Shown in pieces: positions 1-64,000 of a stretch of DNA of 64,000 nt. The number at the start of each line of letters is the position of its first letter. Within the stretch, counting starts at the first letter, position 1. A program made the translations under genes and the position numbers. Below the pieces are notes generated by a model that was not told the DNA's origin, did no database searches, and worked only from the letters and a program-made list of their open reading frames with translations. The stretch is from an uncultured Bacilli bacterium (GTDB lineage: Bacteria; Bacillota_I; Bacilli_A; RF39; UBA660): positions 393-64,392 of the forward strand of contig CAKOLD010000002.1 of the NCBI GenBank assembly GCA_934096015.1, written 5' to 3'.

Positions 1-56
1 CTTTTATTGAACATAAATACACTAAAAAAGTCTTAGATTAAAATTCTAAGACTTTT

Positions 57-473
57 TTATGCAAATAAGTTTTCTTTATATTTTATATTATATTCACTTT
101 GAATTAAACATAAATCATTATTATTAGTTTCTGAATATGTATTTTTATTGGAATAAAACATGAAAGGTTGACTATAGCCATTTTTAAAATTTATAATAAC
201 TTCTTTAATTTTAGGATTGTTTTTTAGAATTGTAAAAGCATTTTCTTTAAGGTTATTTTTTGTTAAATTATATTCAATTATTTCATTTGTTAATTTTATC
301 ATAAAAAAATTAGCTTTTAATCGATTACTATTTTCTTTTGGAGTAAATGCTATTTCATCTCCAGAATCATTTATATTTGATATATATAAATTATCAAACA
401 TATTAGGTGTTGCAATGATTGATTGATTAGTATCTAATTTAATGTTTATATCTTTAATACTTATGTTATTCAT
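57..473 (-). CDS. hypothetical protein (138 aa)
   Basis: ORF only; no recognisable motif. Confidence 0.35.
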   Translation of the reverse strand: MNNISIKDINIKLDTNQSIIATPNMFDNLYISNINDSGDEIAFTPKENSNRLKANFFMIKLTNEIIEYNLTKNNLKENAFTILKNNPKIKEVIINFKNGYSQPFMFYSNKNTYSETNNNDLCLIQSEYNIKYKENLFA

Positions 474-558
474 TTTATCACCTAAATTAATTATATATTA
501 TTAATTTTTTTTTGTCTATTAATTTTTAAAATTTGTTATAATATATTTGGTGTTACAG

Positions 559-903
559 ATGAATGAAATTCTTATTAAATTAAAAAAATCTAAGTTTAGA
601 TCAAGTTTTAAATTATCTGATAATGATAAAAAGTATATTGAAGATAAAGGGATAGAAAAAATAAAAGAGCATGCTTATGATTTTGTAAAAAATAGATTGG
701 CTTCTAAAAATTTAAAAAATGATGGCAAACAAACTCCTATGCATGGTCATCCTGTATTTGTTGCACAACACGCAACAGCAACGTGTTGTAGGGGATGTTT
801 ATATAAATGGCATCACATTCAAAAGAATCATAATTTAACTGAAACTGAGACTGAATATGTTGTAAAAGTAATAATGACTTGGATAAAAGAACAATTATTA
901 TAA
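559..903 (+). CDS. conserved Cys-cluster protein, DUF4186-like ('HPVFVAQHATATCCRGC')
   Basis: ORF 547..903 trimmed to first ATG (MNEILIK...); family assignment from remembered motif only. Confidence 0.45.
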   Translation: MNEILIKLKKSKFRSSFKLSDNDKKYIEDKGIEKIKEHAYDFVKNRLASKNLKNDGKQTPMHGHPVFVAQHATATCCRGCLYKWHHIQKNHNLTETETEYVVKVIMTWIKEQLL

Positions 904-951
904 AAAAACTTTATTTTTTAAAAAAAATGTGCTATTATACTTTTTGTAGAT

Positions 952-1028
952 GCGCCCATAGCTCAATTGGATAGAGCGTTAGACTACGGATCTAAAGGTT
1001 GGGGGTTCGACTCCCTCTGGGCGTACCA
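952..1028 (+). tRNA. tRNA-Arg (anticodon ACG)
   Basis: Cloverleaf readable: acceptor GCGCCCA/TGGGCGT, anticodon loop 'gactACGgatc', T-arm GGTTCGACTCC, encoded CCA. Confidence 0.85.
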
Positions 1029-1079
1029 TTTATTTTTTACTTGCATATATTATTATATATGTTATAATTAATATGTTTT

Positions 1080-1156
1080 CGAGAAGTAGCACAGCTTGGT
1101 AGTGCACTTGGTTTGGGACCAAGGGGTCGCAGGTTCGAATCCTGTCTTCTCGACCA
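1080..1156 (+). tRNA. tRNA-Pro (anticodon UGG)
   Basis: Acceptor CGAGAAG/CTTCTCG, anticodon stem cttgg/ccaag with loop 'tttggga', T-arm GGTTCGAATCC, encoded CCA. Confidence 0.85.
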
Positions 1157-1166
1157 TGAAGTTTAT

Positions 1167-1192
1167 AAAGCCTTTATTTAAGGCTTTTTTAT
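1167..1192 (+). terminator. rho-independent terminator after tRNA pair
   Basis: stem aaagcct/aggcttt followed by T6. Confidence 0.7.
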
Positions 1193-1319
1193 TATGTTAA
1201 TTTTTTTAACGTACTTTATAATCTAAATGCTTTGAGGGTAATTATGGTAAGATATTACAATAATTTTATTTAATGTTAAATATTAAGTAAAAAATAGGGT
1301 GAAATTCTTGACCCTATTT

Positions 1320-2543
1320 TTATCTGTATTTTTGATCGATAATTTTTTCAAAAGTATTTTCTATAAATTGTTTGGTTAGTCCTTTATTATATAAATAGTG
1401 GTTTTTTTCATAAGTTTCAGAATATTGATTTAAGGGAATTAATAGAAAATTATTTTGATTTTTGTCGTAGTAGTTTATAATTGGTTCTGTTTTAATATTA
1501 GTAATATTAATTGATTCATTTTGTTTGGTTATTGTTAGTGTTGATAATAATCCAATTTGATAGTTATCTAAAAATTCTTGATTGGCTCTATCTACAATTG
1601 GATCTGCAGAAACAAAATTTCCCATAGAATAATATACTAAAGTTTTGTGATTTTCACCGATTTCTTCTATTTTTTGAATATTATGTGAGTGAGATCCAAT
1701 AATAATATCTACACCTAAGTTGTTTAAATAGTTAGCAAGATAGGTTTGTTCTTCAGTTATTTGGTAAGTAAATTCTTTACCCCAGTGCATTAAAACGATG
1801 ACGACGTCAACGCTTTCTCTTAAATTAGTTATTTCATTTTTTAATATTTTTTTATATTCTTCTGTAACAGTTCTTGTGTCTGGATCTCTAAATAGTCCTA
1901 CTTTTTCTCTTAAGTTGTTGGGTATTTTACTATTTGTGCCCATGGTATATGCTAAAAATCCTATTTTTATTCCATTTATATTTTTAATATATAAATTGTT
2001 TCTTTTATTTGTGTCATTATAAGTTCCTACAGTCATAATATTAGAGTTATTTTTAAAGAAATCTATAGTTGAGTTTATTCCATCGATTCCTCTATCATAA
2101 GAATGGTTATTTGCAGTTCCTAAAATTTCTATACTTTGGTTTGCAATTAAATTTCCCATTGAACTTGGAGCACAAAAGGAATAACCAGTTCCTGATACTT
2201 CTAAAGAATCATTTCCGATAACTACTTCCATGTTTCCAATGGTTAAATCATCTTTTTTAAAATAATCATTGTTAACAATTTCAAAATATTTTGAAGAGTC
2301 ATATCCACTATTTATAGCATCATAAAAAGGTTGTTCAAATAATAAATCACCAATTAAAGTTAATTTAGCTTTTTGTTTATTTTGTTTAATTATTTTTTTA
2401 GTGGTGGAGGGTGTTTTTTGATTAGTATCTTTATCTTTTTTTTCTTCTTTAGTAATATTTTGAAATATGATTATACTTAATATGATAAGTATTAATAATA
2501 GTATTATTTTAAATTTCTTTTTTAATTTTAATTTTGTTTTCAT
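1320..2543 (-). CDS. CapA/PgsA-family metallophosphatase-like protein (membrane-anchored, Lys-rich N-terminus)
   Basis: motifs 'GTANNHSYD', 'VLMHWGKEF', 'IIGSHSH' typical of the CapA family; N-terminal TM. Confidence 0.7.
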   Translation of the reverse strand: MKTKLKLKKKFKIILLLILIILSIIIFQNITKEEKKDKDTNQKTPSTTKKIIKQNKQKAKLTLIGDLLFEQPFYDAINSGYDSSKYFEIVNNDYFKKDDLTIGNMEVVIGNDSLEVSGTGYSFCAPSSMGNLIANQSIEILGTANNHSYDRGIDGINSTIDFFKNNSNIMTVGTYNDTNKRNNLYIKNINGIKIGFLAYTMGTNSKIPNNLREKVGLFRDPDTRTVTEEYKKILKNEITNLRESVDVVIVLMHWGKEFTYQITEEQTYLANYLNNLGVDIIIGSHSHNIQKIEEIGENHKTLVYYSMGNFVSADPIVDRANQEFLDNYQIGLLSTLTITKQNESINITNIKTEPIINYYDKNQNNFLLIPLNQYSETYEKNHYLYNKGLTKQFIENTFEKIIDQKYR

Positions 2544-2646
2544 ATGTTACTCCTATGATTATTTTAGCATAATCGACATAAAAAACATATTGATTTTTGA
2601 CTTCTACATGTTATAATATTTGTATAAGATAGAAGGGAATTAATTT

Positions 2647-3168
2647 ATGAAAAAATTAAAAAATAATAAAAAAGGTTTTACGTTAGTAGAATTACTTGTA
2701 GTTATAGTTATTTTATCTGTAATTATTATTATATTAGGAAATACAGCATTACCTATGATGGGAAAATTGAAGAAAAATGGAATGTTAACTTATGCAGAGA
2801 GAGTTGTTTCTAATGCTGCTACTTCTATTCAAGCTGATTCAATTACAAATCCTACTATTGCTGGTAAAGGATATAGTATTGAAGATTTAATGGGGAGCAA
2901 GTCTTATTTTGGATGTGTGTATGTAAAAGTGGATAATACTACTGGAAGCCCAGTTTATACTTATACAGTACTTATGTATTCTAAGGCGGATAAATATCAA
3001 TTTAAAGGAGAAACAACAACTGCAACATTTGATGGTGACATTGATACTTTAGCACCAGGATATGGAGGAAGCATACCTGCAACTAATCTATATAATTCTA
3101 CTACATGTAATGTTGCTCCAACAGCTAGTAGCATCTATAAAGAAGCTGCACCAGCAGCAACACCATAA
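2647..3168 (+). CDS. prepilin-type N-terminal cleavage/methylation domain protein (type IV pilin / pseudopilin-like)
   Basis: N-terminus 'KKGFTLVELLVVIVILSVI' = class III signal (G/FTLVE) plus hydrophobic helix. Confidence 0.65.
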   Translation: MKKLKNNKKGFTLVELLVVIVILSVIIIILGNTALPMMGKLKKNGMLTYAERVVSNAATSIQADSITNPTIAGKGYSIEDLMGSKSYFGCVYVKVDNTTGSPVYTYTVLMYSKADKYQFKGETTTATFDGDIDTLAPGYGGSIPATNLYNSTTCNVAPTASSIYKEAAPAATP

Positions 3169-3226
3169 AATGAAAGTTTAATACTTTCTTTTTTTATGAT
3201 AAAATATAATATAAGTAGGTGGTTAG

Positions 3227-4267
3227 ATGATTGGTATAGCACTTGAAGGTGGAGGAGCAAAAGGAGCTTATGAAATAGGTGCTTATGTTGCTTTAAAAAA
3301 ACACTTAAAAAATATAAAAATGATTGCTGGGACTTCAATTGGTTCAATAAATGCGGCACTTTTAGTGCAAGGTGATATAAAAAAAGCAATGGATTTGTGG
3401 ATGAGTGTTGATTCTAGTATTTTTGGTTTTGATACAGAACTAAATAAAGAATTAAAAAAGAGTTTTAATTTAAAAAATATGAAAGCTGGATTAGAAGAAA
3501 TAAAAGCTGTTATAAAAAATAAAGGAATTGATACTAAAAAGTTACGTGATTTAATTGATGAAGCAATTGATGAAGATAGAGTCAGAAATAGTAAAATAAA
3601 ATTGGGTTTAGTTACAGTGCGTTTAAATGATTTAAAACCGTTAGAGGTTACGATAGATGATATACCTTATGGAAAATTAAAAGATTATTTAATGGCTAGT
3701 TGCTATTTACCGATTTTTAAGAGTGAAAAAATAATAGATAATAAATATTATATTGATGGGGGATTTTATAATAATTTGCCGGTTTCATTATTAGAAAAAA
3801 ATGGTTGTGATAAAATTTATGCAATTCGTTTAAATTCTTTAGGGATTGTAAAAAAATATACTGGTGATGTAGTGGTTATTAAGCCTAATAAAAGTACAGG
3901 CCCAGGAATTTTTTTCAGTAAAAATGATGTTACTAATAACATAAGAATGGGATATCTTGATGCGTTAAAATCATTAAATTTGGTGTTAGGGAAAACTTAT
4001 TATTTTAAAAAGAAAAAATTTTATTTTGTAAATGTGAAAAAAGTTTCTTCTAAGACACTTGATGTTATTAAATTAAAATTTAAAAGTGATGATTATAAGG
4101 AAATATTATTTTTAGCGTTAGAAGAAGTATTATTTTATAATAAATTTGATGTTTTAAAGTTATATGAGATTAATAAGACGTTGAAATTAATAAAAAAGGG
4201 TAAATTAAAGTGTAGAAGTAGTGTTATTAATGATTTTATTTATAGTGTTGATTGTAAAATAGGTTGA
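3227..4267 (+). CDS. patatin-like phospholipase
   Basis: 'GIALEGGGAKGAYEIG' (GxGxxG) and 'GTSIGS' (GxSxG) motifs, 'DGG' dyad region. Confidence 0.75.
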   Translation: MIGIALEGGGAKGAYEIGAYVALKKHLKNIKMIAGTSIGSINAALLVQGDIKKAMDLWMSVDSSIFGFDTELNKELKKSFNLKNMKAGLEEIKAVIKNKGIDTKKLRDLIDEAIDEDRVRNSKIKLGLVTVRLNDLKPLEVTIDDIPYGKLKDYLMASCYLPIFKSEKIIDNKYYIDGGFYNNLPVSLLEKNGCDKIYAIRLNSLGIVKKYTGDVVVIKPNKSTGPGIFFSKNDVTNNIRMGYLDALKSLNLVLGKTYYFKKKKFYFVNVKKVSSKTLDVIKLKFKSDDYKEILFLALEEVLFYNKFDVLKLYEINKTLKLIKKGKLKCRSSVINDFIYSVDCKIG

Positions 4268-4311
4268 TAATCTTTTTAAATAAATATATAATGTACTGAG
4301 GGAGTGAAGAT

Positions 4312-5031
4312 ATGGGAAGAGCATATGAAGTAAGAAAAGCTAGTATACAAAAAACTGGAGCTATTAAAGCTAAATTATATAGTACTTTTGCTAAAGAGAT
4401 ATATTTGGCTGCTAAAAATGGAGTTCCAGAGATTGATAGTAATATAAATTTAAAGAGAATTGTAGATAAAGCAAAAAAGCAACAAGTTCCTAGTGATATA
4501 ATTAATAGAGCCATTGAAAAAGCAAAAGGTGCAGGAGCTGAAGATTATCAAACAGTTATTTATGAAGGATTTGGACCTGGAGCTAGTACTTTGATAATTA
4601 AATGTTTAACTGATAATGTTAATAGAACTGTTGGTTTTGTTAGAACGGCTTTTAATAAGTGTCATAAGAGTTTAGGGGTTTCTAATAGTGTTAGTTATAA
4701 TTATGATTATTTAGGAGTTATTAGTTTTAAAACTAGTGATAGTGAAAGTGTATTTGAAATGCTATTAAATGAAGGCATTGAGCTTGTTGATTTTGAGTAT
4801 GAAGATGGTGAGGTTGTTATAACTTGTAATCCAACTGATATTCATGCTGTTAAAGATGTTTTAGAAAAAAATATTTCGGATATTGAATATGATTTAGATG
4901 AGGTTGGAATGTATCCTAAAGAAAAGGTTGTTTTAACAGGAGAAGATAAGGAATTATTTTTACGTTTATATTCTATGTTAGATGAAATAGAAGATGTAAC
5001 TGAGATTTATCATAACGTTGAGTTAGATTAA
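4312..5031 (+). CDS. YebC/PmpR-family (YeeN-like) transcriptional regulator
   Basis: 'YEGFGPGASTLIIKCLTDNVNRT' and N-terminal 'MGRAYEVRKA...' match the YebC/YeeN family pattern. Confidence 0.8.
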   Translation: MGRAYEVRKASIQKTGAIKAKLYSTFAKEIYLAAKNGVPEIDSNINLKRIVDKAKKQQVPSDIINRAIEKAKGAGAEDYQTVIYEGFGPGASTLIIKCLTDNVNRTVGFVRTAFNKCHKSLGVSNSVSYNYDYLGVISFKTSDSESVFEMLLNEGIELVDFEYEDGEVVITCNPTDIHAVKDVLEKNISDIEYDLDEVGMYPKEKVVLTGEDKELFLRLYSMLDEIEDVTEIYHNVELD

Positions 5032-5115
5032 TCTCTTTTTTGTTGTGTTTTTTGAGTTTATCTATTGCTTAGAATTATTTAATATGGTATCATTTTATGG
5101 TAGAGGAGGATATAA

Positions 5116-5736
5116 ATGAAAGAGAACAGAGCAATGACGGTTATGATGACTGTAATTGGAATAGCAACTTTGCTAGTTACGTTAGTTAGTGCAACATTTG
5201 CTTACTTTACAGCTAAAGTTACTGATAATAATCCTTTAAAAAATGATGTAACAGTTACAGGTGCTACGTTAGGTACTATAAGTTATACACATGGTGATAC
5301 TGTTACTTTAGCTAATGCTTTTCCAGGAGATTCTGATTCTAAAACATTTACTATTTCTTCGGAAGCGGCTTCTACTAATCCAGTTAGCTATGATGTTTAT
5401 TTAGTTACATCTGATAATACTTTTACTACTGGTAATTTGCATGCTACTTTAACAGGAGATTCGTCTAATGTAACTGGTAAAACTGCTATTACTTCTAATT
5501 TGAATGATACTTCTTTGGATTTATCTAACTATGGCCCTAATTCTAAAGTTAAGATTGGTAGTGGAGTTATACAACCTAATGCTACTACTGATACTTGGAC
5601 ATTGAAAATTCAACTTGTTGAGGCAAATGAAGAGCAGAATGCAGATCAAGGTGCTACGTTTACAGGAAAAATTGAAGTGGTTGCAAATATAGGTTATACA
5701 GCTGGTGGTGCTACAACTAGTGTTAGTGGAAACTAA
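5116..5736 (+). CDS. TasA/camelysin (peptidase M73)-family secreted fibre protein, SipW-type signal
   Basis: N-terminal 'LLVTLVSATFAYFTAKVTDNN' resembles the TasA/CalY 'GGTFAFFSDKE' SipW-cognate signal; tandem paralog; sipW next. Confidence 0.6.
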   Translation: MKENRAMTVMMTVIGIATLLVTLVSATFAYFTAKVTDNNPLKNDVTVTGATLGTISYTHGDTVTLANAFPGDSDSKTFTISSEAASTNPVSYDVYLVTSDNTFTTGNLHATLTGDSSNVTGKTAITSNLNDTSLDLSNYGPNSKVKIGSGVIQPNATTDTWTLKIQLVEANEEQNADQGATFTGKIEVVANIGYTAGGATTSVSGN

Positions 5737-5753
5737 GGAGAGGGATAATAATT

Positions 5754-6383
5754 ATGAATGAAAATAATAAAGGAACTACTATTTTATTAACAGTTATTGG
5801 AGTTGCAACTTTATTAGTTGCGGTTGTTGGAGCAACATTTGCTTATTTTACTGCAAATGTTAAGGATGTTAATCCTGATAAAACAGATGTAAATGTTAGT
5901 GCAGCAACAGTTGGTACTATTACTTTTACGCATGGTGATACAATTACATTACAAAATGCTTATCCTGGTGATTTAGATAGTAAAACATTTACTATTGCTG
6001 CTGATGCAACTAGTACTATACCTGTTGAATATAATATTTATTTGACAGTAACAAATAATACTTTTATAACAAATAATTTAGAATATAAATTGTCAGCTAC
6101 AAGTGTTACAGGAACAAATGGAACTGCATCTACTGGCTTACCTACATTGGAAGGAAGCCAATATGTAGCTTTAGATAGTACTACTTATGGAAATGCTAAA
6201 AAAGTTTTAATTGGAACAGCGAAATTAGGAACTAAAGGTACTGTTGATACTTGGACAATGGAAGTAAGATTAAAAGAAACAAATGAGTTACAAAATGATG
6301 ACCAAGGTAAGGAATTTAGTGGAAAATTAAGCGTTGAAGCTGTTACTAAATATTCTGCTGGAGGAAATACATACGGTGGTTAA
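5754..6383 (+). CDS. TasA/camelysin-family secreted fibre protein (paralog)
   Basis: 'LLVAVVGATFAYFTANVKD' signal; same architecture as preceding gene. Confidence 0.6.
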   Translation: MNENNKGTTILLTVIGVATLLVAVVGATFAYFTANVKDVNPDKTDVNVSAATVGTITFTHGDTITLQNAYPGDLDSKTFTIAADATSTIPVEYNIYLTVTNNTFITNNLEYKLSATSVTGTNGTASTGLPTLEGSQYVALDSTTYGNAKKVLIGTAKLGTKGTVDTWTMEVRLKETNELQNDDQGKEFSGKLSVEAVTKYSAGGNTYGG

Positions 6384-6448
6384 CACTTATAAGTAAATAT
6401 TTATTGATATTTGCTTTTTTTTTTTATATAATGAATTTATAGAATAAT

Positions 6449-7078
6449 ATGGTGATAAAAGTGGCTAGTTTGGATAAAGAGAAAAAAAAATATGCACCTA
6501 TATTTGAAAAAGTAGGAAGAGTTCTTTCATATGCTGCAATAGTAGTACTTATTTTTTGTGCTTTATTTTTTGTATATTATTTTATTTCAATTGCTGTTTA
6601 CAAGGCTAATCCTCAGAGTAAATTACCGCGTTTTGGGCTTTATACTATAATTAGTCCTAGTATGGAGCCAAAAATTAAGGTTTATGATGTGGTTGTAACA
6701 AAAACAGTGGATCCTAAAACAATTAAAGTTGGGGATGTTATATCTTTCATATCAAGTAGCACAATAAGTAGAGGACTATTAGTTACACATAGAGTTGTTA
6801 GTATTGCGATTGCTTCTAATGATGAGTTAGCTTTTAAAACTAAGGGTGATAATAATCAAACAGCGGATACTGCACCTGCAATGAGTTCTAGTATTGTGGG
6901 TAAAGTAATTTTTAAAATTCCTCAGTTAGGAAGAGTACAATTCTTTTTGGCTCAAAAAGCAGGATGGCTACTTATTGTGGTTATGCCTGCACTTGGAGTA
7001 ATAGTTTATGATTTTATTAAACTATTTAAGATGATTGATCCAAAGAAAATTGATAATAATAGTAAAACAAAGGAGTGA
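6449..7078 (+). CDS. sipW: signal peptidase I, SipW (archaeal/ER-type)
   Basis: 'ISPSMEPKIKVYDVVV' (SxSMEP catalytic Ser box), N-terminal TM, downstream of tasA-like genes. Confidence 0.75.
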   Translation: MVIKVASLDKEKKKYAPIFEKVGRVLSYAAIVVLIFCALFFVYYFISIAVYKANPQSKLPRFGLYTIISPSMEPKIKVYDVVVTKTVDPKTIKVGDVISFISSSTISRGLLVTHRVVSIAIASNDELAFKTKGDNNQTADTAPAMSSSIVGKVIFKIPQLGRVQFFLAQKAGWLLIVVMPALGVIVYDFIKLFKMIDPKKIDNNSKTKE

Positions 7079-7083
7079 AGAAG

Positions 7084-8115
7084 ATGAATAAAGATTTAGA
7101 AAAACTTTTAGATAAATCGATTAAAGTTTTGGCTGATAATGATGATAAAAAGGAACAAGAAAGATATCACTTATTACAGAGTGCTATTGAACAAACGCAA
7201 GAATATTTAGAATCTAATAATTATTCTAAAGAACTTAGTAATGATTTAACAAATGAGTTAAACGTTTCTATAAAACGTTTTAAAAATACAAAAGTACCTT
7301 TTATAATATTTTTAGTTATATTATGTACTATTATTTTTTCTGGGGCATTTTATGTTTCTTATTCTTATTTTTATGATTTCTTTTATAATGGAGGAGAGAT
7401 TGTTCCACCAAAAACAACTACTACAAAAACTACCAGAAAGATTTCAACAACTGGTGATGTTACAGATAGAGTGACTGACCCAGCTGAAAGTACAACGACT
7501 AATAAGACTGCTAAAACTACTAAGAAAGCAAATAAAACCACAAAGAAGAATAATAGTAATGATAATAGTAAGACTACAAAGAAAAATACTACTAATGATG
7601 GAGGTAAAAAAACTACATCTTCTAATGTTATAGATGATGATCCTAATGTACCAGAGTTTGTTACTGTTGTATTTGATAATGGAGAATTAATTGATTTAAA
7701 TAATATTATTCCATTAGATGATAATGATGGTTTAAATACTACGCCTGTTACATGGAAGTTAAATAGTACTTTATCTAAAGGTAGTAAGAATTATAAAATA
7801 ACATATTCAATTGATTTTATTGATAAAATTGAAGATATTTCTTCTTCTGAACTTTTGGATATAACTAAATTAAAATATCAATTATTAATTAAGAAAAATG
7901 GTTCTGTTTATTCTGATACTGGTGTACAATTGATGGCTGATTATCCTGAGGTGGAAAATGGTATTAGACCAATAATAACAGGAAGTTATAATAAAGGTGA
8001 AGAGTTATCTTTTGAACTTAGAATGTGGTTAGATAGTAGTACAGATAATTCACAACAAGGAAAGAAATATAGATTTAAAATAAATGTTCAGGCTTCTTAT
8101 GACTTTATGAATTAG
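7084..8115 (+). CDS. membrane protein with Thr/Lys-rich linker, co-operonic with sipW (TapA-position accessory protein?)
   Basis: ORF 7075..8115 trimmed to ATG after RBS aggag; single TM, low-complexity T/K/N linker, globular C-terminus. Confidence 0.45.
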   Translation: MNKDLEKLLDKSIKVLADNDDKKEQERYHLLQSAIEQTQEYLESNNYSKELSNDLTNELNVSIKRFKNTKVPFIIFLVILCTIIFSGAFYVSYSYFYDFFYNGGEIVPPKTTTTKTTRKISTTGDVTDRVTDPAESTTTNKTAKTTKKANKTTKKNNSNDNSKTTKKNTTNDGGKKTTSSNVIDDDPNVPEFVTVVFDNGELIDLNNIIPLDDNDGLNTTPVTWKLNSTLSKGSKNYKITYSIDFIDKIEDISSSELLDITKLKYQLLIKKNGSVYSDTGVQLMADYPEVENGIRPIITGSYNKGEELSFELRMWLDSSTDNSQQGKKYRFKINVQASYDFMN

Positions 8116-8136
8116 GATTTTACAATCCTTTTTTTG
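8114..8136 (+). terminator. rho-independent terminator
   Basis: stem aggatt/aatcct then T6. Confidence 0.7.
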
Positions 8137-8168
8137 TTTGATATAATATTTTTATTCAAGGTGAGTAA

Positions 8169-8918
8169 ATGAAAAGAAAAATAATTTTTATATTGTATGT
8201 TATCATCTTTTTGTTGGTAGCATCAATAAATGTTATTAGTATAAAGAAATTTTTTGATAAAAAACAATTTAAAAAACTTGATGATATAGTTGCAAATAAT
8301 TATGTTGTAAATTTAGTAAGTTTTAATGAAGAAGAAGTTTCTGAGGTTGTAGAGTCTCAAACTGAAAATGTTAGTACAGAACAAGAAAATAATACTATTA
8401 TTCCTTCTACTCAAGTTAGTGAGCCTACTTTAGAAATACCTAAAGCAGCTATTGAAGAAAAAAAGGAAATTGTAGAAACTAATCCAATTATTGCGGAAGC
8501 TTTATATGATGGATTAACAGAACAGGAATTAATAGATAAGTTAAATAGAAGTTTGAAAAATGAAATAGCAGAAACAGGTATTGATTTTGTAAATTTTTAT
8601 AAAAATACTGGTTTAGATCCTTATTTAGCTGTTGCGATTGTATTACATGAAACTGGTTGTTCTTGGAATTGTAGTAATTTAGTAAAAGAGTGTTTTAATG
8701 TTGGAGGATTAAAGGGTGGTCCTAACTTTTATAGAGATACCCGTTACACTTGTTATAGTTCAAAAGATGAAGGTGTGAATGCATATTTGAATATTTTATA
8801 TAATAATTATTATTCTCAAGGGTTAACAACTCCTGAATTAATTAATCCAAAATATGCTACTGGGACAACTTGGGCGGGAAAAATAAATTATTATATTGAA
8901 AAGATAAAAAACAATTAA
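8169..8918 (+). CDS. membrane-anchored peptidoglycan hydrolase, glucosaminidase (FlgJ/LytD-like) domain
   Basis: C-terminal 'YLAVAIVLHETG...NVGGLKGG' glucosaminidase-like block; N-terminal TM; acidic linker. Confidence 0.55.
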   Translation: MKRKIIFILYVIIFLLVASINVISIKKFFDKKQFKKLDDIVANNYVVNLVSFNEEEVSEVVESQTENVSTEQENNTIIPSTQVSEPTLEIPKAAIEEKKEIVETNPIIAEALYDGLTEQELIDKLNRSLKNEIAETGIDFVNFYKNTGLDPYLAVAIVLHETGCSWNCSNLVKECFNVGGLKGGPNFYRDTRYTCYSSKDEGVNAYLNILYNNYYSQGLTTPELINPKYATGTTWAGKINYYIEKIKNN

Positions 8919-9232
8919 ACCACCTGTTATGCAGGTTTGAGCAGAAAAGAGCTTCGCCAAGATATAGTAATAATCTTAAGAAGATTATGTTAATAAAAAA
9001 GTGTAAGAGAATACTAAGGCTCTTATAAAGTGAGAGTAAAAGACAGAAGACCGAATGTTCAACTAATAATCCAATAACAGTTAATTATATATTAGAAAGT
9101 CTAATAGAAAATAGTATTTATTTAGAACCTGTAACTACAAATAATGGAACAAATATAATAACAATTAATACTAATGTTAATCCAATAATTGAAGTTAAAA
9201 ATTGATTTAGTAGAATGGTTTTTAAAATTTGA

Positions 9233-9261
9233 TTGATATTTTATTTTAGTTTTGTTATAAT
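9233..9261 (+). promoter_or_regulatory. sigma-A-type promoter for tyrS leader
   Basis: TTGATA-17-TATAAT. Confidence 0.5.
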
Positions 9262-9264
9262 CAA

Positions 9265-9398
9265 TTTGTTAGCAATGAAAGAATTTACGACTCTGGAGCT
9301 AAATCGTAGAATTGCGTTAAATTTTAGGAGATAACAAAGTTATAAATTAAGGTGGTACCGCGGAAATTTCGCCCTTAAGTTTATAACTTTTTTTTATA
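9265..9398 (+). promoter_or_regulatory. T-box riboswitch leader (Tyr) with terminator
   Basis: conserved T-box 'AAGGTGGTACCGCG' at 9349-9362; terminator stem aagttataaattaagg/ccttaagtttataact + T8; 'UAC' in candidate specifier region. Confidence 0.6.
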
Positions 9399-9408
9399 GG
9401 AGGATTTT

Positions 9409-10599
9409 ATGAAATTATTTGATGAATTAAAATGGAGAGGATTAATAAAAGATATTACAAGTCCAGAATTAGAAGAAAAATTAAATGCTGGTGGGTTAAC
9501 ATTTTATATTGGAACTGACCCAACTGCTGATTCGATGCATATAGGACATTTATCTTCATTTTTAATAAGTAAAAGATTAAAAGATGCTGGTCATCATCCA
9601 ATATTATTAGTTGGTGGAGCAACTGGAATGATTGGAGATCCTAAAGCGACTACAGAAAGAGCTTTAATAAGTAAGGAAGAAGTATTGAAAAATTATGAAG
9701 GTTTAAAAAAACAAGCTGAAGAAATATTTGGATTTGAAGTTGTTAATAATTTTGACTGGTGTAAAGATATTAATATGCTTGATTTTTTAAGAGATTATGG
9801 TAAGTATTTTAATATTAATTATATGTTAGATAAGGATATAATTAGAAGAAGATTAGAATCTGGTATTACTTTTACGGAATTTTCTTATATGATTATACAA
9901 GCTTTAGATTTTATGCATTTACATAAAACGAGAGGTGTCGATTTACAAGTCGCTGGTAGTGATCAATGGGGAAATATAACTGCTGGTGTTGATTTAATAA
10001 AGAAGGCTTGTGGAGATACTGTATATGCGTTTACTATGCCTTTGGTAACTGATTCAAATGGTGTTAAATTTGGAAAAACTGAAGGTAATGCTTTATGGTT
10101 AGATAAGGAAAAAACAAGTCCATATGAAATGTATCAATTTTTACTTAACAGTGAAGATGTAATGGTTATTGATTATTTAAAAAGATTTACTTTTTTGAGT
10201 AAAGAAGAGATAGATGATATTGAAAAAGATCACTTAGTTGCTCCAGAAAAAAGGCTTGCTCATAAAACTTTAGCTTATGAAGTTGTTAAATTTTTACATG
10301 GAGAAGAAGAAGCTAATAAAGCAAGAGATATTAGCGAGGAGGTTTTTAAAACTGGTGTAAGTGATTTAATGCCAAGTCAAGAAATTGATAATGCTAATAT
10401 TACTGTTATCGATTTATTATGTTCTTTAGGGTTAGTTACTTCAAAAAGTGAAGCAAGAAGATTAGTACTTCAAGGAGGAATTTCTATAAATAAAGAGAAA
10501 ATTTTAGATCCAGAATTAATAATTTCATCATTATTTAAAGATAATTCTTTGATTTTACAAAAGGGTAAAAAAGTATTTATAAAAGTAAATTTGAAATAA
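9409..10599 (+). CDS. tyrS: tyrosyl-tRNA synthetase
   Basis: HIGH-type 'ADSMHIGHL', KMSKS-type 'KFGKTEG', C-terminal S4 domain; T-box upstream. Confidence 0.95.
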   Translation: MKLFDELKWRGLIKDITSPELEEKLNAGGLTFYIGTDPTADSMHIGHLSSFLISKRLKDAGHHPILLVGGATGMIGDPKATTERALISKEEVLKNYEGLKKQAEEIFGFEVVNNFDWCKDINMLDFLRDYGKYFNINYMLDKDIIRRRLESGITFTEFSYMIIQALDFMHLHKTRGVDLQVAGSDQWGNITAGVDLIKKACGDTVYAFTMPLVTDSNGVKFGKTEGNALWLDKEKTSPYEMYQFLLNSEDVMVIDYLKRFTFLSKEEIDDIEKDHLVAPEKRLAHKTLAYEVVKFLHGEEEANKARDISEEVFKTGVSDLMPSQEIDNANITVIDLLCSLGLVTSKSEARRLVLQGGISINKEKILDPELIISSLFKDNSLILQKGKKVFIKVNLK

Positions 10600-10647
10600 T
10601 TGATGATTTGTGATAATATAACTCTCAAGTTTTGGGGGTTATTTTTT

Positions 10648-11130
10648 ATGAAAAGGTGTATTTTAGAAATATTTTTTTCTTTAATTTTAATTTTTAGTAG
10701 TTATTTTATTTTTAATAATGAGGAGTTAGATTATTATCAAAAAGTTATAGATAGCTATGATAATGTAGTTGCTATAGATGTGAGTGAGAATTTTAAAAAT
10801 CTTGAATATTTAAGTACTGGGATTAGTGAATCTAAATTAACACTAAATAATATTAATAATAATTATAAACATATTAATTTGATTTTTAATTTATCTAGTA
10901 GTAGTGATGAACTAATTAATAATTTGTATTTAAGTGTAAATGGTGATTTAGTTAAATTAACTGATGTATTAGAGAAGCAAGAGGGAAGTGATTATTCTTT
11001 TTTGGTTGATACATATTATTTAACCAGTTATGAAAAGAAAGATTTATATTTAGGGTTATATTTAAATGATAATTATGTTATGAGTGACAAAGATATTATT
11101 AATTATAATTTTGTTGGAGAAATTATATAA
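10648..11130 (+). CDS. hypothetical membrane protein
   Basis: ORF 10600..11130 trimmed to ATG after GGGGG RBS; N-terminal TM. Confidence 0.4.
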   Translation: MKRCILEIFFSLILIFSSYFIFNNEELDYYQKVIDSYDNVVAIDVSENFKNLEYLSTGISESKLTLNNINNNYKHINLIFNLSSSSDELINNLYLSVNGDLVKLTDVLEKQEGSDYSFLVDTYYLTSYEKKDLYLGLYLNDNYVMSDKDIINYNFVGEII

Positions 11131-11191
11131 TAATGTCTTTTTTAATGCTATTATTTGTGTTAAAATTATGGTTAGAGTAAGGAGAATTTTT

Positions 11192-12910
11192 ATGGGAGAA
11201 AATGGATACTTGTTTTTGGGAATTATCTATTTTATTATTGCGACTATTTTAATTACGCTTACTTTGGTATTGATAAATAAACATAATAAGAAAAAATATA
11301 ATGAAGCTTTAAGAGTTCTAGAAAGAGATAAGAATTTAATTATATCAGCTTCAATATTAAGTGAACTTAATAAAGTTGAATCTTTAGTTAATAATAAAGA
11401 ATTAGAAAATGTTTATAATAATTGGAAAATTAAATTTAAACAGATTAAAGATAAAGAAGTTCCTAAGATTACTGATGAATTAATAGAAGTTGAAGAATTA
11501 TTTAAGACTAAAAAATATAAGCTTATTGAAGAAAAATTAGCAAAAATAGAACTTGATATATATTATGTTAAAAGTAAGGCTCAATTTTTATTAGGAGAAA
11601 TAAAAGAGATTACTTTGAGTGAATCTAAAAATAGAGAAATTGTAACCAAGTTAAAAACTAGTTATCGTAATATTTTTTTGAAATATAATAATCATAAGGA
11701 AGATTATTATTTAATTAATAGTCCTATTGAATTACAATTTGAGAATGTTGATAAATTATTTTCGACATTTGAAGTTGCTATGGATAATAATAAATATAGT
11801 GAAGTTGGAAAAATTGTTAAAGCTTTGGATGATATTATAGGAAATTTGGGAATAGTAGTAGATGAAGCTCCGAGTATAATTTTAATGGGTAAAAATATTA
11901 TACCTAAAAAAATTGAAGATATTAAATCAATATATGAAAGAATGGTTAAAGAAAATTACAATTTAGATTATTTGAATATTGATTATAATATAGAGGAATC
12001 AGAAAAGAAAATAGCTGATATATTTGATAGATTAAATGTATTAAATTTGGAAGATTCTATTTTTGAATTAAAAACTATTATGGATTATTTTGATGGTCTT
12101 TATAATGATTTTGAAAAAGAAAAAGTAAGTAAGAAAATGTTTTTAGAATATATGAGGGTTATTGGAATTAAAAGTAAAAAAATTAATTCTGTAATCGGAA
12201 GTATTAGTAGAAAAATAGATGAAATAAAATATAGTTATGATTTAAGTGATGATGAAATAGTTATTATTGATGAACTTAATTTGGAGAGTAAGAGTATTCA
12301 AAGTGATTATGAAATGATTGTTGAGAATTATCGTAATAAATCATTTGCATATACAAAACTTGATAAAGAAATGGAACTTTTAAATTTAAGAATTTCTAAG
12401 ATTGAAGATAAATTAAATTTTACATTAAAAAGTTTAGGTAGTTTAAAAGAAGATGAATTAAGAGCTCGTGAACAGTTAGAAGAAATAAAAGATATTTTAA
12501 ATAAATCAAAGAAAAAAATTAATAGTTTTAAATTGCCAGTTATTCCTAAGTGTTATTATATTGAGTTAGAAGAAGCTACTGAGGCAATAAGGGAAATGAT
12601 AAAGGAATTGGAACAACAACCAATATCAATTAAGACTTTGAATACGAGAGTTGATACGGCTAGAGATTTAGTTTTAAAATTATTTAATACAACTAATGAA
12701 ACTGTAAAGACAGCGTGGATGGCTGAAAATGCAATTGTTTATGGAAACAGATACAGAGCTAGTAATAAAGATATTAATGCTGGTTTAGAAAGAGCTGAAG
12801 TAGCTTTTATGAAGGGAAATTTTAAACTTAGTTTAGAAAATTCAATAAATGCGATTAATATAATTGAACCTGGTATTCATAAAAAACTTTTAAGCGCATA
12901 TGAAAAATAA
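11192..12910 (+). CDS. ezrA: septation ring formation regulator EzrA
   Basis: single N-terminal TM, ~570 aa of coiled coil, C-terminal 'YGNRYRASN' patch (EzrA QNR patch); start moved to ATG with RBS aggaga. Confidence 0.7.
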   Translation: MGENGYLFLGIIYFIIATILITLTLVLINKHNKKKYNEALRVLERDKNLIISASILSELNKVESLVNNKELENVYNNWKIKFKQIKDKEVPKITDELIEVEELFKTKKYKLIEEKLAKIELDIYYVKSKAQFLLGEIKEITLSESKNREIVTKLKTSYRNIFLKYNNHKEDYYLINSPIELQFENVDKLFSTFEVAMDNNKYSEVGKIVKALDDIIGNLGIVVDEAPSIILMGKNIIPKKIEDIKSIYERMVKENYNLDYLNIDYNIEESEKKIADIFDRLNVLNLEDSIFELKTIMDYFDGLYNDFEKEKVSKKMFLEYMRVIGIKSKKINSVIGSISRKIDEIKYSYDLSDDEIVIIDELNLESKSIQSDYEMIVENYRNKSFAYTKLDKEMELLNLRISKIEDKLNFTLKSLGSLKEDELRAREQLEEIKDILNKSKKKINSFKLPVIPKCYYIELEEATEAIREMIKELEQQPISIKTLNTRVDTARDLVLKLFNTTNETVKTAWMAENAIVYGNRYRASNKDINAGLERAEVAFMKGNFKLSLENSINAINIIEPGIHKKLLSAYEK

Positions 12911-12927
12911 AATGGTGGTGAATTTTT

Positions 12928-13866
12928 ATGTATTGTGAAAATTGCGGAAGTAAAGTAAAAGAAAATGATATTTATTGTGAGAATTGTGGTACAAAATTAA
13001 AAACTGTGGAAATCAAACAGAAGAAAAATACTAATTGGATATTGATAATACTTATAGTTTTTGGAAGTATATTGTTTCTTTCTTTTTTAGGAGCATTTGC
13101 CTTTTATCATATTTGGTCAATTTATGAAAATGAAATAAAAGAAGCTATTAATGATGTAAAAATTAGTATTGACGAAGAAATATTAAGTGATGATGATTAT
13201 TTAGAACATTATCCTTCAATAAAAGAAGTTTATTTAAATTCTAAAGATATAGATAGTGGATTTTATTCTTATTATAATGCAAGTAATATTTCAACAAGTT
13301 TGATGAATAAAAATAATTTAATTAGTATGGCTATTGTTAGTTTGGATAAAAATAAAAATTATGAAAATCCTCTTACATTGGATAATACTTTATATAATGT
13401 TGATATTAATAATTTTGAAAGTTTTAATTCTTTAGATACAGTGAGTGATGAATATTTTAAAGTTGATGAGTTGTTTGTAAAGTCATTTTCCAGAGATGTA
13501 GTTAATAATGAAGCTATGAAACTTTTTAATGTAACTGTTGAACAAGAAATCAGTTATAATAATGATATATGTAATGGATCTATAAGATTAGTTAATGATT
13601 CTTATAAATTTTATTATAAAGATTGTAATAATAAAAATTATTATTATACAAAAATTAAGGGAATTAAAGAATTAGATGATTATATACTAGTTGATGAATA
13701 TGTTGGATATGTAATGGATAATAAAGTTTATGATCGTTATGATGGAGAATTTGTATCTGATTTAGATCATGTTGGTGATTATTATGAATTGTTATCACAA
13801 TATACTAAGACTTTTAGAAAAAATAGTGATGGTAGTTATTTTTTAGAAAATGTTTCAAAAAAATAG
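12928..13866 (+). CDS. zinc-ribbon membrane protein
   Basis: 'CENCGSKV...CENCGTKL' zinc ribbon, then TM and extracellular domain. Confidence 0.45.
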   Translation: MYCENCGSKVKENDIYCENCGTKLKTVEIKQKKNTNWILIILIVFGSILFLSFLGAFAFYHIWSIYENEIKEAINDVKISIDEEILSDDDYLEHYPSIKEVYLNSKDIDSGFYSYYNASNISTSLMNKNNLISMAIVSLDKNKNYENPLTLDNTLYNVDINNFESFNSLDTVSDEYFKVDELFVKSFSRDVVNNEAMKLFNVTVEQEISYNNDICNGSIRLVNDSYKFYYKDCNNKNYYYTKIKGIKELDDYILVDEYVGYVMDNKVYDRYDGEFVSDLDHVGDYYELLSQYTKTFRKNSDGSYFLENVSKK

Positions 13867-13883
13867 TAATTGAAGTATTGTAA

Positions 13884-13912
13884 TTGACAAAATTAATCTT
13901 TAAGAATATAAT
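13884..13912 (+). promoter_or_regulatory. sigma-A-type promoter for ileS leader
   Basis: TTGACA-17-TATAAT. Confidence 0.6.
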
Positions 13913-13914
13913 TT

Positions 13915-14135
13915 AATACATAAAGCAGTTGAAGAAGACGTTAAATAGTATAATTTAAAGAGAGTTTGTGGTTGGTGAAAACAAATAAGGAACTATTTAT
14001 GAATCACTTCTGATGTGATTAAGTGATAAGCTTAATTCGTTACTCGCGTTAAGAGTTTAAGTGTATGATATTACTCATAAAATAAGGTGGTACCGCGAAT
14101 TTATTTCGTCCTTATGTTTATGAGTTTTTTTTATG
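13915..14135 (+). promoter_or_regulatory. T-box riboswitch leader (Ile) with terminator
   Basis: 'AGAGAG' stem-I base, 'AUC' candidate specifier, T-box 'AAGGTGGTACCGCG' at 14085-14098, terminator actcataaaataagg/ccttatgtttatgagt + T8. Confidence 0.7.
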
Positions 14136-14148
14136 AAAGGGTGGAAAT

Positions 14149-17100
14149 ATGAAGAATTTTAAAGAGCTTGATAAGAGAGCAGTTCATGAAGTTGAAAGTA
14201 CTATATTGAAAGAATGGAAAAAACAGGATATTTTAAATAAAACGATTTTAAATAGAAATAATTCTAAAAATTGGGTTTTTTACGATGGACCAGCAACTGC
14301 AAATGGAAATCCTGGTTTACACCATATGGTTGCTAAGTTTTTGAAAGATACTTTTTGTAAGTATCAAACTATGAAAGGAAATAAAGTTTTAAGAAAAATA
14401 GGTTGGGATACTCATGGATTACCAGTTGAAGTTCAAGTTGAAAAACAATTAGGTTTTTCAGGTAAAACTGATATTGAAAAATATGGTATCGAAAAATTTA
14501 ATGAAAAGTGTCGTCAAAGTGTTTGGGAAAATGAAAATGCTTTTAAAAGATTGACTGATGAAATGGGTCAATTTATTGATATGGATAATAAGTATATTAC
14601 TTATGATAATAATTATATTGAAACGGAATGGTATATTTTAAAGAAGTTTTTTGATGAAGGATTATTTTATGAGGGTGTAAAGATTCTTCCTTGGTGTCCA
14701 AGATGTGGAACTGGTTTAGCTAGTCATGAGGTTGCTCAAGGATATAAAGAAATTACTGCAAATACTGTAATAGTTCCTTTTAAACTTAAAGGTAAAGATG
14801 AGTATTTTTTAGTGTGGACAACAACTCCTTGGACTTTAATAAGTAATGTTGCTTTATGTGTTAATCCAGAAGAAAATTATGTTAAGGTAGATTCTAAAGG
14901 ATACAAGTTTATTTTAGCTGAAAAACTTGCAAGTAGTGTTTTGAATGATGAATATACAGTTTTAGAAACTTTTAAGGGTAAAGATTTAGAATATGTAGAG
15001 TATGAACAATTAATACCTAGCTTAGAAGTTAATGGTAAAGCTTTCTTTGTTACTGTAGATGATTATGTTACGATGACTGATGGAACTGGTATCGTACATA
15101 TTGCACCAGCTTTTGGAGAAGATGATGCTAATGTTGGTAAAAAATATAAATTGCCATATGTTAATCCTGTTAATGAAGATGCAACTTATAAAGAAGGATT
15201 ATGGAAGGGAATGAATATTTTTGATGCTGACTTAGAAGTTATTAAGTGGCTAAAAGCAAATGATAAATTGTTTAAAAAACAAAAAATGGTACATGATTAT
15301 CCACATTGTTGGAGATGTGATTCACCTTTAGTTTATTATTCAAGACCATCTTTCTATTTGGAAGTAACTAAATTAAAAGATGCTATAATTGCTGAAAATA
15401 AAAAAGTAAATTGGTATCCAAGTTTTGTTGGAGAAAAACGTTTTGGTAATTGGTTAGAAAATATGAATGACTGGGCAATATCAAGAAGTAGATATTGGGG
15501 AACTCCACTTCCTTTATGGCGTTGTAGCTGTGGTCATATGGAAATGATTGGTTCTAGAAAAGAACTAGTAGAAAAGGCTATTGAAAAGATAGATGAAACG
15601 ATTGATTTACATAGACCATATGTTGATGATGTACATATTACTTGTCCAGATTGTGGAAAAACAATGGATAGAGTTAAAGATGTAATTGATTGTTGGTTTG
15701 ACTCAGGAAGTATGCCATTTAGTCAATATCATTATCCTTTTGAAAATAAAGAATTATGGGAAAGTCAATATCCTGCTGACTTTATTGCAGAAGGTATAGA
15801 TCAAACAAGAGGTTGGTTTTATTCTTTATTAGTTATTGGTGTTTTTATGACGGGACATAGTCCTTACAAAAATGTTTTGGTTAATGAATTATTATTAGAT
15901 AAATTTGGTAAGAAAATGCATAAATCAAAAGGTAATGCAATTGAACCATTTACTTTAATGGAAAAATTTGGAGCAGATACAATAAGGTGGTATTTTCCTT
16001 ATGTTTCTCCGACATGGACTCCTTTAAAATTTGATGAAGATGGTTTGAAAGAAGTACATTCTAAATTCTTTAATCCATTTAAGAATACTTATTCCTTTTT
16101 CCAAATGTACGCTAATACTGATTTAATTGATATAGATAATTGTGATGTGAAACTAGAGGATAGAGAAGAAATTGATAAGTGGTTAATTAGTAAATATAAT
16201 AAATTATTAAAAGTTTGTACTGAAGGATATGATAAATATGATTTGAATCAAGTTGTTAAAGAAGTAACTGCTTTTGTTTCAGAGGATTTATCAAATTGGT
16301 ACATTAGAAGAAATAGAAATAGATTTTGGAGTAGTGAGTTAGATAATAGTAAAAAGAGTGTTTATAAAACTACTTATGAAGTTTTAGTAGGTTTATGTGA
16401 GTTATGTGCTCCAATTATACCATTTACGACTGAAGAAATTTATAAAGATCTAACTGGTTTAGAATCTGTTCATTTAGCTGATTTTCCACAGTGTGATGAA
16501 ACTAAAATTAATCAAGAAATTGAAACGAAAATGGATTTAGTTAGGGATTTAATTTCTACAGGTCGTTATGTAAGAGAAGAAGCTAAAATTAAAGTTCGTC
16601 AACCTATTAGTGAATGTTTGATCGATGGAAAATATAAAGACATTTTAGGAGATTTGGTTAATTTAATTAATGAAGAATTAAATGTTAAACAAGTGATTTT
16701 TGTAAATGATTTAGCAGAATATATGAATTTTACAATTAAACCTAATTTTAAAGTTTGTGGAGCAATGTTTGGATCTAAGATGAAGTTATATCAACAAACT
16801 TTATCTGATTTAAATGACGATGATATAGATTTATTGCTTAAAGAAGAAACAATTACAGTTGATTTTGATGGAGAAAGATTAGATATAACTCCTAATATGG
16901 TTGACATTAGAATTGAAGCTAAAGAAGGATTTAATGTGGGAATGGAAAATAATAAATTTATTATATTAAATACTGACTTAAGTAGAGATTTATTGCTTGA
17001 AGGATTGGCTCGTGAAATTGTTTCTAAGGTACAAAATTTACGTAAAGAAAATAATTTTAATATTATTGATAGAATTGAATTAGAATATTCTTCTGATGAT

Positions 17101-17250
17101 GAAGTTAAAGAAGCTATTAATGAATTTAAAGATTATATTATGAATGAAACTTTAGCTGTTGTTATTAAAGAAAATAGTAATTTAGAAAAAGCAAATTTAA
17201 TTGATATTAATGGTCATGATGTAAAAATAAAAATTGAAGTAACAAAATAA
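14149..17250 (+). CDS. ileS: isoleucyl-tRNA synthetase, long (type-2/eukaryote-like) form
   Basis: 'FYDGPATANGNPGLHH' class-I signature, 'KMHKSKGN' KMSKS, 1033 aa, T-box upstream. Confidence 0.95.
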   Translation: MKNFKELDKRAVHEVESTILKEWKKQDILNKTILNRNNSKNWVFYDGPATANGNPGLHHMVAKFLKDTFCKYQTMKGNKVLRKIGWDTHGLPVEVQVEKQLGFSGKTDIEKYGIEKFNEKCRQSVWENENAFKRLTDEMGQFIDMDNKYITYDNNYIETEWYILKKFFDEGLFYEGVKILPWCPRCGTGLASHEVAQGYKEITANTVIVPFKLKGKDEYFLVWTTTPWTLISNVALCVNPEENYVKVDSKGYKFILAEKLASSVLNDEYTVLETFKGKDLEYVEYEQLIPSLEVNGKAFFVTVDDYVTMTDGTGIVHIAPAFGEDDANVGKKYKLPYVNPVNEDATYKEGLWKGMNIFDADLEVIKWLKANDKLFKKQKMVHDYPHCWRCDSPLVYYSRPSFYLEVTKLKDAIIAENKKVNWYPSFVGEKRFGNWLENMNDWAISRSRYWGTPLPLWRCSCGHMEMIGSRKELVEKAIEKIDETIDLHRPYVDDVHITCPDCGKTMDRVKDVIDCWFDSGSMPFSQYHYPFENKELWESQYPADFIAEGIDQTRGWFYSLLVIGVFMTGHSPYKNVLVNELLLDKFGKKMHKSKGNAIEPFTLMEKFGADTIRWYFPYVSPTWTPLKFDEDGLKEVHSKFFNPFKNTYSFFQMYANTDLIDIDNCDVKLEDREEIDKWLISKYNKLLKVCTEGYDKYDLNQVVKEVTAFVSEDLSNWYIRRNRNRFWSSELDNSKKSVYKTTYEVLVGLCELCAPIIPFTTEEIYKDLTGLESVHLADFPQCDETKINQEIETKMDLVRDLISTGRYVREEAKIKVRQPISECLIDGKYKDILGDLVNLINEELNVKQVIFVNDLAEYMNFTIKPNFKVCGAMFGSKMKLYQQTLSDLNDDDIDLLLKEETITVDFDGERLDITPNMVDIRIEAKEGFNVGMENNKFIILNTDLSRDLLLEGLAREIVSKVQNLRKENNFNIIDRIELEYSSDDEVKEAINEFKDYIMNETLAVVIKENSNLEKANLIDINGHDVKIKIEVTK

Positions 17251-17269
17251 TGTTACTTTAATTTTTTTT
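17239..17269 (+). terminator. rho-independent terminator overlapping ileS stop
   Basis: stem gtaaca/tgttac then T-rich run. Confidence 0.55.
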
Positions 17270-17294
17270 ATGGTAAAATTTAAAAGGAGGATGT

Positions 17295-17960
17295 ATGAAA
17301 AAAGGTAAAATAATTGTTTTAGAAGGTGCAACTGATGGTATGGGTAAAAGTACCCAATTACAAGAACTTAAAAATCATTTTAAAGAGGATAGTGTTTCAA
17401 TTTATACGCATCATTTTCCTAGTTATGATAGTGTTCAAGGAAATTTAGTTACAGAATATTTAAAAGGGAATTTAGGAAAGTTAGAAGAATTAAATCCTTA
17501 TTTAATTAATACTTTTTATGCGGTTGATAGGGCAGTAACTTGGAATAAGGAATTAAAGAGCGAATTTAATAAGGGAAAGGTATTATTACTTGATAGATAT
17601 ACTACTAGTAGTTTAATATATCAATCTGCTTTTATTACGAATTTAGAAGAGAAGAAAAAGTTTTTAGATTATGTTGCTACTTATGAATATGAAAAATTAG
17701 GTATACCTAAACCAGATAAAGTCATATTTTTGTATGGAGATTTTGATGTTATTAATGAGTTACGTATGTCTAGGGTGGATAATGAAGGTGTTAAAAATGA
17801 TATTCATGAATCTAACCTTGAATTTTTGAAGAAAGTTTATGACAGTGCTTTATTTGTTGCAGATTATTTTAAATGGGACAAGATTAATTGTACTTCTAAT
17901 GGAAAAATGAGAACTATTAAAGAGATTAGTGAAGAAATATACGAAATAGCAAAAAAATAG
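17295..17960 (+). CDS. thymidylate (dTMP) kinase-family protein
   Basis: P-loop 'IVLEGATDGMGKSTQ', 'LLLDRYTTSSLIYQ' (DRY motif). Confidence 0.55.
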   Translation: MKKGKIIVLEGATDGMGKSTQLQELKNHFKEDSVSIYTHHFPSYDSVQGNLVTEYLKGNLGKLEELNPYLINTFYAVDRAVTWNKELKSEFNKGKVLLLDRYTTSSLIYQSAFITNLEEKKKFLDYVATYEYEKLGIPKPDKVIFLYGDFDVINELRMSRVDNEGVKNDIHESNLEFLKKVYDSALFVADYFKWDKINCTSNGKMRTIKEISEEIYEIAKK

Positions 17961-17990
17961 TGTTACAAATTGTAACACTTTTTAAAATTT
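17951..17990. terminator. bidirectional terminator between tmk-like (+) and lexA (-)
   Basis: perfect palindrome tgttacaa|ttgtaaca flanked by A-run and T-run. Confidence 0.7.
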
Positions 17991-18602
17991 TCTATATAAA
18001 CCAATGGCTTTTCCTAAGATTGTGCAGTTATCTAAAATTATTGGATTCATGGTATCATTTTCAGGTTGTAATCTAATATGATCTTTTTCTTTATAAAAAG
18101 TTTTTAAGGTAACTTCATTGTCAAATGTCAATGCAACTACAATATCACCATTTCTAGCTGTATTTTGTTTTTGAACAATTACATAATCTCCATCATATAT
18201 ACCAACGTTTATCATAGAATCTCCACAACATTTTAAAGTAAAAATGGTTTCTTTTGCTGGAACTAATGATGCAGGAAGTGAAAAAAATTCGTTTGGTTGT
18301 TCAATAGCTTCGATTGGGCTACCACATGAGATATTTCCTAATAATGGAGTTTTTACTAATTCTTCTTCTTTTTTTTCATATTCATTTTCTACCAATATTT
18401 CGATGGTTCTAAATTTTGAGTTTTCTTTTCTAATTATTCCTTTGTTTTCTAATTGTTTTAAGTGTGTGTGAACAGTTGCTGGACTAGATAAATTCATTCC
18501 TTTGCATATTTCTCTAACACTAGGTGGATATCCATGAGATACTACAAACTTTTTAATATAATTTAATACTTCTTCTTGTTTTTTAGTTAGTTTCTCGTTC
18601 AT
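17982..18602 (-). CDS. lexA: SOS repressor LexA
   Basis: N-terminal wHTH 'SVREICKGMNLSSPATVHTHLKQLE', C-terminal S24 'GDSMINVGI...K' Ser/Lys dyad. Confidence 0.9.
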   Translation of the reverse strand: MNEKLTKKQEEVLNYIKKFVVSHGYPPSVREICKGMNLSSPATVHTHLKQLENKGIIRKENSKFRTIEILVENEYEKKEEELVKTPLLGNISCGSPIEAIEQPNEFFSLPASLVPAKETIFTLKCCGDSMINVGIYDGDYVIVQKQNTARNGDIVVALTFDNEVTLKTFYKEKDHIRLQPENDTMNPIILDNCTILGKAIGLYRKF

Positions 18603-18645
18603 ATTTACCTCCTAAATTTATGTTAACACTTTCAATGTAAAAAGT

Positions 18646-18689
18646 CAAACATTTGTTTATATTTTAAATTGACACGAACAATTGTTTAT
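18646..18689. promoter_or_regulatory. two Cheo-type LexA operators in lexA / small-ORF divergent promoter region
   Basis: 'CAAACATTTGTTTA' and 'CGAACAATTGTTTA' resemble Firmicutes CGAAC-N4-GTTCG; TTGACA at 18669-18674. Confidence 0.55.
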
Positions 18690-18721
18690 GTTAACCTTAA
18701 ATTGTAGTAAGGAGTGATTGA

Positions 18722-18823
18722 ATGAAAAAGTATATTGAAAATTATAAAGGGGTTATTTTATTGTATCTTTTTGTTGTCTTATCTACTATGTTGTTAATTT
18801 ATAGGTATGCATCTTTGGCTTAA
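18722..18823 (+). CDS. 33-aa hydrophobic peptide ORF divergent from lexA (candidate SOS-induced membrane peptide)
   Basis: strong RBS AAGGAGTGA 6 nt upstream of ATG; MKKYIENYKGVILLYLFVVLSTMLLIYRYASLA; not in the ORF track (too short). Confidence 0.35.
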   Translation: MKKYIENYKGVILLYLFVVLSTMLLIYRYASLA

Positions 18824-18872
18824 TTTACTTGAATTAATTTTAATAATCTTTTATACTTATGTAGTGATATTT

Positions 18873-19997
18873 ATGAAAAAATTATTAATTACTTATGCCA
18901 GTTATGGAAGTGGTCATAAAGCTGTTGGAATGTATATAAAAGATTATTTTGAAGCAAGAGGCTATAAAGTTATGACTATTGATTTACTTAATTATGCTAT
19001 TCCAGTTATTGGGTCTTTTACTAAAGTTGCAAATGAATTTTTAATGACTAAAATTCCTAGTATGTGGAGTTTACTTTATTTTGCTTTTGATAATCGTTTG
19101 ACATGTCCGATATATCAAAAAACATCTTTAAAAATGTTTGATAATAAAAAATTAAGAAAAGAGATTGTTGATTTTAATCCTGATTTGGTAATTGCAACTC
19201 ATTTTTACGGTAGTAGTTTGATTGCTAAATATAAAAAGAATAATATTATAAATCCCAAACTAATTACGGTGGTCACTGATTATAAAGCTCATGAGATATG
19301 GTTAAAAGAAGTAAAAAATACTGATGCTATTATAGTTAGTGGAGTAGATGAAAAAAGAAAACTTATGAAGTATGGATATACTTTTAAACAAATTTATACT
19401 AGTGGTATTCCTATACTGCCTGTTTATGATTTAAATATAGGTCGAGAAAAATTAATAAAAAAATTTAAAATTAATAAAAATTATCCTACTGTTTTATTTT
19501 TTTGTGGTGGCGGGAATGGAGCTTTAAATAATTTAAAATATTTAAAGGTTATTTTGAAATCGGAAAATAAATTTAATTTACTTGTCATAGCTGGTAAAAA
19601 TAAAAAAGCCAAAGAAAAATCTTTGGATTATGTAAAAAAATATAATAAGAAAAATGCTAAAGTTTTTGGATTTGTTACTAATATTGCTGAATTTTACATG
19701 GTTAGTGATCTTGTAATAACTAAGCCAGGTGGAGCACAAGTTACTGAATGTTTATATTTTAAAAAACCAATGATGCTTATCAAATCTAATGGTGGGCAAG
19801 AAATAGAAAATAGATTATTTTTGATAAAAAAGGGATATGCTGTTGCTTCTTGGTCTATTTATGGATTTTTAAAGAAATTTGATAGAATGATTAGTGATAA
19901 TAGATTTTTAAGTAAGATTTCTTTAAAAATATCTAAAATTAATCAAGAAAAATCTATGGATAAATTATTTAATACAAGTGAAAAATTATTGAAATAA
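18873..19997 (+). CDS. ugtP: UgtP/MGDG-synthase-family (GT28) diacylglycerol glycosyltransferase
   Basis: 'LITYASYGSGHKAVG' N-terminus, C-terminal 'TKPGGAQVTEC' GT-B donor-binding block; start could also be 18807. Confidence 0.65.
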   Translation: MKKLLITYASYGSGHKAVGMYIKDYFEARGYKVMTIDLLNYAIPVIGSFTKVANEFLMTKIPSMWSLLYFAFDNRLTCPIYQKTSLKMFDNKKLRKEIVDFNPDLVIATHFYGSSLIAKYKKNNIINPKLITVVTDYKAHEIWLKEVKNTDAIIVSGVDEKRKLMKYGYTFKQIYTSGIPILPVYDLNIGREKLIKKFKINKNYPTVLFFCGGGNGALNNLKYLKVILKSENKFNLLVIAGKNKKAKEKSLDYVKKYNKKNAKVFGFVTNIAEFYMVSDLVITKPGGAQVTECLYFKKPMMLIKSNGGQEIENRLFLIKKGYAVASWSIYGFLKKFDRMISDNRFLSKISLKISKINQEKSMDKLFNTSEKLLK

Positions 19998-20042
19998 TAT
20001 TCATTAAATTATATAATATTTTGGCATTAAGGAAGTGTTGTT

Positions 20043-21446
20043 ATGAATTTACCAAATATGAAAGACGCTAAGGTTAGAAATAAGAGTGTTGTTCAATATA
20101 TAGATCAGGAAAATGTGATAAATAAAGATTTATATTGTAATAAAAAGTATTATATTAAAACATATGGATGTCAGATGAATGTTCATGATTCAGAAGAGAT
20201 AAAAGCTATGTTAGATAATTTAGGATTTGTTGAAACTGATGTTTTTGAAGATTCTGATTTAATAATATTAAATACTTGTGCAATAAGAGAAAATGCTCAT
20301 GATAAGGTTTTTGGTTTTTTAGGAAGATGTAAACATCTAAAAAAAGAAAAAAGTGATTTAATTATTGCTTTATGTGGATGTATGGCTCAAGAAGAAAATG
20401 TTGTAGATGAAATCAAGAAAAAACATCCTTATATTGATATAGTGTTTGGGACTCATAATATTAATGAACTTCCTAATTTACTGATGTGCAGTAATAATAA
20501 ACTTAATATAGAAGTCTTTAGTAAAGAAGGAAATGTTTTTGAAAATGTTTTATACCATAGAGATTCTAAAATAACAGCGTGGGTTAATATAATGTTTGGA
20601 TGTGATAAGTTTTGTACTTATTGTATAGTTCCTTATACTAGAGGGAAACAAAGAAGCAGAAAAAGTGCTGCCATTCTTAAAGAAGTTGTTAATTTAAGAG
20701 AACAGGGATATAAAGAAGTTACATTGCTTGGTCAAAATGTAAATGCTTACGGAAAAGATTTGGATGATGAGATTGATTTTGCAACTTTATTGAAAAAGGT
20801 TAGTGAAACAGGAATTGAACGAATTCGTTTTGTCACTAGTCATCCTTGGGATTTTAGCGATGAAATGATAGAAGTTATTTCCGAGTGTGATAATGTTATG
20901 CCTTATATTCATTTGCCATTACAAAGTGGTTCTGATAAAATTTTAAAATTGATGGGTAGACGTTATACTAAAGATGATTATCTAAAATTGGTAGATAAAA
21001 TTAAAAGTAAAATACCTAATGCATCTATTACAACTGATATTATTGTTGGTTTTCCTAATGAGACTGAGGAAGATTTTGAAGATACTTTGGAAGTTGTAAA
21101 TAAAGTTAAATATGATGGTGCTTTTACTTTTATTTACTCGCCTAGAGAAAACACTCCAGCTAGTAAAATGCCAGATTCTATTTCTTTAGAAACAAAAGAG
21201 AAAAGATTGCAGAGATTAAATGAAGTTGTAAATAAATATTCATTAATGAATAATAAAAAATTAGAGGAAAAAATAGTTAAAGTTTTATTACTTGGAGAAA
21301 GTGAAAAAGATCACAATAAGTTGTATGGCTATACTGATACGATGAAACTTGTAAATGTTGAAGGAAATAAAAAGTTAATTGGTAGTATAGTAGATGTAAA
21401 AATTCTTACAGCAAAAAGTTTTAGTTTGGATGGAATAGTTCTTTAA
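20043..21446 (+). CDS. miaB: tRNA-i6A37 methylthiotransferase MiaB
   Basis: UPF0004 'YIKTYGCQMNVHDSE', radical-SAM 'FGCDKFCTYC', C-terminal TRAM. Confidence 0.8.
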   Translation: MNLPNMKDAKVRNKSVVQYIDQENVINKDLYCNKKYYIKTYGCQMNVHDSEEIKAMLDNLGFVETDVFEDSDLIILNTCAIRENAHDKVFGFLGRCKHLKKEKSDLIIALCGCMAQEENVVDEIKKKHPYIDIVFGTHNINELPNLLMCSNNKLNIEVFSKEGNVFENVLYHRDSKITAWVNIMFGCDKFCTYCIVPYTRGKQRSRKSAAILKEVVNLREQGYKEVTLLGQNVNAYGKDLDDEIDFATLLKKVSETGIERIRFVTSHPWDFSDEMIEVISECDNVMPYIHLPLQSGSDKILKLMGRRYTKDDYLKLVDKIKSKIPNASITTDIIVGFPNETEEDFEDTLEVVNKVKYDGAFTFIYSPRENTPASKMPDSISLETKEKRLQRLNEVVNKYSLMNNKKLEEKIVKVLLLGESEKDHNKLYGYTDTMKLVNVEGNKKLIGSIVDVKILTAKSFSLDGIVL

Positions 21447-21505
21447 CTATTCCTTTTTTTTGAAGAGTTTGTTATAATTTTATTAGAAAATGGAGGGGAT
21501 AAGTA

Positions 21506-22426
21506 ATGGAAAATAATAATCAAGAGCCAATTGTGTTAGGAACTGTAAAGAAAGGTAAAACTGGAAAACCAATAGTTGCTATAATTATAATTTTATTAGT
21601 GTTATCACTTGTTTGGTTTTTACCTTTAATTGACAATAAATTTGGGGAGGAATCTATTATTGATTTAATAAAGAATGGTCAATTAATTGATTATTTAAAA
21701 AATGGAAAGAGTTCTAACAATGATAATAAGCCAGTGATGAAAATTGATTCTTCGATACCTCAACTTATTCAGGATACATTAATTTTAGAAAATGATAATT
21801 TAATTGTTAGTGATATAAAAGTTGCTAGTAATGTTTTAAGTTTTTCCATAAGAAGTAAAAATGCAACTTATGATGCATCTGAAAGTAATTTGTATTTAAA
21901 TTTATATGAAGGGAAAACTAAATTAATATATACTTATAGTTTAGATAGTGTTTATTCAATAAATGGAATACAGATTAAAGAAAATATTGTTAGTAGTGAT
22001 GTTAATAATGATTTTTATATTTCTTTAAATACACTTGATTCTAAGAATATTCCTGATGTTGTTTTAAGTAGTGATGAATCAGGGCTAGCTAGTTTAGACT
22101 GTGTTAATGGTAATGATACTTTTGAATATATATTTAGTAATAAAAAGTTGATTGAGATTAAAAGAACTTTTAAATATAAATTTGATGAAACTAAAGAACA
22201 AGAATATACTAATACTTATAAAAAATATAGTGATTTAAAAAATGAGAGAGAAAAATTTGGAATTACTACAGATATCATTGAAGATTATTATGGTTTTACT
22301 TATACTGAAGATATTTTGTTGGAGAGTGTTGATGTAACAAATTTGGATGGTAATTATTATAAAAAAGATACTGAGGCAAAAATTATTAATTATAAACAAG
22401 AAGCAAAAGGATTTGAGTGTGAATGA
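21506..22426 (+). CDS. hypothetical exported/membrane-anchored protein
   Basis: N-terminal TM; no motif. Confidence 0.4.
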   Translation: MENNNQEPIVLGTVKKGKTGKPIVAIIIILLVLSLVWFLPLIDNKFGEESIIDLIKNGQLIDYLKNGKSSNNDNKPVMKIDSSIPQLIQDTLILENDNLIVSDIKVASNVLSFSIRSKNATYDASESNLYLNLYEGKTKLIYTYSLDSVYSINGIQIKENIVSSDVNNDFYISLNTLDSKNIPDVVLSSDESGLASLDCVNGNDTFEYIFSNKKLIEIKRTFKYKFDETKEQEYTNTYKKYSDLKNEREKFGITTDIIEDYYGFTYTEDILLESVDVTNLDGNYYKKDTEAKIINYKQEAKGFECE

Positions 22427-23139
22427 TGTATCAATTTCATATAAATGAATTTGAAGGCCCTTTAGATTTATTACTTCATTTGATAAAAGTTAATGAAATG
22501 GATATTTATGATATAAATATTTCAGAAATAACAGAACAGTATATAACGTTTATTAATAATATGAAGGCAACGGATATGGATGTTGCTGCTGACTATCTTT
22601 TGATGGCTAGTGAACTTGTTCATATTAAAAGTAAGAATTTATTAGAAGTTGATGAAGACGAAGATGAAGAAAGTGATTTTTTAATAAATTCTAAAGAAGA
22701 ACTTACAAAAAGATTGTTAGAATATCAGGCTATTAAAGAATTAACTTCTTCTTTTAAAGACCTTAGTGAAAAAAGAAGTGAGATATATACTAAATTACCT
22801 GCTAATTTAGATGAATATAGAGAAAATGAAAAGATTAGTGGACAGGGATCATTAGATGATTTATTAAATGCTTTTCAACTTTTTTTGGAAAGACAAAAAT
22901 ATGTTAAACCAATAAATACAAAAATTACAAAAAAAGAATATAGTGTTGAAGAAAGATGTAAAACTATAAGAGATATGTTAAAAATTAATAGAAAACTAAA
23001 TTTTGTTGATTTATTTGAAGAATTTAACAAGAGTTATGTTGTAGTTACATTTCTTTCTTTATTAGAAATGACTAAAAATAATGAAATAATTTTAATTCAG
23101 GAAGATAATTTTAGTCCATTGTTGATAGAAAAGAAGTGA
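22423..23139 (+). CDS. scpA: segregation and condensation protein A
   Basis: 'EGPLDLLLHLI' kleisin N-terminus; overlaps scpB start. Confidence 0.85.
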   Translation: MMYQFHINEFEGPLDLLLHLIKVNEMDIYDINISEITEQYITFINNMKATDMDVAADYLLMASELVHIKSKNLLEVDEDEDEESDFLINSKEELTKRLLEYQAIKELTSSFKDLSEKRSEIYTKLPANLDEYRENEKISGQGSLDDLLNAFQLFLERQKYVKPINTKITKKEYSVEERCKTIRDMLKINRKLNFVDLFEEFNKSYVVVTFLSLLEMTKNNEIILIQEDNFSPLLIEKK

Positions 23140-23705
23140 TTGTTTTGAATAAGTTAGGAGTTTTGGAAGGAATACTATTTGTAGTAGGAGATGAAGGCAT
23201 TAATTTAAAAACTTTATGTGAAGTTATGAATATAAATGATGTTGAAGCTAAAGAGTTGTTATTAGAGTTAAAGAAGAATTATGAAAGTGATGCAAGAGGG
23301 ATTAGGATAAGCTATTTAGGAGATGCTTTTAAACTTACTACAAAAAAAGAACATAAAGAATATTATGAAAAGTTAATTGTTAATCCTGAGGCTAACACTT
23401 TGAGTCAAGCTGCATTGGAAACATTAGCAATAATAGCATATAATCAACCAATTACAAGATTAGAAATTGATGAATTACGTGGTGTAAATAGTGCTTTTGT
23501 AATTAGAAGATTAGTGGCAAAAGGTTTAATTAAAGAATCTGGTAAAAGTACTTTACCTGGTAGACCAAATTTATATAAAACTACCAAAGAATTCTTGGAT
23601 TATTTTGGGTTATGTACTTTAAGTGATTTACCTAGTTACGAAAAAACTGTAGATAGTGAAGAAGAAACTGATTTGTTTACATCAATTTATAAAGAGGAAA
23701 AATGA
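23136..23705 (+). CDS. scpB: segregation and condensation protein B
   Basis: 'LEGILFVVGDEG', tandem wHTH 'AALETLAIIAYNQPITRLEIDELRG'. Confidence 0.85.
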   Translation: MIVLNKLGVLEGILFVVGDEGINLKTLCEVMNINDVEAKELLLELKKNYESDARGIRISYLGDAFKLTTKKEHKEYYEKLIVNPEANTLSQAALETLAIIAYNQPITRLEIDELRGVNSAFVIRRLVAKGLIKESGKSTLPGRPNLYKTTKEFLDYFGLCTLSDLPSYEKTVDSEEETDLFTSIYKEEK

Positions 23706-24283
23706 AGGATTTAGAAGAAAACTTATTATTTGAAAATAGCATTATAAATGATGATGTTTTAGAAAATAGATTATTTGAATATAAAACAATGGTTAATGTT
23801 GAATTTATTAATTGTAAATTTGTTGCACTTAGCTTTTCTCAAGCTAATTTATCTAAATTGAAATTAGATCATTGTCAACTTATAAGTTGTAATATAGAAA
23901 AATCTAAAATTGTTAGTATTGAGATCAGCAATAGTAAAATATTAAATTTATCAATGGATGAAGCTAGCGTAACTGATTGTAAGATAATGGATTCTAACAT
24001 TAATGGAGTTAAAATTATTAATAGTAAAATTTCTAATACTTTATCAAGAAATAGTTGTTTAAAAAATTATGAATTTATAGATAGTGAAGTAAAAAGTAAT
24101 AATTATGATTATTGCGAATTGGCTGATTGGAGTTTTGTAAATACAATGTTTTTTTCTAGTGATTTTTATACATCTAAATTAGAAAGTTTTGATTTGAGTT
24201 TTAGAGATTTTTATGATTCTTCGTTTTCAACATTACAATTATTAGAAATTGTGAATTCTCAAGGAGTTGTTATAAAAGAGTAG
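23702..24283 (+). CDS. hypothetical protein, pentapeptide-repeat-like
   Basis: repetitive ~5-residue periodicity (L/F/I-x-x-S/C-x); third gene of scpAB operon. Confidence 0.35.
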   Translation: MKDLEENLLFENSIINDDVLENRLFEYKTMVNVEFINCKFVALSFSQANLSKLKLDHCQLISCNIEKSKIVSIEISNSKILNLSMDEASVTDCKIMDSNINGVKIINSKISNTLSRNSCLKNYEFIDSEVKSNNYDYCELADWSFVNTMFFSSDFYTSKLESFDLSFRDFYDSSFSTLQLLEIVNSQGVVIKE

Positions 24284-24318
24284 AAATATTATAATTTATC
24301 TGATATAATACTCTTATG

Positions 24319-24404
24319 CCTGCGTGGTGAAATCGGTAGACGCGCTGGACTCAAAATCCAGTGATAGCAATATCGTGTCGGTTCAAGTCCGACCGCAGGC
24401 ACCA
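24319..24404 (+). tRNA. tRNA-Leu (anticodon CAA)
   Basis: acceptor GCCTGCG/CGCAGGC, anticodon loop 'ctCAAaa', long variable arm, T-arm GGTTCAAGTCC, encoded CCA; TATAAT at ~24305. Confidence 0.85.
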
Positions 24405-24413
24405 GATTGTTAC

Positions 24414-24445
24414 CAAACTCGAACTTTTATAGTTTGAGTTTTAAT
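24414..24445 (+). terminator. weak stem-loop after tRNA-Leu
   Basis: aaactc...gagtttt. Confidence 0.35.
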
Positions 24446-24557
24446 ATGTCAAAATTTATGTTATGATACTTATCATATTTAAATTGATGATTGTCAATTT
24501 AGAAACACACTTGCAAATTGACAGAGTAAATTTTGTAATTTATAAAATATTTTAGAA

Positions 24558-25457
24558 TTGAGGAATAGAAATATGTTTAAAGATATCAGGTTATCTATTG
24601 ATAATAATAAAGTTGATTTTGAATATGAAATAGATGAAGATAAAGTAATTATTAAGACAAATGATGAATTAGAGATTGGAAAAAATTTGAAAATCTTTTA
24701 TGATGAAAACATATATGAGATTAAATTAAATAACAGTACAAAATTTAGTGAAGGCAAGGCTGCAGAAATACTTATTAATTTAGATATTAAAAAATTGTTT
24801 TTTTCAGTAATATTAAAAAATAATTTTTTTGTCAAAAGTGTTTATAAATATATAAACAAATTGATTAACAAAGAAATACTTATTAATGAAATAAAAATTT
24901 TTTTAAATTCTAAAATTGGCAAAAAATATAAAAAAGATTTGAGTGTTTTATTAGATAATATTGAAAATAAAGATAAATCTTTAGAAGAATTAATAATTAA
25001 TAACGAAAATGAATATGAAAGAATAACTGATTTAACAATCCATAATAAAACTTATATTGACATTGTTGAGAATATGAGTGAGTTGGAATTAATGTTACTA
25101 ATAACTTCTTACATTTTTGTACCATTTACACCAAATATAGATCAAGATTGTTTTAATGATTTAGTAAACGTGGCTAAAAATTATGATAACGCTTTAGAGA
25201 ATATTTGGCGTTTAGGGATGAATTATGATAGGAAAGGTTATAATTTTGATTTATTGGATAATTTCTTTGTAGATTCCAAAAATGTATATTATTTAGGTGA
25301 ATACATAAATGGTATTCATCAAATAAACCAAGAAAAAATAGTTAACACAATAATTAAAACAAAAGATAAAAGATTTATAAAACAAATTTTAGAGAATAAT
25401 TTAATTGTAGATAACTTAGATGAGGAATACAAAAACATTTTAGAATCTAGTATATAA
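24558..25457 (+). CDS. hypothetical protein
   Basis: ORF only. Confidence 0.4.
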   Translation: MRNRNMFKDIRLSIDNNKVDFEYEIDEDKVIIKTNDELEIGKNLKIFYDENIYEIKLNNSTKFSEGKAAEILINLDIKKLFFSVILKNNFFVKSVYKYINKLINKEILINEIKIFLNSKIGKKYKKDLSVLLDNIENKDKSLEELIINNENEYERITDLTIHNKTYIDIVENMSELELMLLITSYIFVPFTPNIDQDCFNDLVNVAKNYDNALENIWRLGMNYDRKGYNFDLLDNFFVDSKNVYYLGEYINGIHQINQEKIVNTIIKTKDKRFIKQILENNLIVDNLDEEYKNILESSI

Positions 25458-25498
25458 AAGTATTTTAGTAAGAAACATTGATAATGGTTTATTAATAA

Positions 25499-25612
25499 AA
25501 TATATATTTATGGGTATATAAAGATAATATAAAAGCAATCAAATTATATAAAAAATTAGGTTTTACTATATTAGAAAAGACTGATTTTACTTATGCTAAT
25601 TCAATATGCTGA
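25499..25612 (+). pseudogene. 3' remnant of a GNAT N-acetyltransferase gene
   Basis: open frame without start encoding '...NIKAIKLYKKLGFTILEKTDFTYANSIC*' (GNAT C-terminal motif). Confidence 0.4.
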
Positions 25613-25714
25613 AATACGGAAGAGGATTGATATCATTAAATATGAAGAAGGGTTAATATTTACAAATTTTGATGAAAGTTATAAAAAAGAATTATTAAAG
25701 AATATTAAAAAGGA

Positions 25715-25740
25715 CATAAAAAAGAACGATTTTTCGTTCT
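25715..25740 (-). terminator. terminator for minus-strand DUF4177 gene
   Basis: stem agaacga/tcgttct, T-run on minus strand. Confidence 0.6.
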
Positions 25741-25748
25741 AATAATAA

Positions 25749-25952
25749 TTATTTTTTTCTTTTAAAAGTTATAGCGAAAGTACTTTTTGCACCAAAAGCA
25801 TTTGTCATATATGAATATGTAACTAATTCCCAACCTTCAGAAGCTCTTTGATTAAGTAGTTCATCTAATTTAGCAATATCTTTTTCATCAGCACTATCAT
25901 TAAAGAACCATTTTGTTCGAGAATCTAATAACTCTGTTTTGTATTCAAACAT
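25749..25952 (-). CDS. DUF4177-like small protein
   Basis: 67 aa, pattern consistent with DUF4177 (recalled). Confidence 0.45.
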   Translation of the reverse strand: MFEYKTELLDSRTKWFFNDSADEKDIAKLDELLNQRASEGWELVTYSYMTNAFGAKSTFAITFKRKK

Positions 25953-26080
25953 TGTATTTATTTCCTATGGTAATCGTATCAAATTTTTAATTATTTTTAT
26001 ATAGTTTTATCAAAAAAACTATGGTATTCTGATATTGAGACTAGGTTATATACAATTTATGAAACGAGTGGGGAATAGTT

Positions 26081-26704
26081 ATGGAAATATTTAGTTTAAT
26101 TGTTATTTGGGTGTTTGTTATTTGGGTAGTTATAAGTGGATATTATTCTTGTGAATTACAGAAGAAAAATATAAAAAACTTGATTGAAAATGGTAAAAAA
26201 GCGAAAGCTAAGGTTATTGATTACATTAGCTTTAGGACTTATGATGGTGATAATTTTGATTATGTTTGTTATCCTTTGTTGGAAATTGATACCGGATATA
26301 GTAAATTTTTACATCTTTGTGTAAGAACTGATGGATGCAGATCTAATTTTGTTAGAAAAGATTTTCCTATTGGAAGTATAGTAGATGTTTATTATTTTGA
26401 ATCTAATGAAAGTATAGTTCAATTGAACTGGGAAAATAAGATTTTTTTAAATAAAAAATATAATAAGTTAGCTATGACATTTGATTTGCCGAAAGTGTTT
26501 GTTTTAAGTTCTATGGACCAAAAATTATCTTCTGATAAAGGTGTTAATATACCAGATTTACCGAATACAAATATAAAAGATAATGATATATGGATTGCGG
26601 GGTCCTCTTTAGAGAAAACTTCGCTTAAATTACATACAAGGATCAGTCTTTATTTATTAGCTGTAGCTATTTTTTTCACTTTTATGGTAATAAAGTTTGG
26701 TTAG
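26081..26704 (+). CDS. hypothetical membrane protein
   Basis: N- and C-terminal TM helices. Confidence 0.4.
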   Translation: MEIFSLIVIWVFVIWVVISGYYSCELQKKNIKNLIENGKKAKAKVIDYISFRTYDGDNFDYVCYPLLEIDTGYSKFLHLCVRTDGCRSNFVRKDFPIGSIVDVYYFESNESIVQLNWENKIFLNKKYNKLAMTFDLPKVFVLSSMDQKLSSDKGVNIPDLPNTNIKDNDIWIAGSSLEKTSLKLHTRISLYLLAVAIFFTFMVIKFG

Positions 26705-26763
26705 TAGTAGATTGTTCTTTTTTTAAATGTTATATTTATTATAGAAGTGAGGTGTGATTTTTT

Positions 26764-27033
26764 ATGGAGGGTATTCCTGCGGAGTATAAACCATTAAGTC
26801 CTTGGGCTTATTTTGGGTATAGTATTTTATTTTCTATTCCGTTAGTTGGATTTATATTACTAATTGTATTTTCTCTTGATAATAGTAATATAAATAGAAG
26901 AAATTTTGCTAGAAGTTATTGGTGTACATTAATTCTTTTAGTAATAATATTTATAATTCTAATTATTTTTGTTTCTACAATTGGTAATGATGTAGTAGAT
27001 ACATCAAATTTTATGTTTAATTTTTTAAAATAA
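26764..27033 (+). CDS. small integral membrane protein
   Basis: two TM helices. Confidence 0.3.
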   Translation: MEGIPAEYKPLSPWAYFGYSILFSIPLVGFILLIVFSLDNSNINRRNFARSYWCTLILLVIIFIILIIFVSTIGNDVVDTSNFMFNFLK

Positions 27034-27089
27034 TTTTTGGTTTAGTATTTATAGTTTATTGATATAATTATATTGAAGGAGAGACTTTT

Positions 27090-27701
27090 ATGCAAGCATT
27101 TATTATTTCGTTTATGAATAAGTTTGGATATTTAGGCATTACTTTTTTAATAGCTTTAGAAAATGTTTTTCCACCAATTCCTAGTGAAGTTATTTTAGGG
27201 TTTGGGGGATTTATGACTACCTATACTAAACTAAATGTTATTGGTGTTATATTATTTGCGACAATTGGTTCTATTGTGGGAGCTATTATACTTTATTATA
27301 TTGGCAAATTATTGAATAAGGAAAGATTAAAAAAAATTGTTAATGGTAAAATAGGAAAATTATTATTTTTAAAAGAAAGTGATATAGATAGTTCTTTTAA
27401 ATGGTTTGATACTAAAGGATATAGAACTGTATTTTTTTGTAGATTTGTACCGGTTGTTAGAAGTTTAATAAGTATACCAGCAGGTATGAGTAAGATGAAT
27501 TTTATTAAATTTTTAATTCTTACAACTATTGGATCTCTTATATGGAATACAGTTTTAGTAATTATTGGTTCTTTACTTGGTAATAATTGGGAAAGTTTAG
27601 TATTAGTTATAGATAAATATTCTTTTGTTGTTTTATTATTAATTATTATTTTTATTATAATTTTTGTTTATAAATTTTATAAAACTAGATTAAAAAAATA
27701 A
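27090..27701 (+). CDS. DedA/SNARE-associated family membrane protein
   Basis: 'LENVFPPIPSEVIL' DedA signature. Confidence 0.75.
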   Translation: MQAFIISFMNKFGYLGITFLIALENVFPPIPSEVILGFGGFMTTYTKLNVIGVILFATIGSIVGAIILYYIGKLLNKERLKKIVNGKIGKLLFLKESDIDSSFKWFDTKGYRTVFFCRFVPVVRSLISIPAGMSKMNFIKFLILTTIGSLIWNTVLVIIGSLLGNNWESLVLVIDKYSFVVLLLIIIFIIIFVYKFYKTRLKK

Positions 27702-27724
27702 GAGAGACTTTTAAGTCTTTTTTA
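27702..27724 (+). terminator. rho-independent terminator
   Basis: stem agact/agtct, T6. Confidence 0.55.
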
Positions 27725-27783
27725 ATTGCATAAAATATGATTTTGTGATAATGTTTTAATAGTAGGGTAGGTGCGTTTATTTT

Positions 27784-30591
27784 ATGAGAAATAGATTCAA
27801 AAAGAAACTGATGTTTGTTTTTGTATTGGTTGCTATAATTGGTAGTAGTTTTTTGTATTTAAATAATAATCAATTTAAAAATAAAAATAATTTAGTTGCT
27901 ATTGATTATAGTGAGGATGCTAATTATAAGGTTATATTTGATGCTAGTAGTGGATCATTATCTGGTTTTAATACTTATGGGTATACTAAATTAAGAGATG
28001 GAGTATATGGAGTTAATGATGTAAATAGTCAACCTGAATCAGTAACTTTTTCTGAAAGAAATGGTCACAACATAATGTATTGGAGTTTAGATGCTGCTTG
28101 TTCATCAAAAGATTTACAAGTGGGAGAGAATTTTGATTTATCTACTCATAAAGTCTATTATGCATGTTATGAAGAGGATGGTTTTGACAATGACGGTATA
28201 AGATACCCACAAGAAAATAGTTATGTTTCTGGAGCTATTGTTGAGTGTGGAGATCAAATTCATGTTACTTCTTGTTATGTAAAATTTGGAGGATCAGCTC
28301 GTGATTTAGGCTTTAAAGAATATTGTGATTTTGACAAAATAAAGAGAACTGATAGTGATTCTTTTGTAGAAGGATATGGAACAGTTTATAGAAATAGATT
28401 AAATAAAGCTCCTGTTCAAAATTGTAAGCAAAAATATACTGCATACTTTCATGAACATAGTTTTCAAAATGGAGAAGAAATTTTTGGTGATCAGTTAGAA
28501 TGTGGTTCTACAGAGTATGTAGAAAATGGTGTTTGTAAGTCTGTTGGTAATGCAGGTGATAAAGTAAAAACTCCAAATTCTTCTAATTTAAATTTTTATG
28601 GTAGAAAATTTATAGGATGGGCAGCAGATGATGATGGTGTAGATGTTAACTGTTCTGGCAGTTTAGTTACAGATTATGATGTAGTTATTAATAGTGACGT
28701 TCATTATTATGCTTGTTTTGAAAATAAACAAGAATCTTGTACTAGTTCTTCAAAAATTACTGATGCAGTTGGAACTAATGATGTTAAGGTTTGTTATAAT
28801 TCTGTAAAAAATAGTAGTGGTAATTATGTTTTAAATGCTATTAGTGGTGATTATGGAGAATTAATTTCTTGTAGAAGTGGATATGTATTAGATAATATCT
28901 CTTCGACTAATGTTACTGTTGATACATGTAATAAAGAAGGTATTTGTTATAAAAATTATAGACTTACTTGTAAAAGTCAAGAAAGACCTAAAATTACTTC
29001 AATTACTAATGGTACAGTTAGAAGCGATGGTTATGGTTTAATAGAATTTAGTGCTTATAGTGATGTTGGAATTAAAGGATATTATGCTAGTAGTTTTTAT
29101 GAACAACCAACAGTGAATAGTGGTTGGATATTTGATCCTAGAGGAAGTTATTCAATTAATAGTACTCCTGGTTTAGTATTTTTATGGGTTATTGATAATA
29201 ATAATTCTATTAGTTATTCAGCTATGGGATCAGTATTAGATACGGTAAATAGCGATACTACTTTAAGTTCTTTAGAAATTAAAACTTCTAATGGAGATAC
29301 TTTAAATCCAGAGTTAATTAGTGATGCTTTTGTAAGCAATGCTATAAATTCTAGTAATTATGTAAGATTATCTAATTCATTAGTTAAGGATAGTAAGATT
29401 TTAGCATCTGGTTTTAATCCTTTTGAAACGGGATATAAAATTACTACAAATTCTTCATCAATAACTGTTTATGCAACTTTAACAAGTAATGATTCTCATT
29501 ATGTAAGTGGTTTTGAACCTAGAACAGTGGATCTTGATTATGGTATTAATACTATTTTAATAAAGATACAAGATAAGAATGGTAAAGTAAGAACTTATAC
29601 TATTTTAGTAACTAGAAATGATGATAGAGATTCTACTAATACATTAAAAAGTATTACATTAAGTTCTGGAAAGATTAAGTTTGATCCTTATAAAACAGAA
29701 TATATTGTAAATGTTGGAAAAAATAAAAAGAGTGTTAGTGTAGATGGGGTTTTAAGTAGTAAGAGTTCTCAATTTGTAGATGGATTTGGTCCACGTAAAA
29801 TTGAACTTAAAAATGAACGCACAGAGGTATTATTAAAAGTACAAAGTCAAACTGGAACTATTAGAGCATATTCAATAATATTTGTAAAAACTGATAAAAA
29901 TGAAGAAGAAGGTGGAGAAGCTTTATTGTCTTCATTGAGTTTATCTAAAGCATATATTGCGTTTAATTCAGAAGTTTTTGAATATAATACTACTGTTGAA
30001 TATGAAGTTGATAGTTTGGATATATATGCTTTAGCACTTAATGGTGGAGATGCAGTAACAATTTATAAAAATAATCAAGGTGTAGAAGAAATTGTTAATC
30101 CATCTAATGTTGAACTTTCTCCTGGTTATAATAATTTTATAATTAAAGTTAGCAGTAAATCAGGAAAAGTAAATAAGTATTATTTGAATATTTTGAGAAA
30201 TGAAACTGGTTTAGATGTTTCTAGTGAAACGAAGTTAAGTATGCTTAGTATAGATGGATATGATATAAATTTTAATTCTGATAAATTGAATTATGAAGTT
30301 AAAATTAAATCGGAGAAGACTTTAGTTATAGCTGCAACACCTCAGAGTAATCGTTCAGAAATATTTATTAAAGGGAATGATAATTTAACAGCATTTAGTA
30401 CAGTTAGATTAAAAGTAGTTGCTGAAGATGGTCAATCTAGAGAATATATTATTGATATTCAAAAAGATAAATTTAATAAAAAAATAGAAACTATTGGTTT
30501 AATCAGTGGTGTTGGTATAATTTTATGTGGTATACTATTTATTGGTATAAAGAAAAGAAGAAAATCTATTAATGATTATTATGCAGAGTAG
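27784..30591 (+). CDS. large surface protein: Cys-rich N-region, >=4 cadherin-like beta-sandwich repeats, C-terminal TM anchor
   Basis: signal/TM at N-terminus; repeats 'LSSLxxxxGxLxFxxxxxxYxxxV' x4; 'IGLISGVGIILCGILFIGIKKRRK' C-terminal anchor. Confidence 0.6.
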   Translation: MRNRFKKKLMFVFVLVAIIGSSFLYLNNNQFKNKNNLVAIDYSEDANYKVIFDASSGSLSGFNTYGYTKLRDGVYGVNDVNSQPESVTFSERNGHNIMYWSLDAACSSKDLQVGENFDLSTHKVYYACYEEDGFDNDGIRYPQENSYVSGAIVECGDQIHVTSCYVKFGGSARDLGFKEYCDFDKIKRTDSDSFVEGYGTVYRNRLNKAPVQNCKQKYTAYFHEHSFQNGEEIFGDQLECGSTEYVENGVCKSVGNAGDKVKTPNSSNLNFYGRKFIGWAADDDGVDVNCSGSLVTDYDVVINSDVHYYACFENKQESCTSSSKITDAVGTNDVKVCYNSVKNSSGNYVLNAISGDYGELISCRSGYVLDNISSTNVTVDTCNKEGICYKNYRLTCKSQERPKITSITNGTVRSDGYGLIEFSAYSDVGIKGYYASSFYEQPTVNSGWIFDPRGSYSINSTPGLVFLWVIDNNNSISYSAMGSVLDTVNSDTTLSSLEIKTSNGDTLNPELISDAFVSNAINSSNYVRLSNSLVKDSKILASGFNPFETGYKITTNSSSITVYATLTSNDSHYVSGFEPRTVDLDYGINTILIKIQDKNGKVRTYTILVTRNDDRDSTNTLKSITLSSGKIKFDPYKTEYIVNVGKNKKSVSVDGVLSSKSSQFVDGFGPRKIELKNERTEVLLKVQSQTGTIRAYSIIFVKTDKNEEEGGEALLSSLSLSKAYIAFNSEVFEYNTTVEYEVDSLDIYALALNGGDAVTIYKNNQGVEEIVNPSNVELSPGYNNFIIKVSSKSGKVNKYYLNILRNETGLDVSSETKLSMLSIDGYDINFNSDKLNYEVKIKSEKTLVIAATPQSNRSEIFIKGNDNLTAFSTVRLKVVAEDGQSREYIIDIQKDKFNKKIETIGLISGVGIILCGILFIGIKKRRKSINDYYAE

Positions 30592-30599
30592 GTGTTATA

Positions 30600-31277
30600 T
30601 TGAAAAAGTATTTTGTTAGTTTAATAATTTTATTAATTTTTCCACTAATAGTTAAAGCTGAGAGTTGTAGTGGAATAAGTGAGACTTATTGTGAAAAAAG
30701 TAACTCATCATGTTTATCTGGATTACAAAACAATGGGTATAATAAATGGAGTACTTCAGGTAATACTGGAGAGACTTGTATTAAAGTAATTGCTGAAAGA
30801 AATGGGACAACAACTACATATTTGAGTGGAATGAATCCTAAAAGCAATTACAAGTGTAGTGATGGAAGTGTAGCAACTGCAACTAGAATTGCTTCGGCTC
30901 TTCCTAGCGAAGAGACTTCTGCTACAGGAAATTATTATGTTCCAGAACTATGGAAAGTAGTTTGTCCTACAAGTTCTTCTGGAAATAATTCTGGTAGTAA
31001 TACTGGTAATAATGGTAGTAATTCAGGAAATACGAATAATTCAGGGACAACAACTACACCGACTACAACAAGAAGTTCTTCTAGTGGATCAAGTAATAAT
31101 GGAACAACAAATAATGGAAATGGAACGTCAACTAATTCAAATGGTCAAATAACTGGTACAACTGAAAGTAAAGATACTGGTGTGAAGACTTATTTTATAG
31201 TTTTGTTTTTAATGGCTGGGGTAGCTTATTTGGTTTTAGTCGTTTCTAAAAAGAAAAATTTATTTAAAAATATTTGA
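30600..31277 (+). CDS. secreted Cys-rich protein with Ser/Thr/Asn/Gly-rich linker and C-terminal TM anchor
   Basis: TTG start with RBS; signal peptide; 'SGNNSGSNTGNNGSN...TTTTPTTT' linker; 'YFIVLFLMAGVAYLVLVVSKKK'. Confidence 0.45.
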   Translation: MKKYFVSLIILLIFPLIVKAESCSGISETYCEKSNSSCLSGLQNNGYNKWSTSGNTGETCIKVIAERNGTTTTYLSGMNPKSNYKCSDGSVATATRIASALPSEETSATGNYYVPELWKVVCPTSSSGNNSGSNTGNNGSNSGNTNNSGTTTTPTTTRSSSSGSSNNGTTNNGNGTSTNSNGQITGTTESKDTGVKTYFIVLFLMAGVAYLVLVVSKKKNLFKNI

Positions 31278-31323
31278 TTTATGAACCGTTTTGTAATATG
31301 ATAAATATATACAATATGGTAGT

Positions 31324-31351
31324 GGAGTCATATTGAATGACTCCTTTTTTT
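31324..31351 (+). terminator. rho-independent terminator
   Basis: stem ggagtca/tgactcc, T7. Confidence 0.75.
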
Positions 31352-31366
31352 GAAAGAGGTTAAGCT

Positions 31367-32467
31367 ATGAAAAAAATTAATTTTTTAGTGCTAGTTTTAT
31401 TTTGTTGCATGTTTTGTGTTTCAGTTAATGCTGCAAATTCTGGAGATTCAGTAGGCAGTAATTTAACTGAATATAGTTGTTCTAAGTTTCAAGATTCTAA
31501 TATGCTTATTGATAATGATACTTATTTTGGAAGATGTATGAAAGCTACTTGTAGTGGTAATAGATGGAAATTTAGTTATTATTCAACTGAATCAGTTTCT
31601 TGTTCAAATGGTAATTTAAATCCATATATTACTGTTTCTAAATCTGGATGTGATGATTATCAGAATAGTAGTTGTACAGGTACTGTAGTAAAATATTGTA
31701 CTACTTTAAATTATTTTGATTGTAATAGAACAGCTAATGGATCTAAATATGTAAAACCTACTAAAAAGGTAACAAAAACTACTACAGTTGCACCAACAAC
31801 AGAAGCTCCAACTACAGCTGCACCTTTAGATAATAATACTTACTTAAGTAGTTTAAAGGTATCTAGTGGATCAATTAATTTTAATAAAGATGTTAAAGAA
31901 TATAGCATTGAAGTTGAATCTACTATTTCTAGTATTAATGTTGAAGCAACTGCTGAATCTGGAACTTCAACTGTTAGTGGAACAGGGGCAGTAAGTTTGA
32001 GTGATGGAGTAAACACTGTAACTATTACGGTTACTGCCCAAGATGGAAGTACAGATAATTATGTAATTAATATTAACAGAAAAGAAGTATTATCTAAAAA
32101 TGCTAAATTAGCTTCTTTAACTGTTGATGGATATGATATAAATTTTGATCCTGATACTTATAATTATTCTTTAAAAATAAAAAAAGAAAGTACTTTGTCA
32201 ATAGAAGCAACTACAGAGGATAGTAGTGCAATTTATATGGTTCAAGGCAACGAAAATTTAAAAAATAATAGTATGATTAAAGTTGTTGTTACCGCTCCTG
32301 ATGGTGCAACTACTCAAGAATATACAATTACTGTACGTAAGTCTGGTAATGGAGCTGTTGTTATAGTAATTTTGGTTTTGATTTTAGCAATAGGTGGAGG
32401 AGTAGCTGGTTTCTATTTCTACACTAGAAAGAAAAATGCAGGGGATAAAGAGTATGAGTACGAATAA
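31367..32467 (+). CDS. surface protein: Cys-rich N-domain, Thr/Ala/Pro linker, two cadherin-like repeats, C-terminal TM anchor
   Basis: signal peptide; 'TYLSSLKVSSGSINF', 'AKLASLTVDGYDINF' repeats; C-terminal TM. Confidence 0.55.
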   Translation: MKKINFLVLVLFCCMFCVSVNAANSGDSVGSNLTEYSCSKFQDSNMLIDNDTYFGRCMKATCSGNRWKFSYYSTESVSCSNGNLNPYITVSKSGCDDYQNSSCTGTVVKYCTTLNYFDCNRTANGSKYVKPTKKVTKTTTVAPTTEAPTTAAPLDNNTYLSSLKVSSGSINFNKDVKEYSIEVESTISSINVEATAESGTSTVSGTGAVSLSDGVNTVTITVTAQDGSTDNYVININRKEVLSKNAKLASLTVDGYDINFDPDTYNYSLKIKKESTLSIEATTEDSSAIYMVQGNENLKNNSMIKVVVTAPDGATTQEYTITVRKSGNGAVVIVILVLILAIGGGVAGFYFYTRKKNAGDKEYEYE

Positions 32468-32861
32468 AAAGAAAATATTACTAGTAATTTCTATAATATT
32501 TATTGGTTTGCTTGCTTTTAAAGTTTATGCTGATCCAGCTCAAGAAGTTGGTTATGTTGGAGAAAACTTTTGTAGCGAAGATAGTGTAAAAAGATTATTA
32601 GTTATTGCTGGATATATCTTAATATTTGCCAAAATTTTAATTCCATTAATTATTATAATTAAGGGGAGTTTAGATGTTTTTCAAGCAGTTATTGCTAAAG
32701 ATAATAAAATTGTTGCCAGTGTAAAAACTTTAGCATTTAGGATTTTTTTAGGAATATTTATATTTTTTATTCCTAGTTTAGTAAAATGGACAGTTGGGTT
32801 ATTTCCGAATGATAATAATCAATGTTTTGATTGTGTTTTATCTCCAACTGAATGTAGATAA
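32454..32861 (+). CDS. VirB2/TrbC-like pilin-like small membrane protein (paralog 1 of 3), CxxC-containing tail
   Basis: signal segment, two hydrophobic helices around loop 'GSLDVFQAVIAKDNKIVASVK', tail 'CFDCVLSPTECR'; ORF 32436 trimmed to MSTNKKK. Confidence 0.45.
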   Translation: MSTNKKKILLVISIIFIGLLAFKVYADPAQEVGYVGENFCSEDSVKRLLVIAGYILIFAKILIPLIIIIKGSLDVFQAVIAKDNKIVASVKTLAFRIFLGIFIFFIPSLVKWTVGLFPNDNNQCFDCVLSPTECR

Positions 32862-32887
32862 ACTCTTTATTAAGAGTTTTTTCTTTT
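32861..32887 (+). terminator. rho-independent terminator after pilin-like gene
   Basis: stem aactctt/aagagtt, T-run. Confidence 0.75.
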
Positions 32888-32909
32888 AATATAAATAGAG
32901 GTGAGTAAA

Positions 32910-35423
32910 ATGAAAAAATTTTTACATTATTTTTTAGCATTTTTAATTCCTATATTAATTTTTTGTTTAGCAATGTATTTTATGAATTTGTATCCTTTTG
33001 GAGATCAATCCTTTAGAATAAAAGATGCTTTTAGTCAATATCCTGCTTTTTTTGAAGGTTTAAGACAAGGAAATTTCTTTACTTTTAAAATAGGTTTAGG
33101 CACTAATTTTTATCCAATATTTACAACCTATTTAGCTAATCCTCTTAATTTAGTGTATTTTTTATTTAAAAATTATCAATTTGAAATATTTTTCTTTCTT
33201 TTAATAATTTTTAAAATTGGATTAATAGGACTTAGTATGAATATATTATTGAATTATAAAAATGGATATAATAAATGGTCACTATTATTTTCTACAATAT
33301 ATTCTTTATGTGGATTTGTTTCACTTTATTATTTTAATTATCAATTTTTAGATGCATTATATATGTTACCATTAATTATGATAGGAATAGATAAAATAGT
33401 AAGTAATGATAAAAATTTAATGTATTTTATTACTCTTACTTTAATGATAATATTTCATTATTATACAGCTTATATGATATGTGTTTTTTTGGTAATTTAT
33501 TTTTTCTTTTTATTATATAATAAGGATTTTAATAAAAAGACTAAATTAAAAAAGATAAAAAAATTTTTTATTACAAGTTTATTTTGTGGTTTATGTTCTT
33601 CTTTTATAACTATTCCTACTTTTTACAGTTTATTGCAGGGAAGAACTTCATATTACGAAGGCTTAAAATATTTTGCTATTAATAAAAATGGAGGATCTTT
33701 CTTTTATAATTTAACTTCTTCTAGTACTTTTGTTACAGATTTAATAGGTACATGTGCACCAGTTTTTATTACTTTACTTGTTATAGTTTTAATTATTTTT
33801 ACTTTCTTTAGAAAAGATATCAATAAAAAATATAAGGCTTCTTTATTGATAATAATTTTATTATATTTTCTTTCTTTAAGTTTTAATTTATTTTATGATG
33901 CTTGGCATGTATTTCAGGAGCCAGTAGGATTACCTGGAAGGTTTGTTTTTACTTTTAATGCTTTTTTAGTTTTAATTTCTTATAATACTTTTTTAAATAT
34001 TCCTAAAATTAAAATTAAAAATAAAATTATTATTTATATAGTTACAATTGTTACAATATTATTATCATTTTTATATAAATTATATTTAATTAATTTTAAA
34101 GAATTAGATAATATTTATTATTATATGATAATATTCAATTTATTATCTTTATTTTGCTATATATTTTTTATGGATAAGAAAAAAGGCAAATATTTAATTA
34201 TATTTTTAGTATTATGTGAATTATTATGTAATCAAATATTTTCTTTTAATGTTTCATTTGCTTATGCTAAATATGATGATCGTACAGTTAATTTAAAAAA
34301 GGAAAAAGATATTGCTGAATTTTATGATAATTTAAAAAATAATAACTATCTAAGAATGGAAACGTATGATAGTTATAACAGTGGTATGTTTTATAATTAT
34401 AATTCTGTTAGTTATTACGTTTCAATTTATAATAATAATTTAAGTTTATTTGTAAATAAAAGTAATAAAAATAGTGAAAATAGTGAAAATTATATGCACA
34501 TAATTTCCTACAAATCCAATTTTTTATTTGATTCGTTTTTTGGCATTGGAAATACTGTTTATTTTAAATCAGATGATATGTGTTATGAAAAACATAATGG
34601 TGTAGTTATTAAAAGCTTAGGATTTTTAGTGAATAGTGATGATCTATATAATGATTTAAATAATTCTATTGATGATATTGTAAAATTGTATAATGATTTT
34701 ACAAAAAATAAGTATAATTTAAAATTGAAGGAATTAACACCAAGTATAGTATATGATAATGTTAAATTAAATGATGGTATTTTTTCTTTAATTAACGATA
34801 ATTACGATGGGAAAGTAAGGTTTAAATATATATTTGATGAAGATATGTATATTAATCTTGATTTATTAGAAGGACAGTATTTTACTTATTTGAAATCTGG
34901 AGTTGAATATGATACCGAAGATACCATCAATGTAATTTATAATAATAAAAAGGTTAATAGTGTGAATAAGGTAAGAAAAGGAGATAAGTTAGAAATCATT
35001 TTAACTATTCCAAGAGATTTAAAATCAGTTCTAAATAATTTTAAAAATATTACTGGTGTAAATAAACAAGTTTTTACTAATGTAATTAATGATTTAAATG
35101 AGAATGTTATTGAAGATATTACATTTAATTCTTTTGGGTTTACGGGGGATTTACAATCAACTTCTGATAAAAATTATGCAGTATTAACAATTCCTTATGA
35201 TGAAAATATTTTAATAAAAGTGGATGGAGAAAAAGTTAATTATAATAAAATATTAGGTGGGATAATAGGTTTTAAAATACCTGAGGGCCGCCATAAAATA
35301 GATTTTGAATATCACATAAAAGGCTTAAAAATGGGAATAATAATATCAAGTATTAGTTTAGTAGTGTTTTTGTTTACAAAAATTCTTGAAAAAAAAAATA
35401 ATACTAGGTATAATAATAGGTGA
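32910..35423 (+). CDS. YfhO-family GT-C membrane glycosyltransferase
   Basis: N-terminal 'MNLYPFGDQSFRIKDAFSQYPAFF' YfhO hallmark, ~13 TM in first 450 aa, large extracytoplasmic C-domain, final TM. Confidence 0.7.
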   Translation: MKKFLHYFLAFLIPILIFCLAMYFMNLYPFGDQSFRIKDAFSQYPAFFEGLRQGNFFTFKIGLGTNFYPIFTTYLANPLNLVYFLFKNYQFEIFFFLLIIFKIGLIGLSMNILLNYKNGYNKWSLLFSTIYSLCGFVSLYYFNYQFLDALYMLPLIMIGIDKIVSNDKNLMYFITLTLMIIFHYYTAYMICVFLVIYFFFLLYNKDFNKKTKLKKIKKFFITSLFCGLCSSFITIPTFYSLLQGRTSYYEGLKYFAINKNGGSFFYNLTSSSTFVTDLIGTCAPVFITLLVIVLIIFTFFRKDINKKYKASLLIIILLYFLSLSFNLFYDAWHVFQEPVGLPGRFVFTFNAFLVLISYNTFLNIPKIKIKNKIIIYIVTIVTILLSFLYKLYLINFKELDNIYYYMIIFNLLSLFCYIFFMDKKKGKYLIIFLVLCELLCNQIFSFNVSFAYAKYDDRTVNLKKEKDIAEFYDNLKNNNYLRMETYDSYNSGMFYNYNSVSYYVSIYNNNLSLFVNKSNKNSENSENYMHIISYKSNFLFDSFFGIGNTVYFKSDDMCYEKHNGVVIKSLGFLVNSDDLYNDLNNSIDDIVKLYNDFTKNKYNLKLKELTPSIVYDNVKLNDGIFSLINDNYDGKVRFKYIFDEDMYINLDLLEGQYFTYLKSGVEYDTEDTINVIYNNKKVNSVNKVRKGDKLEIILTIPRDLKSVLNNFKNITGVNKQVFTNVINDLNENVIEDITFNSFGFTGDLQSTSDKNYAVLTIPYDENILIKVDGEKVNYNKILGGIIGFKIPEGRHKIDFEYHIKGLKMGIIISSISLVVFLFTKILEKKNNTRYNNR

Positions 35424-35443
35424 AAATAAGGAGGAATGTTTAA

Positions 35444-35680
35444 ATGAAAGAAGCAAGTGGAGAATTAAGTATGACTGCTGTTGCAATTGTTGCAATTGCT
35501 GCATTAAGTGTTTTGTTCTTAACTGTTATATTTCCAAATATAAAACGTAGTTTAGAACATAATCAATTATGTTCTGCAGCATATGGGTGTACTAATTGTA
35601 CAGGTGGAGTATGTACTTGTACAGCGGTAAATAGCTCTGGTGCAACTACTACTGTAACTTGTGATGACCCAAATAAATAG
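35444..35680 (+). CDS. 78-aa membrane-anchored Cys/Thr/Gly-rich peptide (minor pilin-like?)
   Basis: strong RBS AAGGAGGA; 'MKEASGELSMTAVAIVAIAALSVLFLTVIF' then 'CSAAYGCTNCTGGVCTCTAVNSSGATTTVTC'. Confidence 0.4.
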   Translation: MKEASGELSMTAVAIVAIAALSVLFLTVIFPNIKRSLEHNQLCSAAYGCTNCTGGVCTCTAVNSSGATTTVTCDDPNK

Positions 35681-35704
35681 TCTTTATAGAAAGCTTGTTA
35701 TAAA

Positions 35705-36163
35705 GTGAGAGAGTCTATTGGTGGTGCATGGCTTTTAGGAATTGTTATGACTTTCATTGTTTTATTTGCTAGTTTTTTGGCAGTTTCAATTAATTATTCT
35801 AAAGCTTTTAAAGTTAAAAATAATGTTGTTGATTTAATAGAAAAAAATGAAGGTGTTAATAGTTCAACTGTTGCAGATATATATAATTATTTGCAGAGTG
35901 AAGGATATATTCTTAAGGGGCCATGTAGAAATGGTGGAAAAGGTTTTGACAAGGATGGCGTAGCAACTAATCAATCAAAGTCTTTGTATTGTGTTAAAGA
36001 AAATAAAATACAGGATACTGATACAGGACTTGAAAAATCTTATTATAGTGTAGAAGTGTTTTTTAGATTGGATTTGCCTATTTTTGGAGATGTTTTTACA
36101 TTCCATGTTAATGGAGAAACTATGAGTATATATTTTCCTAAAAATGGGTGGACATTAAGTTAG
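35705..36163 (+). CDS. small N-terminally anchored protein (pseudopilin/TadE-like topology?)
   Basis: N-terminal hydrophobic helix 'AWLLGIVMTFIVLFASFLAV'; start uncertain (GTG). Confidence 0.3.
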   Translation: MRESIGGAWLLGIVMTFIVLFASFLAVSINYSKAFKVKNNVVDLIEKNEGVNSSTVADIYNYLQSEGYILKGPCRNGGKGFDKDGVATNQSKSLYCVKENKIQDTDTGLEKSYYSVEVFFRLDLPIFGDVFTFHVNGETMSIYFPKNGWTLS

Positions 36164-36172
36164 TGAGGATTT

Positions 36173-37189
36173 ATGAACGTAATTATTGCAAATAAGCGAA
36201 AAGATTTGCTAGATAAACTTGATATTGATATTATTAAATCCGTTGATGGAGAATATTCTGTTGATGAATTAATTAGTATGTTTACTAATTTTTTCTTTAA
36301 TAAAATGATAGTGGATATTACTGCAATTAAGGATTTTAATAATATTAATAATATTAAAAAGTTTACTGAAGCAGTTGATGTTAATAAAGTAATTTTATTA
36401 CTTGGAGATTCTTCTTTAGAAAGTAGTAAAGAATTTATAAGCGATTTAATAAGTATGGGAATTTATAATTTTACTCAAACTCTTCAAGGGGTTATGGATT
36501 TATATAATAAACCTAATACTTATGATGATGTTAAAATGTATCATTCAGATACTAGTTTTAGTACTTTAAAGACTGAAAAAAAAGATATTGCTTTATATGA
36601 TGAGGCTTTGGAATTTAATGAAGATTTAAGAATTATAGGTGTTCAAGATTTAACTGATGGAGCTGGAGCTACTACGTTGGTTGTACAAATGGTTAAACAA
36701 CTTAATATAAATTATCCAACTATTGGGATTGAACTTAATAAACAAGATTTTATATTTTTTACTTCACCTTTTTTATATTCTTGTACTTCTAAAGCAGATG
36801 CTATTAAGAAGATTAATGAACATAAAGAGTGCAAAGTTGTAATTGTTGATTTAAATAAATTTGATGATACTAGCTTTTGTAATGATGTTATTTATCTTGT
36901 TGAACCTTCAACTATTAAATTAACAAAATTAATGAAACGTAATAGAGTTGTCTTTGATAATTTAAGGGGAAAGAAAATTATATTAAATAAAACTGCTCTT
37001 AAAGAGAAAGATGTATCTGAATTTGAAACTGAAATAGGTACTAGAGTATTTGCTTGTGTAAATAACTTTAATGATAGATCTGAAAGAGTGTTAACTGTTG
37101 ATTCTTTACTTGTTAAGTTAGGATTTACTAAACAGTATGTGGGTGATGGAAAAGCTCCTAAAAAAAGAGGACTTTTTAGTAGACATTAA
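36173..37189 (+). CDS. degenerate ParA/MinD-fold protein with N-terminal receiver-like domain (TadZ/CpaE-like architecture)
   Basis: 'GVQDLTDGAGATTLVVQMV' = deviant Walker A with Lys->Ala; 'CKVVIVDLN' Walker-B-like; N-terminal ~120 aa flavodoxin/receiver-like. Confidence 0.4.
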   Translation: MNVIIANKRKDLLDKLDIDIIKSVDGEYSVDELISMFTNFFFNKMIVDITAIKDFNNINNIKKFTEAVDVNKVILLLGDSSLESSKEFISDLISMGIYNFTQTLQGVMDLYNKPNTYDDVKMYHSDTSFSTLKTEKKDIALYDEALEFNEDLRIIGVQDLTDGAGATTLVVQMVKQLNINYPTIGIELNKQDFIFFTSPFLYSCTSKADAIKKINEHKECKVVIVDLNKFDDTSFCNDVIYLVEPSTIKLTKLMKRNRVVFDNLRGKKIILNKTALKEKDVSEFETEIGTRVFACVNNFNDRSERVLTVDSLLVKLGFTKQYVGDGKAPKKRGLFSRH

Positions 37190-37202
37190 CATTTATTCGT
37201 AA

Positions 37203-37231
37203 TTGACAAAAATATATAAATAATATATGAT
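37203..37231 (+). promoter_or_regulatory. strong sigma-A-type promoter for pilin-like gene
   Basis: TTGACA-17-TATGAT. Confidence 0.55.
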
Positions 37232-37257
37232 GTTGTTGTAGGAAAGAAGAGGTATAT

Positions 37258-37623
37258 ATGAATTTAGTAATGTTAGGGGCATTTAATGATTTTTGTTCAG
37301 AAATGTCTGGGATGTTAAAAATTGTTGGTTATGTTGTAACAATTTTTAAAGTAGCTATACCTTTAATAATCGTTATTTATGGAATGATTGATTTAGGTAA
37401 AGCAGTAGTTGCTAGTAAAGATGATGAAATTAAAAAGGCTGCTAAACAAGTTGGTGTTAGATTAGCTGCAGGTATTTTAATTTATTTCATACCATCATTA
37501 GTAATGTTAGTATTTGGATGGATAAGTGACTATAATAATTTAATGACTGAATCTGAATTCCAAGTTTGTTCAAATTGTATTTTGAAACCTGGGGATTGTG
37601 AAGGAAAAGGTTTAGATGGATAA
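37258..37623 (+). CDS. VirB2/TrbC-like pilin-like small membrane protein (paralog 2), CxxC tail
   Basis: 'IPLIIVIYGMIDLGKAVVASKDDEIKKAAKQVGVRLAAGILIYFIPSLV' helix-loop-helix; 'CSNCILKPGDCEG'. Confidence 0.45.
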   Translation: MNLVMLGAFNDFCSEMSGMLKIVGYVVTIFKVAIPLIIVIYGMIDLGKAVVASKDDEIKKAAKQVGVRLAAGILIYFIPSLVMLVFGWISDYNNLMTESEFQVCSNCILKPGDCEGKGLDG

Positions 37624-37650
37624 AACAACTTTACAGTTGTTTTTTTGTTT
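37623..37650 (+). terminator. rho-independent terminator after pilin-like gene
   Basis: stem aaacaact/agttgttt, T-run. Confidence 0.75.
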
Positions 37651-37682
37651 GTTATAATATTTAGTGTATTATACTAAATAGA

Positions 37683-38294
37683 TTGAGTTGGTGGCATGTG
37701 GATAAAAAAGTAGTTGTTGTATTAATAATTATATATTGTGCTTTATGTTGTATTAAAGTTAATGCCGATGTTAGAGTTAATGTTGGGGAAACCAAAAGTG
37801 TTTTTAGAAATAGTGCTTGTACAATAACTAATTGTACAACACTTGATAGTAATGTTGAAGTTTCGTTTAATAATGATGTTTGTAAAGCAAAGGCCTTAAC
37901 TGTAGGTGAAGCTAATGTTAAAATAACTTGTGAACAAGGTGAAGAAAAGATTATTAAAGTTAATGTCGTAGATGGTAATTCTAATAATACAACGGTTCCT
38001 AATACTAGTGCTAGTGTTGCCGAAGCTAATTGTTCATCTTTGGCGTTGCTTGTAAAGGATTTACAAGGTGTTTTTAAAATAATTAAATTTGTTGTTCCAA
38101 TATTGATTGTTGTAATGAGTACTTATGATTTTATTAAAGCTATTGCTGGCAAGGTTGAAGGAGAAATGAAAAAGGCTTTTCAAAAACTTTTAAAAAGATT
38201 GTTATTTGCAATTATATTGTTTTTCTTGCCTAATATATTAGATTTCTTTTTGGGCTTAATTGACCCTAGTTATACAACTTGTATAAATAGTTAG
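37683..38294 (+). CDS. pilin-like paralog 3 with N-terminal Cys-containing beta-rich extracellular domain
   Basis: C-terminal 90 aa 'FVVPILIVVMSTYDFIKAIAGKVEGEMKKAFQKLLKRLLFAIILFFLPNIL' aligns with paralogs 1 and 2; start uncertain (TTG/GTG). Confidence 0.4.
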   Translation: MSWWHVDKKVVVVLIIIYCALCCIKVNADVRVNVGETKSVFRNSACTITNCTTLDSNVEVSFNNDVCKAKALTVGEANVKITCEQGEEKIIKVNVVDGNSNNTTVPNTSASVAEANCSSLALLVKDLQGVFKIIKFVVPILIVVMSTYDFIKAIAGKVEGEMKKAFQKLLKRLLFAIILFFLPNILDFFLGLIDPSYTTCINS

Positions 38295-38310
38295 AAATGG
38301 AGGTGTTCTA

Positions 38311-40401
38311 ATGAGCAATCTGGTTTTAAATGCATCTTTGATAGGAGATTGGTTTTATGGTATTTGGATTAATCTTTGGCTTTTAATAGATAACGTTGTT
38401 TATTTGTTTATAAATTGGATGTATCGTATATTTATTTTAGTTGCTAAAGTAGATATTTTCGGTGGTGGAGAACAAATTGAAGCTATTACTAGAAGAATAT
38501 ATATTATTGTTGGTATTGCCATGTTGTTTATATTTGCTTATAACTTAATATTGTTAATTGTTAATCCAGATGGAAAACAGTTAGGTAATATGTCACAAGT
38601 TATAAAAAATGCTATTATTTCTATTGCTCTTGTAACACTTTTACCTTTAATTTTTAGTTATATGACTACTGTTCAAAATCATATTATAGATGGTGATGTT
38701 ATCGGTAATTTGATTTTTGGAACAGCAAATAACAAAAATTCTTCAAACGAGAAAGCAGGTATTAATGTTGCTTTGAGTATTTTTTCGGCTTTTTATCATC
38801 CTGATGGACAATCATATAATTCTTGTAAAGCTGATCCTTCTGCACATTCTTTATGTGCAACTTACGTCCAAGCTTATGATGATGCTTTAGCAAACGAAAA
38901 TATGACTTTGTTTATTTGGAATGAGGATTTGAAAGATGGTGCTAAAGATAACGACATGGAGTATAACTGGATAATTTCTACTGGTGCAGGTATTTTTGCT
39001 TTGTGGATGTTTGTTTCTTTTGCACTAGATATTGGAGTACGTGTTGGGAAGATGGCTTTTTATGAGCTTGTTTCACCCATTCCCGTGATGTTGCGTATAA
39101 TGCCTAATGATAAGAAATTTAATGCATGGTTTAATGGAATCAAGAGTACTTATATTTCTCTTTTTGTTAGATTAGCGATCATATATTTTTCTATGTATGC
39201 AATTACTTTAGTTCCTGATGTACTTAGTAATATGTGGGCAGATATGTCGCAAGATAATGTAGTTTTAGCGATGCTTGCAAATGTTGTTATTATTTTGGGT
39301 ATTCTTAAATTTGCTCAAGAGGCACCTAAATTATTTAAAGATGTCCTTGGTGGCAGTGGTGATATTAGTCTTGGTATTGCTAGCAAAATTAAAGATAATA
39401 AAGCTCTTGCAACTGGTACAAGTTTTGTACGTGGTGGAGTTTATGGTGCTACTACTGGCGAAGGATTTGGTGGAAGAGTATCAGGATTCTTTGGTGGAGC
39501 TACTAGGGGAGCAAGATATGGATATCAAGATGGTGTTAATAGATTAGAAGAATCTAGAGAAGCTAAAGAAAATGGTTCAACATTTAGAGGAAGAATGGCT
39601 GATAGGGCACGTTATGGATTAGGAATGCAAACTCGTGCTGATGCTGCTGATAGAAATTTAGAAAGACAATATGCTGCAGAAGTTGAACAAAATGAGAAAG
39701 ATCTTATTCAAATTCAAAAAGATAGAGATAGAGAGAATATCGCAACAAGACAAGCTTACAATAAAGAGGTTATGGGATATCGTTCAGATATAAAGAAAAT
39801 TGCTGATAGTTGGGCTGAAAGAACTAACTCACAATTTACATATGATGCTGGCGATAGCTATATTGACCATAATGGAAATAATGTTGATATTAAGGGAAAT
39901 TTAAGTCAATTAAATCAAATGTATGAATCTGCAAAAGCAAATGGTGCTGATGCCCAAACTCTTAGCAAATTGCAAGGTGCAATTTCTAAGGCTAAAGGTA
40001 ATATTAGAAATCAAATTGTTGATTCTGTAATGAATGGAACAGCAGAAAGCCGCGGAATTGGTTCTAATGATGTTGCTAAGATTAATGGTGATATTGAGTC
40101 TATAAATACAATGATTAGGGATAATCAAGTTGGTTTAAAAGCAGATGGTACTGCAACATTAACTACTGAAGTGACGGATGCTAAGGGTGTATTTAGTGGT
40201 GTTGAAAATGCAGTTTTAGAACAAGAAAGAGATATAGAAAGTGTTAATAGAAACTTGGATAGAAAACAACAAGAGATCGAAAGACGTCAAAAAGAAATTG
40301 AAAATCGTAAAAAAGAAGCTAAGGCTAGTGATCGATACAAGAGTGTTAGAGCGGATGCAGATGCAATAAATCATAAAAAAGGTGGCGGAAATGCTAAATG
40401 A
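38311..40401 (+). CDS. VirB6/TrbL-like polytopic T4SS channel protein with long charged/coiled-coil C-terminal domain
   Basis: >=6 TM helices in first 330 aa, Gly-rich segment, coiled-coil tail; upstream of VirB3/VirB4 as in PrgH-PrgI-PrgJ and Tn916 orf15. Confidence 0.5.
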   Translation: MSNLVLNASLIGDWFYGIWINLWLLIDNVVYLFINWMYRIFILVAKVDIFGGGEQIEAITRRIYIIVGIAMLFIFAYNLILLIVNPDGKQLGNMSQVIKNAIISIALVTLLPLIFSYMTTVQNHIIDGDVIGNLIFGTANNKNSSNEKAGINVALSIFSAFYHPDGQSYNSCKADPSAHSLCATYVQAYDDALANENMTLFIWNEDLKDGAKDNDMEYNWIISTGAGIFALWMFVSFALDIGVRVGKMAFYELVSPIPVMLRIMPNDKKFNAWFNGIKSTYISLFVRLAIIYFSMYAITLVPDVLSNMWADMSQDNVVLAMLANVVIILGILKFAQEAPKLFKDVLGGSGDISLGIASKIKDNKALATGTSFVRGGVYGATTGEGFGGRVSGFFGGATRGARYGYQDGVNRLEESREAKENGSTFRGRMADRARYGLGMQTRADAADRNLERQYAAEVEQNEKDLIQIQKDRDRENIATRQAYNKEVMGYRSDIKKIADSWAERTNSQFTYDAGDSYIDHNGNNVDIKGNLSQLNQMYESAKANGADAQTLSKLQGAISKAKGNIRNQIVDSVMNGTAESRGIGSNDVAKINGDIESINTMIRDNQVGLKADGTATLTTEVTDAKGVFSGVENAVLEQERDIESVNRNLDRKQQEIERRQKEIENRKKEAKASDRYKSVRADADAINHKKGGGNAK

Positions 40402-40426
40402 TAATGAATAAAGAGTGGGTGAAAGT

Positions 40427-40735
40427 ATGAATGATCAATTTTTAATACCAGCAAATTCTAAAAAATCTATGTTAATATTAAGTTTCTTTAATGTAACTGA
40501 TTTAATAATATTTGGTAGTGGATGTTTGTTAACTTTTATTTTGTTAATGACAATTAATCAAAATACAATTGAATCAGCTGCAATAATTTTGGCACCGGTG
40601 CTTGTAACAGGTATTTTAGTATTACCTGTTCCTAATCACCATAATGTTAGAACTTTTATAAAAAACGTTTATCAATATTTTGCTAATAGAAGAACTTATT
40701 TTTGGAGAGGTTGGTGTATAAGACATGGCAAGTAA
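40427..40735 (+). CDS. VirB3-like small two-TM protein
   Basis: ~100 aa, two TM helices, directly precedes VirB4 (PrgI / ConD position). Confidence 0.4.
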   Translation: MNDQFLIPANSKKSMLILSFFNVTDLIIFGSGCLLTFILLMTINQNTIESAAIILAPVLVTGILVLPVPNHHNVRTFIKNVYQYFANRRTYFWRGWCIRHGK

Positions 40736-41276
40736 TTCTAAATTTACAGAAGATTGGTTACCAATTAGAAATATAAAGAATGGTTTTATTGAACTTGAAG
40801 GTAAATATTATGTGACTGGTGTAAAAATAGAACCTAAAAATATATTTATTTTAGATTATACTGAACAACAAGCAATTATATTTAATTTTAGAAATGTTTA
40901 TAATTCAATTGATTATGAATTTTGGTTAATGGTTGCTGATAGACCTGTTGATATTAATATGTATTTAGCACAATTACAACTTTTATATAATCAAGCTCCA
41001 AATCAACAAATAAGAAAATTAATTGCTCAAGATATTAATAAAGGAGAAAGATTTAGAAGTACTGAAATCAATGCTGTTGATACAGAGTACTTTATTATAT
41101 TTAGAGATAAAAAAATTGAAACTCTTCAAAAAAGAGTACATCAGTTAATATCAAGTCTTGCTTCATGTGGACTTAATTCCAAACAAGTTAGCGATGAGGA
41201 TTTAAGAGTATTATTGGATAGTTTTCTAAATGGAAATAGAAAAACGGAATTTGGGACGGTGATTGCTAGTGAATAA
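40725..41276 (+). CDS. VirB4-family ATPase, N-terminal fragment (split gene)
   Basis: 'DWLPIRNIKNGFIELEGKYYVTGVKIEPKNIF' typical Gram-positive VirB4 N-terminus; ends TAA at 41274 while the ATPase domain continues in the +1 frame. Confidence 0.55.
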   Translation: MASNSKFTEDWLPIRNIKNGFIELEGKYYVTGVKIEPKNIFILDYTEQQAIIFNFRNVYNSIDYEFWLMVADRPVDINMYLAQLQLLYNQAPNQQIRKLIAQDINKGERFRSTEINAVDTEYFIIFRDKKIETLQKRVHQLISSLASCGLNSKQVSDEDLRVLLDSFLNGNRKTEFGTVIASE

Positions 41277-43071
41277 TAAATTAAAAAGTGAGTTGGCTCC
41301 TAAAGGTTTAGATTTTAATATAAATGATTTTGTTATTAGCGATATGTATTGTACTATTTTAACTATTGTTAATTTTCCAAAGATGATTGGCCCAGGATTT
41401 CTTGCTAATGTAACTAGTATCCCTGGTGTTAAATTAGTTATTAAACATATTCCTATAGAATTTTCAACTATGTCAAAAATGATTAATAAAGAGATAGCTG
41501 ATTTAAAGCAAAGATATCAAAGTGAAAATGATAGAACTATGCAAGAAAGTATTAGACAAGATTATGAGTCTTTAGAGTCATTTGTATCTATGCTTGCTTC
41601 TACTCAATCTAGAATATTTGATTTTCAAATGCATGTTATGTTATCTGCTGAAACTAAAGATCAGTTGGAAATGAAAAAAATTCAAGTAAGAAATTATTTG
41701 GATGCTTTGGGTATGAGAGGAATACCAATGATGTTTGAACAAGAGAAAGTTCTAAAATCTATAATTCCAATTTTTCCTAAACAAGATATTGAAGCTAGAG
41801 TAGGAACGCCGATACCTAGTCCTACTATTGCAGCAATGTATCCTTTTGTATTTGATAGTATAAAAGATCCTGGAAATAATAATTCAGCTCCAACTTTGCT
41901 TGGTGTAGATTTTTCAGGAGGAGTTGTATTATTTAACCAATTTTTATACCAAATTAGAAAAGAGTTTAATAGAAATAATGCTAATATGATTATATTAGGT
42001 ACGAGTGGTAGTGGTAAATCTACTGCTGCAAAATTAATGCTTAGAACTCATATAAGAAATGGTTGTCAAATTATTTGTATAGATCCTGAAGGTGAACTTG
42101 AGGAAATGACAAAAACTTATGGTGGTGATTTTATTTCTCTAGGAAAAGGTGGAGAATTTGGTTTAATTAATCCATTAGAAGTTGTTGCAGATGTTGATGA
42201 GGATGAATTAAAACAAGGTTTAGGTTATACAGTTTTAACTAGAACTTTGCAATCTTTAAAAGCATTTTTAAAGTATTATAGTCCATCTATTGAAGAAGAT
42301 GTACTTGCAATGTTTAGTGAAGTATTACAAGATACTTATAAACGTTTTAATATTGATTTTAATACTGATTTTAGTAATTTTAAACCTGAAGATTTTCCGA
42401 CTTTTGATGATGTCTATTCAACTATTAAGGGGAGATTATTATCTATTCCAGAAATGACAAAAGAAAAAGATGTTTTGGAAAGATTAGAATTAAAGATAAG
42501 ACCTTTTGTTAAAGAATTACGTTATTATTTTACTGGCCATACTACTATTGAGCGAGATAGTGACTTTATGGTATTTAATATAAAAGAAGTTATGAATAGT
42601 GATGAAAATATTCGAAATGCATTATTCTTTAATATCTTAAAGTTTGCTTGGGGATTATGTTTAGATAAATCTGTAAATACAGTTATGCTTGTAGATGAAG
42701 CTCACGTTCTTTTAGGAAGTAGAAATGAATTGGGTGCAGAATTCTTAGCACAAATTCAAAGACGTAGTAGAAAATACAATACAGGTACAATAATAATTAC
42801 TCAACAACCAACTGACTTTGCTGCTGATAAAATAATAGTTCACGGTAAAGCAATATTTGATAATGCTTCTTATTATTTAGTTATGGGACTTAAAAAACAA
42901 GCAGTAGAGGATTTAGCAAAATTAATTGATTTGAATGATAATGAAAAAGAGAGTATTAAAACGTATTCTCAAGGTGAGGCTTTGTTTGTTTGTGGTAATA
43001 GAAGAATGAGAATAAATGTGGTTGTTACTCAAGAAGAATTAGATTCCTTTGGGTCAGGCGGAGGATTATAG
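41263..43071 (+). CDS. VirB4/TraE-family ATPase, C-terminal part (Walker A and B)
   Basis: 'IILGTSGSGKST' Walker A, 'VMLVDEAHVLL' Walker B; TTG start immediately after in-frame TGA. Confidence 0.8.
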   Translation: MLVNNKLKSELAPKGLDFNINDFVISDMYCTILTIVNFPKMIGPGFLANVTSIPGVKLVIKHIPIEFSTMSKMINKEIADLKQRYQSENDRTMQESIRQDYESLESFVSMLASTQSRIFDFQMHVMLSAETKDQLEMKKIQVRNYLDALGMRGIPMMFEQEKVLKSIIPIFPKQDIEARVGTPIPSPTIAAMYPFVFDSIKDPGNNNSAPTLLGVDFSGGVVLFNQFLYQIRKEFNRNNANMIILGTSGSGKSTAAKLMLRTHIRNGCQIICIDPEGELEEMTKTYGGDFISLGKGGEFGLINPLEVVADVDEDELKQGLGYTVLTRTLQSLKAFLKYYSPSIEEDVLAMFSEVLQDTYKRFNIDFNTDFSNFKPEDFPTFDDVYSTIKGRLLSIPEMTKEKDVLERLELKIRPFVKELRYYFTGHTTIERDSDFMVFNIKEVMNSDENIRNALFFNILKFAWGLCLDKSVNTVMLVDEAHVLLGSRNELGAEFLAQIQRRSRKYNTGTIIITQQPTDFAADKIIVHGKAIFDNASYYLVMGLKKQAVEDLAKLIDLNDNEKESIKTYSQGEALFVCGNRRMRINVVVTQEELDSFGSGGGL

Positions 43072-43083
43072 GCGGTGAAGCTA

Positions 43084-45165
43084 ATGAATATGAAAAAATA
43101 TAAGTTATTAAAACAAGGTATTATTTCGATATGCTTAGTTTTAATAGCTCTTTTTTCTATTAGAGTTGAAGCAGCTAACTTTGCGTATGCTGATTTTGAC
43201 TGGGATAAATTTTATGATGAAAATATAGATTATTGGACTGATTATTGTACTCATAATTCTGGTAATATGTCTGTTAAAGAATGTGTAGAAATTGTTTTGT
43301 CTGGAAAAAAAGAATATTATGTAAAATTATATAAATTACTAGCAAAATATGAAAGAAAAGGGTTTAAATTAAATGATAACATTGTGTTAGCAACTTCTTT
43401 TTTTGATTTAACACCAGATACATTTACAGAATTACCAGAAGAGTATAAAAAAGAATACATGGATGGTTCAGCTTATAATATTGATACTGAAGAAGATATT
43501 GATAGTTATGATGTTGATACTGATGAAAGTATTGAATATTATCAAAATGAAAAAGATTCTTTAAAAATTTTATTAAAGCATATGTTTTCTTATAAAGCTG
43601 TTTGTAATGGGAATGCTGGAACGCCATCTGTGGATTCTAATGGAAATAAATATTGTGCTTCTGGAACTCTAGATGGAGATACTTGTAGTTCAGTAATAAA
43701 AACTTATGATTTAAATTATTCTGAATATTTAATATCTAAATTAGGTTTTATTGGAAGATTATTTGGTTTAAAAGACAAAAATAGAGATGATTGTTTAAAT
43801 AATGGTGGGGTTAGTTATAAAGTAATTAATGGAAAACAAATTAATTATGATATATATTGGAAGTTTTTAACGGAATCTACTTATTTTGATACGAAAAAAC
43901 ATTTAACAAATAGGTATAAAAAAATATTAGAAAAAACTAATCATTCTCGTATGACTGAATTAAGTGAAAGTGAGTATGAAGCTAATGAAGCTGATATTAT
44001 TAAGATACGTGAAAGAATAGTTAAAGAAATTAAGTCAATACTCGAAGATTATGAAGATTATATGGCTAATACTCCTGATAGTTATAGTTCTAGTTGTACT
44101 GGAGGATCTTTATGGTGGCCTATAGGTGGAGATACTACTACTAATGAAGGTAATGCAATTTTTGCTAAAGATGCTCCTAGTAACTTAAATATTAATAGTC
44201 CTTATGGAAATCGTAAGCATCCTATTACTGGAGAAATGAAGAACCACACTGGTGTTGATTTAGCTGGAACTGAAAATGTTAGTAATGTAATTGCGGTAAA
44301 AGATGGTGTTGTTGTTTATCCCACAAGTAGCGACCCAACTAATTGTCCAAGTAGTACTTCACTTGATAATTGTGGTGGAGGTTATGGAAATTATGTAGTT
44401 ATTCAACATAATGATGGAACTTATACCTTGTATGCGCACATGTACGCTTCTAGTATAACTGTTAAAGAAGGCGATAGTGTAAAACAAGGCCAAGTTATAG
44501 GTAAAGTTGGTAGTAGTGGAAATTCTACTGGAGCACATTTACACTTTGAAGTTAGACAAGGAACCAATAGTTCAAGTTCTAGTGTTGATCCTATGACAAT
44601 ATTATCTAGTGAAAATCCTCGAACTATGAGTGGAGTTTGTGGCGGAACTGCATCAAGTGATTTTATTACATTTTTACATTCTTGGGAAAATGGTAATGCT
44701 GCACCAGAAAGAGATGGAAAATACGTAGTACATGATGATGGCGCTGGTATTCCAACTGTTGGATATGGAGTAGCGTTAAAATATAATATTGAAAGATTTA
44801 GACAAAAGGGAATTGATGTTACAGGAATGACTTTTGGTGATACAATTGATAAATCAATAGTGGATGCTGTTGAGAATGAAGAAATAAATGAAGCATTTAA
44901 TAATGTTAGAAATAAATTATCTGAAAATAATATTACTTTAGCTGAATATCAAATTGAAGCTTTAGTAAGTCGTTATTATAATTGTGGTAATATTAATAAT
45001 TTTCCTTCTATGTATTTAAATTATGGTGATACTGACGCTTTATATGATAATTATATGAGCAAACCAGTAACTGGACAGGGAGTTGGATACTTAAGTGGTC
45101 TTGAAAGAAGAAGAAAAGCTGAATGGCAATTGTTTCATTATCATAATTATGAACTTAACAGTTAG
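43084..45165 (+). CDS. secreted bifunctional peptidoglycan hydrolase: M23/LytM peptidase + phage-type (GH24-like) lysozyme domain
   Basis: signal peptide; 'HTGVDLAG...GYGNYVVIQH...GAHLHFEV' (HxxxD, HxH); 'ERDGKYVVHDDGAGIPTVGYGV' (E-D-T lysozyme triad). Confidence 0.75.
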   Translation: MNMKKYKLLKQGIISICLVLIALFSIRVEAANFAYADFDWDKFYDENIDYWTDYCTHNSGNMSVKECVEIVLSGKKEYYVKLYKLLAKYERKGFKLNDNIVLATSFFDLTPDTFTELPEEYKKEYMDGSAYNIDTEEDIDSYDVDTDESIEYYQNEKDSLKILLKHMFSYKAVCNGNAGTPSVDSNGNKYCASGTLDGDTCSSVIKTYDLNYSEYLISKLGFIGRLFGLKDKNRDDCLNNGGVSYKVINGKQINYDIYWKFLTESTYFDTKKHLTNRYKKILEKTNHSRMTELSESEYEANEADIIKIRERIVKEIKSILEDYEDYMANTPDSYSSSCTGGSLWWPIGGDTTTNEGNAIFAKDAPSNLNINSPYGNRKHPITGEMKNHTGVDLAGTENVSNVIAVKDGVVVYPTSSDPTNCPSSTSLDNCGGGYGNYVVIQHNDGTYTLYAHMYASSITVKEGDSVKQGQVIGKVGSSGNSTGAHLHFEVRQGTNSSSSSVDPMTILSSENPRTMSGVCGGTASSDFITFLHSWENGNAAPERDGKYVVHDDGAGIPTVGYGVALKYNIERFRQKGIDVTGMTFGDTIDKSIVDAVENEEINEAFNNVRNKLSENNITLAEYQIEALVSRYYNCGNINNFPSMYLNYGDTDALYDNYMSKPVTGQGVGYLSGLERRRKAEWQLFHYHNYELNS

Positions 45166-45174
45166 GAGATATTT

Positions 45175-45672
45175 ATGAAGAAAAATAATATAATATTAGT
45201 TATTATTTTAGTTTTACTATTTGCAGTTGCTTTAACTTTGGTATATTTAGAAAAAAGAGATGGTAAAGATGCTCTAGTAACTGAAAATAAAAAGGTTAGT
45301 GTTTTAAAAAATTATAATGAGTTTTATACAGTAAATTCTTGTGTATATCGTTATTTAACTTATGTTCAATCTCGTAATACTGATTTTTTATTAAAAGTAT
45401 TGGATGATAGTTTTGTTAAAAATAATAATATTAATTCTACTAATGTTTTAAATTTTATTAATGTTTATGAGGGAAATATTAATTTTAATTCAAGAAAGAT
45501 GTTTTATGAAAAAGTTAATAGCCATATAACAAAATATTATGTTTATGGATATGTTGAAAAAGATATTATAGATGATGATCCTTTAAGGTATGAAGCTTAT
45601 TATATAGTTAATTTAGATAGTAAGAATAAGGTTTTTTCAATTATGCCTTATAGTGGAGAGTTATTTAAATAG
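45175..45672 (+). CDS. small N-terminally anchored protein, NTF2-sized ectodomain (VirB8/PrgL-like?)
   Basis: one TM + ~130 aa; position after the hydrolase as PrgL after PrgK. Confidence 0.3.
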   Translation: MKKNNIILVIILVLLFAVALTLVYLEKRDGKDALVTENKKVSVLKNYNEFYTVNSCVYRYLTYVQSRNTDFLLKVLDDSFVKNNNINSTNVLNFINVYEGNINFNSRKMFYEKVNSHITKYYVYGYVEKDIIDDDPLRYEAYYIVNLDSKNKVFSIMPYSGELFK

Positions 45673-45680
45673 GTGAGATT

Positions 45681-46169
45681 ATGGAATATATAAAAAAAAA
45701 TATTATGTTAATTATTTTTGTAATATTAGTTATAATATCTTGTATAGTTCTTGTGTTATCTAAAAAAAGTAAAGAAGATGGTTATTATGAAAGAGAAGAA
45801 GTTACTTTAAAAAATTATGAAGTAAATGAGTATATTCCAGTGAATATTACTTATGATCAAATGGCGAGAATTTATTTGCAAGAATATATTTATAAAATAC
45901 TCAATGATAGAGAAGAAGCTTATAATTTATTGGATGCAAATTATAGAAAAGAAAAATTTGGAAGTTATGAAAAATTTAATGAGTATATTGAGGGTATTTT
46001 AAGTGATAAAACTAGACAAGCAGTTGTTTTAAAATATGCTGTAACTGATAAATCTAATTATAGAGATTTTGATATAATTGATGCTAATAATAATTTATTT
46101 ATATTTAGAGAAACTGGGGTTTTACAATACCGGGTTTATTTTGATAGGTATACAGTTTCAATGAGATAG
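45681..46169 (+). CDS. small N-terminally anchored protein, NTF2-sized ectodomain (VirB8-like?)
   Basis: same architecture as preceding gene. Confidence 0.3.
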   Translation: MEYIKKNIMLIIFVILVIISCIVLVLSKKSKEDGYYEREEVTLKNYEVNEYIPVNITYDQMARIYLQEYIYKILNDREEAYNLLDANYRKEKFGSYEKFNEYIEGILSDKTRQAVVLKYAVTDKSNYRDFDIIDANNNLFIFRETGVLQYRVYFDRYTVSMR

Positions 46170-46185
46170 AAAGGAGGAGATCCTT

Positions 46186-47943
46186 ATGGAAAAGTATGAA
46201 GCAAGAAGAGATGGGGAAAAGACTGAAAAAGAACAATTTGAGGAGTCTAATGAAAAACTTGCTAAAACCGCTTTAAAGGGAGCTGCGACTTATTTTGCTC
46301 CAGGAGTTGGTGGTACAGTTGTAGATATGGCTAGTAATACTAAAGCTGGGCAGAAAATAATAAAAGGTGCTGGAAAACTTATGCAACGTACAGAACTTGG
46401 AAAACATGCTGTTAAACTTGATAAAAGTGGAGTGACCGATGCTGCAGATAAGGCTTTAGATTATGTAAATCCAGGTAGTGGTGCCGCTGGTGCTGCAAAA
46501 GGAGCTACTAGTGGTGCTGCAAAAAATGGAGTATCAGGAGCCACAAAAAATGGAGCGGGAGAAGCTGCTAAAAATTCTTTAACAAAAGGATCAACTCATT
46601 CCGATTCTTCTTTAGGAAAATCTAGTGAAATTCCTCAAGGAGATGAATTAAATAATACTTCAAAATCAAATAAAAAATCATTACTTGATTTTGGTGGTGG
46701 AAATTCTAGTGGAGGATTTAATCTTGATATAGTGGGATTAATTGGTAAAAAGAAGTTAATTATAGCTGGTTCTGTAGTGTTTTTATTTTTAATAATAATG
46801 GTTTCTATTGTTTCTGCGAAAGACTTTGGTAACTTAGATTTAACTAATGGTTCTACGGCAATGCCAAGTGGTTCTAGAGGAAGTAGAAATTGTACAGTAG
46901 AAGAGGTAGAAAATAATTTGCTATATGTAGGGGATTCTCGTATTGAAGGTATGAGGGATTCTTTAGATAATACAAATGTGCAGTATGTTGCTGCAAGCAG
47001 TCAAGGTTATTCGTGGTTAACTTCAACTGCTACTAGCGAGTTAGAGTCTACTATAAAAGATGGCTCAATAGTTGTTTTAAGTTTGGGAGTTAATGATTTA
47101 TACAATATTGATAATTATATTAATTATTATAAAGAATTAATGGCGAAATATCCAAATAATACTTTTTATGTTATGAGTGTTAATCCTGTTGATGATGCTA
47201 AAGCAAGTGCTAGTGGGGATCCTGCAAGAAATAGTGATATAGAGGAATTTAATAATAAATTAAAGAGTGCTTTTCCAGATAAATATATTGATTCTTATAA
47301 TGCAATTAAAGGAAGTATTAATACTAACGATGGGGTTCATTATAATACTGATACAAATAAAGAAATTAATAATTATGTAACTAGTTCAATAAGTAGTTCT
47401 GGTAATACGAGATGTGGTACTAGTGCTGGAGCTGGAGGCGATTTAGCAGGTAAATTAGAGGAGGTTGGTACTTGGTATATTGCAAATGTTTCTACTTATC
47501 AGAATGGTAATTCTGGATCTAGAAAATATTATCAAACTCCGTTTGGTTCTAGATCTTTTGGTGATGATTGTACGGAATTTGTTGCAGCTTACATGAGTTA
47601 TATGTGTGGAAGTGATGTTCCTGAATCATATTCTGGAGATATGGTTTATCCTGATGGATCGTGGGCGCAAAGCGTTGCAAGTTGTGGATGGAAGGCTTAT
47701 AGTAGTGATGAAATAGATTCTTTACAAACTGGTGATGTTTTGATAGCACATGCAGGTGCTTTATATAGTACTAAAGGTCATCATGGAGAAATTTATATAA
47801 ATGAAAATCAGACTTTTGGATGGGGAAGTGTTAAAAGTTCTTATCCTACAAGTAACAGTATTCAAAAAGTTGAAAGTGGTGGCCATGTCCATTACAAGGA
47901 TTCTACTCATGATTATGTAACGATATATAGATATGAAGGTTAG
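46186..47943 (+). CDS. membrane-anchored SGNH/GDSL hydrolase + CHAP domain protein
   Basis: Gly/Ala-rich N-region, central TM, SGNH blocks 'VGDSR','GVNDL','DGVHYN'; CHAP 'DDCTEFVAAY' Cys and 'GHHGEIY' His. Confidence 0.6.
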   Translation: MEKYEARRDGEKTEKEQFEESNEKLAKTALKGAATYFAPGVGGTVVDMASNTKAGQKIIKGAGKLMQRTELGKHAVKLDKSGVTDAADKALDYVNPGSGAAGAAKGATSGAAKNGVSGATKNGAGEAAKNSLTKGSTHSDSSLGKSSEIPQGDELNNTSKSNKKSLLDFGGGNSSGGFNLDIVGLIGKKKLIIAGSVVFLFLIIMVSIVSAKDFGNLDLTNGSTAMPSGSRGSRNCTVEEVENNLLYVGDSRIEGMRDSLDNTNVQYVAASSQGYSWLTSTATSELESTIKDGSIVVLSLGVNDLYNIDNYINYYKELMAKYPNNTFYVMSVNPVDDAKASASGDPARNSDIEEFNNKLKSAFPDKYIDSYNAIKGSINTNDGVHYNTDTNKEINNYVTSSISSSGNTRCGTSAGAGGDLAGKLEEVGTWYIANVSTYQNGNSGSRKYYQTPFGSRSFGDDCTEFVAAYMSYMCGSDVPESYSGDMVYPDGSWAQSVASCGWKAYSSDEIDSLQTGDVLIAHAGALYSTKGHHGEIYINENQTFGWGSVKSSYPTSNSIQKVESGGHVHYKDSTHDYVTIYRYEG

Positions 47944-47950
47944 TGGTAAA

Positions 47951-48640
47951 ATGCGAATGAAAAAAATATTTTTGTTGTTTGTAATGTTGTTTATGCTAAC
48001 AGGATGTACTGCGAATTATGAGTTGTCATACTATAATGATAGCTTGGAAGAAAAATTGATTATTCCTAGTTCAAATGTAGAAACAAGTAATGGCTATACT
48101 TTAAATGCTTTGTTGGAAGATTATTTTAATAATATGAATTTATTAGTTAATTATAAAATTCAATCAGGTGATGGGGATGATAATAATTATCCACATTATA
48201 ATAAAAGTTTTAGTACGGTTTCTGGTCTAAATTTAAATTATTCTTATTCTGAGAAGGAAGATTTTAATAATTCTTCTATAGTTTATAGTTTATTTGAAAA
48301 AGTTAATATTACTGATAATTATATAAAAGCCAGAGAGATAAAAAATATATTTAATAATTATGAATTATTGGATGAAATAAATATTGTTTTTAAAACTGAT
48401 AAGAATGTTACTAGTAATAATGCAGATAAAATTGTTAATGACGAGTATATATGGGTTATTAATAAAAATAATTATCAAAATAAAATTATTAACATTACTT
48501 ATGATAATAAAAAAAAGATAAATGTATTTGGAGAAAAAGAAAATTCTATTTTAAATTATATATTAATTATATTAGGATCAGTATTGGCATTAGGGGTTTT
48601 AATAGTATTTTTTAAAATAAGTATTTCTAATAAAAAATAA
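47951..48640 (+). CDS. lipoprotein with C-terminal TM anchor
   Basis: lipobox 'FMLTGC'; C-terminal 'ILIILGSVLALGVLIVFF'; start moved to ATG 47951. Confidence 0.45.
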   Translation: MRMKKIFLLFVMLFMLTGCTANYELSYYNDSLEEKLIIPSSNVETSNGYTLNALLEDYFNNMNLLVNYKIQSGDGDDNNYPHYNKSFSTVSGLNLNYSYSEKEDFNNSSIVYSLFEKVNITDNYIKAREIKNIFNNYELLDEINIVFKTDKNVTSNNADKIVNDEYIWVINKNNYQNKIINITYDNKKKINVFGEKENSILNYILIILGSVLALGVLIVFFKISISNKK

Positions 48641-48686
48641 TAGTAAAAAATAAAAAAATATTATATAATGATGAAAGGAGGCCGCT

Positions 48687-50879
48687 ATGAAATTTAAAGT
48701 TAATCCTAAAGATTTAGTTATATTTGCAGTTTTTTGTGTTTTTCTTTTGTTTTTAAGTTCATTGGCGGTTACGAATGCTATTACAATTATTAATGAAGGA
48801 AAGTTTGTGGGATTTCATCCTCTTTTAGGTTTTACTCCGGATTATATTGTTGGAACGCTTGGAGTATTTATTGGAGTTTTGATTGTTGTATTTGTTAGTG
48901 TCTCATCTTATATTTTTGATAGAAGTAAGGGATTTGGTTTAGAAATAGGAGAAAAAGAAGAAAAAGGCTATAATCGTTGGACTAAAGAATCTGAGATGAA
49001 AAAAGCTTTTAAAGTTGCTAAAGTTGATATTGCTCAAGAAACTGCAGATGTTGCTGGTATACCATTAATTAATGACGGTAAGAGCATGTGGGTTGATAAT
49101 GGAGAATTTCATAATTTAGTTGTAGGAGCAACTGGTAGTGGTAAAACTACTGCATTAGTTCACCCTTTAATTCATTCGTTAATTAAACGTGGGGAAAGTA
49201 TGGTTGTAACTGATCCCAAAGGAGAAATTTACAAAGAACACGCAGAAAGATTAAAATCAAGAGGTTATAATATAATTGTACTTAATTTCCGTGATCCTAA
49301 TATGGGTAATGCTTGGAATCCTTTAACTTTACCATACAGGTTATATAAAAGTGGAAACGTAGATAAAGCTACTGAGTTATTGGATGATGTTGGTAGCAAT
49401 ATTTTTAAAGATAAAAAAGCTCAAGATCCTTTTTGGGAGAATAGTGCTTCGGATTATTTTGCTGGTGTAGCTTTAGGATTGTTTCAGGATGCTAAAGAAG
49501 AAGAAGTTAATTTAAATTCTATTAGTTATGCTACTACAATTGGTGAAGAAAGATTTGCTGGCAATTCTACTTACATTAAAGAATATTTTGGTTTAAAAGG
49601 AGAACAATCTAGTGCTTATACTTTTGCTTCAAATACTATTAATTCTCCTACAGATACTAAGGGAGGTATTTTATCAGTATTTAGAGGTAAAATACGTTTA
49701 TTTGCATCTCGTGAACAATTGTCAGAAATGCTAAGTCACAGTGATTTTGAAATGGCAAGTATTGGAAAACAAAAGACTGCTGTATTTATGATTATTCATG
49801 ATGAAAAAACTACATATCATGCTTTAGCAACAATATTTATTAAGCAATGTTATGAAACATTAATTGATGTTGCTCAAAAGAGTCCTAATGGAAAATTACC
49901 TTTTAGAACTAATTTTATATTAGATGAGTTTGCCAATATGCCACCTTTAAAAGATGTTACAACAATGGTAACTGCGGCAAGAAGTCGTGATATTAGAATG
50001 ACTATGATTATTCAAAACTTTGCTCAACTTAATGATGTTTATGGTAAAGATGATGCTGAAACTATAAGAGGTAACTGTGGTAATTTGATTTATTTATTAA
50101 CAACAGAACTTGCTGCTTTAGAAGAGATTAGTAAGTTATGTGGTGAAAAGAAAAGTAAAGAGAAAGATAAAACTGCTTCAACCCCTTTGGTTACTGTTTC
50201 TGATTTGCAAAAAATGAAGATGAATGAAGTAATTATTATCAGACAGAGAATGGGACCTTTTAGAACTAAGCTTATTCCAAGTTATCAAATAGATTGGGGT
50301 AAAAAGTTTCCTAAGGCAGAATTTGTTGAAAGACAAACTACACCAATTGCTTTATTTGATTTGAGAGAGTTTGTTAAAGTTAGAAGAAGAGATAAGATAT
50401 TTAATGCAGGTGGAGGTAATCCATTTGCAAAACCAGCAGAACCTGGAATGCCAAATGCATCAGTGCCTTCAAATTCAAATAGTAACTCTATATTTCCTCC
50501 AGGAAAAAATGGAGTTAATGTTGATGATTTTCTAAAAAAATTAGATCAACAAATAGCAGCATTAGAAAAAGAAGAACAAGAATTAAAAGAAAAACCTAAG
50601 GTTGAAAAAAGACCACCCAGAGAAGAAAGTAAAAATGAAATTGATACTTTTGATTTATTAGATTTAACAGAGAAAAAACAACCTGAGAAAAAGGAAGAAA
50701 AATTTGAAACATTTAACGATATTTTAAATGCTAATTCAAATAGTAGTTTTGTAAAACGAGAGATGCCAAAAACTGAATCTAAAAAGCCAGAAAAAATAGA
50801 AAAACTTGATGATATAGTTGTTTCAGAACATGATGTTAGTGATGATGAATTTTTTGATGATTTTTTTGGAGATGAATAA
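48687..50879 (+). CDS. VirD4/TraG-family type IV coupling protein with long acidic C-terminal tail
   Basis: two N-terminal TMs, Walker A 'VVGATGSGKTT', Walker B 'NFILDEFANM', tail '...SDDEFFDDFFGDE'. Confidence 0.8.
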   Translation: MKFKVNPKDLVIFAVFCVFLLFLSSLAVTNAITIINEGKFVGFHPLLGFTPDYIVGTLGVFIGVLIVVFVSVSSYIFDRSKGFGLEIGEKEEKGYNRWTKESEMKKAFKVAKVDIAQETADVAGIPLINDGKSMWVDNGEFHNLVVGATGSGKTTALVHPLIHSLIKRGESMVVTDPKGEIYKEHAERLKSRGYNIIVLNFRDPNMGNAWNPLTLPYRLYKSGNVDKATELLDDVGSNIFKDKKAQDPFWENSASDYFAGVALGLFQDAKEEEVNLNSISYATTIGEERFAGNSTYIKEYFGLKGEQSSAYTFASNTINSPTDTKGGILSVFRGKIRLFASREQLSEMLSHSDFEMASIGKQKTAVFMIIHDEKTTYHALATIFIKQCYETLIDVAQKSPNGKLPFRTNFILDEFANMPPLKDVTTMVTAARSRDIRMTMIIQNFAQLNDVYGKDDAETIRGNCGNLIYLLTTELAALEEISKLCGEKKSKEKDKTASTPLVTVSDLQKMKMNEVIIIRQRMGPFRTKLIPSYQIDWGKKFPKAEFVERQTTPIALFDLREFVKVRRRDKIFNAGGGNPFAKPAEPGMPNASVPSNSNSNSIFPPGKNGVNVDDFLKKLDQQIAALEKEEQELKEKPKVEKRPPREESKNEIDTFDLLDLTEKKQPEKKEEKFETFNDILNANSNSSFVKREMPKTESKKPEKIEKLDDIVVSEHDVSDDEFFDDFFGDE

Positions 50880-50883
50880 TTAA

Positions 50884-50907
50884 ACTCACAATATTGTGAG
50901 TTTTTTT
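50884..50907 (+). terminator. strong rho-independent terminator ending the T4SS block
   Basis: perfect palindrome actcacaat|attgtgagt, T7. Confidence 0.8.
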
Positions 50908-50967
50908 ATATAAAGATATATCTACAAATCATAGATTTTTTTAATATGCTTGTATGTTATAGTTTAA

Positions 50968-51540
50968 ATGGAGGTGGTAGTTATTATTTATTTGATGAGA
51001 CATGGACTTGATGATGAAAATTATATTGGTGGATGGAGTGATGTTCACTTAATTAAGCAAGGAAAAGAAGATGTTCTTGCTAATTCTGATTGGATAAAAG
51101 AAAATTTAGAGATTAAACAAATTATTTGTAGTGATGTTATGAGGTGTAAGGAAACAGCAGAAATAGTTAATAAAAAAATTGAGGTTCCCATAAGATATAC
51201 AGATATTTTAAAAGAACAAAATAAGGGAATTCTAAATGGTATGCAAAAAGAAGAAGCTAGTGGAAATTATAAAGATTTTTTAGATAATTTAGATATTTAT
51301 AGTGTTTATCCAGGAGGCGAATCTTTAGTTGATTTGTATAAAAGAGTTCAAAAGAATTTACAAAAAATTTTTGCAGAAGATGATAATACATTGATGATTA
51401 CACATAGGGGAGTCATTAATATGATTTATTATATTTTACTTGACAAGAAAATAGATATGAATAAAGAACAATTTAATGTAGAAACTGCATCTATTCATGA
51501 ATTAGATAAAAAACTAAAAAAAATTAGGAGAATTAAATGA
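50968..51540 (+). CDS. histidine phosphatase (phosphoglycerate-mutase-like) family protein
   Basis: 'IYLMRHG' catalytic RHG motif; start may be the internal ATG 50995. Confidence 0.6.
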   Translation: MEVVVIIYLMRHGLDDENYIGGWSDVHLIKQGKEDVLANSDWIKENLEIKQIICSDVMRCKETAEIVNKKIEVPIRYTDILKEQNKGILNGMQKEEASGNYKDFLDNLDIYSVYPGGESLVDLYKRVQKNLQKIFAEDDNTLMITHRGVINMIYYILLDKKIDMNKEQFNVETASIHELDKKLKKIRRIK

Positions 51541-52664
51541 TTAGAAAAGTAGTATTGACTGGCGGTCCTGGTAGTGGTAAGACCACGATATTAAATTATA
51601 TTAAAGAACATTTTAAGGATAGTGGTAAAAAATTATTAGTTGTGAATGAAACTGCAACAGATATGATTAATTCGGGAGTCAAATGTTTTGGGGAAGATAA
51701 CATTGATATTTTAGATTTTCAAGAACTTGTCTTAAAACTGCAATTATCTAAAGAAGATATTTATGACAAAGCTGCTTATATGTATTCTAAAAAATATCCA
51801 TTAGAGAATATATTAATAATTTATGATAGGGGAACTATTGATAATAGAGCCTTTATAACAGATGAACAATTTAAGAATTTGTTAAGCAATGTTAGTAATT
51901 GTAATTGTTTAGATTTGTTAAATAATTATGACTTAGTAATTGATTTGGTTAGTTCTACAGAATTTTATACCACTAGTAATAATTCGGCGAGAAGTGAGGA
52001 TGTTGAAACTGCATTAAGTCTTGGAGTAAGAATTTTAAAATGTTGGGAAGGACATCCTAAATTAAAAATAGTTTTGCCTAAAGAAACAATAACTGAAAAA
52101 GTTGAAGAAGTTATTAATTATTTAGATGATCTTATGAAGGAAAAACAGCAAAAACAACAAAAAAAATTTTTAGTTGACTTAAATAAAAGTGATTTAGATT
52201 ATATTTTTAATATAGGAAGTAGTTTTAATATTGAACAAACATATTTGTTGAGTGTAAATGATGAGGAGAGAAGGCTGAGAAAGATATCTGTTTTTAACGA
52301 TTTATTTTACAATTTATCAATATATAAAGTCTTAAACGAAGAAACAAAAATATTGGTTACAAATAAAAAAGTAGATGAGGATACTTATAATGAGTTATTA
52401 AAATTTAAAATTCCTGATAAAAAAACTCTTGTTAAAAAAAGAGTATACTTTGATTATAATGGAATTTATATGTATATAGATATATTTTATGATAATGGAA
52501 AAATAGAAGATGTTGGATTTTTAGAGTTAGATGGAGATTTTAAAAACTATGTAATTCCTTCATTCTTATCTATAATTAGAGATGTTTCTAAAAATCCTAA
52601 ATACAATAATTTTAATAAGGCTAGTGAAAAAAGTTTAGTATTAAAAAAGTCATGTAGTCATTAG
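51537..52664 (+). CDS. P-loop NTPase (AAA_28/NadR-kinase-like) fused to CYTH-like domain
   Basis: 'VVLTGGPGSGKTT' Walker A; C-terminal 'KKFLVDL...RRLRKISVF...KKRVYFDYNGIYMYIDIF...VGFLELD' CYTH-like (EXE residues not conserved). Confidence 0.5.
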   Translation: MIRKVVLTGGPGSGKTTILNYIKEHFKDSGKKLLVVNETATDMINSGVKCFGEDNIDILDFQELVLKLQLSKEDIYDKAAYMYSKKYPLENILIIYDRGTIDNRAFITDEQFKNLLSNVSNCNCLDLLNNYDLVIDLVSSTEFYTTSNNSARSEDVETALSLGVRILKCWEGHPKLKIVLPKETITEKVEEVINYLDDLMKEKQQKQQKKFLVDLNKSDLDYIFNIGSSFNIEQTYLLSVNDEERRLRKISVFNDLFYNLSIYKVLNEETKILVTNKKVDEDTYNELLKFKIPDKKTLVKKRVYFDYNGIYMYIDIFYDNGKIEDVGFLELDGDFKNYVIPSFLSIIRDVSKNPKYNNFNKASEKSLVLKKSCSH

Positions 52665-53423
52665 TTCTGGATATTTTTTTGTTTCAATATTTTTAAGATT
52701 TAGGTCAAAGTGTTTAGCAAGATTAACTAGATTATTATATTCTTCTTTTGAGTTTCTTTCGTAATTGAGTATTTCTAATTCAATAAATAATCCTAAATTT
52801 TCAACTTTATCAAATCTTATTTCATATTTATTTTGGCATCTATATATAATTCTTTTTTTATTAACTTTTGCTATTATGTTGTGATTAAGATTTAGTAAAA
52901 TAATATTTAAATTATTGGAATTATCAATAATTACTTCGTATTTATTGTAGTAGTTATCATTACTTTTTTTATAAGATAGAAAACAGTTGTTTCCAATTTC
53001 TCTTATTCTAAGCCAAGAATGTTTATTGTTAGTATTATAGTAAGTATCGATTTCATATTTTTCTGTTATAAATTTTGCTTCTTTCTTGACATTATTTTTA
53101 ATTTTTAAATAGTCACTTTCATTAATCTTAAATTTTAGGGAAGTTTCTATATTGTTTTTTGTGGTTTCTCCATAAAGCAAGTAAGAAATATTACAATTTA
53201 ATATTTCACTTAGTTTACATATTGAATCAAGATCAGGAGTTGTTCTATTATTTTCCCAACTAGATATGGTTTTGTTAGTAAAGAATAGTTTTTCTCCTAA
53301 TTCTTCTTGTGTTAATTTATTTTTTTCTCTTAATTTTTTAATTCTATTACCAATATTATTCATTTTTACCTCTAAATTTATTATATATTGTAGAGTGTTA
53401 TTTAACAATAAAAAAGACTTCAA
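52650..53423 (-). CDS. XRE-family HTH fused to CYTH (CyaB/ThTPase-like) domain
   Basis: 'LTQEELGEKLFFTNKTISSWENNRTTP' HTH; 'IETSLKFKI...SWLRIRE...KYEVII...LGLFIELEI' CYTH blocks. Confidence 0.55.
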   Translation of the reverse strand: MKSFLLLNNTLQYIINLEVKMNNIGNRIKKLREKNKLTQEELGEKLFFTNKTISSWENNRTTPDLDSICKLSEILNCNISYLLYGETTKNNIETSLKFKINESDYLKIKNNVKKEAKFITEKYEIDTYYNTNNKHSWLRIREIGNNCFLSYKKSNDNYYNKYEVIIDNSNNLNIILLNLNHNIIAKVNKKRIIYRCQNKYEIRFDKVENLGLFIELEILNYERNSKEEYNNLVNLAKHFDLNLKNIETKKYPELMTT

Positions 53424-54364
53424 AGTAGATTGTCATCTTTAAAGCCTTTTTTATTTTTACAAATATAAAGTGGTCTTTTTTTGGTTTCTGTATAGGTTTT
53501 AGATATATATTCACCAATTAAACCTAATATAAATAGTTGGATACCACCAATTAAAAGAATTGTACAAAGTATGGAAGCGTATCCTGGAACTTCTTTTCCT
53601 ATAATAAGAGTTTTGATAATTATTATTGAAAAGTAAATTATGGATATTAAAGAAAAACAGGTTCCCAATATAGTAGCAACTTTTAAAGGGTTATTGCTAT
53701 AATTTATTATTCCATCAATAGCATATTTAATTTGTTCATTTGTTTTGAACTTAGTTTTACCACTGTATCTTTTTTCTACTTCATAATACATATATTCTGT
53801 ATTAAAACCAATCCAATAAAATATTCCTTTAGAGAATCTATTTGCTTCGTTAATTTCGCAAATTGCTTCAACAACATTTCTTCTAAACATTCTAAAGTCG
53901 CTTGCACCGTTAATTAATTTAATATTACTAATACGATTTATTATTGAATAAAACATTTTTTTATTTATTCTTGCAAAAATGTTTTCCTTTTTTCTGTTTT
54001 TCATAACCATGGCTATTTGATCAGTTTCCGGATGTGTTTCTAAATGATTTAACATGGCTATTAAATATTTAGGATTTTGTTGTAGGTCACTATCTATTAT
54101 AGCTGTGTATTCTCCACAAGAGTGTTTTAATCCTGCAAGCATAGCAGCTTCTTTACCAAAGTTACGAGAAAATTCGATAATTTTAATATGTTTTTTATCT
54201 TTATTATAAAGATTATCTATTTTATCTTTTGTGCTATCTGTTGATCCATCATTTATAAATATTATTTCATATTTTAGATTTTCACATTGTTTTGTTATTT
54301 TTTTATATAATTCATTTATATTTCCTTCTTCATTGAAAGTAGGGATTATAATGCTTAATTTCAT
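53420..54364 (-). CDS. GT2 polyprenyl-phosphate glycosyltransferase (GtrB/CsbB-like) with two C-terminal TMs
   Basis: 'LSIIIPTFNEEGNI', 'INDGSTD', 'DSDLQ' DXD, C-terminal TM pair. Confidence 0.8.
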   Translation of the reverse strand: MKLSIIIPTFNEEGNINELYKKITKQCENLKYEIIFINDGSTDSTKDKIDNLYNKDKKHIKIIEFSRNFGKEAAMLAGLKHSCGEYTAIIDSDLQQNPKYLIAMLNHLETHPETDQIAMVMKNRKKENIFARINKKMFYSIINRISNIKLINGASDFRMFRRNVVEAICEINEANRFSKGIFYWIGFNTEYMYYEVEKRYSGKTKFKTNEQIKYAIDGIINYSNNPLKVATILGTCFSLISIIYFSIIIIKTLIIGKEVPGYASILCTILLIGGIQLFILGLIGEYISKTYTETKKRPLYICKNKKGFKDDNLL

Positions 54365-54617
54365 TTTATACCTCCTTATAGATTATAGCATGTATATTTA
54401 AAAAGTTATATAGTTTTTATTTTTATTAAAAAAGTAAAAATTTGTAATTTAGGGCTTGAAATAAGCATAATTTTAGTATATAATGGATTATGTTTAACTG
54501 GCATGGATGTGTGAGGTTGCTGATACACTAGGGAGAGTTGTGAAATGTTTTCTTGGGTTTCAGGTAATTCAGACGGAGCAAGTTTATACAAGATATAAGC
54601 GAAGGGAGGACATTTAA

Positions 54618-54923
54618 ATGTCAAAAATTAAAATTAAGTTGAAAGCGTATGATCATAGAGTGCTTGATAATGCAGCTTTAAAGATTGTTGACGTAGTTAA
54701 AAGAACTGGTGGAGAGATTTCAGGACCTATTCCACTACCTACAGAAAAAGAAATTTTTACTGTATTAAAAGCAGTTCATAAATATAAAGATTCTCGTGAA
54801 CAATTTGAAAGACGTACTCATAAAAGACTTATTGATATTAAAAATCCTAGTAAAGAAACTATGGACAGCTTAACACGCTTAGATTTACCAAGTGGTGTTG
54901 ATATTAAAATTGAAACAAAATAA
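54618..54923 (+). CDS. rpsJ: 30S ribosomal protein S10
   Basis: sequence and S10-operon context. Confidence 0.95.
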
Positions 54924-54936
54924 TGGAGGTATTTAG

Positions 54937-55674
54937 ATGAAAGGAATCTTAGGACGTAAAGTCGGTATGACCGAAGTATTTACTAAAGATGGTAAAGTTG
55001 TTCCTGTAACAGTTATTTCTGTGGAACCTAATGTTATAACTCAAGTTAAAACTGTTGAAACTGATGGTTATAATGCTATTCAACTTGGTGTAACTGATAA
55101 AAAGGAAAAACATGCTACAAAAGCAGAATTAGGACATGCAAAAAAAGCTGGTGTCACTCCTAAGCGCTTCTTAAAAGAAATAAGAGTTGAAGATACTACT
55201 TCTTATACACTTGGAAGCGAAGTTAAAGCTGACACATTTGAAATTGGAGAAAAAGTTGATGTTACTGGTACTAGTAAGGGTAAAGGATTTGCTGGTGTTA
55301 TAAAACGTCATAATCAATCTCGTGGACCAGAGACACATGGTTCAAGATATCATAGAAGACCTGGTTCAATGGGAACTATGAGACCAATGAGAGTTTTGAA
55401 AGGTAAAAAGTTAGCAGGACATATGGGTAATGAAACTGTTACTATTCAAAATCTTGAAATTATTGATATTAATTTAAATGATAATTATATTTTAGTTAGT
55501 GGAAATGTTCCTGGACCAAAGAAATCATTAGTTTTAATAAAATCTGCTGTTAAGGGTGGAAGTGTTACTCCTAAGGATTTAGTGAGTTATGAAACTGAAA
55601 CAGTTGTAGATGAAGTAGTGGAGGAAACAGTGGAACAAAATAATGAAGTTGCCACTGAAACTACAGAAGCTTAA
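54937..55674 (+). CDS. rplC: 50S ribosomal protein L3 (acidic C-terminal extension)
   Basis: '[19 protein letters not shown]' L3 signature. Confidence 0.95.
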
Positions 55675-55698
55675 TTCTGTTGAAAGGAGACTTATTAA

Positions 55699-56322
55699 AT
55701 GTCAAAATTAGATGTTATAAACCTTAAGGGTGAAAAAATAAATGATTTAAAACTTAATGATAATATTTGGAATATAGAACCTAATGATGTAGTTTTAAAG
55801 AAAGCTATAGATTTACAAATGGCTTCTTTAAGACAAGGAACTCATAAAACTAAAACTCGTTCAGAAGTTAGTGGTGGAGGAAGAAAACCTTTCCGTCAAA
55901 AAGGAACTGGTAATGCTCGTCAAGGTACTATTCGTGCTCCTCATTATAGAGGCGGTGGAATTGTATTTGGAGTTACACCTCGTAGTTACACTTTTAAAAT
56001 GAATAAGAAAGAAAGACAACTTGCTTTAAAAACTGCTTTAACTTATAAAGCAAAAGAAAAAGAATTGGTTGTTGTTGATTCATTAATTACTGATAGCATT
56101 AAAACTAAGGATGTTAAAAAATTAATGGAATCATTAAAATTGGCTGGTAAAGTATTATTTATAGCTAATGGTGATGCTGAAAAATTATATTTAGCTACTA
56201 GAAACTTAGGATATGCTTTAGTTCTAACAATGGATGAAGTTAATTGCTATGATTTAGTTAATGCTGATACAGTTGTTATGGACATTGATACTATTAATCA
56301 TATAGAGGAGGTGCTTAAATAA
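55699..56322 (+). CDS. rplD: 50S ribosomal protein L4
   Basis: sequence and context. Confidence 0.93.
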   Translation: MSKLDVINLKGEKINDLKLNDNIWNIEPNDVVLKKAIDLQMASLRQGTHKTKTRSEVSGGGRKPFRQKGTGNARQGTIRAPHYRGGGIVFGVTPRSYTFKMNKKERQLALKTALTYKAKEKELVVVDSLITDSIKTKDVKKLMESLKLAGKVLFIANGDAEKLYLATRNLGYALVLTMDEVNCYDLVNADTVVMDIDTINHIEEVLK

Positions 56323-56591
56323 TGAAATACGATATTATTTATTCACCAGTTATTACTGAAAAAAGTAGTGAACTTGCAAGTAAGAATGTTTATGTATTCA
56401 AAGTTGCAAAGTCTGCTAATAAAATTCAAATTAAGGATGCTATTGAATCTTTATTCAATGTAAAGGTTAAAAGTGTTCATACTTTAAATACAAAAAGTAA
56501 AGCTAAGCGTGTTGGAAGATATGCTGGCAAAACTAAAACATATAAGAAGGCTTACGTTACATTAGAGAACGGTCAAGCTATAGAAATGTAA
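56322..56591 (+). CDS. rplW: 50S ribosomal protein L23
   Basis: sequence and context; TAATG overlap. Confidence 0.93.
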   Translation: MKYDIIYSPVITEKSSELASKNVYVFKVAKSANKIQIKDAIESLFNVKVKSVHTLNTKSKAKRVGRYAGKTKTYKKAYVTLENGQAIEM

Positions 56592-56605
56592 GGCGGTGAA
56601 ATATT

Positions 56606-57436
56606 ATGGGTATAAAGAAATATAATCCTACTACAAATGGACGTAGAGGAATGTCAACTTTAACTAATGATGAAATCACTACTAATAGACCAGAAAAGAG
56701 TTTACTAGCTAGCTTTAGTAAAACTGGTGGAAGAAATAATCAAGGTAGAATGACTGTTCAACATATTGGTGGTGGAGCTAAGAAAAAATACCGTGTTATT
56801 GATTTTAAAAGAAATAAATTTGGTGTTACTGGTAAGGTAGCTACTATAGAATATGATCCAAATCGTAATGCTAATATAGCTTTAATTACTTATTTAGATG
56901 GTGAAAAAAGATATATTATTGCACCAAAAGATTTAACTGTTGGTATGATTGTTGAAAGTGGAGAAGTATGTGACGTTAAAGTCGGAAATGCTATGAAACT
57001 TAAGAATATGCCAGTTGGTACTACAATTCATTGTATAGAGTTAAAACCTGGTAAAGGTGCAGAACTTGCTCGTTCTGCTGGAGCTTCTGCTCAAATATTA
57101 GGTAGAGATGGTAAATATGTAATTGTACGTTTACAAAGTGGTGAAACAAGAAAGATTCTTGGTGAATGTATGGCAACAGTTGGTACAGTTGGTAATGAAG
57201 ATTATGAACTTATTAACTGGGGTAAAGCTGGACGTGTTCGTCATTTAGGAATCAGACCTACAAACCGTGGTTCTGTTATGAACCCTAATGACCATCCACA
57301 TGGTGGTGGAGAAGGACGTGCTCCAATTGGTAGAAAAGGGCCTGTTACTCCTTGGGGTAAACCTGCTCTTGGATATAAAACTCGTAAAAATAAGAAAGCT
57401 TCTGACAAGTTAATTGTTAGTAAGAAAAAGAAATAG
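56606..57436 (+). CDS. rplB: 50S ribosomal protein L2
   Basis: 'HPHGGGEGR' motif. Confidence 0.95.
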
Positions 57437-57446
57437 GTGAGTGTTT

Positions 57447-57710
57447 ATGGCTAGAAGTTTAAAAAAAGGACCTTATGTAAGTGAAAGCTTAATGAAAAAG
57501 ATCCAAAAATTAAATGAATCAAATAAAAAAGAAGTTGTAAAAACTTGGTCTCGTCGTTCAACTATTTTTCCAGAATTTATTGGACATACTATAGCAGTTC
57601 ATAATGGTAAAGAATTTATACCAGTTTATTGTACTGAAGATATGGTTGGTCATAAATTAGGAGAATTTGCGTTGACAAGAAAATTTGGCGGACACGCAGG
57701 ACAAAAGTAG
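57447..57710 (+). CDS. rpsS: 30S ribosomal protein S19
   Basis: start placed at ATG after RBS AGGTGAG (ORF track begins 57441). Confidence 0.93.
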
Positions 57711-57723
57711 GAGGTAGAGATTG

Positions 57724-58065
57724 ATGGAAGCGTATGCAATACATAAGTCTGCTATGGTAGCTCCTCGTAAAGCTCGTATGACTCTTGATTTAATAAGAGG
57801 AAAAAAAGCTAGCGAAGCAGTTGCTATATTAGAAAATACTAATACTAAATCAAGCAGACTAATTTTAAAAGTGTTAAATTCTGCAGTTGCTAATGCAACA
57901 AATAATTTAAATTTAAATGAAGCTGATTTAAGAGTTTCAGAATGTTTTATCAATCCAGGACCTGTACTAAAACGTTCTAAGATTGGAAGTCGTTCTAAGG
58001 TTGATAGAAGAGATAAAAGAACGAGTCATATTACTGTTAAAGTAAGTGACGGTAAGGAGGCTTAA
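57724..58065 (+). CDS. rplV: 50S ribosomal protein L22
   Basis: start ATG after RBS GGAGGTAG. Confidence 0.93.
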
Positions 58066-58067
58066 CA

Positions 58068-58748
58068 GTGGGACAAAAAGTAAATCCTAATGGATTGAGA
58101 CTTGGTGTAAATAAAGATTGGCAAAGTTCATGGTATGCATCTAAAAGAGATTTTGCAAAATATTTAAATAACGATATTAAAATCCGTGATTATTTAAATA
58201 AAAAATTAGCTGATGCTGCTGTTTCAAGTATAATTATTGAAAGAAAAAAGAACAGATGCGATATTAAAATAATTTCTGCAAAACCTGGTATTATTATCGG
58301 ACGTGGTGGAGAAGATATTGAGAAGTTAAGAACTGCTCTTAAAAAATTAGTTGATGAAGAAATTTATGTGACTATAGTAGAAGAAAAGAATCCAGATTTG
58401 AATGCGAAATTAGTTGCTGATTCTATTGCAAAACAAATTGAAAATAGAGCTAATTTCCGTAATGTTCAAAAGAAAGCTATTAGAAATACTATGAAGGCTG
58501 GAGCTAAAGGTATTAAGACTGCTGTTTCTGGTAGACTTGCAGGAGCTGAAATGGCTAGAACTGAAGGTTATACTGAAGGAACTGTTCCACTTCATACTAT
58601 TAGAGCTAATGTTGATTATGCTATAAGTGAAGCTAATACTACTTATGGTAAAATCGGTGTTAAAGTTTGGATTTATAAAGGTGAAATCCTTCCTACTAAA
58701 GATGTAAAGGAGGAAAAGAAAAATGCCATTAATGCCAAAAAGAACTAA
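58068..58748 (+). CDS. rpsC: 30S ribosomal protein S3
   Basis: GTG start; KH domain '[13 protein letters not shown]'. Confidence 0.95.
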
Positions 58749-59154
58749 ATATAGAAAACCTCATAGATTAACTTATGATGGTCATGCTAAAGGTAATTTA
58801 AAAGTTAACTTTGGAGAATATGGTTTACAAGCTAAAGAAGGTGGATATGTTTCAGCTCGTCAAATTGAAGCTGCTCGTATCGCAATGACACGTTATATGA
58901 AACGTGGTGGAAAAGTATGGATTAATATTTTCCCTCAATTAGCTCGTACTAAAAAACCTTTAGAAACTCGTCAAGGTAAAGGAAAAGGTAACGTTGAAGA
59001 ATGGGTTGCTGTTGTTAAAGAAGGAAAAGTTATGTTTGAAATAGCTGGAGTTAGTGAAGAAGTTGCTCGTGAAGCTTTAAGATTAGCAAGTCATAAATTA
59101 AGTGTAAAAACTAAATTTGTAAAAAAAGAAAGTGGTGAAGATAGTGAAAACTAG
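58723..59154 (+). CDS. rplP: 50S ribosomal protein L16
   Basis: 'MPKRTKYRK'. Confidence 0.93.
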
Positions 59155-59341
59155 CGAAATAAGAAAAATGTCCACTGAAGATATAAATAAAAAAATCGTT
59201 GAACTTAAGGCTGAGCTTTTTGATTTAAGAATGCGTCAAGCAACTGGTAATTTAGAAAAGCCTCATAAGATTAATGAATTAAGAAAAACTATTGCAAGAC
59301 TTAAAACAGTCTTAAATGAATTAGATGGGAGTGAAAAATAA
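59144..59341 (+). CDS. rpmC: 50S ribosomal protein L29
   Basis: GTG start giving '[14 protein letters not shown]...' (ORF track starts 59132). Confidence 0.85.
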
Positions 59342-59601
59342 TGGAAGAAACTAAAAAACAAGAGTTAATTGGTCGTGTAGTAAGTGATCAAAATGATAAA
59401 ACTATTACTGTTTTAGTTGAAACTTATAGAAAACACCCACTATATCACAAGAGAGTTAAATATTCTAAGAAATATCGTGCTCATGATGAAAAAAATATTG
59501 CTAAAGTAGGAGACACAGTTAAGATAGTACAAACTCGTCCATTATCTAAAACTAAAAGATATGAACTTGTAGATGTACTTGAAAAAGCTGTTGTTCTATA
59601 G
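59341..59601 (+). CDS. rpsQ: 30S ribosomal protein S17
   Basis: sequence and context. Confidence 0.93.
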
Positions 59602-59610
59602 GAGGTTATT

Positions 59611-59979
59611 ATGGTTCAACAAGAAACTAGATTAAAAGTTGCTGATAACTCTGGAGCAAAAGAACTTTTAGTAATCAGAGTATTAGGTGGAAGCAAAGTT
59701 AAATTTGGAAACATTGGAGATGTAGTTGTTGGAACTGTTAAAAAAGCAGTACCTAATTCTAATGTTAAAAAAGGTAAAGTAGTTAAAGCTGTTATTGTAA
59801 GAAGTGTACAAGGTGTTAGAAGAGAAGATGGTTCTTACATTAAATTTGATGACAATGCATGTGTATTAATTAAGGAAGATAAGAGTCCTATTGGAACTCG
59901 TGTTCTTGGACCAGTAGCAAGAGAACTTCGTGAAAAAGATTTTATGAAGATTGTATCACTTGCTCCTGAGGTTTTATAG
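59611..59979 (+). CDS. rplN: 50S ribosomal protein L14
   Basis: sequence and context. Confidence 0.95.
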
Positions 59980-59987
59980 GAGGTACT

Positions 59988-60275
59988 ATGAAAGTTAAAG
60001 TTGGAGATAAAGTAAAAGTTATTGCTGGTAAAGATAAAGGTAAAACTGGTACAGTAAGAGTAACTTTAAGAAATAAAGATAAAGTTGTAGTTGAAGGTGT
60101 TAATATTGTAAAAAAACATATGAAACCTAATGCTATGAACGAAACTGGTGGAATTTTAGAAGTAGAAGCACCAATTCATGTATCTAATGTAAGTGTCATT
60201 AAAGAGGAAAAAGCTACTAAAAAAGAAACAAAGTCTACTAAAAAAAGTAAAAAAGTAGGTGAAGAGAATGAATAG
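59988..60275 (+). CDS. rplX: 50S ribosomal protein L24
   Basis: KOW '[16 protein letters not shown]'. Confidence 0.93.
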
Positions 60276-60807
60276 TTTAAGAGATAAATATGAAAACGAA
60301 ATAAAAAATAATTTAATGGAACAATTTAAGTATGAATCAATTATGCAAGTTCCAAAATTAGAAAAAATCGTTGTTAATATTGGTGTAGGGGAAGCTGCAC
60401 ATGATTCTAAATATATTGAAGCTGCTGCTAAAGATTTAGAGTTAATAACTGGTCAAAAACCTGTTATAACTAAAGCTAAGAAGTCTATTGCAGGTTTCAA
60501 ATTAAGAGAGGGTCAAACTATTGGTACTAAAGTTACTTTACGTGGGGAAAATATGTATGTATTTATGGAAAAACTTATAAGAGTTGCTTTACCACGTGTT
60601 CGTGATTTTAGAGGAGTTAATCCAAAAGCATTTGATGGAAAAGGTAATTATACTTTAGGTTTAAAAGAACAAATTATCTTCCCAGAAATTGAATATGATA
60701 ATGTTTTAAAAATTAGAGGAATGGATATTGTTTTTGTTACAACTGCAAAAACAAATGAAGAAGCTCATGCATTACTTGCTGGCTTCGGAATGCCATTTAG
60801 AAAGTAG
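60268..60807 (+). CDS. rplE: 50S ribosomal protein L5
   Basis: start at ATG '[12 protein letters not shown]' after RBS. Confidence 0.93.
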
Positions 60808-60815
60808 GTGGATGT

Positions 60816-61001
60816 ATGGCAAAAACAAGTATGAAAGTTAAAAATAAAAGAACTCCTAAATTTAAAGTAAGAAGTTATACTCGTTGTGAGAGATGCGGAC
60901 GTCCACACGGAGTTTTACGTAAATTTAAATTATGTCGTATTTGCTTTAGAGAATTAGCAAATGAAGGTAAAATACCTGGCGTTAAGAAATCAAGTTGGTA
61001 G
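60816..61001 (+). CDS. rpsN: 30S ribosomal protein S14 type Z (zinc-binding, 61 aa)
   Basis: '[20 protein letters not shown]'. Confidence 0.93.
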
Positions 61002-61015
61002 AAAGGAAGTAAATT

Positions 61016-61414
61016 ATGGTAAACGATAGAATAGCTGATATGCTTACAAGAATTCGTAATGCAAATCAATTAAAATATGATAATGTTACTGTACTTGGTT
61101 CTAAGACAAATGAAGAAATTGCTAGAATTTTAAAAGAACAAGGTTACATCAGTGATTATAAAGTTAATAAAAGTATTACTGGTGATACAATTGAATTAGG
61201 ATTAAAGTATGCAGATAATAAAAAAGAAAGAGTAATTACTGGACTTAAAAGAATTAGTAAACCAGGGTTAAGAGTTTATGCTAAACATGATGAACTTCCT
61301 AGAGTACTAAATGGTTTAGGTATTGCAATAATTTCTACTTCTGAAGGTATCATGACTGATAAAGAAGCTAGAGGAAAAAATCTAGGAGGAGAAGTACTTG
61401 CTTATATTTGGTAA
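61016..61414 (+). CDS. rpsH: 30S ribosomal protein S8
   Basis: sequence and context. Confidence 0.95.
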
Positions 61415-61426
61415 GGAAAAATAGTT

Positions 61427-61963
61427 ATGAGTAGAATAGGAAATAGAGAATTAGTTATTCCTGCAGGTGTTGAAGTAGTTGTTGCTGATAATAAAGTAAC
61501 AGTTAAAGGACCTAAAGGTGAATTAAGTAATGAATTTAATGAAAATATTAGTATTTCAGTTGTAGATAATAAAGTTATTTGCAAGAGAAATAGTGAAAAT
61601 AAAGAAATAAAGAGTCTTCATGGTACTACTAATGCTCTTATTAAGAACATGATTGTAGGAGTTAGTGAAGGTTATAAAAAGGATTTAGAGGCTGTAGGTG
61701 TTGGTTACAGATTTAATGTAGCTGGTAATAAAATAACAGTTTCTGCTGGATATTCTCATCCAGTTGAAGTAATAGTTCCTAGTGATTTAAAAGCTGAATC
61801 TACTAGTAATACTGAAATATCTATCAGTGGTATAGATAAACAAAAAGTTTCTGAATTTGCGGCTAATATTCGTAAAATAAGAGAACCAGAACCTTATAAA
61901 GGTAAAGGTATTCGTTATAAAGGCGAAAAAGTTAGACGTAAAGAAGGAAAGAAAGCAGCTTAA
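61427..61963 (+). CDS. rplF: 50S ribosomal protein L6
   Basis: sequence and context. Confidence 0.95.
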   Translation: MSRIGNRELVIPAGVEVVVADNKVTVKGPKGELSNEFNENISISVVDNKVICKRNSENKEIKSLHGTTNALIKNMIVGVSEGYKKDLEAVGVGYRFNVAGNKITVSAGYSHPVEVIVPSDLKAESTSNTEISISGIDKQKVSEFAANIRKIREPEPYKGKGIRYKGEKVRRKEGKKAA

Positions 61964-61984
61964 TAGGGTAAGGAGAGTTTATTT

Positions 61985-62341
61985 ATGATTAAAAAGGAAT
62001 CTAAGAATGATGTTAGAAAAAGAAGACATCAACGTGTTAGAAATAAAATATCTGGAACATCAATGGTACCAAGATTAAATGTATTTAGATCTAATTCTCA
62101 AATTTTCGCTCAAATTATTGATGATGAAAATGGAACTACTCTAGTAAGTTCTTCTTCAGTAGAATTAAAGATTAAAAATGGCGGAAACATTGAAGGAGCT
62201 GCTGTTGTTGGAAAAGATATAGCTGAAAAAGCAAAAAAAGCAAAAATTAAGGAAGTTGTATTTGATAGAGGTGGATACCTATATCATGGACGTGTAAAAG
62301 CTTTAGCAGAAGCTGCACGTGAAAACGGCTTAGAGTTCTAG
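61985..62341 (+). CDS. rplR: 50S ribosomal protein L18
   Basis: sequence and context. Confidence 0.93.
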
Positions 62342-62352
62342 GAGGTACGGAT

Positions 62353-62862
62353 ATGGCAAGAAATGAAAAAAATTATGACAATAAAAAGAAACTTTTAGAA
62401 GAAAAAGTTGTTTCTATTTCTCGTGTTACTAAGGTAACAAGTGGTGGACGTCATTTCCGTTTCGCTGCAACTATGGCAGTTGGTGATGGAAAAGGTTTAG
62501 TTGGAATAGGAACTGGAAAAGCTAATGAAGTACCAGAAGCAATTAAAAAAGGTATTCAAGCTGCTAATAAAAATTTAGTAAAGGTTGCTATTGTTGATAA
62601 TAGAACTATTCCACATGATGCTATTGGTACTTGTGGAAGAGCTAGAGTTTTAATTAAACCTGCTAAAGAAGGTACTGGTGTTATTGCTGGTGGAGCTGTT
62701 CGTGTTATATTAGAACTAGCTGGTGTTAAAGATATAGTTAGTAAGTCTTTAGGATCAAATACAAAAGTAAATATGGCTAAAGCTACATTAGAAGCTTTAA
62801 AGAGCCAACGTACTGCTGAACATATTGCAGAATTACGTGGATTAAAGAAAGAGGAGTTATAA
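62353..62862 (+). CDS. rpsE: 30S ribosomal protein S5
   Basis: sequence and context. Confidence 0.95.
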
Positions 62863-62863
62863 T

Positions 62864-63304
62864 ATGAAGTTAGAAAATTTAGTAAATACTCCTGAAAGAA
62901 AAGAAACTAAAAGAGTTGGTCGTGGACCTGGTTCAGGAATGGGTAAAACATCAACTCGTGGACAAAAAGGACAAAAAGCTAGAAGTGGTGCTAGTATTTC
63001 TCCTTGGTTTCAAGGTGGACAAAGTCCTTTATATAGAAGATTACCTAAGAGAGGATTTAATAATGCAAGATTCAAAATTGAATTTGCTGTTATTAACTTA
63101 GATGATTTAAATAAATTTAATGATGGAGATGTTGTTACTCCTGAATTATTAAAAGAAAAAGGAATTATAAAAAAACAATTAGCTGGTGTTAAAGTTTTAG
63201 CAGACGGTGAATTGACAAAGAAAATTACAGTTAAAGCTCACAGATTTTCATCTGCAGCTGTAACTAAAATAGAAAATGCAGGCGGAACAGTTGAGGTGAT
63301 TTAA
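62864..63304 (+). CDS. rplO: 50S ribosomal protein L15
   Basis: follows rpsE directly (no rpmD). Confidence 0.93.
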
Positions 63305-64000
63305 TGTTTTCAAATCTTAAGGGATTATTTAGTCCTACTAACAAAGATTTAAGAAAAAGAATTTACTTCACTTTCTTGTTACTTGCAGTATACTCTCTAG
63401 GAACTAATATTATAGTTCCTGGGGCTAAGAGTATTACTACTGAACTTGGATTTTTAGAATTATTAAATTTAATAAGTGGTGGGGGTTTAAAAAGTTTTTC
63501 GATCTTTGCTTTAGGTGTAAGTCCATATATTACTGCATCAATTATTACTCAATTGTTGCAAATGGATATAATACCTTATTTTAAAGAATTAAAAGAGCAA
63601 GGAGCAACTGGTAGACAAAAGATTAATAAAATAAATAGATATTTAGGAATTATTTTTGCATTTATTCAAGGGTATATATTTTCAGTAGCTTTTTTACAAA
63701 ATTTAGGTACTATGGAAATATTAAAAACAACTTTAATACTTACTGGTGGTACTGCAGTTGTCTTATGGATGGCTGATGAAATTACTAATAAAGGGTTAGG
63801 AAATGGTGTATCTTTGATTATTATGGCAGGTATTGTTCAAAGTTTACCAAATACATTTATTACTGTTTTTAAAGATTTGATTTTAAATGGTAATTTTAGT
63901 TCTTTTGTCGGTATAATGTTATTTGTATTATTTGTTATTACTTATATTTTAATTGTTGTAGGTGTTATATACATGCAACTTGCAGAAAGAAGAGTAAGTA
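63304..64000 (+). CDS. secY: preprotein translocase SecY (5' partial, runs off window)
   Basis: 'LGVSPYITASIITQLL' SecY TM2 signature; TAATG overlap with rplO. Confidence 0.9.
   Translation, partial: MFSNLKGLFSPTNKDLRKRIYFTFLLLAVYSLGTNIIVPGAKSITTELGFLELLNLISGGGLKSFSIFALGVSPYITASIITQLLQMDIIPYFKELKEQGATGRQKINKINRYLGIIFAFIQGYIFSVAFLQNLGTMEILKTTLILTGGTAVVLWMADEITNKGLGNGVSLIIMAGIVQSLPNTFITVFKDLILNGNFSSFVGIMLFVLFVITYILIVVGVIYMQLAERRVS

Follow-up and report, generated by a model that had tools for sequence, protein, structure and literature searches.

Cysteine-bearing membrane hairpins related to a predicted T4SS pilin family at a chromosomal T4SS locus of an uncultured gut bacterium: candidate pilus or conduit subunits

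Introduction

According to a review of December 2025, Gram-positive T4SSs lack VirB2 pilins, Patescibacteria being the sole exception (PMC12857230), and the remark in a preliminary description of the DNA analysed here that pilins are not normally part of such systems matches this literature (PMC12102498, PMC12857230). In Patescibacteria, arrays of divergent VirB2-like genes with PF18895 or PF04956 matches lie beside an MPF-FATA-like T4SS (Wang 2023; Quinonero-Coronel 2025, PMC12102498; also PMC12857230); the arrays are essential, and the filament is hypothetical (PMC12857230). The Mycoplasma ICE carries, in this order, genes for a pilin-like protein (Mbov_0395), a polytopic membrane protein (Mbov_0396) and VirB4 (Mbov_0397). 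PF18895 (T4SS_pilin) is a predicted pilin family, and we know of no member that has been demonstrated to be a pilin. Gut Bacilli of the RF39 type are uncultured, auxotrophic bacteria with reduced genomes.

Here, we describe three genes, P1, P2 and P3, in a 64-kb stretch of DNA from an uncultured Bacilli bacterium (the window; Table 1). Like the Patescibacteria arrays, they encode small two-helix hairpins of a family with PF18895 matches, form tandem divergent paralogs (2-11 in Patescibacteria, 1-8 here) next to the VirB6, VirB3 and VirB4 genes of a monoderm T4SS, and are chromosomal, usually with no relaxase nearby, in hosts with reduced genomes. Unlike in Patescibacteria, the hosts are Bacillota (uncultured Bacilli/"Tenericutes" gut MAGs), the sequences form a divergent sub-branch mostly below the PF18895 threshold, with a four-Cys hallmark and with N-terminal exodomains on most of the 148 best-matching representatives, one domain-less paralog is strongly conserved with a promoter and terminator of its own, and a Tad-like module is often joined to the locus. 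The window resembles the Mycoplasma ICE in gene order and in the best NCBIfam matches of its VirB6-like and VirB4 genes (the Mbov_0396/MMCAP2_0566 and Mbov_0397 models), and the hairpin family weakly matches all three small and membrane ICE models; however, the matches are far below curated cut-offs, no DDE transposase, relaxase or att repeat was found here, the locus is chromosomal with a gene order that recurs in MAGs of many species, and neither the Cys signature nor the exodomains are described for ICE proteins. With VirB2/TrbC/TraA of Gram-negative T4SSs, the three proteins share small size, a predicted placement of both ends outside and of the loop in the cytoplasm, a position upstream of VirB3/VirB4-type genes and possibly joined hairpin ends, by peptide cyclisation there and by a putative disulfide here; yet sequence or profile similarity is undetectable, P2 lacks a signal peptide, the cell is monoderm, and genes for VirB5, VirB7, VirB9 and VirB10 are missing, as is, within the window, one for VirB11. 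Related loci share with Tad/Flp systems a T2SSE ATPase, two platform-like proteins, a CpaB-like protein and small prepilin-like proteins directly upstream of P2, whereas P1, P2 and P3 themselves are two-helix proteins, neither Flp- nor TadE-like, in which no short charged leader ending in Gly (Flp/type IV, class III) was found.

Table 1. Positions of P1, P2, P3 and neighbouring features in the window
Feature	Position	Strand	Basis and remarks
P1	32436-32861	+	Cleavable-type signal peptide, hairpin core, CxxC...C tail; alternative start 32454; HMM E=6.2e-21
Hairpin and T-run after P1	32861-32887	+	Terminator-like, AT-rich, modest; -8.3 kcal/mol, z -1.7
Two conserved genes upstream of P2	35444-36163	+	Common leader-like N-terminus M[KR]EAxG, then hydrophobic helix; alignments, synteny in 43-47 of 80 loci
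Conserved 338-aa protein	36173-37189	+	Directly upstream of P2 in 45/75 loci
Promoter-like site	37203-37231	+	Sigma-70-type, TTGACA-17-TATGAT, 11/12 matches; upstream of P2
Shine-Dalgarno	37245-37252	+	AGAAGAGG; upstream of P2
P2	37258-37623	+	121 aa, no extra domain, no signal peptide; conserved core member
Hairpin and T-run after P2	37623-37650	+	Terminator-like, AT-rich stem; -8.4 kcal/mol, z about -1.7
P3	37683-38294	+	Signal peptide, Ig-like beta domain, linker, hairpin ending ...TTCINS
Polytopic membrane protein, VirB6 position	38311-40401	+	aa 15-349 match Mycoplasma ICE models MMCAP2_0566/Mbov_0396 full length (4.6e-17 and 1.5e-10, below curated cut-offs); synteny
TcpE/VirB3-like gene	40415-40735	+	TcpE match
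Split VirB4 ATPase	40725-41276 and 41263-43071	+	Best NCBIfam model Mbov_0397 ICE ATPase, 6.9e-19 and 2.1e-100
Cell-wall hydrolase	43075-45165	+	M23 peptidase and lysozyme domain matches; VirB1-type function
VirD4-type coupling protein	48687-50879	+	CD1115 family, 5e-55; 294 bits, above the cut-off of 250

Results

The three open reading frames that had been reported as pilin-like paralogs all exist, and their paralogy is borne out by pairwise BLASTP (P2 versus P1, 40% identity, E=9e-11; P2 versus the P3 C-terminus, 30% identity, E=4e-11; P1 versus P3, E=2e-6) as well as by an HMM of P2 orthologs, which retrieves exactly three paralogs from the six-frame translated window (2.7e-56, 9.9e-15 and the value given for P1 in Table 1), the next-best match lying at 0.066. 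Common to the three are the two-helix hairpin, a Cys ahead of helix 1 and a Cys past helix 2, and the Cys-containing tails quoted earlier, CFDCVLSPTECR and CSNCILKPGDCEG, are found in the translations. The start of P1 overlaps the 3' end of a cadherin-like surface-protein gene (31367-32467), and synteny places P1-like genes in the equivalent position in five loci of relatives. The extra beta-rich domain described at the N-terminus of P3 corresponds to a signal peptide and a predicted seven-strand Ig-like domain (aa 29-96), which a disordered linker connects to the hairpin (aa 117-193); a GTG at 37698 (198 aa), chosen on identical metagenome contigs, is more likely the true start of this gene. 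Homolog searches with P1 and P3 as queries yielded few matches, because both diverge fast.

AlphaFold2 (AF2) models P2 as a long helical hairpin (pLDDT 80; helices 17-52 and 55-88) and P3 with helices 117-155 and 159-193, and hydropathy plots have two peaks. Six K/R residues fall in the loop versus none in the N-terminal tail, a bias that, together with the signal peptides of P1 and P3, places the Cys preceding helix 1 outside; the topology described before stands, as a helical hairpin that is N-out/C-out around a K/R-rich cytoplasmic loop. P2 and P3 also display the PF18895 trait of a two-helix membrane hairpin that forms either a small protein or a C-terminal domain. Loop and helices are highly conserved and the outer tails variable, a pattern in keeping with a packed core whose variable ends are exposed. 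Invariant in P2 are C13, G24, P35, G42, D45, K48, A49, R68, P79, C104, C107, P111 and C114; among 148 representatives, each less than 50% identical to the others, C13, C104, C107 and C114 are kept in 144, 146, 144 and 135, respectively. The suggestion of cyclisation chemistry in the tails found no support; the invariant Cys pair flanking the hairpin points instead to a putative disulfide staple. Since no more than 20 residues precede the first Cys in P2 and in 41 of the 148 representatives, these lack a signal peptide, and the long one typical of TrbC/VirB2 was not found in them.

The family is very large: P2 has 365 homologs and orthologs in 425 GTDB species genomes, and a profile search gathers about 10,300 clusters at 50% identity. 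In most of the 148 representatives that match best, a signal peptide is combined with an N-terminal extracellular domain, and the exodomains of other members include lipases, peptidases and esterases. Neither the enormous family nor the N-terminal exodomains of most of its best-matching members had been noticed in the preliminary description.

By far the commonest Pfam match in the family is PF18895, found in 41 of 48 sampled P2 homologs and 31 of 62 diverse representatives and covering profile positions 2-71 of a domain of about 71. Two matches exceed the gathering score of 26.6 bits (P0056, 27.1 bits; P0074, 30.2 bits), and P1, P2 and P3 themselves have no PF18895 match at E<=1. Weak matches link 6 of the 48 P2 homologs to the family of CagC (H. 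pylori VirB2) and 4 of 43 members to NCBIfam NF045849 (Mbov_0395 pilin-like conjugal transfer protein; best E 8.6e-4), whose curated cut-off none of the 43 reaches. The profile-profile comparison with VirB2/TrbC that had been proposed, run as hhalign with eight VirB2/TrbC proteins, gives probabilities of only 0.7% and 0.3% against two alignments of the family, and the N-terminus of the VirB6-like protein in the window has no hhalign similarity to it either. Among the 25 most frequent Pfam families listed for each member set (the 48 P2 homologs and the 62 representatives, 110 members), there is neither PF04956 nor any holin, bacteriocin, Peptidase_A24, TcpE, PrgI or other small T4SS transmembrane family. 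A profile search of PDB sequences returned only GPCR and ion-channel transmembrane noise, and no match to a solved pilin emerged by sequence or in a fold comparison, in which hairpins are non-specific. The identification as classic VirB2/TrbC pilins is therefore sustained in part: topology, the family-level link to PF18895 and the VirB6-like/VirB3/VirB4 neighbours speak for it, but canonical VirB2/TrbC similarity, PF04956, a match to a solved pilin and a PF18895 match of P1, P2 or P3 were not found.

The near-consensus promoter described upstream of P2 is present and strongly conserved. At 26% GC, the window contains 161 promoter-like sites versus 134 expected, so that the P2 match alone is unremarkable; across 81 orthologous loci, a promoter with at least 11 of 12 matches at unchanged distance recurs in 58 versus 1% of random 120-nt windows, and one with at least 10 of 12 in 76 versus 5.9%. 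The terminators claimed after P2 and P1 do exist as hairpins, and a hairpin followed by a T-run is kept 3' of P2 orthologs in 77 of 81 loci (18% background), but the word "strong" used for that of P2 overstates a modest, AT-rich structure. Judged by these signals, P2 forms a conserved predicted transcription unit between a promoter and a terminator of its own.

Downstream of P3, the window continues with a Gram-positive-type T4SS block (Table 1). In relatives, which come from MAGs of uncultured gut Bacilli/"Tenericutes", a P2 ortholog stands at the head of an array of 1-8 paralogs; the VirB6-like/VirB3/VirB4 block that follows is closest to the Mycoplasma ICE models, and the order P2, paralog array, VirB6-like, VirB3, VirB4, hydrolase and coupling protein recurs in 37 of the 51 loci whose downstream DNA is long enough. 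The window and its relatives thus display a further PF18895 trait, paralog arrays in a T4SS-gene neighbourhood. Scanned window ORFs of at least 100 aa yielded no relaxase or integrase domain, the 3' end of a tRNA-Leu gene (24318-24404), inspected as an ICE border, has no repeat in the window, and the ORFs at 24558 and 46186 have no PDB match.

Discussion

The reading that we favour, with a probability of about one half, is that P1, P2 and P3 are subunits of a T4SS-associated pilus or conduit, P2 being the abundant core and P1 and P3 domain-bearing minor subunits, in a Cys-stapled PF18895 branch encoded at a chromosomal Gram-positive-type T4SS locus of low-GC gut Bacillota. It places all three, whose architecture is VirB2-like, in a divergent, Cys-stapled, very large and unannotated branch of PF18895 ("T4SS pilin"), so that the novelty relative to the Patescibacteria-type arrays of VirB2-like pilins would be a Cys-stapled variant in Bacillota. 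Each protein would insert as a membrane hairpin with both termini outside and the highly conserved K-rich loop in the cytoplasm, and a disulfide on the outer face, between the Cys before helix 1 and a Cys after helix 2, would staple the hairpin ends as a functional analogue of the head-to-tail cyclisation of TrbC/VirB2. P2 would be overproduced as the major subunit, a role suggested by its conserved promoter and terminator and by the absence of an extra domain; the VirB6-like/VirB4 platform would extract it and polymerise it into a short pilus or wall-spanning conduit, into which paralogs with a signal peptide and an N-terminal extracellular domain would co-assemble as minor subunits that display these domains, the Ig-like one in the case of P3. 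Polymerisation of all subunits would be hard to reconcile with the large N-terminal domains on many paralogs, which would make packing difficult.

These domains lead to the alternative that survives best, possible but on the unlikely side, in which the hairpin is a non-filamentous membrane module, serving either as an anchor for secreted domains (Ig-like, lipase, peptidase) or as a stoichiometric inner-membrane subunit of the T4SS channel like TcpD, ConC and PrgF, with P2 as a scaffold and no pilus. N-terminal extensions of at least 60 aa, mostly with a signal peptide and some of them enzymes, occur in 83 of the 148 diverse representatives; the cytoplasmic loop is the most conserved part, as expected if a stable membrane protein had a partner in the cytoplasm; the family has no detectable similarity to proven pilins; and the Gram-positive T4SSs that have been studied function without pili (PMC12857230). 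However, a membrane module does not readily explain the strict four-Cys signature on the outer face or the conserved promoter and terminator around a domain-less paralog, and the consistent Pfam signal is PF18895, with TcpE, PrgI and other small T4SS transmembrane families unmatched among the 25 most frequent families listed per set.

It is also conceivable, although quite improbable, that P2 works with a Tad/Flp-like pilus module rather than with the T4SS, as an accessory or anchor subunit alongside a T2SSE ATPase, two platform proteins and the prepilin-like products of the genes at 35444 and 35705, which have a leader in common. P2 lies apart from T4SS genes in about a quarter of loci, and in 14 of 41 well-flanked ones, accompanied by the trio of genes at 35444, 35705 and 36173 or by a Tad-like ATPase module. 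This module (DUF5411, a CpaB-like gene, a T2SSE ATPase and two polytopic proteins) is found upstream of P2 in 29 of the 61 loci that extend at least 8 kb in that direction; in one clade P2 follows it directly, AddB/AddA come next and no T4SS lies within 10 kb, and in 9 further loci P2 retains only the trio. On the other side, the loci with P2 directly after the module may be a single rearrangement, because they are closely related (ATPases 92-95% identical), T2SSE ATPase and platform genes are missing from the 64-kb window, and paralog arrays are always on the T4SS side. Tad and type IV pilins, moreover, are built on one N-terminal helix and carry a class III signal, neither of which P1, P2 and P3 have, and at family level T4SS pilin and ICE families are matched rather than Flp or TadE. 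The Tad-like ATPase/platform module and the P2 loci away from the T4SS had both escaped earlier notice.

That P1-P3 are holins, bacteriocin or immunity peptides, or a prepilin-peptidase-like enzyme, as small size, two transmembrane helices, richness in Cys and an invariant Asp (in GxxDxGK) at the cytoplasmic end of helix 1 might suggest, is very improbable given that no such family is among the most frequent Pfam matches listed for the 110 members, that tblastn of P2 finds no relative in 72,556 plasmids or 2.9 million viral contigs, which argues against a plasmid-borne or phage/holin family, that the topology of class II holins is opposite to N-out/C-out, and that paralog arrays with large N-terminal exodomains would be unexpected for a holin or an enzyme. 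The prepilin-peptidase candidate drawn from the GxxDxGK motif was rejected for want of an A24 match, for its two transmembrane helices only and for exodomain paralog arrays unfit for an enzyme.

Were P1, P2 and P3 indeed pilus or conduit subunits, about 10,000 clusters of PF18895-related hairpins integrated in the T4SS loci of gut Bacillota would bring Firmicutes into the range of pilin-bearing T4SSs and indicate a surface organelle so far unrecognised in a lineage of the human and animal gut that is common, uncultured and auxotrophic. They would also bear on whether pilins were already part of the T4SS that Patescibacteria inherited, a question left open in PMC12102498. The four-Cys staple and the N-terminal fusions suggest modular display of enzymes or adhesins on such a structure. 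A bolder version, which we regard as unlikely, holds that RF39-type gut Bacilli maintain vertically a relaxase-less chromosomal super-locus that combines a Tad-like motor and a T4SS of the Gram-positive kind with an array of VirB2-like, disulfide-stapled pilins bearing adhesin and enzyme domains, and that builds a true T4SS pilus or conduit in a Firmicute; the locus would correspond to, and may even have given rise to, the essential pilin-array T4SS of epibiotic Patescibacteria; if true, it would imply a cell-contact-dependent lifestyle of these bacteria that exploits host bacteria.

The 338-aa protein encoded directly upstream of P2 has no Pfam, NCBIfam or PDB match, and its consideration as TadZ-like gained no support from these databases. 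The products of the two genes before it match neither Pfam nor NCBIfam. These two prepilin-like genes upstream of P2, which the preliminary description had missed, are candidates for a Flp-like prepilin (35444-35680) and a TadE-like pseudopilin (35705-36163).

Three paralogous membrane-hairpin proteins in a chromosomal T4SS locus

The window has a GC content of ~26% and carries nearly all genes on the + strand. The three ORFs named in the preliminary description, here P1, P2 and P3, are present, and their paralogy is borne out by pairwise comparison (P2 versus P1, 40% identity, E = 9e-11; P2 versus the P3 C-terminus, 30% identity, E = 4e-11; P1 versus P3, E = 2e-6) and by an HMM of P2 orthologs, which in the six-frame translated 64-kb window matched exactly these three proteins (2.7e-56, 6.2e-21 and 9.9e-15), the next best match scoring 0.066. 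P3 more likely starts at GTG 37698, giving 198 aa, as called on identical metagenome contigs. P1 is preceded by genes for three secreted proteins with C-terminal TM anchors (27784-32467), which are Cys-rich and low-complexity Ser/Thr/Asn-rich, two of them with cadherin-like beta-sandwich repeats. Since P1 overlaps the end of the last of these genes, the sequence suggests that P1 may be translationally coupled to it.

Features of the T4SS locus in the window
Feature	Coordinates	Strand	Description
P1	32436-32861	+	141 aa ORF, signal-peptide-like start
YfhO-family membrane protein	32901-35423		full-length (3e-120); between P1 and 35444
35444 and 35705	35444-35680 and 35705-36163	+	N-termini MKEA(S/T)GEL.MT... 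and MREAIGG.W...
P2	37258-37623	+	121 aa ORF, 12 residues before first conserved Cys
P3	37683-38294	+	203 aa ORF, signal-peptide-like start
Polytopic VirB6-like protein	38311-40401	+	aa 15-349 match full-length Mycoplasma ICE MMCAP2_0566 (4.6e-17) and Mbov_0396 (1.5e-10)
TcpE/VirB3-like gene	40415-40735	+	downstream of P3
Split VirB4	40725-41276 + 41263-43071	+	best model Mbov_0397 ICE ATPase (2.1e-100)
M23 + lysozyme hydrolase	43075-45165	+	
Four conserved ORFs	45175-48640		between hydrolase and coupling protein; no solid family assignment
VirD4-type coupling protein	48687-50879	+	above CD1115-family cut-off

VirB4 is divided between two ORFs that overlap by 14 nt, one for the N-terminal part (183 aa) and one for the ATPase (602 aa); consecutive halves recur in ~35 related loci, indicating that the split is conserved and not a sequencing error. 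The four conserved ORFs encode proteins of 165 aa, 162 aa, 585 aa (weak GDSL and SUKH matches) and a 235-aa lipoprotein, and a VirB8-like component would be expected somewhere among them. Upstream of P2 lie cadherin-like surface proteins (27784, 31367), P1, the YfhO gene and three conserved genes, 35444, 35705 and 36173; the YfhO gene occupies its position only in close relatives of the window and in 0 of 80 GTDB loci. Neither the 35444 nor the 35705 product matches a Pfam or NCBIfam family. Both begin with the conserved motif M[KR]EAxG and continue into a hydrophobic helix, which looks like a common prepilin-type leader; the C-terminal part of the 35444 product is Cys-rich. Elsewhere in the window, a 173-aa protein (2647-3168) has the N-terminal methylation motif of type IV pilins (PF07963, 1.7e-9), so the genome also encodes classical prepilin-type proteins.

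The T4SS locus bears no mark of a mobile element. It is flanked by core chromosome, with TyrRS, EzrA, IleRS and ScpA/ScpB on one side and the S10 ribosomal operon on the other, and the composition of the window is uniform. None of the scanned ORFs of the window (100 aa or longer) showed a relaxase or integrase domain, and the 3' end of tRNA-Leu(CAA) (24318-24404), just 5' of the region's first unknown ORFs, is not repeated within the window, so that there is no sign of an ICE border.

A hairpin family with profile matches to Pfam T4SS_pilin

A search of a 5.8-billion-protein set gave 365 P2 homologs at E≤1e-3, nearly all of 110-140 aa and without annotation, the sole named match being a 'Bacilli bacterium' MAG protein. 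In a 48-homolog P2 alignment, C13, G24, P35, G42, D45, G47, K48, A49, K54, I58, K59, R68, P79, C104, C107, P111 and C114 are invariant, and C13, D45, R68, P79 and C104 remain so throughout all three subfamilies. Searching 1.84 billion cluster representatives with a profile of the family yielded 10,333 proteins at E≤1e-3 (6,212 at E≤1e-10), and the best 148, each <50% identical to the others, were used for family statistics. Among these 148, C13, C104, C107 and C114 occur in 144, 146, 144 and 135, respectively, and P79 in all; 41 are P2-like, with at most 20 residues before the first Cys, 83 have N-terminal extensions of at least 60 aa, and 80 of the 105 with extensions of at least 25 aa have signal-peptide-like N-termini. 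In many family members (e.g., P0156 and P0165), the C-terminal hairpin is fused to N-terminal secreted enzyme or adhesin domains, and the extensions include GDSL lipases, a C39-like peptidase, alpha/beta hydrolases or esterase, and Big_2.

The proposal that P1-P3 are VirB2/TrbC-like pilins finds support at the family level: PF18895 (T4SS_pilin), by far the commonest family, is matched by 41 of the 48 P2 homologs at E≤0.1 (best 4.7e-7) and by 31 of 62 diverse family representatives at E≤0.01, with matches covering profile positions 2-71 of 71, i.e., both helices and the loop, two of them above the gathering score. CagC is weakly matched by 6 of the 48 homologs. Among 43 members, sub-threshold matches were obtained to the Mycoplasma ICE models Mbov_0396 (21) and MMCAP2_0566 (13, and window P3 at E = 0.0026) and to the 'Mbov_0395 family pilin-like conjugal transfer protein' (4), all from NCBIfam. 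However, direct Pfam scans of P1, P2 and P3 matched no family, and hhalign comparison with eight aligned bona fide VirB2/TrbC proteins from conjugative plasmids gave probabilities of only 0.7% and 0.3%; a profile search of PDB sequences returned TM noise only. Judged from these profiles, the P1-P3 family is probably a divergent branch of the family that Pfam names T4SS pilin, whereas canonical VirB2 homology is not demonstrated.

P2 is a conserved, separately promoted and terminated unit

The promoter attributed to P2 (TTGACA-17-TATGAT, 37203-37231) matches 11 of 12 consensus positions. A single promoter-like site is weak evidence in AT-rich DNA; what makes the evidence strong is that the site is conserved. 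Of 81 loci, 58 have a best match of at least 11/12 upstream of the P2 ortholog and 76 one of at least 10/12, against 0.95% and 5.9% of random 120-nt windows of the same loci. TTGACA is almost invariant, and its spacing to the start codon is fixed. Downstream, a hairpin with a T-run of at least 5 is found in 77 of the 81 loci versus 18% of random windows (mean fold energy, -7.9 versus -4.9 kcal/mol). The terminator-like hairpin is conserved, but not strong as first described, the window hairpins being modest (-8.4, for P2, and -8.3 kcal/mol; z ~ -1.7). Together, the conserved signals define P2 as its own transcription unit, as would suit a subunit required in excess. Another promoter-like site close to the consensus, with an upstream TG (TTTACA-17-TATAAT, 37630-37658) overlaps the P2 terminator and precedes P3.

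Predicted topology and proposed role

The AF2 model of P2 (48-sequence alignment, pLDDT 80) is a long helical hairpin (helices 17-52 and 55-88) with short C-tail helices, and hydropathy shows two TM peaks. Six Lys/Arg residues lie in the inter-helix loop, compared with 2 in the C-tail and none in the N-tail. Because P1 and P3 carry signal peptides, the segment preceding helix 1 should be extracellular, which predicts an N-out, loop-in, C-out topology in which C13 and the C104/C107/C114 cluster would share the outer face; it is natural to infer a disulfide between the hairpin ends there. Mean top-residue frequency is highest in the cytoplasmic loop (0.86), intermediate in the helices (0.66) and, the Cys motif excepted, lowest in the outer tails (0.19-0.37). 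In the P3 model (pLDDT 67), a signal helix is followed by a seven-strand Ig-like beta domain (aa 29-96), which a disordered linker joins to the hairpin. Top Foldseek matches of the beta domain (E ~1e-4) are lambda gpV, NCAM, Rib domains and, best, the VirB9 beta-sandwich of Gram-negative T4SS core complexes (6gyb_B, 8rt6, 7o3t); as generic Ig-like domains score alongside, the VirB9 match perhaps reflects mere fold commonness, and we treat all these matches as probably due to a generic fold.

We favor, at a probability of about 0.5, a joint reading in which P2, devoid of an extra domain, would serve as the abundant core subunit in a polymer or conduit associated with the T4SS, P1 and P3 would be minor subunits displaying extracellular domains on the same hairpin, and a disulfide on the outer face would staple the hairpin ends. 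The main rival, possible if doubtful, is that P1-P3 are purely membrane-embedded anchor or channel subunits. Separately, hairpin-family members weakly match the N-terminal TM hairpin region (positions ~52-120) of the Mycoplasma ICE VirB6-like models NF045889 and NF045848, and the window VirB6-like protein weakly matches PF18895 at aa 56-117 (E = 0.34); hhalign of the family against the VirB6-like N-terminus did not confirm a relationship (probability 0.2%).

Synteny and linkage to a Tad-like module

When one genome per GTDB species was scanned, P2 relatives turned up in 425 genomes. The best 80 consist almost entirely of gut MAGs labelled 'uncultured Bacilli', 'Tenericutes', CAG:582, Ca. Coprovivens (placed in Bacilli by NCBI) or Ca. 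Ventrenecus, names that we take to denote the RF39 order. The conserved order is surface proteins, P1-like, 35444, 35705, 36173, P2, paralogs, P3-like, VirB6-like, VirB3, VirB4, hydrolase and, further on, T4CP, with 1-8 family members per locus and the arrays between P2 and the VirB6-like gene. Of the 61 loci whose upstream sequence spans at least 8 kb, 29 carry an extra Tad-like module, absent from the window, directly 5' of 35444-35705-36173-P2 (e.g., L011 3143-7400; L026 5858-9909), forming one large same-strand super-locus with the T4SS. The components of the module are DUF5411, a CpaB/RcpC-like gene, a T2SSE ATPase that is 64-95% identical from one species to another, and two polytopic proteins similar in size to TadB/TadC.

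Where long flanks are available on either side (41 loci), T4SS genes follow P2 in 27, and only the upstream trio is kept in 9, as in L012, where P2 precedes a polytopic membrane protein judged MurJ-like by eye and other apparent housekeeping genes; in 5, from one closely related clade, P2 directly follows the Tad-like module and precedes AddB/AddA. Because all loci were selected through P2, these counts do not reveal which partner P2 needs. The linkage data keep open a role of P2 in the Tad module, which we regard as improbable. A holin or enzyme identity of P1-P3 is unlikely, holin, TcpE, PrgI and A24 prepilin peptidase families being absent from the 25 most frequent Pfam families listed for each of two sets of family members (110 in all). 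No relative of P2 was found in 2.9 million viral contigs or in 72,556 plasmids.

Comparison with known systems

RF39 genomes are described as highly reduced, and the bacteria as auxotrophic (PMC12306168). According to two papers (PMC12102498, PMC12857230), virB2 homologs are missing from Gram-positive T4SSs, with Patescibacteria the sole exception: there, 2-11 divergent VirB2-like genes, identified through PF04956 and PF18895, form arrays, one of them essential, beside an MPF-FATA-like, mostly relaxase-less T4SS. The design seen here is the same, but the host belongs to Bacillota; whether the ancestral monoderm T4SS already had pilins was left open (PMC12102498). The closest models for the window T4SS come from Mycoplasma ICEs, and our literature search found no paper linking RF39 to T4SS or Mycoplasma ICEs to VirB2. 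Compared with known arrays, the present ones are distinguished by the four-Cys signature, by fusions to exodomains, by a conserved unit for the presumed major subunit and by their linkage with a Tad-like module.
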